A DNA stretch of 64,000 nt from Haliotis rufescens (taxonomy: Eukaryota): positions 14,198,001 to 14,262,000 of the forward strand of contig NW_025964372.1 in NCBI RefSeq assembly GCF_023055435.1. The letters are read 5' to 3'. Below, in pieces: positions 1 to 64,000 of the stretch; the stretch's first letter is position 1; the number at the start of each line of letters is the position of its first letter. The position numbers and the translations under genes are program-made. The notes beneath the pieces are model-generated. The model saw only the letters and a program-made list of their open reading frames with translations. It was not told where the DNA came from and made no database searches.

Positions 1-3000
1 CGTGTAACTGTTCCAGCTCGCTGTGCCATACTTCCCATTTTGCTTGGATATCTATTGGAAGTGTATCATCCCAATCGAGACCACATCGCCATATTTCTTG
101 GATCATGAATTTGGCGCGGATAGTGAATGGAGCAAGATATCCGCATGGATCGAATATTGAACAAACAGTACTGACTATAGCTCTTTTAGTGTTTGTCACA
201 TCCCTATGTGTGGGATTGAATGTAAAGCAGTCCTGCTCAACATTCCAGCGCAGTCCTAGAGCACGTTGCAGGGGTTGTTCATCTAAATCAAAGTCTTTAG
301 GCTGATTTGCTTTTTGACTTTCAGGAATAACAGCAAGGACTTTCTCTGAGTTTGAGACCCACTTATGTAAATGAAAACCACCCTTTTGCATCAGATTTGG
401 TAGGTCCTGTGTCATCTGGATCGCTTCAGCTACAGTTTCAACTGACTTCACCAGATCGTCAACGTAGAAGTCTCTCGAAACAGCCTTGATCACTGATGGA
501 TGAAATTCATTTGCGTTGTCGCAAGCAGTTTGCTGGAGTGCATAACATGCACAAGAACATGAATCGGTGGCTCCAAAGATGTGGACAAGCATTTTGTAGA
601 CATCAGGTGGACCAGGTTGCTGGTTGTCGGCTTTCCATAAGAATCTTAGTGAGTCTGAGTCATGTTCAAAAACTCTTACTTGGTGGAACATGCCTTCCAC
701 ATCAGCCATGAGGGCAATTTGATATAACCTGAACCTCTGAATCACTCCAAACAAGTTATTCACTAAATCTGGGCCACTCAACAGATTGTCATTTAATGAT
801 GTTCCGGCATATGCTGCAGCCGCATCAAAAACTACCCTCACCTTGCCAGACTTATTTGGGCTTGTGACTCCATGGTGCGGTATATACCACGTTCGTGGTG
901 AAACACTGGCTATTTCCTCCTGCATGAGTTTTCGTGCATGACCATTTGATATATAGCCATTCAGAGTGTTGCTGTACATGATCCCGAAATCTTTATCATG
1001 CATTAGTCTCTTTGCCAAGAGCTTGAATCGTTTCTCCGCAGCAGCATAGTTGTTCGGGAGAATGCAATCCGCCTTTTTCCAGAGCATACCAACTTGGTAA
1101 TGTCCATCCACTAAACAGGTAGTCTCTTTCAGGATGTGTTCTGCTTTTCGATCATCCATGGACGATGATTGCTTCTTGTCATACGCAGCTCCAAAAGACT
1201 CAGTTTTCCAGAATCGCTCAACACTCTCGTGTATTTCCAGATCGCGTGTAATTGTGAGATTGACACTGGCTTGGACTTCCTGAGCAGCACTACTTTCACA
1301 ACTTGCCACCCCCATGAGTGACCATCCCAGGGCAGTGCGAACAGCAACTGGTTCATCTTTTTGTCCCTCAATGACTTCAACTTGCAAGTGTGCCTCCGGA
1401 ATGTTTAAGCCAATCATCATCTTGATTTGTGCTGGTTCAACTGAGGGTATGTCTAGGTGTTTGATATGCTTCCAGTCTGGATTCACGCACTGAGGTCGGC
1501 AATCAAAAGCATTGGATTTGACTGTCCATGCTTCTTTTACATGAATGTTGGAGGCATCAAGCATATTTGCTGATGTAATGTTAAGGGAAACTCTGCTTGA
1601 TGGCTCTGTAGTTATACTATTACATGTTTTCATCTTAAGAGTTTGCCGTTCTCCTTTGATTCCCAAATCCTGCACAAACTCATCATGAATCAAGGTGACA
1701 TCGCTGGCAGAATCTAACAATGCAAACGTTTTCATAACTCTACCACTCTGTCCATACGCAAGAATTGGCACAATCTGAAAGAACACTGTGTTTCCAAATG
1801 ACTGCATCTTCCTGTTTATTGCTTCAACTGTTTCTGGATTATTTCGATGCAACATTGTGTGATGTCTCTTGCCACATCCTGGTTCTCGGCATGCCATCAA
1901 AGAGAAACTCTTATCTGCTGTGTGAGAGGGTTTCAAGCAGTTGAAACAAAGCTTATTCTCAGTGACGACAGTACTTCGTTCAGGAACAGGCTTGTTTGAA
2001 AACAGTGGACAGTGATATAGATAATGAGGCTGTTTACACATTGGGCATGGTAACTTTGAACGACTGTCATATTGCTTGACTGAACCTTTTCGAGCAAGCG
2101 GAGTCTTACTGTTTTGTATGTCAGTCATGGAAACCGTCGTAGCATATACTGTGCTTTGTCTTTCAGGTCCCTTGTACCCTGAAGATCCGTTATGTTTAGA
2201 CAATTTCCTTTGGGTTGATGTATGAGCAGCGAATGCAATGGCATATGGGTTGAAATCTGCATCTACCCTGTCCCTTAGCCAATTGTTGAGATCATACAGG
2301 TTGGGTTCTCTAGTTCTTGTGGTGTGTCGCACAAACTCATTCCATTTTGTGATTTTGTCATTTGGTAAACGTCTTGCAATTCTGAGCACCATATCTGGGC
2401 TGTGTAATTCAGACAAATACTGAAATTGCTCAAGTGTTGTAATGCAGTCCCGAATAGTAACGTAGAACTTTCGAAGAGATGATGGGTCGTGACTTGCAAT
2501 CATCGATCCTGAGGTCACTCTTTCCAAGAAAGCTCTTGCTACCTTGATACGATGGCCGAAGGCACGCTTTAACTCTTGTAGTGCTAAAGCATAGTTGCGA
2601 CCTGAAGATCCTAGCCCTTGCACAAGGTGTTTTGCATCCCCTTCCAAACGAGACTGAAGTAAGTCCATTCGCCGAACATCAAATATTCCGGGTCGAGTAT
2701 GTACTTGCGCATGAAACCGCTCGATGAAACAAGGCCATTCAATAGCTTTACCACTAAACTTCGGTAAGTCAATCTTAGGCAGATCGCGCTCGCTCTCTAG
2801 CTTGATAAGAGCATGAGTTAGGTGATCTTTATCTGAAGAATTCACCTCGGATATCGTTTCTTGTCCAAGAATGAGGTGATCTATCCATGCGTCAATCAGT
2901 TCGTATGGTTGACGGTTTTGCACAGTGACAGGAGGTCGAGATACCTCGAAACTGGGAACATGTATGTTGAGTTGTGTTGGTTGTGATCTGAGTGTTTCTT

Positions 3001-3892
3001 TCATACTTGGGGTAAGTGCTTCTGAATGTGGGTTTTGTTGATCCACGTTACTACACTTGACAGCACCATCAGATGCTTCCAACCACTTCTGAATATATTC
3101 CTGTTTTCCATGTTCCTGAAAATGAGTTTTCCTATCAGCCACATTACTACCTATTACAAGCATGTCTTCACGCATTTTCACCTCCAAATCTGCCATATCC
3201 TTTCTGTGTGTTGCTTCCTGCTTGACTTGTGTGGCCTGCATTTCAGCAATTTGCTTAGACTGATTTACATGAAGTTCAGTCATTTTTGCAGCAAGTTTTG
3301 CTGCTTCCTCAGCAAAAAATGCTTTCAGTTTTGCTTGTTCAGCTTTAAACACCATATTTGTATTGCTGCTCTTCCCTTGGCTGTAATTGTCATTTTCACT
3401 TTCAATTGATCTAGTGTCACCTTGTGAGCTTATCACAGACAGTGACTTAACAGATTTGCTCACTAAAATGTCTCCAATTTCTTCCAGTGCTTTATTTGCA
3501 ATTTCCTGCCTTTCCTTAAACCAATCCATTGCCTGCTGACTTTCTGTTTCACCATGCAACACTGACAAATACTGCCTATGGGCATCATACAGAGCTTTTA
3601 CTGCCGCTTCAATTTTGTTGCATGTCACTGATAATGTTCGTTTCGACCTCTTTTCCGTAATTTGAGACCTTGCCGTATTAATAATTGCCGTCAAACGAGC
3701 AGCATAACCACTCCTAGCATACTTCAAGTCTTGTTTTTCTGTGTTAAACTCGTATCTATCGGGATGAATTCCCTTTGTCGATCTACTACACCGTCTTGGC
3801 AAACCAGGCTCAGAACGAGTGCTTCGCAAGTGTTTAGAATCAAATTCAGCATTAAGTGACAGTTTTGGTGGCCCACCTTTGGTAGATTCCAT
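1..3892 (-). CDS. BEL/Pao LTR retrotransposon Gag-Pol polyprotein (runs off the window edge)
   Basis: Manual minus-strand translation of sampled segments, all in frame with ATG 3892: Gag LPKIDLPKFSGKAIEWPCFIERF, Cys/His knuckles (CPMCKQPHYLYHC, CFNCLKPSH, CREPGCGKRHHTMLH), protease ALLDSASDVTLI, RT SLNDNLLSGPDL...FYVDD, then SIFDPCGYLAPF...GLDWDD. Absent from the ORF track, consistent with no stop before position 1. Confidence 0.93.
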   Translation of the reverse strand, partial: MESTKGGPPKLSLNAEFDSKHLRSTRSEPGLPRRCSRSTKGIHPDRYEFNTEKQDLKYARSGYAARLTAIINTARSQITEKRSKRTLSVTCNKIEAAVKALYDAHRQYLSVLHGETESQQAMDWFKERQEIANKALEEIGDILVSKSVKSLSVISSQGDTRSIESENDNYSQGKSSNTNMVFKAEQAKLKAFFAEEAAKLAAKMTELHVNQSKQIAEMQATQVKQEATHRKDMADLEVKMREDMLVIGSNVADRKTHFQEHGKQEYIQKWLEASDGAVKCSNVDQQNPHSEALTPSMKETLRSQPTQLNIHVPSFEVSRPPVTVQNRQPYELIDAWIDHLILGQETISEVNSSDKDHLTHALIKLESERDLPKIDLPKFSGKAIEWPCFIERFHAQVHTRPGIFDVRRMDLLQSRLEGDAKHLVQGLGSSGRNYALALQELKRAFGHRIKVARAFLERVTSGSMIASHDPSSLRKFYVTIRDCITTLEQFQYLSELHSPDMVLRIARRLPNDKITKWNEFVRHTTRTREPNLYDLNNWLRDRVDADFNPYAIAFAAHTSTQRKLSKHNGSSGYKGPERQSTVYATTVSMTDIQNSKTPLARKGSVKQYDSRSKLPCPMCKQPHYLYHCPLFSNKPVPERSTVVTENKLCFNCLKPSHTADKSFSLMACREPGCGKRHHTMLHRNNPETVEAINRKMQSFGNTVFFQIVPILAYGQSGRVMKTFALLDSASDVTLIHDEFVQDLGIKGERQTLKMKTCNSITTEPSSRVSLNITSANMLDASNIHVKEAWTVKSNAFDCRPQCVNPDWKHIKHLDIPSVEPAQIKMMIGLNIPEAHLQVEVIEGQKDEPVAVRTALGWSLMGVASCESSAAQEVQASVNLTITRDLEIHESVERFWKTESFGAAYDKKQSSSMDDRKAEHILKETTCLVDGHYQVGMLWKKADCILPNNYAAAEKRFKLLAKRLMHDKDFGIMYSNTLNGYISNGHARKLMQEEIASVSPRTWYIPHHGVTSPNKSGKVRVVFDAAAAYAGTSLNDNLLSGPDLVNNLFGVIQRFRLYQIALMADVEGMFHQVRVFEHDSDSLRFLWKADNQQPGPPDVYKMLVHIFGATDSCSCACYALQQTACDNANEFHPSVIKAVSRDFYVDDLVKSVETVAEAIQMTQDLPNLMQKGGFHLHKWVSNSEKVLAVIPESQKANQPKDFDLDEQPLQRALGLRWNVEQDCFTFNPTHRDVTNTKRAIVSTVCSIFDPCGYLAPFTIRAKFMIQEIWRCGLDWDDTLPIDIQAKWEVWHSELEQLH

Positions 3893-3906
3893 CTTTAAAG
3901 GATAAC

Positions 3907-4265
3907 TGAAAGTTCCAACACTTCTGTGCTAAATGAGAGGAATGAACTGTGTTTGAATGTTGCAAGGGGTTCAGTTTTCGCGCACATGAAGAAAAACCTT
4001 TTGTTCGTGAGAGAACAAAGACGTATTAGTGTCTTGAGATAATTCAATGCGCTGCAATCGACGAGAAATACACAAATGGGCTTTGAGATTGAGTTGTGAT
4101 TGTGTTTTACCCATCATTACTTTGTTTTTCTTCGTGACTGGCATGCGAAATCAACGGCGACATGCAATCCTCTCCATAATAACCAACACAAGGGAGCTAA
4201 CTAAAAGTTAATTATAACGGACTACCGCACAAAAGAAATAATCAAATTAATGCTGGTCATTAACA
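3907..4265 (-). mobile_element. Putative 5' LTR of the BEL/Pao element
   Basis: On the minus strand it starts TGTTAATGACC (4265) and ends GGAACTTTCA (3907), just upstream of the Gag ATG. Boundaries inferred from TG...CA only; the second LTR is outside the window. Confidence 0.55.
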
Positions 4266-4505
4266 ATATCTGATTTCTGTATCTCGAAAACGATCTAAAA
4301 TACAAATTCGGCAAGTAAAAAGTATATAAATTTATGGATATGTCACACATGTGTTCCTGGAATCATCATTATTTGATAGTGATTCATGAACACATTCTCA
4401 TAAGTCGGAATCGTACAGTCGACACTGCTTTTGGCAGAGACTTCTTATGAATATGGAAAGGCTTTTGTCGCTTTTATTTCTAAGCACCGAGCCTTCTTCA
4501 CCATT

Positions 4506-4722
4506 GTCTTCAGCAACCCATGCTTGCCATAAAAGGCGACTATGCTTGTCGAAAGAGGCGACTAACGAGATCGCGTGGTCAGGCTCGCTGACTTGGTTGA
4601 TGCATGACCCTATGCGTGGATCGAGGCTCACTGGTTTGTATGGTCCAGACTCGATTATTTACAAACTGCTGTCATATTGCTGGAATATTGATGAGTGCGG
4701 CGTAAAACAACAAACAAACAAA
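4506..4722 (+). mobile_element. SINE-like family A copy
   Basis: Matches the most common repeat in the window (GTCTTCAGCAACCCATGC...GGCGACTAAC...GCTGGAATATTG...CGTAAAACAACAAAC). Confidence 0.85.
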
Positions 4723-4838
4723 GCAGTCTCGTGAATGTATTTAATCTGTCGTCTATAAGTGGCCAAATACAGAAACAGTCATCCAGAAGTTGCATACGTG
4801 GGTGCCATTTTCGTACCCATTGTAGTCCCTTAAATCTC

Positions 4839-5092
4839 GACCCGTGAAGATCCGGGGTAGAATAGGTCTTCAGCAACCCATGCTTGTCGTAAAAGGCGAC
4901 TACGCTTGTCGTAAGATATCGGGTAGTCAGGCTCGCTGACGTGGTTGAACCATGTCATCGATCCCAATTGCTTGGATCTATGCTCATGATATCAGTCACT
5001 GGATTGTCTGGTCCAGACTCGAATATTTACAGACAGCCGTCATATAGCTTGAATATTGCTGAGTGCGGCGTAAAACAAAACCAACTAACCAA
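4839..5092 (+). mobile_element. SINE-like family A, full-length copy (more than 20 copies or fragments in the window)
   Basis: ACCCGTGAAGATCCGGGGTAGAATAGGTCTTCAG head to GCGGCGTAAAACAAAACCAAC tail. Other copies near 18345, 22802, 25828, 26855, 28538, 30375, 32305, 36622, 42305, 56552, 59768, 60700. Confidence 0.88.
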
Positions 5093-5261
5093 TCTTCGGG
5101 GCCCGGTGAGCTGAAAGATGGGATGCTTTTGTCGTTGTTGATGCCAAGAGGTTTTTCCGAAGTCTAGATATAGGAACCATTCTAGAACACAGACATCAGG
5201 TTTATATGTCAAAAGTCTTTATTAATGAGTTGTTCGGAATACAATTACTGGAAGACATTGT

Positions 5262-7701
5262 TCAGTTGCATCGCTGAATGTTTCGATTAGCAACTACGAG
5301 AAACCATTCCACCAGCTCCTTTCCGAGAATATTGACCAGGTCAGAATCTGCCTGGAGGGCAGATAGTGCCTCGGGTAGAGTGGTTGGTAGAGTATTGGCT
5401 GATTTGGAGTTAGCAGCTGGCTCCTCTGTGTCTGGACATTGAGCAGGACAATCCAGGTTATTGAGTACTCCGTCTAAACCTGCAGCTATAGTCGCTGCAA
5501 GAGTCAGATACGGATTGCTTCTCCCACTTGGAATGCGGTTCTCAAAGTAGACGCCTTGTTTATCAGTATCTGCTTTAACTCGAAAAGACGAAAGACGATT
5601 TTCCAAAGCCCAGTTTATTGTTCTTGGTCTCCTTGGGCGGTGCAATCGATCATAACAATTTACTGTAGGACACCAGAAAGCTGAGAGAGCTCTAGAGTGT
5701 TTTAGCAGTCCACCAAGCCAACATCTTCCAAAATCAGATATACCATCGGGTTTGCTGGAATCACTGAAAATATTTTCACCACTTTCAATCGATAACACCG
5801 AATGATTGTAATGCATTCCGACTTCACCTGTTTTTTGCTTGGACAAAAAACTGACTTTATAATCTGTGTGCTTAGTTGCTACTTCAAGAGCTCCACTTCG
5901 AAAGGTAAAAGCCCAGTCAGCAGCTGTGATGCCTTTGGATGCCTTTAAAACTCCCTCGAAGAGTCCAGCATCCCACTCTGTATGAAAGTTTTCAACGTCA
6001 ACACCTGCATTATGCATGCCATTGTCTAAGGCGTAAAGAAATGCACTGTGTTTTGTGTGGTCCAAGTGATGCATTCGCCATCTTCCCGACGCAGGTAGGT
6101 CTTTATAATACAACATGTATTCCATCTCGAATCCTGACAAAATCGTATACCCATTGTTGGCCAATCGTTGGAGTTGTTGTTTAGCAGCATATCTTGGAAA
6201 ACAGTTAACAGGAGTCTTGTCTTTCAACCAATACGCGTCACATATGACCTCAGCGACCTTGAACTGTTCCCCACCATCCCAGGAAATAGCTTTCATTGTG
6301 CTGAGATCGGGAATGATTACAAAGCCAAAATCCCTTTGCAGTGACGCAGGAACGCCTGAAAATATTTCAAGACAATAATGTCATGTCTATGATAAGTTAT
6401 ATTTCAATGAGGCCATATTAGGATTCACTTGAGACGAATCACTGGTTATGTTCCAGTGTTTAACGCCACAGAATATTTCAGCTGTACACCAGGGTCCTCT
6501 GAATAATTGTCTGGACCAGACAATCAGTTATGATCAAACTTAAAACTTGTCACAAAAAAGTGTAATCTTGAAAAAGATGTTTGTTTAGCTTTACTGTGGA
6601 ACGCACAGAGGTACCACTTACAAGAAGACCTTCAGCTGAAGCACTAACAATATGCTGTAAGTAACAAGGACTTACACATGCAAAAGATGGGAAAAAATAA
6701 TTCATTGCATCACTTCACACTAGAATGTCAATTCAGATAAGGCGCATTTAATTCTTGTTAGATAAATTTTGATAATATGTATTGTAAAAAGTGTGTGATT
6801 TTAATTTGGTAAAATGATTATATAACTGTGATTGTTAGTGGCTGTACCTTCAAATGGGGTTGAAGTAACGTCAAGTAATTGTCCCCCTGAGAGGGTACGT
6901 AAGTCCCACTTAATTCAAAGTATATTTCATTTTCCTGGATTTTAATCGTAGAATACTTGTTGTTTAGTAATGCTTTAGCTTACACTTACTTACAATCACC
7001 AGTGGCCAGAGGGATGGTGTAAATCCTGCTGGGGTACCATGCAGGAAGCAGATGTACAGTAAGTCCCCACGGCCCCTAGTATGGTGACCTAGCTTTGGTT
7101 GCTGGTGATCTCTAGCCCATTTTTATAATGTATTGTTTAGAATAGTCACTTTTTTTATGGAAACATGCTAGTTTTAAATCTATATCTGTGAAAGTCCAGA
7201 GATTTTACTGTCCTTTGTCGAAATACTGAAATACTGTCGATGTGACTATAAATTTTAACTCACTCACTCACTATACCCAACTAATAAACAACAATAACAA
7301 AGTTTTATAAACCATGACAAGATTTTTTGTTTATTTGTTATTTAACGCCTCAACCAGCCATATTCTACCTATTTAATTGAATCTGGACCAGGCATTCAGT
7401 GACTAATATTAAGAGCATCGATCCACAATTGGGATATGACTGACCAGACCAACGAACTTAACCTCACGATTCATTTAATCACCTCTTAAAACCAGCATAG
7501 GTTGCCGGGGACCTACATTCTTACCCGGAATCACAAGACAGGTAGGCTTCTAAGATCATAACACATACCTACTCCTACAGTGACCCCAGTTCTACAGACG
7601 TGTTCGGCATGGCGGCGATGAAGAATTCTTCCTCTGGACTTTCCGGATACGTCACAGACAGTCAGTCGTAAATAGTCGTAGGGTACCGACATCTGAGACA
7701 T
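5262..7701 (-). CDS. Lengsin-like / type I glutamine synthetase-like protein (about 408 aa)
   Basis: Coding exons 7701-7569 (MSQMSVPYDYLRLTVCDVSGKSRGR) and 6355-5262, phase-1 GT-AG intron. GS motifs GFEMEY, HTEWDAGLFE, GMHYNHS, PTVNCYDRL, ENRLSSFRV, YFENRIPSGRSNPYL. AATAAA on the minus strand at 5223-5218. Confidence 0.9.
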
Positions 7702-7969
7702 GGTCCTGCAATAAACCATTCATTGCAATAAACAATTAACAATCATTTACACTGTTCGATACATCGCCATTTGTTACGTTATATTTGAATCCTGGGTTTT
7801 GAACGCACGTCCATGGGCTCGACAAAGTAACTTATGCTCATTTATCAGTGTCTTTGGAGCAGCGTCTGCGGCAGATGGCATCATTTATTAACAACTGGCT
7901 CCTTGGATAGTTGATAGATCGTCTTGCTGGAGAGAGGGATGTCGGGGGTGTGATCAGCTGTCCGTGTTT

Positions 7970-9415
7970 CAGTTTGAGTCTGATACTCAAGAATCGGATA
8001 TAGAATAGGGGGAGTAAATTGAGCCTGATACTCAAGAATCGGAAGTAGAATGGGGGTAGTAGTTAAAGCCTGATACTGAAGAATCGGATATAGAATAAAG
8101 GGAGTAGTTAGAGCCTGATACTCAAGAATCGGATATAGAATATGGGGAGTAAATTGAGCCAGTTACTCAAGAATCGGATATCGAACAGGGGAAGTAGTTT
8201 GAGGCTGATACTCAAGATTCGGATATAGAATATGTAGAGTAGTTTGAGCCTGATACTCAAGAATCGGATATAGAATATGGGGAGCAGTTTGAGGCAGATA
8301 CTCAAGAATCGGATATAGAACAGGGGGAGTAGTTAGAGCCAGATACTCAAGAGTCGGATATAGAACAGGGGGAGTAGTTTTAGCCTGATACTCAAGAATC
8401 CGATATAGAATAGGGGAAATAGTTAGAGCCTGATACTCAAAAGTCGGATATAGAATATAGGGAGTAGTTAGAGCCTGATACTCAAGAATCGGATATAGAA
8501 TATGGGGAGTTAATTGAGCCAGATACTCAAGAATCGGATATAGAACAGGGGAAGTAGTTTGAGGCTGATACTCAAGATTCGGATATAGAATATGTAGAGT
8601 AGTTTGAGCTTGATACGCAAGAATCTGATATGGAAAAGGGGGAGTAGTTTGAGCCTGATACTCAAGAATCGGATATAGAATATGGGGAGTAGTTTGAGCC
8701 AGATACTCAAGAATCCGATATAGAATAGGGGAAGTAGTTTGAGCCTGATACTCAAAAGTCGGATATAGAATAAAGGGAGTAGTTAGAGCCTGATACTCAA
8801 GAATCGGATATAGAATATGGGGAGCAAATTGAGCCAGTTACTCAAGAATCGGATATCGAACAGGGGAAGTAGTTTGAGCCTGATACTCAAGAATCGGATA
8901 TAGAATATGGGGAGCAGTTTGAGGCAGATACTCAAGAATCGGATATAGAACAGGGGGAGTAGTTAGAGCCAGATACTCAAGAGTCGGATATAGAACAGGG
9001 GGAGTAGTTTTAGCCTGATACTCAAGAATCGGATAAAGAATAGGGGAAGTAGTTAGAGACTGATACTCAAGAGTCGGATATTGAATATGGGGAGTAGTTA
9101 GAGCCTGATACTCAAGAGTCGGATATTGAATATGGGGAGTAGTTTGAGCCTGATACTCAAGATTCGGATATAGAATATGGGGAGTAGTTTGAGCCTGATA
9201 CTCAAGAGTCGGATATAGAATATGGGGTGTAGTTTGAGCCAGATACTCAAGAATACTCGGATATAGAACAGGGGAAGTAGTTTGAGAGAGATACTCAAGA
9301 GTCGGATGTAGAATATTGGGAGTAGATTGAGCTTGATATTAAAAAATCGGATGTAGAACAGGACGAGTAGTTTGAGCCTGATTTTAAAGAATTTGATATA
9401 GAATAGGGAGGGTAG
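7970..9415. repeat. 45-bp minisatellite, about 32 copies, in the putative intron 1 of the GS-like gene
   Basis: Unit AGTTTGAGCCTGATACTCAAGAATCGGATATAGAATATGGGGAGT; gives the spurious LKLLPIFYIRFLSIR ORFs. Confidence 0.95.
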
Positions 9416-9459
9416 TTATTGAAGAACGGGATATAGGTTGGTTGGTTTGCTTGTCGTAC

Positions 9460-9613
9460 GCGTAAGAGGCGACTTACGGGATCGGGTGGTCAAGCTCGCT
9501 GTCATCGATCCCAATTGCGTGGATCGATTCGCATGTCAATCACTGGATTGTCTGGTCCAGACTCGATTATTTAGTCCCCCGTCATATAGCTGGAATATTG
9601 CTGAGTGCGGCGT

Positions 9614-9647
<34 letters not shown>

Positions 9648-9840
9648 AAATATGATGGCGGTCTAAGTTATCGAGTCTTGACCAGACAATCCAGTGATTG
9701 ATTTTATGAGCACCGAGCCATGAAATTGGGATCCAATGACATGCATAAACTGAGTCGGCGAGTCTGACCACTTGATCCCGTTGGTCGCCTCTTACGACAA
9801 GTATGGGTTATGAAGACTATTCTAACCCACATCTTCACGT
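9460..9840. mobile_element. Two family A SINE copies, inverted tail-to-tail
   Basis: Plus-strand copy about 9460-9648 ending in (CAA)n, immediately followed by a minus-strand copy about 9652-9840. Confidence 0.8.
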
Positions 9841-9864
9841 ATCAGATTATAGTAAATAACCTAC

Positions 9865-9960
9865 CTTCTTAGTTGATGCAGAAAGCCGGTGTGCAAAGGA
9901 TCACATGTGTCATTCAGTTGGTGAATCAAGGAATGAAAACGGCTGGTCCTTTTATATACG
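9865..9960 (-). promoter_or_regulatory. Putative TATA box and non-coding first exon of the GS-like gene
   Basis: Minus-strand TATATAAAAGG near 9959-9949, donor AAG|GTAGGT at 9865/9864. Exon 2 acceptor TTGCAG|GACCATG at 7705 requires an upstream non-coding exon. Confidence 0.55.
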
Positions 9961-10589
9961 TGGATTAGAACACGTGACCAAAAACAATTATAGCTGATTA
10001 TTGTAAACATATTATGATAAGAAAAGGAAAATTATGACAAATATTATGATGCACGCATTGATGACGATAATCAAAACTATTCATTCATGCTTCAAAAGCA
10101 AGTTGCACATATGTTACAACTTACCCACCTGTTACCTACCCAATGAACTGCAAATTTGTCATCTTCGTGATAAACATTTGAGATATTCGGGTGTTATGGA
10201 GTATTCACAATGACATTGAAGAATGCTTAATTCTGATGTAGTCACAATAAGACCAAATTCAGGTATGAAATTATATTCGATTCCTCAGAATTAACACTTT
10301 TTCACACAATAACTTTGCGTACGAAAACAACACTATCCTATTGGTTGGTTGGTTGGTTTGTTGTTTAACGTCGCACTCAGCAATATTCCAGCTATATGAC
10401 GGCAGTCTGTAAATTCGTTGGGGCGGAGGATAATAAAAATAATAATACTCATACCCCCCGCCAATATGACATGTCCGGTTGTGTGCAATGCATTAGCTCC
10501 CGTGAACTATGGTGTTGATTTGCCTTCTGCAGTTTATGATAGAATACGTAACTGTATTTGTAATGAGTTGTGTTATTACTTAAACCACT

Positions 10590-10870
10590 TTTGGAGAATC
10601 CACATGGTATTTATTCCACTTGTCTCAAATACTTTCTGTGAATATAAAGAAAGTCCTTCCTTGATTATGCCTAATCTTTGAGACAGGGATTTGATGGTGC
10701 ATTTGCTAGACCAAGTAATTTATCTCTCTTTGTACGGATATGTTTTAGCTTTGGAATCCAGTAAAAAGGAGGAATGGACATGTCTTCAGGTTTTAGAGTA
10801 AAGTCAAAAGTTGATTGATGGTTTTGGCAGATTTCATCCTCAGTTTACATACTGGCCTCATATGTGGCAT
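10590..10870 (-). mobile_element. Penelope-like retroelement RT fragment (degenerate)
   Basis: Minus-strand remnants WIPKL and GIIKEGLSLYSQKVFETSGINTMWIL resemble the YWIPKLHK...SGVNQMWIL region of PLE RTs; frameshifted. Confidence 0.6.
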
Positions 10871-11424
10871 TATTTCATATAACCAATTGAACGACATTGT
10901 TTGAATAAACAACATTTACTCACAACATTCATTCACCCAGTTCAAACTATAATAAAAAAATTTAGGCTGTCTTTATATTGTTGCAACAACAAAATGTGAA
11001 TGTTTCATTTCATGACCGTATTTTTCATAACGTTCAGTCTTTAAAAGCTAGGGACACCCTTGACTAGATAATAATTGATATTGTTATGATGGGATGCAAC
11101 ACAACTACGTTACATATTAACTATCAATAATTGTTCAGTAACACATGTTCATTATTAGTAGTCAACTGAAAATATCAATAATGATTTTTGCTTGTCGTTG
11201 ATAACATGTAATAGACATTTTGGTCTTTCAAAACACTAATTTATCATGCATGCTGAACTAAGTTTGACAATATTATCTCTTTTAATGTTTTGATAACAAA
11301 AACAACATATGCTTAATAGCCGCGAGTGCGAGAATAGGTTACTATTGTTACAACAGACAATCTATATTGTTTGTTTGTTTGTTGTGTAACGTCGCACTCA
11401 GCAATATTCCAGCTATATGACGGC

Positions 11425-14400
11425 GGGGTATTCGCAGGACGACGACCCCTCGAATTTTTCCATTCGCAGGACGACGACCCGCCGGTACACCTTTGATGTG
11501 TGGTGTTGTTTTAGGAGGGGATTAACTCCTTGGGTAGTGACAAAAACTGAAATATGTACACGAAAACTCAAATGTGTTCAATGAATTGGTGAATTCTGAT
11601 TTTGATAATCTAGTGAGTACCATTTACTCAGCTGATTGACTCAACAGTTACTCTCTTATAAATCTCCGAAACATGGTAGTCTGTCGCCATTAGAGGCTTA
11701 AAACGTCATAAAAAAACACCTAACATTAATAATTCAACAAACCCCGCTGAAAAGGCAAATAACCTCGCCAACAACTTTTCGGCCGTAAGCAGTAACAACA
11801 ACTTTAGCCAAAAATTTCAAGATAAACTTAAAACAGAAAACAAATCCACCAAAGAACCAAATAATGACAACCTAGAAAAAAAACACCCTTACACAATGGA
11901 GGAGCTACTCTACGTCATCCAAAACAGGAAAAAGGGCACAGCCCCAGGATTGGACCTAACTTCCTACCAAATAATTAAAAAACTCCCCCCTAAACTACTC
12001 CAAGCACTACTTAAATTATACAATCTCATCTATCAAAATGGACAAGTACCTACTCCCTGGAAACAGGCCTTAGTCATACCAATCCCTAAACCTAATAAAC
12101 CAGCTAATCAGGCTTACTCCTATAAACCAATTTCCTTAACTTCAAACTTATGTAAAGTAATGGAAGCTATGGCTAAAAACAGACTACAACATTACCTAAC
12201 TCAAAATAACATCATAAACCCAGATCAAACCTTAGATAACCTCGCCCGTTTAGAGCAGAACATTAAAACAGGACAACTCAGCAAACAATATACTACAGGC
12301 ATCTTCTTAGACTTCTCCAAAGCTTTCGACATGGTATGGCACGATGGGCTAATACAAAAACTTAAAAAAATAGGACTCAAAGGTCAGATAATAAACTACA
12401 TCCAAGACTTCCTAAACAATCGTAAAATAACTGTGGGTATAGACCAAACTCTATCGGACCAATGTCCCCTAGAAAATGGCACTCCACAGGGCAGTATCCT
12501 CAGCCCCACACTCTTCAATATAATGATAAACGATCTATTCGAGGGCCTATCCCCTAAAGTAAACACATCAAAATTCGCGGATGATGGAGCCATGTGGATC
12601 CGCACTAAAAGCATGAAAATGGTCCAAAATTTACTCAAAAAATCTCTAAACAAAATACAGCAATGTGCTGACAAATGGGGCTTCTCCCTTAACTCGGAAA
12701 AAAACTACAGGAATAGTATTTAAACACAAAAACATGAAACCCGCCTCCCCAAAACTCCAGCTAAACAACAAACCAATCCAATTCCTAAAACAAACCAAAT
12801 TCTTAGGACTAATTTTCGATGAACATCTCTCCTGGGACGCTCACATAAATAATCTAATAACTAAATGTAGCAAAGATCTAAATACGCTAAGATGCCTCAC
12901 TGGCTCAAACTGGGGGCCTCCAAAGACACCATCCTCTCACTCTATGTATCACTAATTAGATCTATAATAGACTACGGATGTGCCTTTACGACACCCTAAA
13001 CCAATCCCTAAGCAAAAAACTGGACTCAATCCAATATCAGGCTCTAAAACTAATAACACGCACTCAACATGGCACCTCCTAAACTGCACTCCAGGCCTTA
13101 ACAGGAGAAATGCCACTTAGTCTACGTAGGGAACAATTAACCCTAAATTTCTGGTCCGCGTCTCAATCCAACCCCCTAATTCAAAGCCTAATAAACAAAA
13201 ATATAAGCCCAAAGAACCAAGCCCTAGCTCGAAAACACCCTCTACTAACTCCAATATCCCAAAGAATAACCAATTACTTAAATGAACACCAAATAAACAA
13301 TCTTAAACAAAACCGTAAAAAATCAAATATCTTCACCCCAAAACTTAAAACACCCAAAATAGACATAACACTAGCTAGCACAATAAATAAACAAACCGAC
13401 CCAAACATAGCCAAAACCACCACCAAACAATCAAATTTCAAAAACAAACCAAATTCTTAGGACTTATTTTCGATGAACATCTCACCTGGGATGCTCACAT
13501 CCCAAACCTAACAACTAAATGCAGTAAAGACCTAAACACCCTAAGATGCCTAACTAGCTCTAACTGGGGAGCCTCCAAAGAAACCCTCCTCTCTCTCTAC
13601 ATATCACTAATTAGATCAAAACTACGGCTGCGCCATATACAACACCCTAAACAACTCTCTACCTAAAAAACTTGACTCAATACAATATCAGGCTCTCAAA
13701 CTAATTACACGCACCCAACATGGCACCTCCTACACCTCACTTCAGGCCTTAACAGGAGAAATGCCACTAAGTCTACGCAGGGAACAGCTAAGCTTAAATT
13801 TCTGGGCCGCGTCCCAATCAAACCCTCTCATCCAAAACTTAATAAACCAAAACATCAGCCCCAAAAACCAAGCTCTAGCTCGTAAACACCCCTTACTTAC
13901 CCCAATATCCCAAAGAATAACAAACTACCTAAATGAACACCAAATTAAAAATCTTAAACAAAACTGCAAACAATCAAATATATTCACCCCTAAACTTAAA
14001 ATACCCCAAATAGACACAACACTAGCTAGCCAAATAAATAAACAAACCGACCCAAACATAGCTAAAACTACCACACTAGCATACATACACGAAAATTGGC
14101 CAAATTGGTGTCACATTTACACGGACGGATCCTCAGATCCGACCTCCAAACACACAGGTTTCGGAGTCCATACCACACAACCAACTAAAACCACACAATC
14201 CTTCCGACTCCCAAACAACCAATCAATATTCACGACAGAACTAATGGGCATGGCCTCAGCCCTCCATAATCAAGAATCCAAAAACCATAAAAAAATCCTA
14301 ATACTTACCGACTCCCTAAGTGGACTGCAAGCCCTCCAAAACCAAAATACCAAAAAAACCGACCTAAATTAATAAATCAAATACTTAAAAGCTCCAGCGA

Positions 14401-15786
14401 CCTAACTAAGGCAGGCAAACAAATAACCTTCTTGTGGATACCCGCCCTCGTGGGAATATACGGTAATGAAAACGCTGATAAAGCAGCTAAACTATCCCTC
14501 AAAATCCCAGAAATAAGATTAAACTTACCCATCTCAAAATCAGAAATTAAAAGTGTAAACAAGCAAAAAATCACCAAAAAATGGCATAACCTATATCTAA
14601 ACTCATATAGCCACATCAAAAAAGTGCTCAGCAAACCACTAACCAAACCAAAAATTCTCCATCCATAAAAAAAAAAATCGACAGAGTAATCACTAAACTT
14701 CAAACAGGACACACCAACCTAAATAACCACCTAAAAAAACCAAAAAAACACACTACAGGTAACTGCAGCTGCCCACACTGCAAACAACCAGAAACCCCAG
14801 AACACGCACTCATCCACACTACCTAACACATCGAACCGCATTACAAACCACCCTCAATCTAAACAAGGCTCTCACTCTAGAAGCAATACTAAACCCACAA
14901 AATAAACTAGAAAACTTCAAGGCCTTAGGCGTATTCTTAATAAAAACGGAACTAATAAAACGCATCTAAAAACACAATAACCTACCAAATCACATAAACA
15001 AACAAACATCCACCATACCCAGCTCCCTTAATTCTCCTCCCCAACCCCATCGGCACCTATTCCAAATCTCAAAATTCCCAAATTCTATATAAGCAACCCC
15101 TAAACCCCCCTCTTGGGTTGCACAGACCACTTTCGCCCCTTTCGGAAACACATTAAATGGCCTGGCCGGGCCCGTGTGCGAAATACGCATCAGTCGGAAA
15201 GCGCACGTTAAATCTCCAAAGTAAGTAAATAAGTAAGGTAGTCTGTCATCATTCTCGATATGGCAAACGCACAGTTACAGTACACGTTTCTTCCAACTAC
15301 ACGCGGCAGTAGATACCTTTGTACTGGTGGCTACACCTATCGAGTTGGAAGAAGGAAGAGGAATGACTGGATCTCTTGGAAGTCCTCATAACCATGAACC
15401 AGTGAATCATGACTATAAGGTATGCATTACGGCCTCATAAGAATATCAATATTGATACTGTAGGTAAAAAAGACTAGATTACTGTATGATATAAACGTAT
15501 TTATGCAAAGACAATTGCTCCAGACTTTTGTGAATCTTATATGTACGTCATCTTGTCCATATACGTTCAAATTATTTGTAAATAAATCAATATTCCACCC
15601 TTATTGTCTTTCTTTCGTTCGTTTCAAATCCAGTTCCACTTTTTTACTTGCTCGAGTTGTTAAAATAACACTCGATACCCATTGTTTAACTTGATTGGCG
15701 GATTAAAATATTCGCAGGACGACGACCTCACTTTTTGCTAGTTTGTTTTCATACGACACAGGGGGTCGTCGTCCTGAGAATGAACC
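11425..15786. mobile_element. Non-autonomous TIR DNA transposon (Merlin- or MuDR-like), split by a LINE and inserted in a family A SINE
   Basis: TIRs GGGGTATTCGCAGGACGACGACCCC and GGGGGTCGTCGTCCTGAGAATGAACC, subterminal TTCGCAGGACGACGACC repeats, 8-9 bp TSD ATGACGGC(G) at 11417 and 15787. Confidence 0.8.
11692..15236 (+). mobile_element. 5'-truncated non-LTR retrotransposon with RT and RNase H (I/Nimb-like group), frameshifted
   Basis: RT motifs YKPISLTSNLCK, FLDFSKAFD, GTPQGSILSP, FADD; RNase H IYTDGS, TDSLS, WIPALVGIYGNENADKAAK; (AAGT)n tail; 17-bp TSD GGTAGTCTGTC(GC/AT)CATT at 11675-11691 and 15237-15253. Confidence 0.92.
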
Positions 15787-17849
15787 ATGACGGCGGTCTG
15801 TAAATAATCGAGTCTGGACCAGACAATCCAGTGATTAATATCATGAGCATCGATCTACGCATCTATGCATCAACCAAGTCAGCGAGCCTGACCACCCGAT
15901 CCCGTTAGTCGCCATTTACGACAAGCATAGTCGCCTTTTACAGCAAGTATGGGTTGTTGAAGACCTATTGAACTGAACTGAAGAGAGACTCATATGTTTC
16001 TACATTATCTTATACATACCACCGTAATCACTTTCAGTTTCACATATAATTTTCAGGTATTGAGTGCCGACTGTAGGACCGTCGGAGCACGCGCGCCCCC
16101 TATGGGGAAGATAATTGAGCAACACGCCCCATTGGGATCGATGACAATCATCAACCAAGTCAGCGAGCCTTACGATCCGATCCCGTTAGTCGCCTCTTTC
16201 GCGCATGTACTGATTTTGCTGAAAAGTAACACGATATGTTAATTTTGGATTGTATCTGCTGTGTAAAAGTACAAAAGTGCAGAGATCAAACCCATCCCAT
16301 CCATTGCATTATTGCGTCTTTCATTCTGTTAATGAAGAACTGTTTCGAAACAGACTCATCCTTGTTCCGCCACTTGTGATTTGGTTCAAGCCTCATATTA
16401 AAAATCCTAGTATCGTCCTTGTCAAAGAGACCTTCCTCTCACTAACTTATTAAATCTGACACCAATCAAATAATATATCAACAGAAATATGTGTAATTAA
16501 GAACTCAGTATGATACTCAGTATTCACTTTTTAACAGATAGATCCAAGGTTGTTAGCAAGGTTTGAAGTTGCTACTGTCATTGGATCCAAATCTTTCAAG
16601 GCATCTCATAATACTTCTATTTCTACAGCTGGAGCCAAGACGCTGAGAATGCATTTAGCACTAATCTAACTATATCTGTCATGTGTTCAGGTGCTTTAAG
16701 GTCCAACCCTTTATTGCATTCATTCATACTTGAAGTTTAAGAATCGTACAGTTGTCATTTCTACTGGCTAATACATCGTCTTTTGTTGTCTGCCTCTCCA
16801 TTTCTGATACACGCCGAGAGAAAAATCCGTAATATTTTAATGTCCAAGTGAAATACATCGGCTTCCAAATGAAACCTATATGGGTGTGTGGTCTAAAGCT
16901 ACTGGCACAGGTGCATGACAAATGTTTCCTTTGGCTGAGTGGGCACGAGTGGCTCAGTCGACTTAGACAATGTTTACTATTCAATAATTCACGACCAGGA
17001 ATATTGAGGAAACTGTCCAAATTCAGTAAAATCACCATGTCGTTGTTGAAACCCATCAAATAACTCTCCCTCTTCTTGAATTGCACATATGTTGCTACCC
17101 AAGAGAATCTGTATAAATATGAATGCATGCTCGGCAAAGATGTTATTGTATATATTCTATATTTATATGTATATGTATTATGTTGTTGAAATAATTGTGT
17201 ACCTCTGATGGCGCTGATAGCGGCCTAAGTGGAAATAAAGTTCAGTTCAGTCAATTGATTGTTGATGGTATGATGAATTCAGGGATATATGTATCGTAGC
17301 TGAGTGTGATATACATGTGATGTTACAGGCATCTCAACTGACGCGAAAAGAACCATGATTTTACACTATCCAACATGGAGGTTCGGTCCAGAGTTTTTGT
17401 TTCGAAAACGAATATAGGGTTATTGGAGTCTTTTCGGAATTATGATTGGGGTTTGGACAAAGAGCAGACCCCCAATTGTTTTGTAATTGAACTTATACGT
17501 TATTTGAAAATATAATCACATTACCTATTATTGACCTAATCTCGTCTTGGTCTACAGTGTACAGTTACATTGCCCATCGTTTCAAATAACACTATGAACA
17601 GTTGGATAATTAGACCGATACAAATGTCAAAATATATAATTTGTTACGGGGTTATTCTACGTACCTAATTTCCGTAGCTCCTTTATTGAGTGGTGACACT
17701 TAGGATACCGAAAAGCAGAAGTTACCGACGTGAATCGGAGTCGCCATTGTTGTTTACAAATTGACGAGTAAATATGTGCTTATTATACGCGTTTTGATTG
17801 GCTGCGTTCATACAACATGTCGCATGAAAATAGATCATGTCCTATTTCG

Positions 17850-18128
17850 TACAACTCACGTTGTACCGTGTGAATGCCCAAACGGCACCACAATTCGCTG
17901 TGTAGAGTTGTGTCCCTTGGGCACGCAAGGATCCTATGATCATGGGTTCGACTCCGGGTTGGCCCCGATGATGTTTAGGTTCGTCTACACCATACCCGTG
18001 ATCGTGGGTTTAAAAAAGTGGTAAACATGTGAGACCTGCATCACTTTTGGTTATTCTTCACATGAAGCTGACACTTCATGATGTAACTGGAAAACTGTTA
18101 AAGGCGGCGTAAACCCCAAGTCACCCAC
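17850..18128 (+). mobile_element. tRNA-derived SINE family C copy (diverged)
   Basis: GGGTTCGACTCC B-box, CACCATACCCGTG core, GGCGGCGTAAACCC tail; matches the copy at 49712-49994. Confidence 0.7.
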
Positions 18129-18185
18129 TGGCTGATATATAGACGTGTTTGCTCCGTTTTTCGCCCCTGTGATTTTTAGACATTA

Positions 18186-18188
<3 letters not shown>

Positions 18189-18247
<59 letters not shown>
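18189..18247. repeat. (AT)n microsatellite
   Basis: Direct observation. Confidence 0.95.
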
Positions 18248-18254
<7 letters not shown>

Positions 18255-18927
18255 TGTTTCGGCTATTTCTGTTAATCCTACAACAATCTGTAACTAGTTT
18301 TTTTTATGACTAACATCCAGTTTTGGGAAATATATCCCCTGCAGCCCTCAGTCCTATTTGCCGTAAAAGGCGACTATGCTTGTCGTAAGAGGCGACTAAC
18401 GGGATCGGGTGGTCAGGCTCGCTGACTTGGTTGATGCATGTCATCAATCCAAATTGCATGGATCGATGCTCATGATATCAATCACTGGATTGTCTGGTCC
18501 AGACTCTATTATTTACAGACCGCCGTCATATAGCTGGAATATTGCTGAGTGCAGTGTTAAACAACAAACCAACCAAATCCTACTCCAACTATAAATGCCT
18601 TTCAAGGATTAATCCCCCGTGGAGGCAGTTGTGAAGGTATCTCCAGTGTTGTTACTAATAAGGCATAAGCTGTGGACATGGTAATCAAACGGAAGAGCAG
18701 AGGTGAGTGAGTGAGTGAGTGAGTTGTATTATAAGTGACGAGGGCAATATTTCAGCCATCTCGTGACTGGAAAATAGTATACATTAATTATATTTAAAAA
18801 CCTGACGACGATAGACAGTACAATAACTAGAATATAATAAGTTGTATATACAACAATAAAGCGATCACAAAATCTACGATGAAAGTAGGCAGACTGGTCG
18901 TGTTGCCCGACAATTGAAATTGCGTAG

Positions 18928-21030
18928 TGCGTCAAACACCATGAACACCCCAAACACAATGCGTCAAACACCATGAACACCCGAAACACAATGCGTCAAA
19001 CACCATGAACACCTCAAACACAATGCGTCAAACACCATGAACACCCCAAACACCATGAACACCCCAAACACCATGAACACCCCAAACACAATGCGTCAAA
19101 CACCATAAAACACCTCAAACACAATGCGTCAAATACACTGAACACCCCAAACACAATGCGTCAAACACCATGAACACCCCAAACACCATGAACACCCCAT
19201 ACACCATGAACACCCCAAACACAATGCGTCAAACACCATGAACACCTCAAACACAATGCGTCAAACACCATGAACACCCCAAACACCATGAACACCCGAA
19301 ACACAATGCGTCAAACACATTGAACACCCCAAACACCATGAACAACCCAAACACCATGAACACCCCAAACACCATGCGTCAAACACAATGAACACCCCAA
19401 ACACAATGCGTCAACACCATGAACACCCCAAACACAATGCGTCAAACACCATGAACACCCCAAACACCATGAACACCCAAAACACAATGCGTCAAACACC
19501 ATGAACACCCCAAACCCCATTGCGTCAAACACCATGAACACCCCAAAAACAATGCGTCAAACACCATGAACACCTCAAACACAATGCGTCAAACACGATG
19601 AACACCCCAAACACAATGCGCCAAACACCATGAACACCCCAAACACCATGAACACCCCAAACACAATGCGTCAAACACCATAAAACACCTCAAACACAAT
19701 GCGTCAAACACCATGAACACCCCAAACACCATGAAAACCCCAAACACAATGCGTCAAACACTATGAACACCCCAAACACAATGCGTCAAACACCATGAAC
19801 ACCCGAAACACAATGCGTCAAACACCATGAACACCTCAAACACAATGCGTCAAACACCATGAACACCCCAAACACCATGAACACCCCAAACACCATGAAC
19901 ACCCCAAAGACAATGCGTCAAACACCATAAAACACCCCAAAGACAATGCGTCAAACACCATAAAACACCTCAAACACAATGCGTCAAACACCATGAACAC
20001 CCCAAACACCATGAAAACCCCAAACACAATGCGTCAAACACAATGAACACCCCAAACACAATGCGTCAAACACCATGAACACCCCAAACACAATGCGTCA
20101 AACACTATGAACACCCCAAACACAATGCGTCAAACACCATGAACACCCGAAACACCATGCGTCAAACACCATGAACACCTCAAACACAATGCGTCAAACA
20201 CCATGAACACCCCAAACACCATGAACACCCCAAACACCATGAACACCCCAAAGACAATGCGTCAAACACCATAAAACACCCCAAAGACAATGCGTCAAAC
20301 ACCATAAAACACCTCAAACACAATGCGTCAAACACCATGAACACCCCAAACACCATGAAAACCCCAAACACAATGCGTCAAACACAATGAACACCCCAAA
20401 CCCAATGCGTCAAACACCATGAACACCCGAAACACAATGCGTCAAACACCATGAACACCTCAAACACAATGCGTCAAACACCATGAACACCCCAAACACC
20501 ATGAAAACCCCAAACACAAAGCGTCAAACACAATGAACACCCCAAACACAATGCGTCAAACACCATGAACACCCCAAACACAATGCGTCAAACACCATGA
20601 ACACCTCAAACACAATGCGTCAAACACAATGAACACCCCAAACACATTGCGTCAAACACCATGAACACCCCAAACACAATGCGTCAAACACCATGAACAC
20701 CCAAAACACAATGCGTCAAACACCATGAACACCACAAACACAATGCGTCAAACACCATGAACACCACAAACACAATGCGTCAAACACCATGAACACCTCA
20801 AACACAATGCGTCAAACACCATGAACAACCCAAACACCATGAACACCCCACACACCATGAACACCCCAAACACAATGCGTCAAACACCATGAACACCCCA
20901 AACTCCATGAACACCCCAAACACCATGAACACCCCAAACACAATGCGTCAAACACAATGAACACCCCCCACACAATGCGTCAAACACAATGAACACATCA
21001 AACACAATGCGTCAAACACCATGAACACCC
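18928..21030. repeat. Compound minisatellite of about 2.1 kb built from 14-bp and 18-bp subunits
   Basis: Irregular alternation of CAAACACAATGCGT and CAAACACCATGAACACCC. Confidence 0.95.
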
Positions 21031-21549
21031 CATCAAAGGGAATTGCCCATGTGACAGATTTTTTTCGTTGGGGGACGACCTCGGCTATTATTTATTATCG
21101 TCTGTTATATATTTCTGTTTTTCAAATTTAATTTTGGTCAAGCACTTGTGGTTAAGTATGCTCTAAAGTATAAAAATCTGCAAAGGTGAGTTCACTTGCC
21201 CTGAGGCAAGGTTACAGTCGATTCTGGGGACAATCTAGTACAAAGCAAAGCAAACTGCCAGCTTACTGGATCCAGTACCTTCCACAGTGTCTTATTACGT
21301 CCAGTGATAACAATTGTCAGTGAAAGTACGTACTGCCTCTGGATTCTTCCTTATTTGTTCAAGGATATGTGGTTAAGACGTTATTGATAAAAATCATAAT
21401 TTAATAAGCTTTCCGGTCTCATTGCACCGAAACTGCATTGTAAGGAAACTAAAGGATCACAGGAGCATGACATACTCTGGTAAATTAGCTTCGTTGCTGG
21501 GTAAGTGCGACCTTCGACCGCAACTGATACGAATTGACGGAAACACCCC

Positions 21550-21715
21550 GAGATTGTTCACCTCATACCTAGATGGACATTCACAATGTGTTGTGGTCAG
21601 CGATGAAAGGTCAGATGGAGCAGATCACAGTCGACGTGTCCCACGTTTTCTGCTAGGTGCAGTGATATTAATTTACACGAGTCCTCTGAAATACACCACA
21701 TTGAAACATAACAAC
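21550..21715 (+). mobile_element. CR1/L2-type LINE RT remnant
   Basis: FTSYLDGHSQCVVV...VP..LLGAVILIYTSPL resembles the WFxSYLxxRxQxV...GVPQGSVLGPxLFxIY region. Confidence 0.55.
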
Positions 21716-22071
21716 ATGTATGTTTGTTCAAATCATTGTGTAAATAAAAAGCAACCAGTGTATTATTCCGACTATAACATATTATTAAGCATATGTTTCT
21801 GAATCACTATCAAAGTGAGTGAGTTAAATTTCATGTAGAATCGGTATTATTTCAGCCATATAGCGATCACTATTAAAAAGTGATGACACCATGGCCAGAC
21901 GTTCGAAACCCGTGAAGATCTTTAGCAACCCATTCTTGTATGAGGCGACTAACGGGATCGGGTGGTCAAATTCGGTGACTAGGTTGATGCATGTCCCGTT
22001 AGTCGCCTCTTAGGACAAGTATAGGTTGCTGATCATGAAGATCTTCACGGGTCAGATTGTGTACTAACATA

Positions 22072-22670
22072 AATAGCCTACCTTCAGTGTTGGTGCCGAA
22101 AGCTGGTATACATAGGATCACATGGGTCGTCCAGTTGATGAACCATAACATTGAAACGGCTTGTCCTTTAATACAAACCAAAACGAGTAGTGCTTATTAT
22201 TGTCAATATATATGACTATTATTCATACATGAGAGAGAAAAATTTTCGCAGTAATTTGCTACCATATTACCATGAAAGCAAGTTTCACATCTGTTACTTA
22301 CCCAATGGGCTGCAAACTAGTCATCTAGGTGATACACATTTGAGGTTTTCGGGGGTTATCCAGTATTCCACAATGACATTGAAGAATCAATGAGTCAGTA
22401 AGTTTGGTTTTACGCCGCTTTCAGCAGTTTTCCAGCAGTATCAAGGCGGGGGACACCAGAAATACTTCAAACATTTCACCTATGGTTGGAATCGAACCCT
22501 GTTCTTCGGCGTGACGAGCGAACGCTTTAACCACTAGGCTACCCCACCGCCCGACATTGAAGAATGCTTAATTTTGATTTGGCACAATGAGATTAAATCA
22601 GGTATCTAATTCTATTCGATACAACAAAATTAACACTTTTTCACACAATAAACTTTCGTACGAAAACATC
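22072..22670 (-). other. Diverged duplicate of the GS-like promoter and first exon (9855-10330)
   Basis: Colinear similarity, e.g. CACAATGACATTGAAGAAT and ATTAACACTTTTTCACACAATAA in both; donor AAG|GTAGG retained. Confidence 0.8.
22388..22552 (-). mobile_element. tRNA-derived SINE family B with 13-bp TSD
   Basis: Head GGGCGGTGGGGTAGCCTAGTGGTTAAAG, B-box GGTTCGATTCC; TSD GACATTGAAGAAT at 22375-22387 and 22553-22565. Other copies about 24848-24998, 48730-48887, 61378-61531. Confidence 0.9.
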
Positions 22671-23845
22671 GTGAGTGATATTCCAGTGATATTACGGCGT
22701 CAGCTTAATGTTGGAGGAAGGTCCGCAGGTCACAGACTTTTACCACTTTGGTGACACCCACGAGCACGGGTATGGTGCTGACAAACCCACAAACATAGTC
22801 GCCCCGTGAAGATCCGGAAAAAAGGTCTTCAGCAACCCATGCTTGCCGTAAAGGCCGACTAACGGGATCGGGTGGTCCGGCTCTCTCATGATCAGACTTG
22901 ATTGATGCAAGACATCGTATCCCAACTGCGTAGATCGATGCTCATGACTTAAATCACTGCTTTGTCTGGTCCCGACTCGATTATTTACAGCCCTATTTTT
23001 ATATAGCTGGAATATTATTGAGCGCAGCGTTTAACAAAAAGAACAACAAAGAAACATAATCGGGGCGAACTGGGATTCGCACCCCAACATAGGTTTCTGG
23101 CATGCCCTGGAGACGCAACTCTGCACAGCGAATTGCAGCGCCTTACACGACTTGGCCACTCGTGCCCCCTGCTCTCTTGGAACGCGCAATGTGCCAATAC
23201 CAACTTTCTAGAAACTTCACGGAAAGGGGTCACAGATAAATAATATTACTTAAGTTCAAGTATGTTATGTAACGCCACAGGGATACGATGAATTCCACAA
23301 ACGGTAATGAAAAGTGAAATATTTGACAAACTGCATTAAACAATATCTGGTAATAAAACATATCAATGTTTGTTTTGTTGGTTTGTTATTTTCCTTTAAT
23401 TCTCCAGTGAAAGCACTCGTGCAGCTTTCATTCCATTATGGTTGCCGAATGTCAAAATACAATCAAAAAAGTAATATCTATTTTCAGGATTTCCATATTT
23501 CTGTTCAGGTTTATGCAGAGTTCAATTTGTCATGACATTGTTTATGAGGATTAAGTTCGTCATATGCTTATGTTGTTTGATCAGAAGATGCATTATTTCT
23601 ACATAATTATAAGACTTTCATCGCATCATTTCATTTTGTAGTCCCTTCTTTTTCAACAAACAATCAAATCCCGGGTTCAAATAACGTGCGCATGTTACAT
23701 ACTCGAATAGGCCGTCTACAGTATTAGGTAAACGTGGATATCAGTTCAGTATAACCTGTGACAGGTGTTAATCAACAGGGTATGATAAGATTAGCGTGAC
23801 CTACTCCTTTCCTTGAATTGTTACTAAGTACAAAAGGCATTAAAA

Positions 23846-26800
23846 ATGTATTCCTTTTTGGTCGTTACAATCCTTCTCGTTGGCGTTTCATGGTAAGTAA
23901 TATTTTAAAAAGTCAGTTTTATCAGTCCAGTGACACTGCTTACTAATATATTTGACTAAGTTTTGGCTTGCAACCGCAAATTATTTGGTGAGCCCCCCAC
24001 CTCAATGTTGACCATGTTTAAAATCTGATCGGAATTACGTAACAGCCATGAAGAGACCCAACTGCTGAGGTCATATTCGCAAACGTTCAGCTTCATAAGC
24101 TTAGAGTTTAAGAGGAGAAGTCGCAGTAAATACAGAAAGAACGGAGCTTAAAAGGTAGCTGGAAAAAAACACGCGAAAATTTGTGAAAAGAATATGTTAT
24201 TTTGGTTCTTGCTACATATTAAATTTCATAATGAAAAGGATTAATAAGTGGCTAATGTAACCGTTTCAATATGTCTGCATGTGGTAGTCATGACTACGAC
24301 ATTTGTAATCCACTTCACCTGGAACCCCTTTCGGTGTGGCAAGTTGCTCATGATATCAACAGCTAATTAATGGACCACGAGGGGGCCTCGGGTTAGAGTG
24401 AAGGAGTCGTCCAGTCGGCATTATTCCTGCCATACAGCGACTCCGGGTAAGAACGTGCCCCCAGCAACCTGTGCATGTCTTCTTAATTGATCGGGTGGTA
24501 AGGCATGCTTGATTGTGTCATCGAACCCCTATGGCAAGGACTTTTCTCATAATGTTAACCACTGTTTTTTTCTAATACAGGCTTGTCTTGTCCTTAATTG
24601 ACAAGGAATGTAAAAGGCTTATGTGGTAGCACGGGGTCCCGTTCACAGGTCACAAATGAGGAGACTTTAAGCAACGTCGGCCGCGTAGATTAGTTGGATG
24701 GGTGACAGTGTTCGGCAGCTGGACTGAGAATGAAAACCGAGTGCATTCTGATCCACTGCCAATGGTAATAATGTTACCGCTTTGCCCAACGCTGAACTTT
24801 GGGAGGGAAGCGCAATATACACACACAAATAATTATTAATATTTCTTGTGGGGTAGCCTAAAGCGTTTTCTCGTCACTCCGAAAACCTAGGCTCGATTGC
24901 CCACATGGGTACATTGTGTGAAGCCCATTTCCGTTCTCCCCCGCCGTGATATTGCTTGAATTTTGCTAAAATCGGCGTAAAACCATACTCACTCACTCTT
25001 TTTTCAATTGAGTATGTGTTGTGTACGTTTTCAAAAACCGTTTAACCAAAACGTATGATAAAATCGTCGGCCACATAATAGTTGATGCCGTCAAATGCAG
25101 GGGGCAATGAAACAAGCGTCAACGTTGCTGCTCCATGTATATGCTTGTCATGTGAAATGTTATTTTGCAATTTTCCAGCCAGCACCATAATCACAACAGC
25201 CATGAAATCTACACTAATGTGATCGAAAATGTATGGCTGAGCTCGGATGATAACGGCGATGGCATCTTTGAAAGATTCGAACTGACTCTTGTCTTCGCTC
25301 ACTACGATGAAAATGGTAAGACTGGGATGGGATTGGATGTCTGTGGTTAAAGACTAATAGTCTGACCCAGTTTCGATAACAGGTTGCCAGAATTGTACTG
25401 CTTGTGGTTTAAAACAACATGTGGCTCCCCTTGTATTTTAAAGAAAGGTTCCCCAAAGCACTGAAAACATATAAATGTTGTCGTTGAGGTAAAATATGTT
25501 TCGCTGGATAATGTTCCTTTAGAGAGAGAAAATCGTGTCTTGAAGCAGTGATCGAAAATATATCTCCTTCCCGTCGGAAAAAGAAATGGTGGCTCCCCAG
25601 TGTTATACCTTTCCTTTGTCACCAGGTGATAAGATTGTCACCCACCACGAGTACATGGACTCCGTGCCTGCACACTCCACCCTGAGGGAGTACAGCCATG
25701 CGGTCTTCAAGGAGTTCGACGCTAATGATGACCACCTGCTGGACACACCAGACATCGATCTCGTCTATGGCAAAATGGATCTTGACGGTAAACAATACAT
25801 TATTACAGTCCCTACAACACTCGTACCTGTGCTTGTCGCAAGAGGCGACTAACGGGATCTGGTGGTCAGGCTAGATGACTTGGTTGATGCATATCATCGT
25901 ATCTCAATTGCGTAGGTCGAGGTTCATGATATCAATGACTGGATTGTCTGGTACAGACCCGATCATTAACAGACCGCCGTTTTACAGCTGGAATATTGCT
26001 GAGTACGGCGTTAAACAACCAAACAAACACATTTTCCAAAAGGTTCAAGCGGACATATTTGTGAACTTTGTTGAAAGGCAAGTGCAAGGAAGGAACATTA
26101 AAACATGTATCCCATAGAATGTGATGCTTGAAGCGACGAAAATTTACCCTGAAGGCGTGAATTTTAGCTCGTGCGCCGTTATTGAGTTTGCGTGTAGGGC
26201 GTTAAAATAACATTCACTAACACCTGGGCAATGGTCGGCCCAGGCGACGCATTTCGCTCTGCTGGGTTGCTTTTGAAACCTTTTATAGAATCCAGGTTCG
26301 ATCTGATTATGTTAGAGCTATATCCGTGCTCATAGGTTTCAACAAAGTGGAAATCTGCGTCACTTCCTGTTTATCGCCTGCGTAAAGCTGACACAAACCA
26401 TTATATAACTGAATTACTGTTCAAAGCTCTAAAGTCTTCGACGAAGTACAGTAACTGCAACTGTTTGTAGCATGTGGATATGACATTTCAATAATCTGCT
26501 TATTTTGTTCAGGTAACAAGGAGGTCTCTAAAGATGAGTTTACAGCCTACTGGATGAACGTAAGTGTACAAAGCTCCATATATTAAATCTAAACCTCTGT
26601 TTGTCTAAAATTCGTTGTTGCTCGTTGTTACACGCCGCACTCAGCAATATTCCAGCTATATGACGGCGGTCTGTAAATATTCGAGTCTGGACTAGACAAT
26701 CCCGTGATTGACATCATGAGCATCGATCCACGCATTTGGGATGCGATGACAAGCATGGTTGTCCTGTGTATGAACCCACGGGGGTTCCAGAGTAACAATT

Positions 26801-27416
26801 ATTGTAGGTCCCCAGCAACCTATGCATGTCGTAAGAGACGACTAAGGTTTTGTTTTGTTCTTTGTTTAACGCCGCACTCAGCAATATTCTAGCTATATGA
26901 CGGCGGTCTGTAAATAATAGAGTTGGTCCAGACAATCCAGTGATTGACATCTTGAGCATCGATCCACGCAATCGGGATACGATGACATGCATCAAGCAAG
27001 TCAGCGAGCCTGACCACCCGATCCTGTTAGTGGCCTCTTACCACAAGCACAGTCGCATTTTACGGCAAGCATGGGTCGCTTAAGACCTATTCTACCCCGA
27101 ATCTTCACGGGGCAGGCGACCAAGTAAATCGTTTGGTCAGGCTATGAGAAACCGTTGATGACGCGGCAAAGTACCTTGACGGCGTGGATTGTTGCTCATT
27201 ATATCAATCACTGGATTGTCTTGCCCAGAATCGATAATATCTTTTCGTTCACCGTCATGTAGTTGAAGTATTGTTAAGTGCGGCTTTAAACAACAAGACA
27301 CGCAATTATTTTGTATTAATATATATAATCGACCAGATATTTTTATTACACTTCAGATTTTGACGAAGACGGCTCACCTGCACGGCCACGGCCTTCACTT
27401 GGGCCACCACAACTAA
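23846..27416 (+). CDS. Secreted four-EF-hand calcium-binding protein with His-rich ends (shell-matrix IMSP5/EFCB-like), 150 aa; gene A
   Basis: Exons 23846-23892, 25179-25315, 25626-25787, 26513-26559, 27357-27416, all GT-AG and phase-compatible. Signal peptide MYSFLVVTILLVGVSC; loops DDNGDGIFERFE, DENGDKIVTHHE, DANDDHLLDTPD, DLDGNKEVSKDE; C-terminus HLHGHGLHLGHHN; AATAAA at 27461. Confidence 0.88.
24667..24706 (+). other. 5S rRNA-derived fragment (SINE3-like or 5S pseudogene piece)
   Basis: TTAAGCAACGTCGGCCGCGTAGATTAGTTGGATGGGTGAC resembles the internal control region of invertebrate 5S rRNA. Confidence 0.55.
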
Positions 27417-27747
27417 ATCACGTGACCACTTGCAGCAATAACTGCTAAACGTGTTTGATCAATAAAACAGGAATTTTCCTATATTTGTATAATGAACCAC
27501 ACCAATGATAATGTACGAATGTACAAACAAACAAATGGTATTTGACCGGTTTGTCTTACCTGTTCATCTTCACAAGGCAAGGGAGTTAACTGACTGTAAA
27601 AGTCCAGTTTCCACCCTTGCCGAAATAGGCTGGAAATTCGTGGCTCGATCGTAGCGCCACGAGTGGCGATTACCAGTTATGTCCCTTCTACGTCCCTTCT
27701 ACTGACCAATCAGATACCGCTAGATTTAATCCAAAATACAAGTAATA

Positions 27748-29479
27748 CACTCTTCAAAAAGGAAAAGCACAGGTAGATTTTTAGTAAATTTATTGTACCT
27801 AATAAATTCGATATATTTAATTCAAAATCATAGATAAAATGTCACATGTTGTCGTTGTCCAAAGGCATTGAAAACTGTTTATTGTCATGTCACATAAGGC
27901 CATAAGGTTACGCTGAACGTGTGACCGCCCTGGGCAGCAATAACGGCTCTGCATGTCCTCGGCACTGACTGGATGAGTGTACGAATTTTGTCCTGCGGAA
28001 TTCTGCACCATTCTGCTTGTAACGCGTTGGCAAGTTGTGGGAGTGTCTGTAGCGTGTTCTGGCGTTGACGTTTACGTCGATCGAGTTCATCCCAGAGGTG
28101 TTCGATTGGATTGAGATCTTGAGATCTCGACGGCCAGGGCAAGCCGTTGATGTTGACATTATGAAGGTCGTCTAACATGACACGAAATGTGTGCGGTGGA
28201 GCGTTGTCCTGTTGAAACAGCTCCCTCTGGCGGTCAATGATTGGAAGAAGGTGAGGTTGAAGAATTTTATTTCATGCAGCGATTTGCTGTCGAATTTCCC
28301 TGAACCACAACCAAGTTAGATCTCGTGGTGTAGGATATGTATGGCCCCACACATCATGACACTACCGCCAACGAAATTGTCGAAGCATAGTCGCCTTTTA
28401 CGGCAAGCATAGGTTGCTGAAGACCTATTCTACCCCGGATCTTCACGGCACGGACGATAACTGGTCTTCTGGATCGAATTCCAGCCTCGCGAAGATGGTT
28501 CCTGACAGTCTGGTCCAATATCCTCCTCAAACCAGGGTTGGTTTGGTTTTATTGTTTAACGCCGCACTCAGCAATATTCCAGCTATATGACGGCGGTCTG
28601 TAAATAATCGAGTCTGGAACAGACAATCCAGTGATTGACATCATGAGCATCTATCCACGCAATTGGGATCGATGAAATGCATGAACCAAGTCAGCGAGCC
28701 TGACCACCCGATCCCGTCAGTCGCATTTTACGACAAACATAGTCGCCTTTTACCGCAAGCGTGGGTTGCTGAAGACCTATTCTACCCCGGATCTTCACGG
28801 CATGGACGAAAACTGGTCTTCTGGATCGAATTCCAGCCTCGCGAAGATGGTTCTTGACAGTCTGGTCCGATATCCTCCTCAAACCGGGGATGCGTCCTGC
28901 AGTCTCCGCAGCTGTGGCATTGCGATGACCTAGGTGGAACAGTCGAATTTAGCGATCCTGTGCAGGTTGGTTACTCTTGGTCGGTCGGTTCTCGGACGGT
29001 CTGCAGTGGAATTGAACTGTGTGTATCGGTCACAGAGGCGGCAAATGGTGATGAGGTGGACGTTGAAGTGGCGTGCAACAGAAGACTGTGATTCCCCTCT
29101 TTGGATACGTCCTAAGGCGATACGTCCGATCGGCAGTGCTGAGTCTCGGCATTTTCGAGCTTGAAAAATGTTGACGATTGAATGACAAATAATTGGCTTA
29201 TGCTTGCCTTTTTATGGTCACTACCATGAGTTACAAATGTCATAACTTGCACGTGCATTTTGCTTCACTGTTTTCCTCCATGACATTTTTGAACACGTGT
29301 GAAAATAATGCCGTTTTAGACATTGCAAATCGATAATGGCTGCGTTTTGTCGCACCGTTTGTCGAAAATCAGGCCTTCAACATTTTCCAATAACACATAT
29401 CCAGTTTATATACCGGATTTTTTGTGTAGTCATGTTCAATGAACTACATACAACCTGTGCGTTTCTTTTTTGAAGAGTG
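27748..29479 (-). mobile_element. Tc1/mariner transposon with decayed transposase
   Basis: TIRs CACTCTTCAAAAAGGAAAAGCACAGGT and ACCTGTGCGTTTCTTTTTTGAAGAGTG flanked by TA. Transposase from ATG 29152 (MPRLSTAD) to about 27910, with FQQDNAPPH, WPSRSQDLNPIEHLWDEL, GGHT. Interrupted by SINE sequence and an internal duplication. Confidence 0.92.
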
Positions 29480-32400
29480 TATATGTACTGACTGGACAAA
29501 AAAATGGTAAATTTTTTCAACATCACCACGAACTTAGAGTGAAAGTATACGGGGTCTTTTTAAACGGTAATCAATGTTATAAGAGCCGACCAATGAGGAT
29601 CTGGCGGTCACAATGTGTTACCAGACGTGGTTGATGCATGTCATCGAATCCCAATGGAGTCTATCGATTCTCATGGTGGCAGTTACAGGACTGTCTGGTC
29701 CAGAGTCGAGTATTGTCAGTGCTGATGGTACAAACAAACAAACATTGTGACGCAATTCTCCTACAGGTGATATTGCTTGATCTCGTCCAAGCCATACATC
29801 CCGTGAATCCCTGTTTTGGAAGACAAACTTGCACATTTGCCCCTTAAACTTATCGAATTCAAATTTGTTCTAATGAGTGAGTATGTTTCACGGCACCTTT
29901 AGTCACATTCCAGCGGTATCACGGCGGTGGACATATCAAGATGTTACCATCTCACAAAACATCACGATGAACGTGTCCATTAAAATTTCCAGTTCCCATG
30001 TATTTAGTGAGAGTTTAACGCCTTTGTGAAACGTATTTCAGTTATCACTCGGCTGCATGAAGTTAGGCATGTGTCAGATGTTTATATCTTTGGTAAAACG
30101 AGCACGAGTATGGTTCTGACAAACTAAAAGATCATTATCAGGCAAAATATGGGATTCGAACCTATGATCATCGGTTTTGGGCGCACCTAAGGGACGCAAC
30201 TCTGCTTGGCGTATTGTGGGGACACAGACGAATGAGACACTCCTAGCCTAGTATAAGGTCACAGCAGCATGTATGTATTAACACAGCAGTGTGTTATGAC
30301 ACATCTCCTAATTCAAAGAAGAGATCAATGAAATCGCCAATTATATGGTCATACGGTTCAATTTGAATTGGTGGGGAGGAATAGGTCTTCACAAACCCAT
30401 TCTTGGCGTAAAAGGCGACTATGTTTGTCGTAAGAGGCGACTAACGGGATCGGGGGGGTCAGGCTTGGTTAATGCATGTCATCGATCGATATCGTATCCC
30501 AATTGCGTGGATCGATGCTGATGATGTCAATCACTGGATTGTCTGATCTAGACTCGATTATTTACAGACCGCAGTCATATAGCTGGAACATTGCTGAGTA
30601 CGGCGTTAAATAACAAACAAACAATATGAATTTGTGCCGATAAGATGTGACATCATCACGTCACGGTTTCTTGGACAAGAGGGAAATGTCCGAGTATCAC
30701 GCAAAACCTCATGCAATAAAGACATATTGAAGGTAGGTTTTTTTTGTTTCTGTTTCATACTATTACTGCATAACCGTACAATTGGGAAGTGCATTTTAAT
30801 AAGAAACACTATTTTGTTCAGTGTGGGGAGCGATAGGAGAGATGGTATTTCGCAACTGGTATTTATATAAATAGCAGGATCCTAGTATAGGTGGTTAAAA
30901 AGGCATACAATTTCATTGTTTCAATCAGAAATTCAAATAAGAATATTTTTCAATGATACCCATATTTACTTTGTATACAAGAGATTGATTATTTATTATT
31001 ATTTACAGACCGCCGTCATATAGCTGTATGATAGTTCAGACTCGATCATATTCGAAACGGAATTGTATCTGTTTATTATATCCTATAGCTACGGGACGCA
31101 TCTTATCAGCATTTCTTACGGCGCACCTACGCAGGACTGATATTATGACAGGTCAGCACTTTGACCTTGTAGAAGTTGATTATATCTATTTTAATCGCTG
31201 CATGAACAGGTAGGTATATAAATCATGCTTTAATATCATTTAAAAACAAAACATAACACTTGGTTTCTTCAAGGTCTATATATGTATGGTTTACAATATT
31301 ACTAATTATAATGAAAACGAACCATGAAAAGGAATATATGGTGTAAAATAAAGCTGGTGTCTTCAATGCACCATCTTTTAGGGCGTGTGGCTCGGTCTCA
31401 AGTCCCAAGGTAATGAATTTCTTATGATAAAACATTGATCAGACTTATGACCAAATTATTATGTTTCATTAACATCACATATACATCATTTTATATGAAG
31501 CGCAGTTACTTTTTTCTGCTAACTAATAGATGCAGCAGTAAAATCGTGCAAACTTGACTCATGTTAGGTGAACCCTAAGTCAATATGATACAGAGTGCAT
31601 TATTACGACACATACGATGATGTAATATGTTCATGTCGATGTAGAACTATCAACACAATGAAAATACTTTCATATAACTTGTTGAGATCAATTAGCTATT
31701 ATTTTACTATAATGTAGCATAAACAATCTGTTTTGAAACCACATGTCGGATAAATACAATATTAATTATAAAATTAGCATTATTCATGTGTGTGGTTACC
31801 ATGGAAACAGCGACATCTTCACACCAAGGTTTTGAACTCAACAAAGCGAAGTCTTAAAAGTAGAAACAAAACGTGGCAATCCTCTGACGTTGGCTTGTAG
31901 GTCTTGTCTGCAGAAGATTAAGACATCGGGTCACCATATAGCTAGTTGATTGATATTAAACTCCGTCTCGGCTTTTATTGATAAACGTATATTTACGCAC
32001 CTGTATGAATTGACATCTTTGGTTTGCTTGGTTTGTTGTTTAACACCGCACTAACACAGCGATATTCCAGCTTTATGACTTGGTTGACTTCGTTGATGCA
32101 TGGCATCGACTCCCAAGTGATGTTAAACCCTTGATTTAAGTGGTCAAGACTCAACTATTTACAGACTGCAGTCATTTTGCTGGAATATTGTTGATTACAA
32201 ACAAACAAAACAAACAAAACCTCGAATCACCCTATAATTCGAGACATTTTTTAAACCTTATAATGTTTTCCCACGAATTTCTGCTTAAAACAGGTGAGGA
32301 CGAACCTCGTAACGGGATCATGTGGTCAGGCTCGCTGACTTAGGCGATGCATGTCATCGTATCCCAATTACGTAGATCGATGCTCATGATATCAATCACA

Positions 32401-32901
32401 GGATAGACTGGTCCAGACTCGATTATTTATACAGACCGCCGTCATATAGCTCGAATATTGCCGAGTGCGGCGTTAAACAACCAACCAACCATCTGGAATC
32501 ATTGTTATGTGATAATGATTAAAAAAACATATGCTCATGTTATAGTCGGAATCAATTGTCTCCGTTTGGCAGATATTTCCTAAGAATATGAAAATGGTTT
32601 TGTCGCTTTTATGTCTAAGCGCCGTGCCATCTACACCCAAAATGGAGTGTCATCGAAGGAATATTTGTGTGGGATTTCATTTGCACGTATGAATGAAGCC
32701 GAATCGTCTTAGAAAGCCGACACTTGATTGGCTCAAGAATCCACGCAGCCTTCCTTCTGCTTGGACGGGCAAAGTTGGCCCAGGGTATACGACCTTATCT
32801 ATGAATGTAACTTACTTTACATAGGGATATCTTCGGTTTCGTTTTTAGTTCATCTGCGTGACATAGGCGCGGCGAAAGATATCATCGAGCGTCTTGAGAA
32901 T

Positions 32902-35592
32902 ATGTACACGTTGGTTGGTGTTGTGTTGGCCCTTTGCGTCTCCTACGGAGCCTGTCAGTGAGTACACATGCATATTTCTATGAACTATTCATCGTTCCAT
33001 TGCTCAGACTTACTACACATTCCGAGTGTCTTTTTCCAGAATAACAGTTAACATTACTGCTATTCAAGAGTCAGTTATACTATGATTTTCACAGACAATT
33101 AATCAAGTTCTTGTATTCTGTACTCTCTCAACGTCTCTTGAAGGACGACAATAGACCTCCGGCCCTACAATGAAACCGCCAAGGCGATGTTTGTGTCCGC
33201 TGATCTTGATCATGACCAGACCTTCACTATCGATGAACTGCGGTATTCTTACAATGCGTACGATGCTGATGGTAAGTACATGTTCCTTTAAGAAGCCCGG
33301 GTCAGAATGTACCTCATGCTTGTAAGAAATTCTGAAATGGGGATTGATGGTCAGTTTTCCATATGTGGCTTAAAGTGTGGGTCGATGAAGATGCGTTCAG
33401 TCAATGCTTTGCCCAACCCAACCGCGTTTCAATAGAAGTCGAGGTCCTGTAGCTGGAATACCATATTAATTTTGGCGTTACACAACTGCATCGATTTTAA
33501 ACGTGACCGCCACGACAATGTTATGGCCTTTGACCTTAAAAACTAGACTGACTGCATTTCGACATTTCATTTGAAACTATGATTATGATTACATATATTA
33601 TGAAGTTACATTTTCCACATCCTTCGCATAGCGTGTCAAGGCCTTGCTCACATAATTTAGATCCGACTTTGAATCCTGTTATTTTGCCTATTAATCGGGG
33701 CATTGTTGCATGAAACATTATGAAATATACATGATGTTTTTGTTGTCTCATAATGTCTGTCATATGTATTAGTGTGTTCCTCTTTCCTCACGTATGGTTG
33801 GCATTTATGATCTAATGGTTACAGTAAAACAGGTGAGCTTCATTGTGGTATTTCCCAAATTATGTTTGTTGGTTATGTTGGTTTGTCAGCATTATTCCAG
33901 CTACATGACGGCGGTCTGTAAATAATCGACTCTGGTCAAGACAATCCACTGATTGATATCATGAGCATCGATGCACACAATTGATATCGATAACATGCTT
34001 CAAACCACGACAAGCATAGCCGCCTTTTACGGAAGCAGCGTTACACTGACTGACTTTTATGTGATGTTTTCAGGAGATGGTGTTGTGACCAGAACTGAGT
34101 ATACCACATTCACGGCTCACCTGAACCCGGAAATGTTCGACTTAACGCATGCCCTGTACGATAACTTTGATGCCGACAAGGATGATGTACTTACTCTCTT
34201 TGATTTCAATGCCTTGTTCAAACTGATGGATAACAACGGTAACTATCAAATCGCTCCAATAATATAGCCATTGCACTTTGTTCTTGACTACGAAACGAGA
34301 TTAAAACGAGGTAAACGGAAATCTAACGAGGAAACTTGAATTAAGGCATTGCTTAACATTGCTGTATTTAGTTCTCAAGGTAAATTAAATGTCATCGTCT
34401 ACACCTGTTTATAAATTTAGTTTTAAAATCTGAATGTCGATGCTTTTGTTATGAAATAGAAATATATGTGTTAAGGGGAATATCATGAACCTGTTATTGT
34501 TGTTCGACTGATGGCACAAGTGGCCTAATCGCCCCTTATTGTGCCAGGATCCTGTGACCGTGGTATCGAATCCCAAATGCTCAGTTACTATATTATCCTT
34601 GGTCTGTCATTGTGGATTTTACCTGCACCTGCAGTTTGCTTTCCAACAACATCAAGCTCGCACGCTGTGGTAGATAGCTGGATAACTATTCAAATCTTTG
34701 TTTAAGACAACTCACTTGCTAATACACAATTTACCATTGACGAAATATGGAATTGTATACAGCCGAACTTTGATACTCAAGCATATTGTAGTTTGATTTG
34801 GTACAGTATATATGTGTCATCTTGAAACATTCCCTGTATTAAGATGAAATTTGGTAACGCTCTGACTGTACATGTAGCATACAAAACGAATGTATTTTGA
34901 TTCAGAAAATGGGCGTGTGAGTCAGAAGGAATACGTGCATTGGTGGACAGTGGTAAGAATTGTTGAATTTTCATGAAATAATCAACCACTGTAACAACAG
35001 TTACGAAACCACAACATACCTAGGTAGAATACGAGCATGGAATTCTATTCATGTGAGACAAGAACAAGTGATCATAGTTTGGGCACAACGCGTGACCTTG
35101 TAAATAAAATATCCAGGTGTCTCTACAGCCAGGTACCGTTGGCCATGCCGTCAAACGCTATGTCTTGTGTCAGTTAGATTTTGTTAAAGCCGTTAAATTT
35201 CCGTTAAACAATATTCGCTTACTTTGTTACATGTCTTATTAAAGCAAATAAGATGCGACAGGATGAGTGAGTGAATGGTGTTTAACGCCGCATTCAGTTA
35301 TATTCTAACTTTAACTTGACCGCTTGTAAAATCATTAACTACATCTGCCCCATCGGAGTCGCCAAGCCGGACAAGCCGATCCCCATTGTAGTCAGTTAAG
35401 ATACAGGGGCCAATATAACCCGAAATCACGGGAGAATAAGAAGTACGATATGATCTGCAAAACAACGTCTTGAAAATTTGATGAAATTTGTTTAATTGAA
35501 TATTATTTTTTATTTTCCAGACACTTGAATCCCTGGACCATCTCCACCATCCATTAGACTACAATCCAATTTGTAAACAAGGGTTTAAGTGA
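32902..35592 (+). CDS. Secreted four-EF-hand protein, paralog B (155 aa)
   Basis: Exons 32902-32957, 33144-33271, 34074-34238, 34906-34952, 35521-35592, same intron phases as gene A. Signal MYTLVGVVLALCVSYGAC; loops DLDHDQTFTIDE, DADGDGVVTRTE, DADKDDVLTLFD, DNNENGRVSQKE; C-terminus LDHLHHP. Confidence 0.87.
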
Positions 35593-37377
35593 CTCCTGCA
35601 TGATAAAGTTATGCGACGTTTATCTAACGATTGAACATGATACGTTCATTATTCTGTGTTGTTGTGTATGGAGATTCGTTCGATAGTATTCCAATACATT
35701 TGAAATTGGAACCAGGTGGTCTAAGGACTGGCAGACGAATCCGCAGTTCTGTTTCGTTGAATTATGTCCCTAAGATATTTCTGTAGATGTGCTTCAGTCA
35801 TTCATGTGAATTACCGTCTGTAAATCTACCGGATATTGTGTTTGAAAAGATAGAAATCTTAGAGCTGGCTGGCAAACACTGCCTTTCGCTTCACCCGGAT
35901 AATCGTTCGATTAGCTGTTAAGACAGGAATCACATTTAAACGTCAAACAGGTATGAACTATTCCAGGTATATTTGGAAACACTGTGTAACTATGCATTTT
36001 TCCATAGAGGATGGCTGTAACTGGGAGTGTAAATTTAAACTCGATTATTTCCACGTGGCTGTCACATAGCTGGAACAGTAGAACAACTAACCAACCAAAC
36101 AATACTGACGCCATTCAATAAACATTGGGGATTCTTAAGCTCGTTGTATTCCGTTCAAAATATGTCTCGTTATTCCGTTAAACACACCACACATTTAAAG
36201 GAACTGACTCACAAGTGTGGTTTCAATACTGTATACCAGTCATAACACATAACCTAACATATGTAAAAACATGCTGATAATGACCTTTCGACCCACTCCT
36301 TCCTGAAGTTGTAGCGCTAACCTGTATGCGACAAAACAGTTACCTTCCACGACCTAAGCCTAACAGGAATCCGTATAAGAACAAGAGTACGTTTAGATTT
36401 AGTCCTGTTTTTGACATTGCCAAAACTTGAAATTAATTAGAGGGCCAAACGCCTACGGGTGTTTAAACAAGGATATCCGTGTTTTGTAGATATGCTTCTG
36501 CTTAGTACATGGCGAAAACAACAACAACAAACGACAAACACGTAAATAAGAACGAACTCGTGCAGATCCGGGTGTAGCATAGGTTTTCTTTCGAGAGATC
36601 AGTCTGACCTGGATCAAATCATTGGTTGGTTTGTTGTTTAACGCCGCACTTAACAATATTCCAGCTATAGGACAGCGGTCTGTAAATAATCGAGTCTGGA
36701 CAAGACAAGCCAGTGATTGATATCATGAGCATCGATCCACGCACTTGGGATCGATGGCCAATTTTGAAACAACAAAATGAAGCGTGTTACAAAATACGTC
36801 TGTCGGCGTTGAAAAGGCTACCAAAACTATACCTCAATCCTGGACTGGCTGTCTTCTCGGAATGCCATGCCCGCGTTAAGGCCGCACAAATTATTCGTAT
36901 TATATCGGTTTGGCCGTGGAAAGGAGATGAAATTTTAACCCCTAACTTTTGAATCATCAATTCACCTATTCGTGGCTTGCCTATCCGTCATGGGCGACTG
37001 GAAGCATTCTGTCTTCAGGAAGAAGGGGAAGCAAGTAGGCTGAAAACATGAAAATAAGAGATGACCCGGGATCTAGAGTGAGATCAAACTTACATACAAA
37101 CCTTAGGATTTTGCCAATGAAAACCTTAGAACAAACTAAAAGGGTTTATATAGATTTCGTATGAAAGTAAGAGTAACATTTGGATATTCACATCGATATG
37201 TCGCTAGAGAATGTTCGAAAATAATTGATCATACTGTTTATCCAAGTCATCCAAATAATTAAGTAGAACATACATAGCAGAATAAAGCAGAAAATACGAT
37301 ATACATGGAGAAAGGGTACATACATGTAACTCATGAACAAGCAGTAGTGTTCCTATCCTCGCCTGCAAGATAAGACC

Positions 37378-37705
37378 AGGCATGTTAACGCCTTATCATT
37401 TGGACACGTTGAGAGACTAGGCATGTTAACGCCTTATCATTTGGACACGTTGAGAGACTAGGCATGTTAACGCCTTATCATTGGGACACGTTGAGAGACT
37501 AGGCATTTTAACGCCTTATCATTTGGACACGTTGAGAGACTAGGCATGTTAACGCCTTATCATTGGGACACGTTGAGAGACTAGGCATTTTAACGCCTTA
37601 TCATTTGGACACGTTGAGAGACTAGGCATGTTAACGCCTTATCGTTGGGACACGTTGAGAGACTAGGCATGTTAACGCCTTATCATTTGGACACGTTGAG
37701 AGACT
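37378..37705. repeat. 41-bp minisatellite, 8 copies
   Basis: Unit AGGCATGTTAACGCCTTATCATTTGGACACGTTGAGAGACT. Confidence 0.95.
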
Positions 37706-39412
37706 TGCCTGTAGAAATACATGTGGAATATCTCTCACACTGTGCGAGAGCAGACATCTGGGCAAGCGAAGTAAAGTTCAAGGCGTGTTCGTCAATGAAA
37801 AATTAACACGATAAGAATACATACTTTCAAAGTTTTACTTAATACTTACTAGGAATTCACTTAGTATGTTCGACGCAATTCACCATATATAATGAAATGA
37901 CTGCTTCATGAATGGTAGGCTTGTTTGACAACCCAATTTCGTATTTCTGTTGACGCGCATGTATCATATTTTCACAGTGATATATAGATTGAAAATGATA
38001 ACGGAATCATTTACGTATTTGAATTAATGTGTAATTTTGCTTCAATATTTATAAGATAAGCAAAGCACAGTAGAAACAATTTCGACTTTTCGTCGTGTTC
38101 ATCATAACAACAGTCAATGCTGAAGCCTAGTAAAGTTTGTTCTTGAATGTTTGCATATAAGGTATTGTGGCGTGTATGACCAGTGCACTTATGAAGGGCA
38201 ATGTTCATGGCATTGTGGGACGTTTGAAACAAGTCAAGATGTACAGACATAACTGGAACGGCGTTTGCTTGACATGCAAATTCATAACCTGCACCTTTCG
38301 TCGCTCTATGGTTGAAATAATGCCCAAGCGACGTTAAATTTTAACTCACTCACTCACTTTCCTTTATACCGCAAAACCTCCCACGAGACTTTGACAGGTG
38401 AACTCACCAATATGGTATGGTATATCTTTGGCCCCTAATATTTGTTTTTTTCTAAATAAAGTACAACTTAATCCTTTTCCTCCAGATACCCACACAAGTT
38501 TTAAGCACTTGCTGTTTAATGACATTTCGTCAGCAATAAGTGAAACACATGCCCAGTTCAATACAACTTTGAAACATTAAGTCTCAGCTCTGTAGCTCTG
38601 TAGCTCTGACTCATGGCGATGCACTACAGTCACACGGAGATGTGATCGCAATGCACAGAAGAAACACACAAGACGTTCCCACCCCCTTCAGAATGACACT
38701 ACGAATGCATGACTGTTGCTTGCTTCTTCGATTGTATGCACTGCACAGTATACACGATGTATTTCAACAGAAACAAATTTAAACGTATCTACAGCACGTT
38801 TTCTGCAAACAAGAGCTTGATAAAAGTTTCAACCGGGTATATATGACCAACCGTGGAGATTTGGAGATTAACTTATTAAGAAGTGACCGCAGGATACCTG
38901 GTACCTGCAAAGAATTATTTCCGGTTGAATATAATCAAACACAAGGTGTCCGTGGAGAATACATACAGACAGCATGGTAGCATGACTTATCACCAATGAC
39001 AGCATTAACATTATCAAGTCTAGTGATTTATTGATAGCCCATCGTTTACTCATGCTAACGTCATGCATCTGAACATCCTGTAAGTATAAATAGAAATTTA
39101 AATTATCACGGTTTTAAACCTAATCTAAAGGGGGTTCCATCTAGGTCAAGATATATAGTTTTGGCGACAATGTGGAATTTCAGACTGCCTCTGATATCAG
39201 ACAAGCTGGGTAAGACTTGGAATTACACATGACTCTTCAGATTAACACGCTTTTAAGTTGTTAATTTAAAACAATATTTCTCTGATGAAGGATCATGTCT
39301 AGTACAAATACAAATCTTAATTTCATTCAAGGGACATTTTCATATTTGTTACACTTTTAACAATGGATTATCCCATGTCGTATTCGCGTGTTTCCTTTCA
39401 TTCTACATCACC

Positions 39413-42185
39413 ATGAACTGTCTTGCGACGGCGTGTGTGCTTCTCGGAGTCAAAGAATAACATTTTCGGTAGAAAATTTAAATCTGTAATTGGATAGGTT
39501 AATTGGGTAAGATTCATCAAAATTCTCGCTTTTACATGCATCACTCGATAGGGAATATCAGGATGGAATTAGTTCCCAATAACCTAATATTGGATCGGGT
39601 GGTCAGGTTGGGTGACTTGGCTGATTGTGTGTCATGGTATCCCGACCACGTGTCAACCCAAGACTCGGTGATTTACAGGCCGTACTGATAAAGCTGGAAT
39701 ATTGCTGACTGCGGCGTTAACAACAAACGAAACAAACTAGACTACTTCTGATGTACAATGGATACGAACAATCTTGAAACATTTATTGTGGGCACAAGTT
39801 TTGGAATAATCACATCAATGCATCCATTTCAAAGACTACGTGTTTCACAACAAACGTGACTGACTGACGGCTCAAAACCTTTTCGATAACAACGACCTTG
39901 ATCGGGACTAAGAATTCTCCCCTGCAGACTCCAACTATTGTTCCAAGGCTATGACTCCAACTGCAAGTATACAACACCAAGTCCTTATGGCGTATGACCA
40001 CATTGGGAGATGACCAGTAACATTTCACAGATTTGTTTTTTAAACTGGGCCGTGTTAGAACGTGCTTAAACGTAAGAAAAAGAGAACATTCATTTTCATT
40101 TTGAACTAGAAGAGACACAGGACATGTTGTTTCTATTCGAAGATAGTTTCACAAATTCTTCATTTACCAACATTCGCATTTTCAGTTGACGGGTTGTCTC
40201 CCGTGAGGAGTACACCACGTACACTACTCACCAGATTCCACGCATGCGCTCTAGGACATCTTTGACAGCGACAAGACCGGAGTTCTAACCCAGTATGATT
40301 ATGACAAACTTTAGTTGTGGGATACAAACGGCACTTACTTCCTTTTGAATTGATCATATCATGTCTGGAAAGAAATCATGGATCACATGAGGAGTGATCA
40401 GAAACATTTCTAACACATCGACAGCTCGCGAAGATGAGGCGGCCATTTTAAATGTAGATTTATACCAAATTCGCCTTCAGAGAACGGGTATATTCCATTG
40501 TCGCTTGACAAGCGTACTGCCGTGCGATGTAAGCCAATAAACACTTACTTTTGTATGCAAATAGTGCGAATGGTGGGTGCTAACGATAGGGCAGGACATG
40601 CTTACCCTTTTCGCGAACAGTTGATGTCTTCACTGATTTTCAGTGGTCCATTCATAGCATTTCCACAGCTAGTTTGCCCTTTACGCCTAATGGAATCTGT
40701 TTAAGCGGATAATCAAGACCAGTTATTCTCTTGCATTAATTTTTTATATTTTACACCAGTCATACACAATAATATCTGTAAAGAACCTTTCCCGGTTGAA
40801 TGTGCCCGTACCCAACCACAACGTATTCGTGGGTAATGCATCCAGAAAGCATGGAATCATGCCATCGTAATATGGTATATGATTAAATTATGATTACCGC
40901 CTTTAGAGAGCTCAAAATATACACCATACAGTGTGTCATCCTGTGGCCCAGTGTCTCACATCTCTGTGTTGTTATAATATATAACCTGGACCTATTCACT
41001 ACCTGAGCTTCGTTTCCGAAACGACCACGTCGCGAGCTCAACCTCTCCTATCACCATCACAGCACAGAATTTCTTTCGCCCATGAGCTTGAAATCAACAA
41101 CCAATACAAATTCTTCTTCTCTTAATACGAATTCGGTATAATTCTTCATTCAAATAGCCGCCTTGTCTTCACGAGCCGTCTAGTCGAATACCGACGATGT
41201 AACCGATTCTATCAATCATGACACAACAGTGTTATTTAACTGGACAACACTTACCTTTTATGCAGGTTGTGCGAGGGGCGGGTACTACAGGTAGGGCACT
41301 GCAGGACAGATTGATGACTACCTTCATCGCGAACACCTGGTTACTCCGCTGTATGGCCTTTTACCACCAACGGGATCTGATTCGGTGGATAATCGAGACC
41401 AGTTATTCTCTGTCTTTGACGTTATACGTTTATACTAATAACATAGAAAAATCTGCATTGTTCATGGTCGTTTAATCCAATTAGATTCGCACCTTGTTAC
41501 CAAGTTTACCATACTTACAACCAGGCGACTACTTGGCGAGATGGTCGGGCTCACTGACTCGGTAAAATGCATATCACCATAATATCAATCACTGGTTTGT
41601 CTGGTCGAGACTATAACATTTACATTATTTGCGAATACATCGTTAAACAAAAATACATTTCACTTCTACGTATATCGACGCATCTGACACATAGCTGAAC
41701 TTTGAGGCATGGACTGCCTTCATCATTGCGAGTTTTGCTGTATTATAGTGTATGTTTCAGAAAATAACGTGGTAAGCGAAAAGGAGTTTGTACACTCATG
41801 GACGGTGGTAAGCGTTATGTTTTACAGTAGTAATAGCCATACAAGCAGTGCCTTGGACACGGCTAACAACATTTATTCACAAAGCAACAATACATTTAAT
41901 AGTGTCAGTGATTGGGTTGGTGAGTGGGAGAGTAAGTAAGTGAGTGGGACAGTGAGTGGGTGGGTGGATGAGTGAGTGGGTGGGTGAGTGGGACAGTGCG
42001 TGGGTGGGTGGGTGGGTGGGTGGGTGAGTGAGTTTTTACTTACTGAAACGGCATGACAACTGTGGTTTATCTGTTTGACTTCTTTGTTACAGACGCTGGA
42101 TTCTCTGGACCACCTCCATCACCCTGACGCCACAACACACACACCCCTCCCCAGCTACAAAATACGACGTTCATCTAGACAATAA
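39413..42185 (+). pseudogene. EF-hand paralog C: disrupted exons 1-3, intact exons 4-5
   Basis: Possible exon 1 MNCLATACVLLGV at 39413. Exon 2 about 39835-39962 (TAQNLFDNNDLDRD*...GYDSN; stop, frameshift, GC donor). Exon 3 about 40186-40330 (VVSREEYTTYT...HAL*DIFDSDKTGVLTQYDYDKL*). Intact 41761-41807 (NNVVSEKEFVHSWTV) and 42093-42185 (TLDSLDHLHHP...). Confidence 0.75.
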
Positions 42186-43079
42186 AAAAACCAGCACAAT
42201 ATTATCAATACTGTTCACGCCATATCCAATCATTGGCTTACCAAGGACGAATTTCTAGTCGATGATTGTTGTATGAAGCCAAATAATAAGTACGCACACC
42301 GCACCGGGTCGGGTGGTCAGGCTCGCTGACTTGATTGATGCATGTCATCGTATCCCAATCGCGTGAATCGATGCTCATGACGTCAATCACTGGATTGTCT
42401 GGTCAGACTCGATTATTTACAGACCGGCGTCATATAGCTGGAATATACTTTAAACAACAAACAAACAAACAAACACTTCTAATTTCGTTTGTAAAAGTAG
42501 TACAGAATACACTTTCATTTACACAATCTCCCGGAACGTAAACATTCGTTTCAAGTGGACAGCATGGCCACCTCGTTGTTTAGGTTCCATGTGAGTAATA
42601 TGATTGAATTTCGAACGAGGAGTCTCTGAAGCGGGCAACCCTTCCAGCTGCTCACTTGTGAAGCGTGATAAGCCCGAGTTCATTGGGACGTTAAGATATC
42701 TACAGGTATAGTTTGTACCTGAAATTGACCAGTAGATACATACATGTTTAATTCACAAGTTTATTCCTCAAAGAACGACTATAAATAATAATATAATGAT
42801 ATAATTAGCATAAAAATATGATCAAATAACATATTCATGATTGTTTATATGATTTTTGTTTATTGATTGTTGACCCAATATTCCAGCTTTATGATAAAGC
42901 AGTTCCCTTTTCTTTCTTTCTTGTTAATGTTACGAGCGGAAGAATCGCAGATGATGATTTTATATTGCCCACTTGTAAAAGTCCCCCGACGTGATATTGC
43001 TGGAATATTGTTAAAAGCGGCGTAAGAAAATACTCACTCACTCACAATATCAGCTAAATATGGGAGGAAACTCTGAAAT

Positions 43080-43258
43080 TATGCAGGTCTCAGGCGTTTA
43101 CCACTAGGGTGAAACCCACAAGCATGGGTATAGTGCAGACAAAACTAGAAACATGATAGGGCCGAACTGGGATTCGAACCCTCAACCAAGAGAACGCAAG
43201 AGAACGCAATTCTGCAGAGTGATAGCAGTGCCTTAGACGACCGGGCCGCCCGTGCCCC
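43080..43258 (-). mobile_element. SINE family C copy
   Basis: Minus-strand head GGGGCACGGGCGGCCCGGTCGTCTAAGG and B-box GGTTCGAATCC. Confidence 0.75.
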
Positions 43259-44403
43259 AAGGTAGGAGGACAGAGTAGTAAAAACCAACCTAGACATCGT
43301 GGCATTACCTCTTCGGTACCGATCTAGAATATTTAAGGGGTCAATAGGAGCCAAACAATTAAATTGTTCATATCTCAACAAAAGAAATACGCGACACCCA
43401 GCATGTCCAACGATCAGGATTATGTGCGTTAAACCCGAGGCACACTTATTACTTATATGGACGAATTGCTGAAAATCATTGATGGTGTTCGCGAAAAGGG
43501 AAAGCATGTCCTATTACCGGGAGCATCCGCACTCACACAACCATAATTGCCACCAGTAGTTCTAGATATATATAAAAGAAAATATTCAGGCAATTTTCGC
43601 TTTTTTCAATTTCACAAGTTTTCTTACTGTTTGGAATTTTAGAATCTGACCTAGATCATAATATATGTTTTTTGTAACTCCGACAGTTTTGAAGTATGCT
43701 GAAATCACATCGAACTTTCTGTGATCAAACGTGACTTGAATGGCAGGCGGCGGTAGGTTAATTAGTTGAATGAATTGGGCGTAAACAATTATTTCCATGT
43801 GAACGCGAGTCAGCTTTATATTGGAGGAATGTCCAAACTGACGCATTTCATAGACCAGATGACCATCGAGTTTACGTGGTTAGTTCAATTAACCGGTGAA
43901 GTTTCTTTCATAACTTCACGTCAAACCACTACTGGTGAATCATATTTGCACGAAACACGTTCTGATACAGAAAGGCCAAGGATCAACACCGACATAAATG
44001 TTTTATTTAAGCCACCATCAATGTATGAAAACAACCGGCGTTATTTAGAATGTTTCTTTGCCCGCTCTTAAAGAATAGGTAAACACTGTGTTTACCTGTA
44101 CCTCTCACCAAAGCCTACTTACAGTCAGTAGGTCCATTACTCCGCTCTGATCAATACAAAGAAAAGGATAAAGACATTCTTGAAGTTAACCCCTTTATCC
44201 GTCGGTCCGCTTTTATTTTGGCGTACGCATCGTCGAACTTCTGTCTTAAACAGTGGGACAAACTGACCCAAACCTATACACAAAGACCTACTATGATCCT
44301 GCGGTCAAGCAGAACTCGATGGGCGCGGTGACAACCTAAGCCAGCGACCTCGCGATCACTGAAGGCACATACAGACTTCCGTAACGTCAGAGAGAATCCA
44401 GGA

Positions 44404-47400
44404 ATGGCCAACAGGACATGCGTCAACATGGTGATTCACATGCTGCTAATCATGCAAGGTAAGCTGGTGATTCATTGAAACACTCAAGAGAGAAGGAATA
44501 TTGTATCAAATATTGCTGAAAATCATTTTCAGGTGAACCGTCGTTATTCAGTTAACACTCGAACATCAAGACATTATTTAACCAAGACATTATGTAACCA
44601 AGACATTATGTAACCAAGACATTATTTAACCAAGACATTATGTAACCATCGCGGTAACAAAATATCTTGCAAGTGTAGATTTATCCGTTTGGAACATCAC
44701 ATATGCCCCATGTACCATAATTGTATGATGTGGAGCTTCTTCTTTTCAAAAGCCTTATCTTTGCTATTGGAGTCCACATGTTAAGCGGTTGTATTCAGGA
44801 ACAGATCGCTTGAGGTATACATAGATTGCTCCAAAGACCCTGGTGACAAAGGATCTCCATAGCAATCAGTTATGTTGCATAGTCATCAAAACCCGGAAGG
44901 TTTGTCGGAGTACCATGAGTTGTGCAATCACAATGCTCACCTATTACTCCTCGCCGTTACCGGCCGCTTCCATGGTCTAGATTGTCTAGACGGAGAGCGA
45001 TAGGTGGATGCTTCGATCCCCGGTCGCATCCTACCAAAAGACGTTAAAGATGGTCGAGTCAGTATAGTGTGTCTGACTGGGGTATCAACGGTAAACCATC
45101 TCTCTCTCTCTTTGACTCTCTCACACTCTCTCACTCCTCTCTCTCTCTCACACTCTCTCACTCACTCACTCACTCTCTCTCTGACTCTCTCTCTCTGTGA
45201 CTCTCTCACTCCTCTCTCTCTCTCTCTCTTTCTCTCAAACGCGACGCTAAACCTCATTTAACCTTACCTAAGTTTACCGTTGCCCGTTGGGCCGACGTTC
45301 GGCTTGTCTCGGAACGACTCGGGTGATTACGAACGGCATGATGGCAATCAAATTCACTAAAGCATGATGAGTTGGCTGTTTACCAGCTGTTTCAGTCGTA
45401 AATCCATTAGTGCCCACTCCTTATACAGGTCTACACTCCCTGGTTCTACTGAGGCCAGACGACCGCAAGCATCATTATCACTGTCGTGGAGGCCGGAAAA
45501 CAACACACCTTCTGCACTGCATGTCTTGTCGTAAGATGTCCAATTGGATTGATTGGCCAGGATATTGATCGCGATCCTTGCTCGTGGTGACTTGATCACA
45601 ATGTGAACCACAGATCCAGACTTATTTACAGGCCGTGGTGATAAAACTGAACAAACAACCACAAATATTTTTCTCTTGCGCATTAGGCATATGGATGTTA
45701 TAATGATAAGTAAGGCAAAATGTTCTCAAATCAAATTTATAAGCATGTTGCCTGGCAACATATACTTGATCAGAGAGCTTTATTATCCTGCACCACCATT
45801 GCGGAATATGTGAATTCAACGTAATCAAACCCAGCCTGAATGATAATTAGAAATAAGCAAGCCTAGCGAGCTACACGTGAAATAAGTATCAGACTTTTAC
45901 TGCAAACAATCCCCAGAGAAATGCATCGTTGCAGAAAGGATTTACCAGATTTGTCATATATGGTTGGCGTTTTGCAGACTTAGTTGACCCCCAGTCAAAA
46001 TGCCAGAATAATAATTCGGAAAATATGGGTTTCAATAATGCAAACTGATTAAAGATGGAAACGTAAGTAAAATCCTATGAATATCACTCATCACTCAAAT
46101 GAACACAATAAACAGTGTTTCGTATAATAATCAGTATGGTTACTTGCATGTAAGAAACGTGGTCAAAGATGTTGTTTTCAATCCTAGTAAGGGATCGGTC
46201 ATTTTTTAAAGGATGGATGTGTCAGAGGTTTTTGATGCACTAATGTACTGAAAATAATGACCCTCCCCTAATGTCTGTCATATTTTGGATGACCAGCCCA
46301 ATGTCCAAAAAACAAAAGCACTTTATATTTTATTATAAAATGTCCATTTTTTCATGACCCTTCCCTGATTCCCTCACTTCCCTATAATAGATTTAGGGTC
46401 ACCTCAAATTAAAAATCTTAAATGAAAGAAATTGCTACATTCAGGAAGAAAAGTCTTAACTGAACCAAATACTTTATATTCAATCGTTTTTTGAATTATA
46501 GAATATTGGACAACACGTCCATTGTTTTTCATATTTCCAGCGTGGTTGCTCTGCGAGTGTTCCGTACAGTTCACCAACACCTCCACAAACCTGAGGAGGG
46601 TTCTCCTGACTGACTACGACGCCCAAGTGCGTCCGGCGCTGAAGACCCAAGTCTCGTTACAGATGGTGCTGGTCTCGCTTAACAGTATCGTACGTACAGA
46701 TGCACTACAACATCATATAGGGTCTCCGTAGACAGTATCGTACGTACAGATGCATTACAACATCACATACGGTCTCCGTAGACAGTATCGTACGTACAGA
46801 TGCATTACAACATCACATACGGTTTCCGTAGACAGTATCGTACGTACAGATGCATTACAACATCACATAGAGTCTCAGTGGGCAGTATCGTACGTACAGA
46901 TGCATTACAACATCACATAGGGTCTCCGTAGACAGTATCGTACGTACAGATGCATTACAACATCACATAGGGTCTCCGTAGACAGTATCGTACGTACAGA
47001 TGCATTACAACATCACATAGGGTCTCCGTAGACAGTATCGTACGTACAGATGCATTACAACATCACATAGAGTCTCAGTGGACAGTATCGTACGTACAGA
47101 TGCATTACAACATCACATAGGGTCTCCGTAGACAGTATCGTACGTACAGATGCATTACAACATCACATAGGGTCTCCGTAGACAGTATCGTGCGTACAGA
47201 TGCATTACAACATCACATACGGTCTCCGTAGACAGTATCGTACGTACAGATGCATTACAACATCACATACGGTCTCCGTAGACAGTATCGTACGTACAGA
47301 TGCATTACAACATCACATAGGGTCTCCGTAGACAGTATCGTACGTACAGATGCATTACAACATCACATAGGGTCTCCGTAGACAGTATCGTACGTACAGA

Positions 47401-50400
47401 TGCATTACAACATCACATAGGGTCTCCGTAGACAGTATCGTACGTACAGATGCATTACAACATCACATACGGTCTCCGTAGACAGTATCGTACGTACAGA
47501 TGCATTACAACATCACATACGGTCTCCGTAGACAGTATCGTACGTACAGATGCATTACAACATCACATAGGGTCTCAGTAGACAGTATCGTACGTACAGA
47601 TGCATTACAACATCACATACGGTCTCCGTAGACAGTATCGTACGTACAGATGCATTACAACATCACATACGGTCTCCGTAGACAGTATCGTACGTACAGA
47701 TGCATTACAACATCACATAGAGTCTCAGTAGACAGTATCGTACGTACAGATGCATTACAACATCACATACGGTCTCCGTAGACAGTATCGTACGTACAGA
47801 TGCATTGCAACATCACATAGGGTCTCCGTAGACAGTATCGTACGTACAGATGCATTACAACATCACATACGGTCTCCGTAGACAGTATCGTACGTACAGA
47901 TGCATTGCAACATCACATAGGGTCTCCGTAGACAGTATCGTACGTACAGATGCATTACAACATCACATAGGGTCTCCGTAGACAGTATCGTACGTACAAA
48001 TGCATTACAACATCACATACGGCCTCCGTAGACGCTCGTTGCTTAAATCAAGACTTACTTGCGTGATCATGCTTAGTGTCGTAATTTCAAGCCAGGTGGC
48101 CATATATTATCATCACGTTCTTGTATTCCTACACACTCTCATGAAGGCGGACCCGTGTCAACAGTAGGAAATGGAACTGTATAGTTAAGTGAACAGTGTT
48201 GACTTCAGAGTCCGGTAAAGAAATAGAAGAACATACTGTAAGTTTGGAAGAAATAGTTAGACCCACATGACATGTACTTCACCTTTGACATTTTTGGAGT
48301 TACAAATTAAATTAATTAAAAGGCATTTACCTTCAGATAAAAAGGGTGGTGGAGTGTCTTGTTTCCGTCTTTGCATGCAGTTACCAATTCCATAAACAAT
48401 AATCTCATTTTAAATGTTCATAAACAGACATTACATGCATTCTGTTTACTTCGACCACGCGAGTCAAACATCCATATTTTCTATTGATAATAACTTTTGT
48501 GTGGTTAGGACAAAGGTGATGTATTCTTGATCAAATCTAACTTTTTTTCCAGGACACGGCGACTCAATCCATGTCTGTCAACTGCCTGTGGTTTACGGTG
48601 AGATATTTATGCATCCTATGATATCATTAATGGAACAAATGTTAATAAATTACATCTTGTATTTATGTTGATGTATGACCCTCCTGAAAAATATCTAACT
48701 GGCGCCGTTTGTGTAAATGTTAAACTAGTAACTGAGTATGATTTTACGCCGCTTTTAGCAATATTCCAGCAACATCACGGCGGGGGACACCAGAAATGGG
48801 CTTCACACATTGTACCCATATGGGCAATCGAACCCGATTCTTCGGCGTGACGAGCGAACACTTTAACCACTAGGCTACCCCACGAGCCAAATAGACATAT
48901 CATGACATCATATGAACGCTTTGTTGCAACTAAATGACGTAAAGATCCTCCATTTACACTGCTTTAAGCAAACATATTCTTTCAAATATTATCTTTTGAA
49001 AACAAGTTTTTTCAGGATATTTTGAATGCCCAGCGATCAATATATTATTTTGTTTAAGTGTACATTTCTAGTCTAGAATGGAAGAAACTCAAGACACGTC
49101 CATCATGACTTTGTCACCAAAACAAATTCAAATGCATATTGGTTCTTGTATGAGTTAGAATACCATGACGATTTGTTTGTTTTTGACCAGACCTGGAGGG
49201 ATGAAAGGTTAACCTGGAACTCCAATCAATACAATGGGACAGACTTTTTGGCTTTGCAAAAGACGGAGGTGTGGACGCCACCCCTAGTCGTGTCCAATGA
49301 GTAAGCAACGTTTTTGATAATAACGATAATCATGTTTTACTAAATATTAAAGGTGTAATCAGTCATTCCTTTTACGAAAATAATATGGCTAAATCCTGTT
49401 CTAAACAACACCCACTGTATCAATGTGGTGGAGCGAACCCGGGTGTATAAAGCCAACACTAACTAGCCAACTAGATTAGTTCAATCGTGGATAAAGTGAT
49501 TCAAGTGCGGATGAAAACAAATCACCAAAAGAGTTTGTCATGGTGTTGAAATACGTTTACACTGAATACACGGTAAACTTTAAGTGCTCATAGTTCTAAG
49601 ATTACTTTGTGGAAATGGACACAAGGGAACCTGGTCAGGGACATGTGAGATAAACATGTAACTAATGAAGGGTTTTATGGACACTTGTGCATGCTGGTGA
49701 CTGAATAAAAGTGAGTGAGTGAGTGAGTTGGGTTTAACGCCGCTTTTAACAGTATTACAGTTATATCGCGGCTCGTCAGCTTAATTTGGGAGGAAAGCCC
49801 GAAGTGATGCAGGTCTCAGACGTTTACCACTTCGGTGAAACCACGAGCACGGGTATGGTGCTGACAAACCTAGAAACATAATCGGGGCGAACTTGGATTC
49901 GAACCCCCAATCATAGGTTTCTGGCGTGCCCAAGGGACGCAACTCTGTACAGGGAATCGCGGCGCCTTAGACGACTGGGCCACCCGTGTCCCTAACTGAA
50001 TAAAAGACGTATGCAAACGTGACCATATATCACGGTTTTATGTAGTACGTACATTTACTTATCAGATATATTTGCATGATTTCAACGCAAATGTATTGAA
50101 TGCAGGTACAATATGGCTTTTAATTTTCATATTTTAACTCACTAATTCTTTTGAAGGACAGTTTGGCCATTTAAAGCATAGCATTTAAAACATACTGATC
50201 ATAAATATGTTATCTGTTATATAGTTCTCAGTTTTTTTCAAGTGACTGGTGTGAAATATATATGACATTGACAAGACCACTCCCATAATAGATACTGAAG
50301 GGGTCTATTTCAATGTCTTCAAAGTGAATAATGTCTCCATGCTGAAATTCGGAAAATTTAGCTTTACGGCACTGAGATAAACTAACGGTGACTTTACTTA

Positions 50401-52938
50401 TGTTTACGAATGCATATTGACACAGAATGTATACAGAATGAATATAATATCTCACGGTATTATGAGTGTGCACCTTAGCAACATAGAGACAAATAGTAAC
50501 AAGTGACTTGGAATTTCAAATTCACAGAATGAACAAAGTTGGACCCATTGGGCAAGAGGGAGTCCCCCTCCGAGTCTTCCATGATGGGAAAATGCTGTGG
50601 ATTCCTCCAACGAGACTAGAAACATCTTGTACCATCGACATATCTAACTATCCATTTGACGTGCAGGCTTGCATCATCAACATTACCGGTTGGACCTACG
50701 CAACTGATGAGCTGGACCTCCACACAGATCCAGACAAACCAATAACGTTAGAATTGTACTCTGCCCATGGAGAATGGGAGCTGACACACACATCTGCTTC
50801 ACTCAGTGACTTTAATGGGGGCTTCAACAAACAATACAGGGACATCCAGTACTCGCTGACCTTCAGACGACGCTGGCAATACTATGGATTGACGCTGCTG
50901 CTGCCCCTTATTCTGAGTTCATGTCTTATGACAGGCGTGTTTGCAGTGCCTGTTGAATCTGGGGAAAAGATCGGCTACTCTTTGACTGTTCTGTTGTCCT
51001 TCACAGTGCTGCTGACGCTCATCTCTGACAGTCTTCCAGCCATATCAACAAGAACCTCAGCTCTGCGTGTGTATAGAAGCTTTCGTTTTGAAACATTGTG
51101 TTTGAGAGATAACTTTGATTAGTCATCACCATTACCTAGACAATGTACAGACCATGTACACGATCCATTTACTAGTAACAAGGCACAGTTTACTACTCTG
51201 AGAACAGAGGTGACCTCCATACACCTGGATCATAATCAGGCGCCGCGGGCTATATATATTTCCATACAAGATGGCCACCTTTGAAAAACGTATCTTTTTT
51301 AAATTTATGAGTGAGTGATTCAGGTTTAACGCCGCCTTTAACATTATTCCAGATATATCACGGCGCGTCAGCTTAATGTGGAAGGAAAGCCCGAAGTGAC
51401 GCATGTCTCAGCCGTTTAACACTTCGGTGAAACCCACGAGCACAAGTATGCATGGTGCTGACAAACCTAGAAACATAAACGGGGCGAACCGGGATTCGAA
51501 CCCACAATCATACCTTTCTGGCGTACCCAAGAGACGCAACTCTGCACATCGAATCGTGGCGCCTTAGACGACTGGGCCACCCGTGCCCCCTTTTACATTT
51601 TGTGACGGAACAGAGTTGTTTTCTAATTTCAAGTGACATTCTCATAGTACAATGCATAAACCAAAATCTATTATGAAAGGACAAATTTTGTAACTGTTCG
51701 CCCGAAAATAGTTATTTGTCGAACCTTTCAATCTTTCAATTTTTCTTTGCAACGCATTATACGACTCGCTGATATGCATAGTTTTCTTCGCCGCATTAGT
51801 GGCACACTCATCAAGATGTGACAAATTTTATATAATATATCGATATTTCCATATTTCGCGATACATGAAAATAAGCTTAACCTTTTCAAGATGCATATAC
51901 ATGTACGTGAGAATCTCTCTATTCAGGATACAGTTATCCTTAAAGCTCAGTATGACTTAATTATTGCCGAAGAGCCAACCCTTGCATCACTTTCTCCAAA
52001 ATGCTGATTTAACGTTCTTTGCCAGGGGTGATTCTAGGGCTGGGACGATTCCAAATTTTATTACACGGCTACCCCACCCCTATTTACCCTACCCTAATTT
52101 GCTAACCGCTGTAGGTCTCAAGTGATGGGTACAAAATGTCCGATTGGGAATAGTTTGACTATAGCCCTGGCAAAATATATTCAGATACACGTATAAAACG
52201 ATATGGTCATGCATTCACTGAAGTTGAACATATGAAAGTCAGAAGGAATGTGTGCATAGTAAGAAAGAAATGCGAACATTAGTGACTTGTAGTGTAACCA
52301 TTGAGTTCAAGATAATGTTTGCTACTATACCACGTGATAAACGGGTTCGGGCAGCCCTTGAGGTACCCGGGTCCTACTCAGTACCCACTCGACCTGAGTA
52401 CCCAAGTTACCAGTACAAGCCCTAGATGATTCCTTATACTTTGGAACGCATTTGTAGTAAAGTGTGTGATTTTAGTTCTCTACACTTTATGTTCATTTCA
52501 GAGATCTACCTAACGCTGGTGATGAATCTGGGCACACTGATCACGTTCCTCACTACCCTGGTCCTGTGGCTGTATTACCAGGATGACAAGAAGCCGCTGG
52601 CTCACGGCACGCTGCTCCTCTACAGAGTCATGGCTGGATGCGCCAGCGTTAAACCCAAGTCCAGAACGGTGAGGCCACAGGGGATGGTATTAGAAGACAG
52701 CGATATTTCAAGGACAACAAGCTCCATGAATACACCCAGGACCAAAACATGTTCCACTAACGTCTCCTCTGCCTGGAGTGACAAGGGAGGTAAACATGAA
52801 GTAGCCGAAGATGTCACCTGGCAAGATTTTGCGAAATGCCTGGATGCATTTTTTCTTCGAGTATTTACGTTTATTTTTATTGCTGTTACTGTTGTATTTC
52901 TGGGGGTTATGTATGGAACTTATTATGCTTCCACGTAG
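44404..52938 (+). CDS. Cys-loop ligand-gated ion channel, nicotinic AChR-like non-alpha subunit (444 aa)
   Basis: Exons 44404-44458, 46541-46689, 48553-48597, 49191-49300, 50528-51066, 52502-52938, phase-consistent, with the typical 45- and 110-nt nAChR exons. Motifs YDAQVRP, WRDERLTW, VWTPPL, Cys-loop CTIDISNYPFDVQAC, GWTY, M2 GEKIGYSLTVLLSFTV, M4 LDAFFLRVF. Confidence 0.92.
44566..44647. repeat. 16-bp tandem repeat, about 5 copies
   Basis: Unit ACCAAGACATTAT(G/T)TA. Confidence 0.85.
45099..45236. repeat. (CT)n/(CACT)n low-complexity tract
   Basis: Direct observation; follows a SINE-like fragment with GCTTCGATCCC near 45010. Confidence 0.85.
46682..48033. repeat. 50-bp minisatellite, about 27 copies, starting inside nAChR exon 2
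   Basis: Unit ACAGTATCGTACGTACAGATGCATTACAACATCACATAGGGTCTCCGTAG. Confidence 0.97.
49712..49994 (-). mobile_element. tRNA-derived SINE family C, full length with 12-bp TSD
   Basis: A-box TGGCCCAGTCGTCTAAGG, B-box GGTTCGAATCC, (ACTC)n tail; TSD ACTGAATAAAAG at 49700-49711 and 49995-50006. Confidence 0.9.
51308..51590 (-). mobile_element. SINE family C copy
   Basis: Near full-length match to 49712-49994. Confidence 0.88.
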
Positions 52939-55015
52939 TTCCGTCCAGTTTGGAATAATGATGCATGTTTAGTAAGTGTTTTATTAACAGAAATAACGAA
53001 ATGTTATAAAAGTCTTCAAAAAGTAAATATGTTTTTGTATATCAATGGAGCCGAGAATGTTTTATGATATAAAATGCCCCGTATACCTCGAACATTAAAA
53101 GTGATTGTTACGCAATATAGTGAAAATGATAGTAAGATGTCACTCACTAATGTTGCTGATATAAATGAATTTCTTGAAAGAAGCTGTCTATATCATTATA
53201 CTACATGCTCTGTAGTATATTTACAGGTATTCTTTCTGTGTAAACAATGACATTCATCACCATAAGTGTCATCAGGCTCGCCTAAATAAAAAAAAATTCA
53301 AAGCAATTCCGTGGCATTTGATTGGCTAATCAAGCAATATTTTTTGCGAGTTTGTTTCTAAAAGCCGAAAAGAAAAAAGGCCACGTCCCAAAAACAGACT
53401 ACTATTTCCTGACTGGATCATATAGAATGGGCGGGGATTGTGTTGCATTATTGCAATGTCACTCTACTATTGTCAACAGGTTTTTGTTTTAACGATTAAA
53501 TAAGCAGCCATGAAAGTTATTATTGTTGACTTATTTATTTATAAGAATCGACTTCAATAAGTCTTTGCCTTTATAGCGGTAAAAGCCATAAACGCAAAAA
53601 ATACGCGGACTTATGCAAAGTTGGACACCGGTTTTTACGTTCCTACCTCCATAAACGCAAAAGATATTGAGGTCAATTCTTATATGATTCTTATAATGAC
53701 ATTAACTCAGCCACACCTCTGTCCTCCTGACCTAATTTCATCTGGAATATGCATATGTAATCATGAATTCATTATACAAAGGCACTATTTAGAATGCCCC
53801 AAATCCCGAGCAGCCAATATCACGGGGTCCGGTGGCCACACTGTAAGAACTGACTGGTAGCCTTGCACCTCGACAGCTCAGATAAATGCTCATTCTATCA
53901 CCCAGTTGTTTCCTCTGTGATTTTGGAGATGCCCGGATGCGCGGACAGCCGCTCATAATGTGTCTGGGCCGGACTCGGTTATTGACGGGACGAATGATGG
54001 CGGGGGAATGATCCTGACTCTGGTTTCAGAGAGACTTAACTCACTTATTTACCACAGACCGTAATATTACTGAAATTATGCCGGCAGCGGCGATAAACAA
54101 CGGCTCGGGTTCACAGCCACGGGGAGATCTACTTGACATTGTCTCTAAGCGTTTTGAGATAAAAGCATACCATCCTCCAGACCTGTTCCTACCTTCTCTC
54201 GGGGTCAGAGGTATCTAGGTAAGGCAAACAATGATATGCAAATTTTAGAAGGTCAACGTGAGTAGATCACACTGTTAGTGGTTATTACACACAACACTGT
54301 CTCCCAGGTAAATAAGTTTTAAGCGCTTATCGGTTGGAAAATGGACTCAAAGTGAGTACGTGTGGCTTAAAGATCACATATATGCACCACTATGACGACA
54401 AGAGGTACATTTGCAGCCACATCGCAAAGAAAACGAATCCACGCAAACGACGTGACGAACAAAACCGTTATGGTGATTATTTTTCGAGAGCTTACGCTAC
54501 TTCGAACAGCCATTTTCTAAAATACGTCAGTTTAATTTGTGAGGTACATGTAGGTAGTGATACAGGTCGAAGAGATGTACCACTTGTCCCACACAGCATG
54601 ATGAGAGGCTCAGAGGCTGATCACGAGTCTCATTTTCATAAAACAGTTATCTCGCGCAACGACATGGTTAACTCTATGACTGGGATAATTGTACCAAGTG
54701 CTCGATAACGCTATCGACGAAGAGTGCTGACGTCAAGATCTCTTCTCAAGGTGACCTGCTGAATTCCATATCAGTAGTGTTATTTTAAGAACAGTGTACA
54801 ATTTGAAAAAAAAATATATTATTGTAATCCACTATGTTGATGTACTGTCTCTCATAGGCACATATGGCGGCCGTTGTACATGATATGTTTTTTTATTTGT
54901 GGATGGTTTTGTGCTTGGATGTACTCTCTCTGTCTGCCTCTCTGTGTGTCTCTCTGTGTGTCTCTCTGTGTGTGTGTGTCTCTCTCTCTCACATAATATA
55001 GTTGTATATTGTAGG

Positions 55016-56533
55016 ATGAGCAACTGTACCATTCGGTTGGCAACTCTGAGGGACTATGAAAATGTGTTATCTATTGGCGAAGTATACAATGGAGTGGATT
55101 ATCTCCCTTGTAAATATACTGAGTTCTTGGAAGACGACAACTACATGAACTTCCTATGTATTGTAGATGGGGAAGTGGTAAGTATACAACTCGCTTATCT
55201 GGACGCTAAGGCTATATAATGAAGGACGAAGGCTGAGTGCGGCCTATATATAAAATCAAATCTGGACCAGACAATTCAGTGATTGACATCATGATCTACG
55301 CAATTAGGATACGATGACATGCATCAACCAAGTCAGCCGAATGATCTCAATCCCATGTTTTTACCATGTTCAATTTCATTTACAATGTACACTGGGTGGA
55401 ATGCAGGTATTGTATGACTGACAACAACATTTATTCATTAATTCCCTCATGCATTAATTCATTAATTCAGTAAGTACATGTATAGTTACTATGTTCCATC
55501 GTCTTTCTTGTGCAACTGCTTGAGAAACTGTTTCTGTGTAATTAGGGTAAATATGTTCTGTAAGGCTGATAAAAACAGAAGTTACTGGACTCTCATCTTT
55601 TCCCGCACCTCATATCCCTATAACTCTTCTCAGATTGGCTTCCTGTGTGGAGCATTGATTGACAACCGTGAAGCATTTGTGCTGAGAGCTGGAAGGGTCA
55701 AGGACGCCTATCAGGGTCAAGGTTACTACAAGGCCCTGAGAAGTCATCTATACCAAACAATGTCGACAATCAAATCAGTGAAATATGAAAAATTGGTTGT
55801 GTTCAAAGCAATTGCTGAGAAGCTGCTACAACCAGATAGTGGCTTTGAACACATAGCTATGCAGGTGAACATACGCTCGGTCCTTTCCATTCTACAACAG
55901 TATAATTTGTTTCACTTATAATTGCAAGTTGTAATCAAGTTGAACTTTTACTTACTAAATGTTGGTAGTTTAATGTCCATTGTTAGTGTACATTCACATG
56001 TACCATTTTTATTTCAGAAGGTTTATACCTATGCGATACCAGAAAGTGTTGTCGAGGAGGCATCATCTGACCTCCAACCTTTGAACCAGAAAGACCTTCA
56101 CCGCCTGCTCTCTGACCCGGAAACGCGTGACATCTTGTTTCCGGGAGGAATCCTGTATGTGCACAGAATGCCATATAAACTAACCGAAGGCAACTTTGCC
56201 AGTATTTTTAACAAAAGAACTGTCTTGTTCGGCAGTCCATCCCGTAACAACAAATATAAGCTTGTGACGACTGGACATTACTTCAATGTTAAGTTAGGCT
56301 TTCGTTACATTTTAGACATATACGGATCGTCACCAGAAGACTTCACGCACCATTTCAAGGCTCATTTGGCACTCATTCGGAATTTACACAAAGGAAAGAT
56401 AACAGTTACTATCTTTACCCCACAGACGTTCCCTGTCGCCGTTATTGACGATATCCTGACTCGCGTCGGGGCTATTTTCCAAGAGTCGTTTCTCTCAGAA
56501 GAACATTCATTTAGAAGATGTGTCTCAGAATAA
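55016..56533 (+). CDS. GNAT N-acetyltransferase, NAT16/histidine N-acetyltransferase-like (about 302 aa)
   Basis: Exons 55016-55177, 55634-55864, 56018-56533 with phase-0 introns. IRLATLRDYENV, VYNGVDYLP (YxGxDYLP), IDNREAF, acetyl-CoA motif RVKDAYQGQG. Confidence 0.85.
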
Positions 56534-59500
56534 CTTCATCCCCATTCTATAGTTGGTTGGTTTATTGTTTAACGCCGCACTCAGCAATATTCCAGCAACA
56601 TGACGGCGGTCTGTAAATAATCGAGTCCAGACCAGCCAATCCAGTGATTGATATCATGAACATCAATACACGCAATTGGGATCGACATGCATAAACCACG
56701 TCAGCGATCCAGACCACCCGATCCCGTTAGTCGCCTTTTTACGACTTGCAACAAACAAACAAACAAAGATCATACATATTTTAAAGTAATTATTTTGAAA
56801 GACATGTCAAAACAATATAAATCTAATGTTGATACCTCACATACTTGAACTGTTCATATGAAATAGGTAATCACATTCCAACAGAACAATTTATTGCAAT
56901 GCAGCTGAGTTTTGAGTAGACAATGAATGCCATTGTTTTGGAAATATATTTTCGTGGTGTACATGGAAACATAACACAGCAAGTTTGGAGAAGCAATGTC
57001 ACTCACCAAACTCACTCACTCACTCACGGATTCGTTGGAAGAGAAGGGATGAACCTACATATTGCTGTTCTAAGTTTCACATTCACGAAAACCCATTATA
57101 ATGACTGTATAGCGACAATAATATAATGAATCCAATTTTCTAAAATGTTTCTGTTGTAACTGCAGTACTGTTCAACTTTCAAAGTCAACCAGTTGAATTC
57201 CAATCTGCATGAAAAATAAATAATGGAGATCTAGTCGAGTCGTATTTTGTATAAAACTCCTGACCAGAACTCTTTGAAATAATATTAAAAATGTATTTAC
57301 AACGACAGTACTACTAACAGCAGCCACGAAAATAAAAAAATATATTTGCCTTTCATTATTAATTTAATGATAAATTCGTGGTCTTGTTGCACAATGTCCC
57401 AGTTGCCATGTTTTCGCAATTGCATTAAATAGTGTAATATTTTAAAGCCGCTTCTTCCAATGCCGAGCTGATTTTTCTATTGCATTGTACCTCCAATGAT
57501 CTATTTGGCTCTCCAAATTTCATCCAGTGTAATATCAACTTTGATATGTACTAAGAGGTGATATATAGATAGATGTTAAGTAATTTTTAGCCACGACAAC
57601 ATTATTTATATCAATTTTAGTTTTTAATATGCTAATTACATTTCACTTTCATTTCATTTTTAAGAGTTGTTCAGATAATAAAAGTTTAAGATAATGAATA
57701 AACGTAGTCGGATGTTTCTCAGGTTATTGATATCATATTTACCGTATTCAAATTTTACAAGGGATATGTCAGCTGGGCTACATGTAAGTTTAGACTAATG
57801 GACTAACATCTGCACTATTGTTTTACTTGACTGAATTTACCAGTTAAGATATTTTTGAAAGTCATTCTTTGAAAGTTTTGACCCCAGGTCGATTTCACAT
57901 ACTGAATACAACCTATCTAAAGACTTGGCTATTTTCAACATCTCAGGTTTAGGATAACAAGTAAAAGGAAATGCAGAAATTCCACAATCATTGTTTAGGG
58001 CTAATATGTGGGTGCTAATATGTTGATTTATCAAACAATCTAAATAGATATAAAAAGTATCGCCTTGAAAACTGTAATAGTGTGCAAACTTGCTGAGATG
58101 ATCGTTGACGATTGTTGTGGGAAAAATTTGATGAGTGCTCGGGGGTCGTTCTTTTCTATTTCTGTGTCCATCTGGAACCCTATCACGTTCAACTGGTTGT
58201 CACTAATATACAGACGTCCTCACAGACCCACTACACTTGCAATGAACTACTCAAACATTGACTAGTTCACTTTGATATGGACCAAAGTTGAATGTAAGTC
58301 AGGCTCAGAGCTTTTGGACCATCCCTCATACCCAGATGTGTTGTGTAATAAACTATAGCTTTGCCCTGAACTAGTATAGTTAAAGCACGAGAACGCTTGC
58401 ATGAGAGAGTGATCATGACATCATCATCTTGCCATAAATCTTTACAAGTTAGAGCAAACAATTATTCGACAAGCTCAAAAAAAAAAACTATTTACCGATC
58501 GATATTGATGTAGATGCGACATCTTGCCTGACAGAAATGAAAGAACGATTTACCATTACAGTACGTAGACCCGGGGAGATAATTGGAATAGTCATGATAT
58601 CAGCCCATTATGACGTAACTCAAAAAGTGTATTATATCGCAGGATAAAGTACAGTCGCAAAGCATCTTAGAATTAAAGACAACAAAATAATATGAAATAT
58701 AAAATTTCTTATGTAGCTGAATGTATGTGCACGTGTAAACACTGTTTTTTTGTTATCAACTTACGTTCTTCAACAAGGTATACTGCATACTGTTTTGAAC
58801 ATGTTCATTATTTCAATATCATATTCAATTCTACACAGTACTGTACATACCGTTTGTCTATTTTACATGTATTCGACGGCTACAATATTTGTTGTCTGTT
58901 GATTTGTTTCCTGAATATACTATTATTTAAACCACATTAACTGACCTCTTGCTGAAATGTGTGGCCCGTTCAATATCAAATATCCATGGCAAACCAAACC
59001 GAGGCATAAGAGGCATACCAAACTTGTATTTGGTATTATGTAACACCAGCCGTTCTTATCAATCAATACTCTTGTCCAAAGCAACCATTGAAATAAAAAC
59101 CCGTCTATAATAGTGAATACTCAGTATCGATTTTAATTTACATAAAGTCCATATCAATCGTGAAGTTTCCCAGGAACCAGAACAGTTTCTCAGGAATTGA
59201 ACGGGAGACATTTGACTGATGGATGAGTTGCCTGATAGGTTAGCACTCAATGTTACTGATCAATCTATAGACTAAAGCTATTTACAATGTATCGAACTGT
59301 TTAGTTATTCAGAACCTTTGTTGGGGAATGTTCCGTTGCTGCAGCAACGAGCGATGTGCCTACGGAGGTAGGGTAAGGTTAAATAGATTTGCTGCAAAGC
59401 TACCTCACGGGATAATTTGCTCCGAGGAAGTGCCTCGAGGTACGATCCCCCCTTATCCTGTCAGCTGCGTGAATACTAGTATTCAGAAGTCTCAAGAATT

Positions 59501-59767
59501 ACGAAAAGTTGTTCCTCCTCAGTAAACTATATAGTACATGGATTTATAACATTTTCGTTATAATGAACATCTTCATAACGTATAATACAATACTTTGGTA
59601 AGAAATGTCAATATTACAATTAAATCAGTTCTAAGTCCGGCAATGGTTGCTAACAATAGAAAGGCACACTTGGCCGTATTTCTTGATACCCTTCAAAAGA
59701 GGATGTTTACGTTGCTTCTTAACTAGTGTCACCTCAAATTACACGTTGCGTTCTTTAGGCGTGTTAG

Positions 59768-60023
59768 ACCCCTGAAGATTCCGGGGTAGAATAGGTCTGC
59801 AGTAAAAGGTGACTATGCTTGTCGTAAAAGGCGACTAACGGGATCGGGTGGTCAGGCTCGCTGACTTGGTTGATGCATGTCATCGATCCCAAATGCGTGG
59901 ATCGATGCTCATGATATTAATCACTGGATTGTCTGGTCCAGACTCGATTATTTACAGACCGCCGTCATATAGCTGGGATATTGCTGAGTGCGGCGTTAAA
60001 CAACAAACCAACCAACCAACCAA
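59768..60023 (+). mobile_element. SINE-like family A, full-length copy
   Basis: Head ACCCCTGAAGATTCCGGGGTAG to tail CGTTAAACAACAAACCAACC. Confidence 0.88.
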
Positions 60024-60563
60024 CTTTAGGCGTGTTAAAGTCATATGATCGTGGGTTCGAATCCCATATTCGCCCTGATAATAATTCTTAGTGCGTCAAC
60101 AAAATACCAGTGCTCGTTACATGAGAAAATGTCTCAGACTTTCCGCTTGTTAAGGTGAGCCGCCTTGACATAACTGTAATGGACGGGGTGTGTGGATTGA
60201 GGGCTTAATTCCTTGTGAGATGATCCGGGACATGTGTTGTTGACAAAGGGCGTCCTGGTGAGATGATCCGGGAAAGGGGTTGTGCATCTTGGGCGTCTTG
60301 TTGAAACGATCCGGGACGAGTAATGTGTATTGTGCGAAGTGGATGTGTTCCACAACCTGCAATCGCAGACTGTGACACATTAAATGTATTGACTACGGTA
60401 TGCTGACTTGTATTAATCAAGTCAGATGGCACAGTTTGTGTGTGCATGCGTGATTGTTTGCGTTCAGTAACAGTATATTCCAACATTATCAGAGCAGTCA
60501 AAACCAATCCACTTCATCAGAAAATGAACTTCTTCTGCTGAGCAGGCATATATATATATATGC

Positions 60564-60566
<3 letters not shown>

Positions 60567-60633
<67 letters not shown>
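60567..60633. repeat. (AC)n microsatellite
   Basis: Direct observation. Confidence 0.95.
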
Positions 60634-60635
<2 letters not shown>

Positions 60636-62291
60636 GCGTCTATTCACATGCTTCTGCCAGGAAAATAAAAGAGTCATCTCTTGACCACGGTCAGACATGT
60701 TCGGTTTGTCGTAAGAGACGACTAATGGGATCGGGTGGTTAGGCTCGTTGACTTAGTTGATGCATGTCATCGTATCCCAATAGCTCATGATATCTTTCAC
60801 TGGATTGTCTGGTCCAGACTCGATTATTTACAGACCACCGTCATATAGCAGTTACATTGAGTTCTGTCTGTATAGAAAATCAAGAGCAGTTACACCATGA
60901 ATGAAATGCAACCCAATGCGAACAATTTGATATACAATCGAGGTGAGTTGTTTACACCAGTGCAGGTGTAGAAGAAAACAATAGTACATTCGACCTTGAC
61001 ACCATCACCATACTCCTTGATAAATTACTACATCAGACACGCGGTAGCTGAAGTACATTGCATCAATTAGTTCGTGAAATGTTTGGCGTGATAACACTTC
61101 TCTTTTTGTGCTGAATAGATGCGAGGTGAGGTGAAATCCTGCTTAGCGTCGCGTTCAAGATTATTGTGCGTATGTAGTGCCAGCCGTACAGTGACGTACT
61201 GAAAATATGTTGAAAATAACTTCGTAACTGCTAGTGCTACGTGAATCGTCTACAATGTGTATAGGCTGAAATATGCGGTTATTCGCAACTGGAAGCTAGA
61301 AAGAGAGAAACCACCAGGCACCTTGTGTTTTCACCCATCCCATGTTCGCATACCACACATGCATCACCAAACATAATTGGGATAGCCTGGTGGTTAAAGC
61401 GTTCGCTCGTCACTCCGAAGACCCGGTTTCGATTCCCCACATGGGTACAATGTGTGAAGCTGAATTCTGGGGTCCCCGCCATTATATTGCTGGACTATTA
61501 CTAAAAGCGGCGTAAGCTTACTCACTCACTCAACATAATGAGGTAGACTTGTGGTTTACTGGTTGATACCAGAGTAAAACACATTCAGTTGTCCGATATA
61601 TCTCAACCCCTGGAAGTTGGAAACTGTAAACAAGCCTGTAAACAAGCTCCTCACAGCGGAGGGTTCTATACCAGGAGGGTGAATATAAGCGACAAAATGC
61701 ATTCAATAATCTTGAGAAAGCTCCGCTGACGGAAGAGTCGATTTTACAATTCCGACTATACCATTAGTGATCATACCAGGTGTTTTTGAATCACTATTAA
61801 AAAGTGATCATACAAGGTGTTCGCGAAAATATGTCAAGCGCAGGGAAGGAGTTTGGACACGAAAAACAACTAAGGGGGGTAACTACCACAACTCTCTGTT
61901 GTACCAGTGCTGAAATCAAAGTTCTGCCACTTACAATCAACACAACTGCCTATAACATAACGGTTCATACAACTTTCAAGTATTTATTAGTATTATGCTT
62001 TACATGTCGATTTTAGTGCCTCATAGGTCACGTGCCTATAAACGTTTTACATGTCCATACTAGTGTGTCATAGACCATTTTTTGGCAGGATGTTATATTT
62101 ATTGCTTACTTACACGTTTTATATTTGTGCTGTATGTAAGATGTGACACTTAAAAAAATAGACGCAAAAAAAATGAGAAGCAGTTTATAAATCATAAAGT
62201 TTTAAACGACGGGGAAACTATACACATGTTAAACCACCCTCCGTGGTATCAAAGTTCAAACTGTATTACCATACCTGACTAATGAGAACCA

Positions 62292-62342
62292 GTGTGCGTG
62301 CGTGCGTGCGTGCGTGCGTGCGTGAGTGCGTGCGTGCGTGCT
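62292..62342. repeat. (GCGT)n microsatellite
   Basis: Direct observation. Confidence 0.9.
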
Positions 62343-62751
62343 TGCATGTTCGCGGGCATGCGAGCGAGTGTTCATACAATGTCTATGTACTCATACTACA
62401 AATTTTACTATGGTGAAGCAAAATGTAAGTTCACGATCCTTTTTTCACGGCCCAACCGGTTGAGCACCCGTGTCGTCACATGCGTGTTGATCATGATATA
62501 TATTTGCATATATATTGTTGCTGATATATTTGCCTTGTTTCGATTTAAGACTATATCACACTGATCCCGTAGTTTTATGTGTGACTTCATACGATGCGCG
62601 AAAAAAAGCACTTCTTGGTAATTTACATATGCGAACACATTAAAACCGAATTTTGAATGCAATGCGCCCGATGCGTTGGAAATAGGTGATGCACCAATTT
62701 TAAGGATTGCATTTGTAATGGCATGGGGAATTCAATTTATGACGCCATATT

Positions 62752-63140
62752 TTATAGGGCAGATGAGGTGGCAGCAGAAGTATCTTCACCTTCCGTTTGT
62801 TGTGTTCCTCCCTGTTGATCTGTTTCCTTGATATGGGGACTCTTTCGACATTTATATATGGTTACGACTGAACATGTGAAAACGCTAACTGCAATGGGAA
62901 CGCCAAGCATTATTCCAATGACACTAATGCTCTTATCATCGATAGGATAATTCAAAATAAACAGAAAACAGATCAACATCAGTACCATTAGGCTGAAGAA
63001 GAAAACAAAAGCACAAGTATCGAGCGCCTTCACTGTTCTCATGCGGTCACTGACATCAGCAGGGTGGTTAGTATAGAGCACCATCAAGGAACACACAATC
63101 ATTAGTGCACCGCACGTCATCGTTGAAGAAATGTATACAC
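62752..63140 (-). CDS. Terminal exon (M3-M4 plus extension) of a second Cys-loop/nAChR-like subunit; rest of gene beyond the window
   Basis: Acceptor TTTTTCAG| at 63141, same phase and position as the last exon of the plus-strand gene. VYISSTMTCGALMIVCSLMVLYTNH aligns to IYLTLVMNLGTLITFLTTLVLWLYY (M3); VKALDTCAFVFF aligns to AKCLDAFFLRVF (M4). Confidence 0.72.
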
Positions 63141-64000
63141 CTGAAAAACATATAAAGTATTTATTCTTATTATGTTTCACGCATCCAGGAAGTGAAACTA
63201 AGTCGTTTGTCATCACAACAAAATGCGGGTTTCCAACTCTCTGGGGAACAGATGGAAACGGGGTGACACAGGTTAACTCTTGGTTTTCGTGATTGGAACA
63301 TTTCAGTGATGGTTTCCATGCAACGGTTTATGTAGACACTTTCAGTTGTTTGAGTTTTACTGTAGTATGTGACACTAAATGGAAACCACCAAACAACACC
63401 CCATGTCAACAACTACATTATACTCACTAGGTTCCCATGCGTATCTTTCATTTAAATTTGATTCATTATACTGTTATTAATGAATAATACAGATTTGTTT
63501 CGTACTTCCCTTTTTTAAAAGAACTAAATGTATGTGGATAAACCAACTAACATACCAAGCAATTATCGGCAGATAAACAATAACTGGCTACATCTCGTTT
63601 TGAATTTACAAACTCCAAAACAAATCATATTACCGATATCATTTACACAGTACATTGATGTCTCGTGGTGTAAGATTAACTCAGTCTCAAATATAGAAAT
63701 GGAGATATAATAATAAATATTGACCAAGAGTCCGTTATGCATAAAGATACATTGCAAATGTAGCCACTTTTGATCGCATACCGATAAATGTACTGTGCGA
63801 CAATATGAGTTATTGCCATGTATCTGTAACACACGCTGACGTAAATAGGATATGTATGGTTATTATTAATAACTTGATGTATTTTACAATGTATATGATG
63901 CAAATCGATTTTCCTCTGACGTCAAACACGGTGGAGAGATCAACACATACTCCAAATAAAAGGGGCATACCTGTTAACTGTAGCCCATTGTCCATTTAAG

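Follow-up and report, generated by a model that had tools for sequence, protein, structure and literature searches.

The window analysed here, 64,000 nucleotides of the Haliotis rufescens genome (positions 14198001-14262000 of contig G000:C594), contains near its right edge the coding part of exon 6, the last exon, of an nAChR-like gene, copy A (62752..63140, minus strand). The exon lies in a minus-strand stop-to-stop frame (63327-62752; stop codon 62754-62752) and is recognized by this open frame, its acceptor, its match to the named record P0001, to the end of which it is 100% identical, and a homologous spliced exon in a sister gene, copy C. The acceptor, a T-rich tract followed by TTTCAG (63141..63165, minus strand), is of phase 1 and gives an in-frame join to the M1-M2 exon; a GT..AG joint at exon 6 is also present in copy-C-type contigs. 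Positions 63166..64000 (minus strand) belong to the 1.8-kb intron 5 of copy A, and an exon 5 remnant lies 960-1333 bases past the right edge of the window.

The exon reads, in order, M3, short loop, M4, a turn of nine residues, an uncharged stretch of 24-26 residues, basic cluster and polar tail, all on the minus strand; the first-pass annotation had described these parts, with a loop of about 15 residues, and its description holds. M3 (63070..63138) aligns with M3 of the nAChR beta4, beta2 and alpha7-like subunits, and corresponds to helix 293-318 in a structure model of copy C. The cytoplasmic M3-M4 loop (63028..63069) is reduced to about 14 residues, without an MX helix or long loop; counted from HPAD to KALD it has 16 residues (14 by helix limits), vs. 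90 in the neighboring paralogue. M4 (62950..63027) was placed by the M4 columns of a 93-row alignment and by superposition of the model on an nAChR alpha subunit. The polar turn (62923..62949; coil 359-366 in the model) is predicted to be extracellular, its side following from canonical topology. Next comes M5, predicted to be a fifth helix spanning the membrane and bearing the motif G-x-x-L-G-[IV]-P (62851..62922; hydropathy, and helix 367-394 in the model), and finally a basic, then polar tail (62755..62850), predicted to be cytoplasmic from the K/R cluster behind M5, in which the first ten or so residues alone are conserved. Hydropathy and AlphaFold both place three helices in this exon, in agreement with the earlier claim of more than two; a Pfam scan of the exon alone gave hydrophobic matches only, all sub-threshold.

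The neighboring paralogue is a four-helix nAChR-like gene with a 90-residue loop (46522..52938, plus strand; exons near 46522, 49176, 50529-51071, and 52500-52938; P0023/P0165), which served for internal comparison. Between it and copy A lie histidine N-acetyltransferase-like exons (54884-56533, plus strand; PF24066, E 2.5e-15), and a long open frame elsewhere in the window encodes a glutamine synthetase catalytic domain (5262-6380, minus strand; PF00120, E 9e-63). The window also holds a Bel/Pao retrotransposon polyprotein frame (2-3928, minus strand; PF03564, PF05380), a fragmented non-LTR retrotransposon (11680-14668, plus strand; RVT_1, RNase H), a Tc1/mariner-like transposase fragment (27885-28271, minus strand; DDE_3, below cut-off), and a tandem repeat whose open frames encode a recurring unit of 15-18 residues, without Pfam matches (8163-9338, minus strand).

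Copy A and the tandem array

With the window numbering continued along the contig as region positions, the window exon has three close genomic copies: A in the window, B at region 89.6 kb (81% identity to the window exon), and C at 163.6 kb (79%), about 100 kb from copy A. They are part of a 207-kb tandem array of nAChR-like genes in the order four-helix neighbor, A, B, F, D, C, E. Copies D and E (L018:9376-L019:814 and L024/L025; region 136-138 kb and 194-200 kb) represent a second five-helix type, with an intron after M3 and a last exon that comprises M4, turn and hydrophobic helix; compared to the C type, 88/180 positions (49%) are identical in exon 5. Both are broken, since copy D has lost M1-M2 and copy E carries a stop; in copy B, a TAA interrupts the M2-M3 loop. 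The M4-turn-helix layout thus recurs in five copies in the H. rufescens genome, and it is also found in named proteins of three further Haliotis species. Four of the five genomic copies are broken, and in H. cracherodii the D type is likewise truncated, in a record that was the sole find when 207 candidates were searched for full-length D-type orthologues; the subfamily may therefore be decaying.

Several features of the array deserve separate mention. Copy F (L016/L017, region 115.5-118.0 kb) is an nAChR-like gene with four helices whose frame appears to be open; its M3-M4 loop is short, at about 25 residues, and highly charged. Near region 128.1 kb, there is also a fragment of a similar kind. 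A segmental duplication of 90-95% identity (region 75-90 kb vs. 150-164 kb; L012-L014, L020-L021) carries copies B and C, and D and E apparently correspond to the second gene of the duplicated unit. In B and C, the stretch that encodes M2 is partly repeated in tandem just inside intron 5 (L021:5069-5175 and its L014 equivalent). Between C and E (region ~170-181 kb; L022-L023), a cluster of open reading frames resembles a Polinton/Maverick-type element; by eye, we take these frames to be polymerase-like, ATPase-like, and capsid-like.

Copy A itself looks like a pseudogene, a broken duplicate of an abalone nAChR-like gene. Its exon 1 has no in-frame ATG; exon 3, found only in B and C, is missing (the best local score in the copy A intron was 18, compared to a shuffled mean of 20); and a loss of about 517 bases has removed the acceptor of exon 5 together with residues 116-171, among them the two cysteines of the Cys loop. 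The copy A region contains zero N characters. The annotated product, P0001, is a headless 247-residue protein with PF02932 only, in which signal peptide, ligand-binding domain and Cys loop are all missing. The first-pass annotation had read the window exon as part of a five-helix subunit; the window copy is not an intact subunit gene, since start codon, exon 3 and Cys loop are absent. Both the donor of exon 5 and the acceptor of exon 6 are intact, and the frame is open from an internal Met through M1-M5. DNA contigs of two runs match intron 4 of copy A (4 differences in 180) and depart exactly at the deletion point, and the intact H. cracherodii protein P0006 has A-type residues in exons 2 and 4; therefore, the loss in copy A looks recent or polymorphic.

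Copy C, an intact and spliced gene

Copy C has six coding exons (five introns) and yields the named 407-residue protein P0003, which matches PF02931 (E 1e-32, residues 33-230) and PF02932. Its Cys loop (Cys-x13-Cys, C152-C166) is invariant in the 93 alignment rows, and its best sequence match is nAChR beta4 (E 2e-34). The M1-M4 bundle with the pore-lining M2 is present; model residues 25-361 superpose on residues 1-433 of the Torpedo nAChR alpha subunit, to the end of M4, with Z 31.4 and an rmsd of 1.7 over 331 residues, and the M1-M4 fold is accordingly predicted to be that of nAChRs.

Nineteen sequencing runs contain part of copy C, none of them on record as RNA and 14 guessed by the tool to be RNA; four runs (X1, X5, X9, and X10, with RNA status again being the tool's guess) were aligned to the gene. 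Contigs of X1, X5, and X10, three studies of probable RNA, join introns 3, 4, and 5 of copy C at GT..AG, and X9 has the first joint only. Record 15 of X5 begins at the end of exon 5/M2, covers M3, M4, M5, and the stop codon, and continues into the 3′ region; it shows 2 differences from copy C. In the comparison with copy A, 37 of 40 listed differences were tested, with 85 more beyond these; from 5851 onward, 26 of 30 equal copy C, and the other 7 tested correspond to low-depth, unspliced A-like pieces of X5. The spliced contigs are of the copy C type, with the caveat that contigs drop rare forms, and none among the contigs of the tested runs combines splicing with copy A letters; the A-like tail and 3′-end pieces in X5 are of low depth and unspliced. 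The joined introns and the copy-C-type letters therefore establish that copy C is spliced. The earlier expectation that the exon joins ligand-binding exons is borne out in this intact sister copy, and copy C probably represents a real five-helix subunit.

Copy C has kept its gating parts: the Cys loop, Arg229 before M1, Pro285 in the M2-M3 loop, the GEK motif, Leu 9′, and Glu 20′; position 16′ of M2 is Ser. M1-M2 is identical across species at 62-63 of 63 positions. The GEK before M2 (G260-E261-K262) places Glu at -1′, with no Pro at -2′. In pentameric ligand-gated ion channels, this combination is the rule for cation selectivity, and a cation-selective pore is inferred from the sequence. The ligand-binding site has diverged. 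With the aromatic box positions (loops A, B, C, C, D) taken as they are given in part of PMC10338036, two of five are kept (Trp173, Tyr218), and the other three places are occupied by Thr113, Gly212, and Leu77; opposite the vicinal cysteines of loop C in an alpha7-like protein, copy C has a gap. With the vicinal cysteines and three of five box residues lost, the ligand is likely not acetylcholine, as judged from these replacements.

The fifth helix and its evolution

The extra stretch is more hydrophobic than established helices of the same proteins: its best 19-residue Kyte-Doolittle mean is 2.26 in the window and 2.6-3.0 in relatives, whereas M2 (1.71) and M3 (~2.0) both fall below it. In the window it forms a 26-residue uncharged run with a hydrophobic moment of 0.10 and four K/R in the next 10 residues. 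Across nine M5 sequences, mean hydropathy is 2.05-2.85 and the moment 0.02-0.18; the motif G-x-x-L-G-[IV]-P occurs in 9/9, and an uncharged run of 24-29 residues in 8/9, with charges inside M5 only in the broken copy E. The named orthologues of H. cracherodii, H. rubra, and H. asinina retain M5 and hence run past M4, contrary to the refuting case envisaged earlier, that orthologues stop right after M4. In the 93-row alignment, the first helix after M3 falls into the M4 columns (96% occupancy) and the second into columns with 2% occupancy in other relatives. A misread MX helix was considered as an identity for the extra helix and rejected, because alignment and superposition show that it follows M4, not M3. 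Between the C type and the D/E types, turn and M5 align with a score of 45, which was matched by shuffles in 1/5000 (D) and 58/5000 (E) cases.

The AlphaFold2 model of copy C, built from the 93 rows, has a pLDDT of 87.8 and a pTM of 0.81, with helices at 325-358 and 367-394; the M5 helix (367-394) is the least confident one (pLDDT 64-74), and only 5 of the 93 rows cover it. Structure matches beyond residue 364 were absent among the 50 listed, and in a wide structure search the top 33 rows of the pLGIC family all end at 365 or before; unrelated helical bundles align over 256-401 (Z 8-11), no more than a hint that the model folds M5 back along the bundle. The best ESM Atlas score, 0.85, is at chance level. 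On prediction, copy C departs from the plan of four helices with an outside C-terminus by its fifth hydrophobic helix at 367-394; M5 is predicted to cross back from outside to inside, which would leave the C-terminus in the cytoplasm.

Among the relatives compared, this layout is unusual. From 162 proteins, 27 over 600 residues and 4 without the M3 anchor were set aside; for the 131 that were scored, the number of hydrophobic windows after M3 is one in 101, none in 17, two in 11, and four in 2. Nine of the 11 two-window proteins are the five-helix subfamily; the other four multi-window cases, among 122 non-subfamily relatives, appear by eye to be two internal duplications, one weak post-M3 window, and one low-complexity run. 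The distance from M3 to the M4 window is 21-23 residues in the subfamily vs. a median of 93 in the 101 four-helix relatives; the large intracellular M3-M4 domain of animal Cys-loop receptors is thus reduced to about 14 residues, and an equally short loop occurs in only 1 of the 101, the abalone sister P0065. Genome-wide, there are at least 151 PF02931 matches, many of which are tandemly clustered frames of about 400 residues without introns. Among 40 intronless abalone genes hand-picked across clusters from these matches, 38 have one post-M3 helix, two are truncated, and none has two. A relative outside Haliotis with M5 was not found among the best 150 of 7485 representatives; on these sequences, the five-helix plan appears to be confined to this one genus, with four species represented.

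In exon 5 trees, one clade (support 99/96 and 82/90) unites the C type, the D/E type, and a three-helix type (P0012, P0013); its sister is a short-loop four-helix group, followed by the long-loop neighbors. This branching fits an order in which the loop shrank first and M5 was gained second; the AU test (p 0.072) neither establishes nor rejects a single origin of M5. The earlier assignment to a mollusc-expanded nAChR-like family is upheld. Its comparison of the short loop to a prokaryotic trait does not carry over, because the same array includes a four-helix sister group with a short loop and because the whole group lies within the mollusc nAChR-like genes; likewise, a prokaryotic origin was rejected by the tree, which contains no prokaryotic row and in which the group nests with abalone four-helix paralogues. 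The three-helix type (G000:C605:10249531-10253233; L028, L076) is an apparent M4-less subunit that ends after M3, annotated in two abalone species with a polar tail partly conserved between them; its last exon is tandemly duplicated, its GEK motif is altered, and no M4 or M5 exon was found in the 20 kb downstream of the gene.

M5 is the fastest-evolving of the helices: identity to H. asinina and H. rubra is 16/24 in M5, 22-23/26 in M4, and 62/63 in M1-M2. The dN/dS check proposed in the first-pass annotation, run on the last exon of copies A, B, and C, gave no purifying signal on M5, with too few changes; pN is 0.216 vs. pS 0.080 between copies C and A (11.5 vs. 1.5 changes), and 0.093 vs. 0.162 between C and B. 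In seven C-type M5 cores, 0 of 14 minor states (~11 after removing an indel shift) are charged, strongly polar, Pro or Gly, compared to 30% expected for random nonsynonymous changes; this test (p about 0.02-0.06, on related sequences) gives modest support to selection on the hydrophobic character of M5. The first nine residues of M5, with the GxxxG-x-P motif, are close to invariant. To judge from the sequences compared, what is conserved in the extension is hydrophobic character and one motif. The tail is 9-34 residues long overall and 13-34 in the C type, where alone 8-9 of its first 10 residues are identical. The proposal that it replaces the lost intracellular domain has to be abandoned: a tail so short and mostly unconserved, with some ten conserved residues in one type only, is no stand-in for a 90-residue domain, and it would at most be a basic, cysteine-bearing anchor.

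Interpretation and comparison with known receptors

The most probable interpretation, held with reasonable rather than high confidence, is that the copy C subunit, with five predicted helices and a cytoplasmic C-terminus, forms a cation channel for an orphan ligand, that M5 is a built-in accessory helix, and that a broken duplicate of the gene has its last exon in the window. The intracellular loop would have shrunk, and M5 would then have been added once in this clade. M5 could use its GxxxG-x-P face to pack against M4, M3, and M1 from the lipid side, and by pinning the outer end of M4 it may aid assembly or tune gating, in the manner of the separate small membrane partners of other nAChRs; such an accessory role is suggested by motif and analogy. 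As background, chimeras show that receptors differ in whether they can function with a heptapeptide M3-M4 loop (PMC4891346), and the M4 outer tip and radial contacts are proposed to couple binding to opening (PMC8119899).

Other readings of the same evidence differ in what they make of the extension. M5 could span the membrane as a tolerated appendage that arose by read-through, hydrophobic only to spare folding and without a role in assembly or gating. Its rapid evolution, the missing dN/dS signal, the variable length and sequence of the tail, and the four broken copies out of five are what such an appendage would show; yet its first nine residues, which include GxxxG-x-P, hardly vary, the motif is common to two types that have diverged in exon 5 by about one substitution per site, and intact orthologues in four species have no charge in the M5 core, so that this reading is regarded as unlikely. 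That the stretch is instead re-entrant or surface-lying, with the C-terminus outside as in other Cys-loop subunits, is very improbable: the proline and two glycines near the start of M5 could kink the helix, the confidence of the model is moderate here, and the predicted fifth helix of annelid Alpo2 has been explained as an MX helix (in the relevant part of PMC4801368), but the extra helix of the abalone protein comes after M4 rather than M3, and uncharged runs of 24-29 residues in eight of nine sequences, low moments (0.02-0.18), and basic residues directly behind them argue for a membrane-spanning helix.

The function of the subunit and the status of copy A can also be read differently. The loss of most of the aromatic box and of the vicinal cysteines, Ser at 16′ of M2, and the many divergent lophotrochozoan receptors that are still orphans (as stated in a section of PMC10338036) would suit a structural or non-conducting subunit, or a sensor, in heteromers with other array members; this is quite unlikely in view of the near-identity of M1-M2 across species and the retention of Cys loop, Arg229, Pro285, GEK, and Leu 9′, and it overlaps with the orphan-channel interpretation if conduction occurs only in the heteromer. 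Copy A, for its part, might be alive as a headless 247-residue membrane protein that enters assemblies with the intact subunit and dampens it, in the way of human CHRFAM7A with alpha7; its open frame from an internal Met through M1-M5, annotated as P0001, its intact exon 5 donor and exon 6 acceptor, and the low-depth A-like tail and 3′-end pieces in X5 speak for this, and three separate lesions, spliced contigs without copy A letters, and a loss that looks recent (contigs leave at the deletion point; A-type residues in intact P0006) speak against it; this reading is very unlikely. Far more speculative than the accessory-helix interpretation, and improbable as a whole, is a scheme in which abalone Cys-loop channels break the four-helix rule both ways: the five-helix subunit would be a fused auxiliary subunit, its three-helix sister (P0012/P0013) would have a conserved cytoplasmic tail, and the two would co-assemble into a chemosensory channel in which the spare M5 fills the empty M4 groove and all C-termini are cytoplasmic.

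The predicted five-helix plan bears on general questions of receptor architecture. For the superfamily, four helices with the C-terminus outside are regarded as invariable, and its animal members are regarded as typically having a large inner loop (PMC4801368, PMC4891346, PMC8119899). An animal subunit with a bacterial-sized loop and a helix on the M4 outer tip bears on the question of M4/lipid coupling as it is framed in part of PMC8119899. The copy C subunit is small and needs no loop engineering for cryo-EM, and its four-helix short-loop and three-helix sisters are natural controls.

Compared to vertebrate and Torpedo nAChR subunits (PDB 7QL6, 8UT1, 8ZRN), copy C is alike in signal peptide, beta-sandwich, Cys loop, M1-M4 bundle, and GEK motif; in contrast to them, it has a loop of about 14 residues, a fifth hydrophobic helix, and a C-terminus predicted inside, without vicinal cysteines and with two of five aromatic-box residues. 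Tandem arrays, divergent binding sites, pseudogenes, and varied domain layouts are shared with the mollusc-expanded nAChR-like genes, as these are presented in sections of Jiao et al. (2019; PMC6896357). The main text of that study has no abalone, and its bivalve 'LBD-NTM-TM' class is a SMART label (PMC6896357). The Pfam membrane model covers M1-M3 only, even in the ordinary four-helix neighbor, and therefore M4 alone can yield this label; the class, as described in the main text, is not a demonstrated fifth helix (PMC6896357). The prokaryotic channels GLIC, ELIC, sTeLIC, and DeCLIC have a very short M3-M4 linker, as copy C does (PMC4891346, in part); they end after M4, whereas copy C has a Cys bridge, five introns, and a weaker structural match to them (Z 20-23). 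Alpo4, squid CRB1, and octopus CRT1 have an nAChR-like fold without the acetylcholine signature (from a section of PMC10338036) and match copy C with Z 25.1, 23.4, and 22.1; Alpo4 has a long loop, and the alignments of all three end at M4 or earlier. The octopus CRT1 chain (PDB 9E6B chain A) aligns only to the end of M3, with 292 residues modeled, which suggests that M4 is unresolved or absent there. Chemotactile receptors are described, in an excerpt of PMC13174522, as intronless and mainly cephalopod; copy C, in contrast, has six coding exons.

Two further systems resemble single aspects of the abalone genes. CHRFAM7A/dup-alpha7, as described in part of PMC8998457, is similar to the copy A frame in lacking the signal peptide and most of the binding domain and in keeping all helices; copy A differs in that it arose by deletions, not by fusion, and in that the spliced contigs seen are of the copy C type. 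In the literature searched, from which subscription journals are largely absent, no five-helix pLGIC subunit is described beyond the Alpo2 prediction; a match to 'five transmembrane' in PMC7419010 concerns UNC-50 and was discarded. The five-helix subunit is a real variation on the Cys-loop subunit plan that seems not to have been described before, and the window shows it in the form of a broken copy. EAT-18, which we take to be a small membrane protein, offers an analogy to M5 by role; it is a separate protein, unlike M5, which is built in. The non-alpha homomeric receptor EAT-2 needs EAT-18 as an extra partner for functional expression (PMC7173930), and M5 may provide a comparable service from within the subunit.
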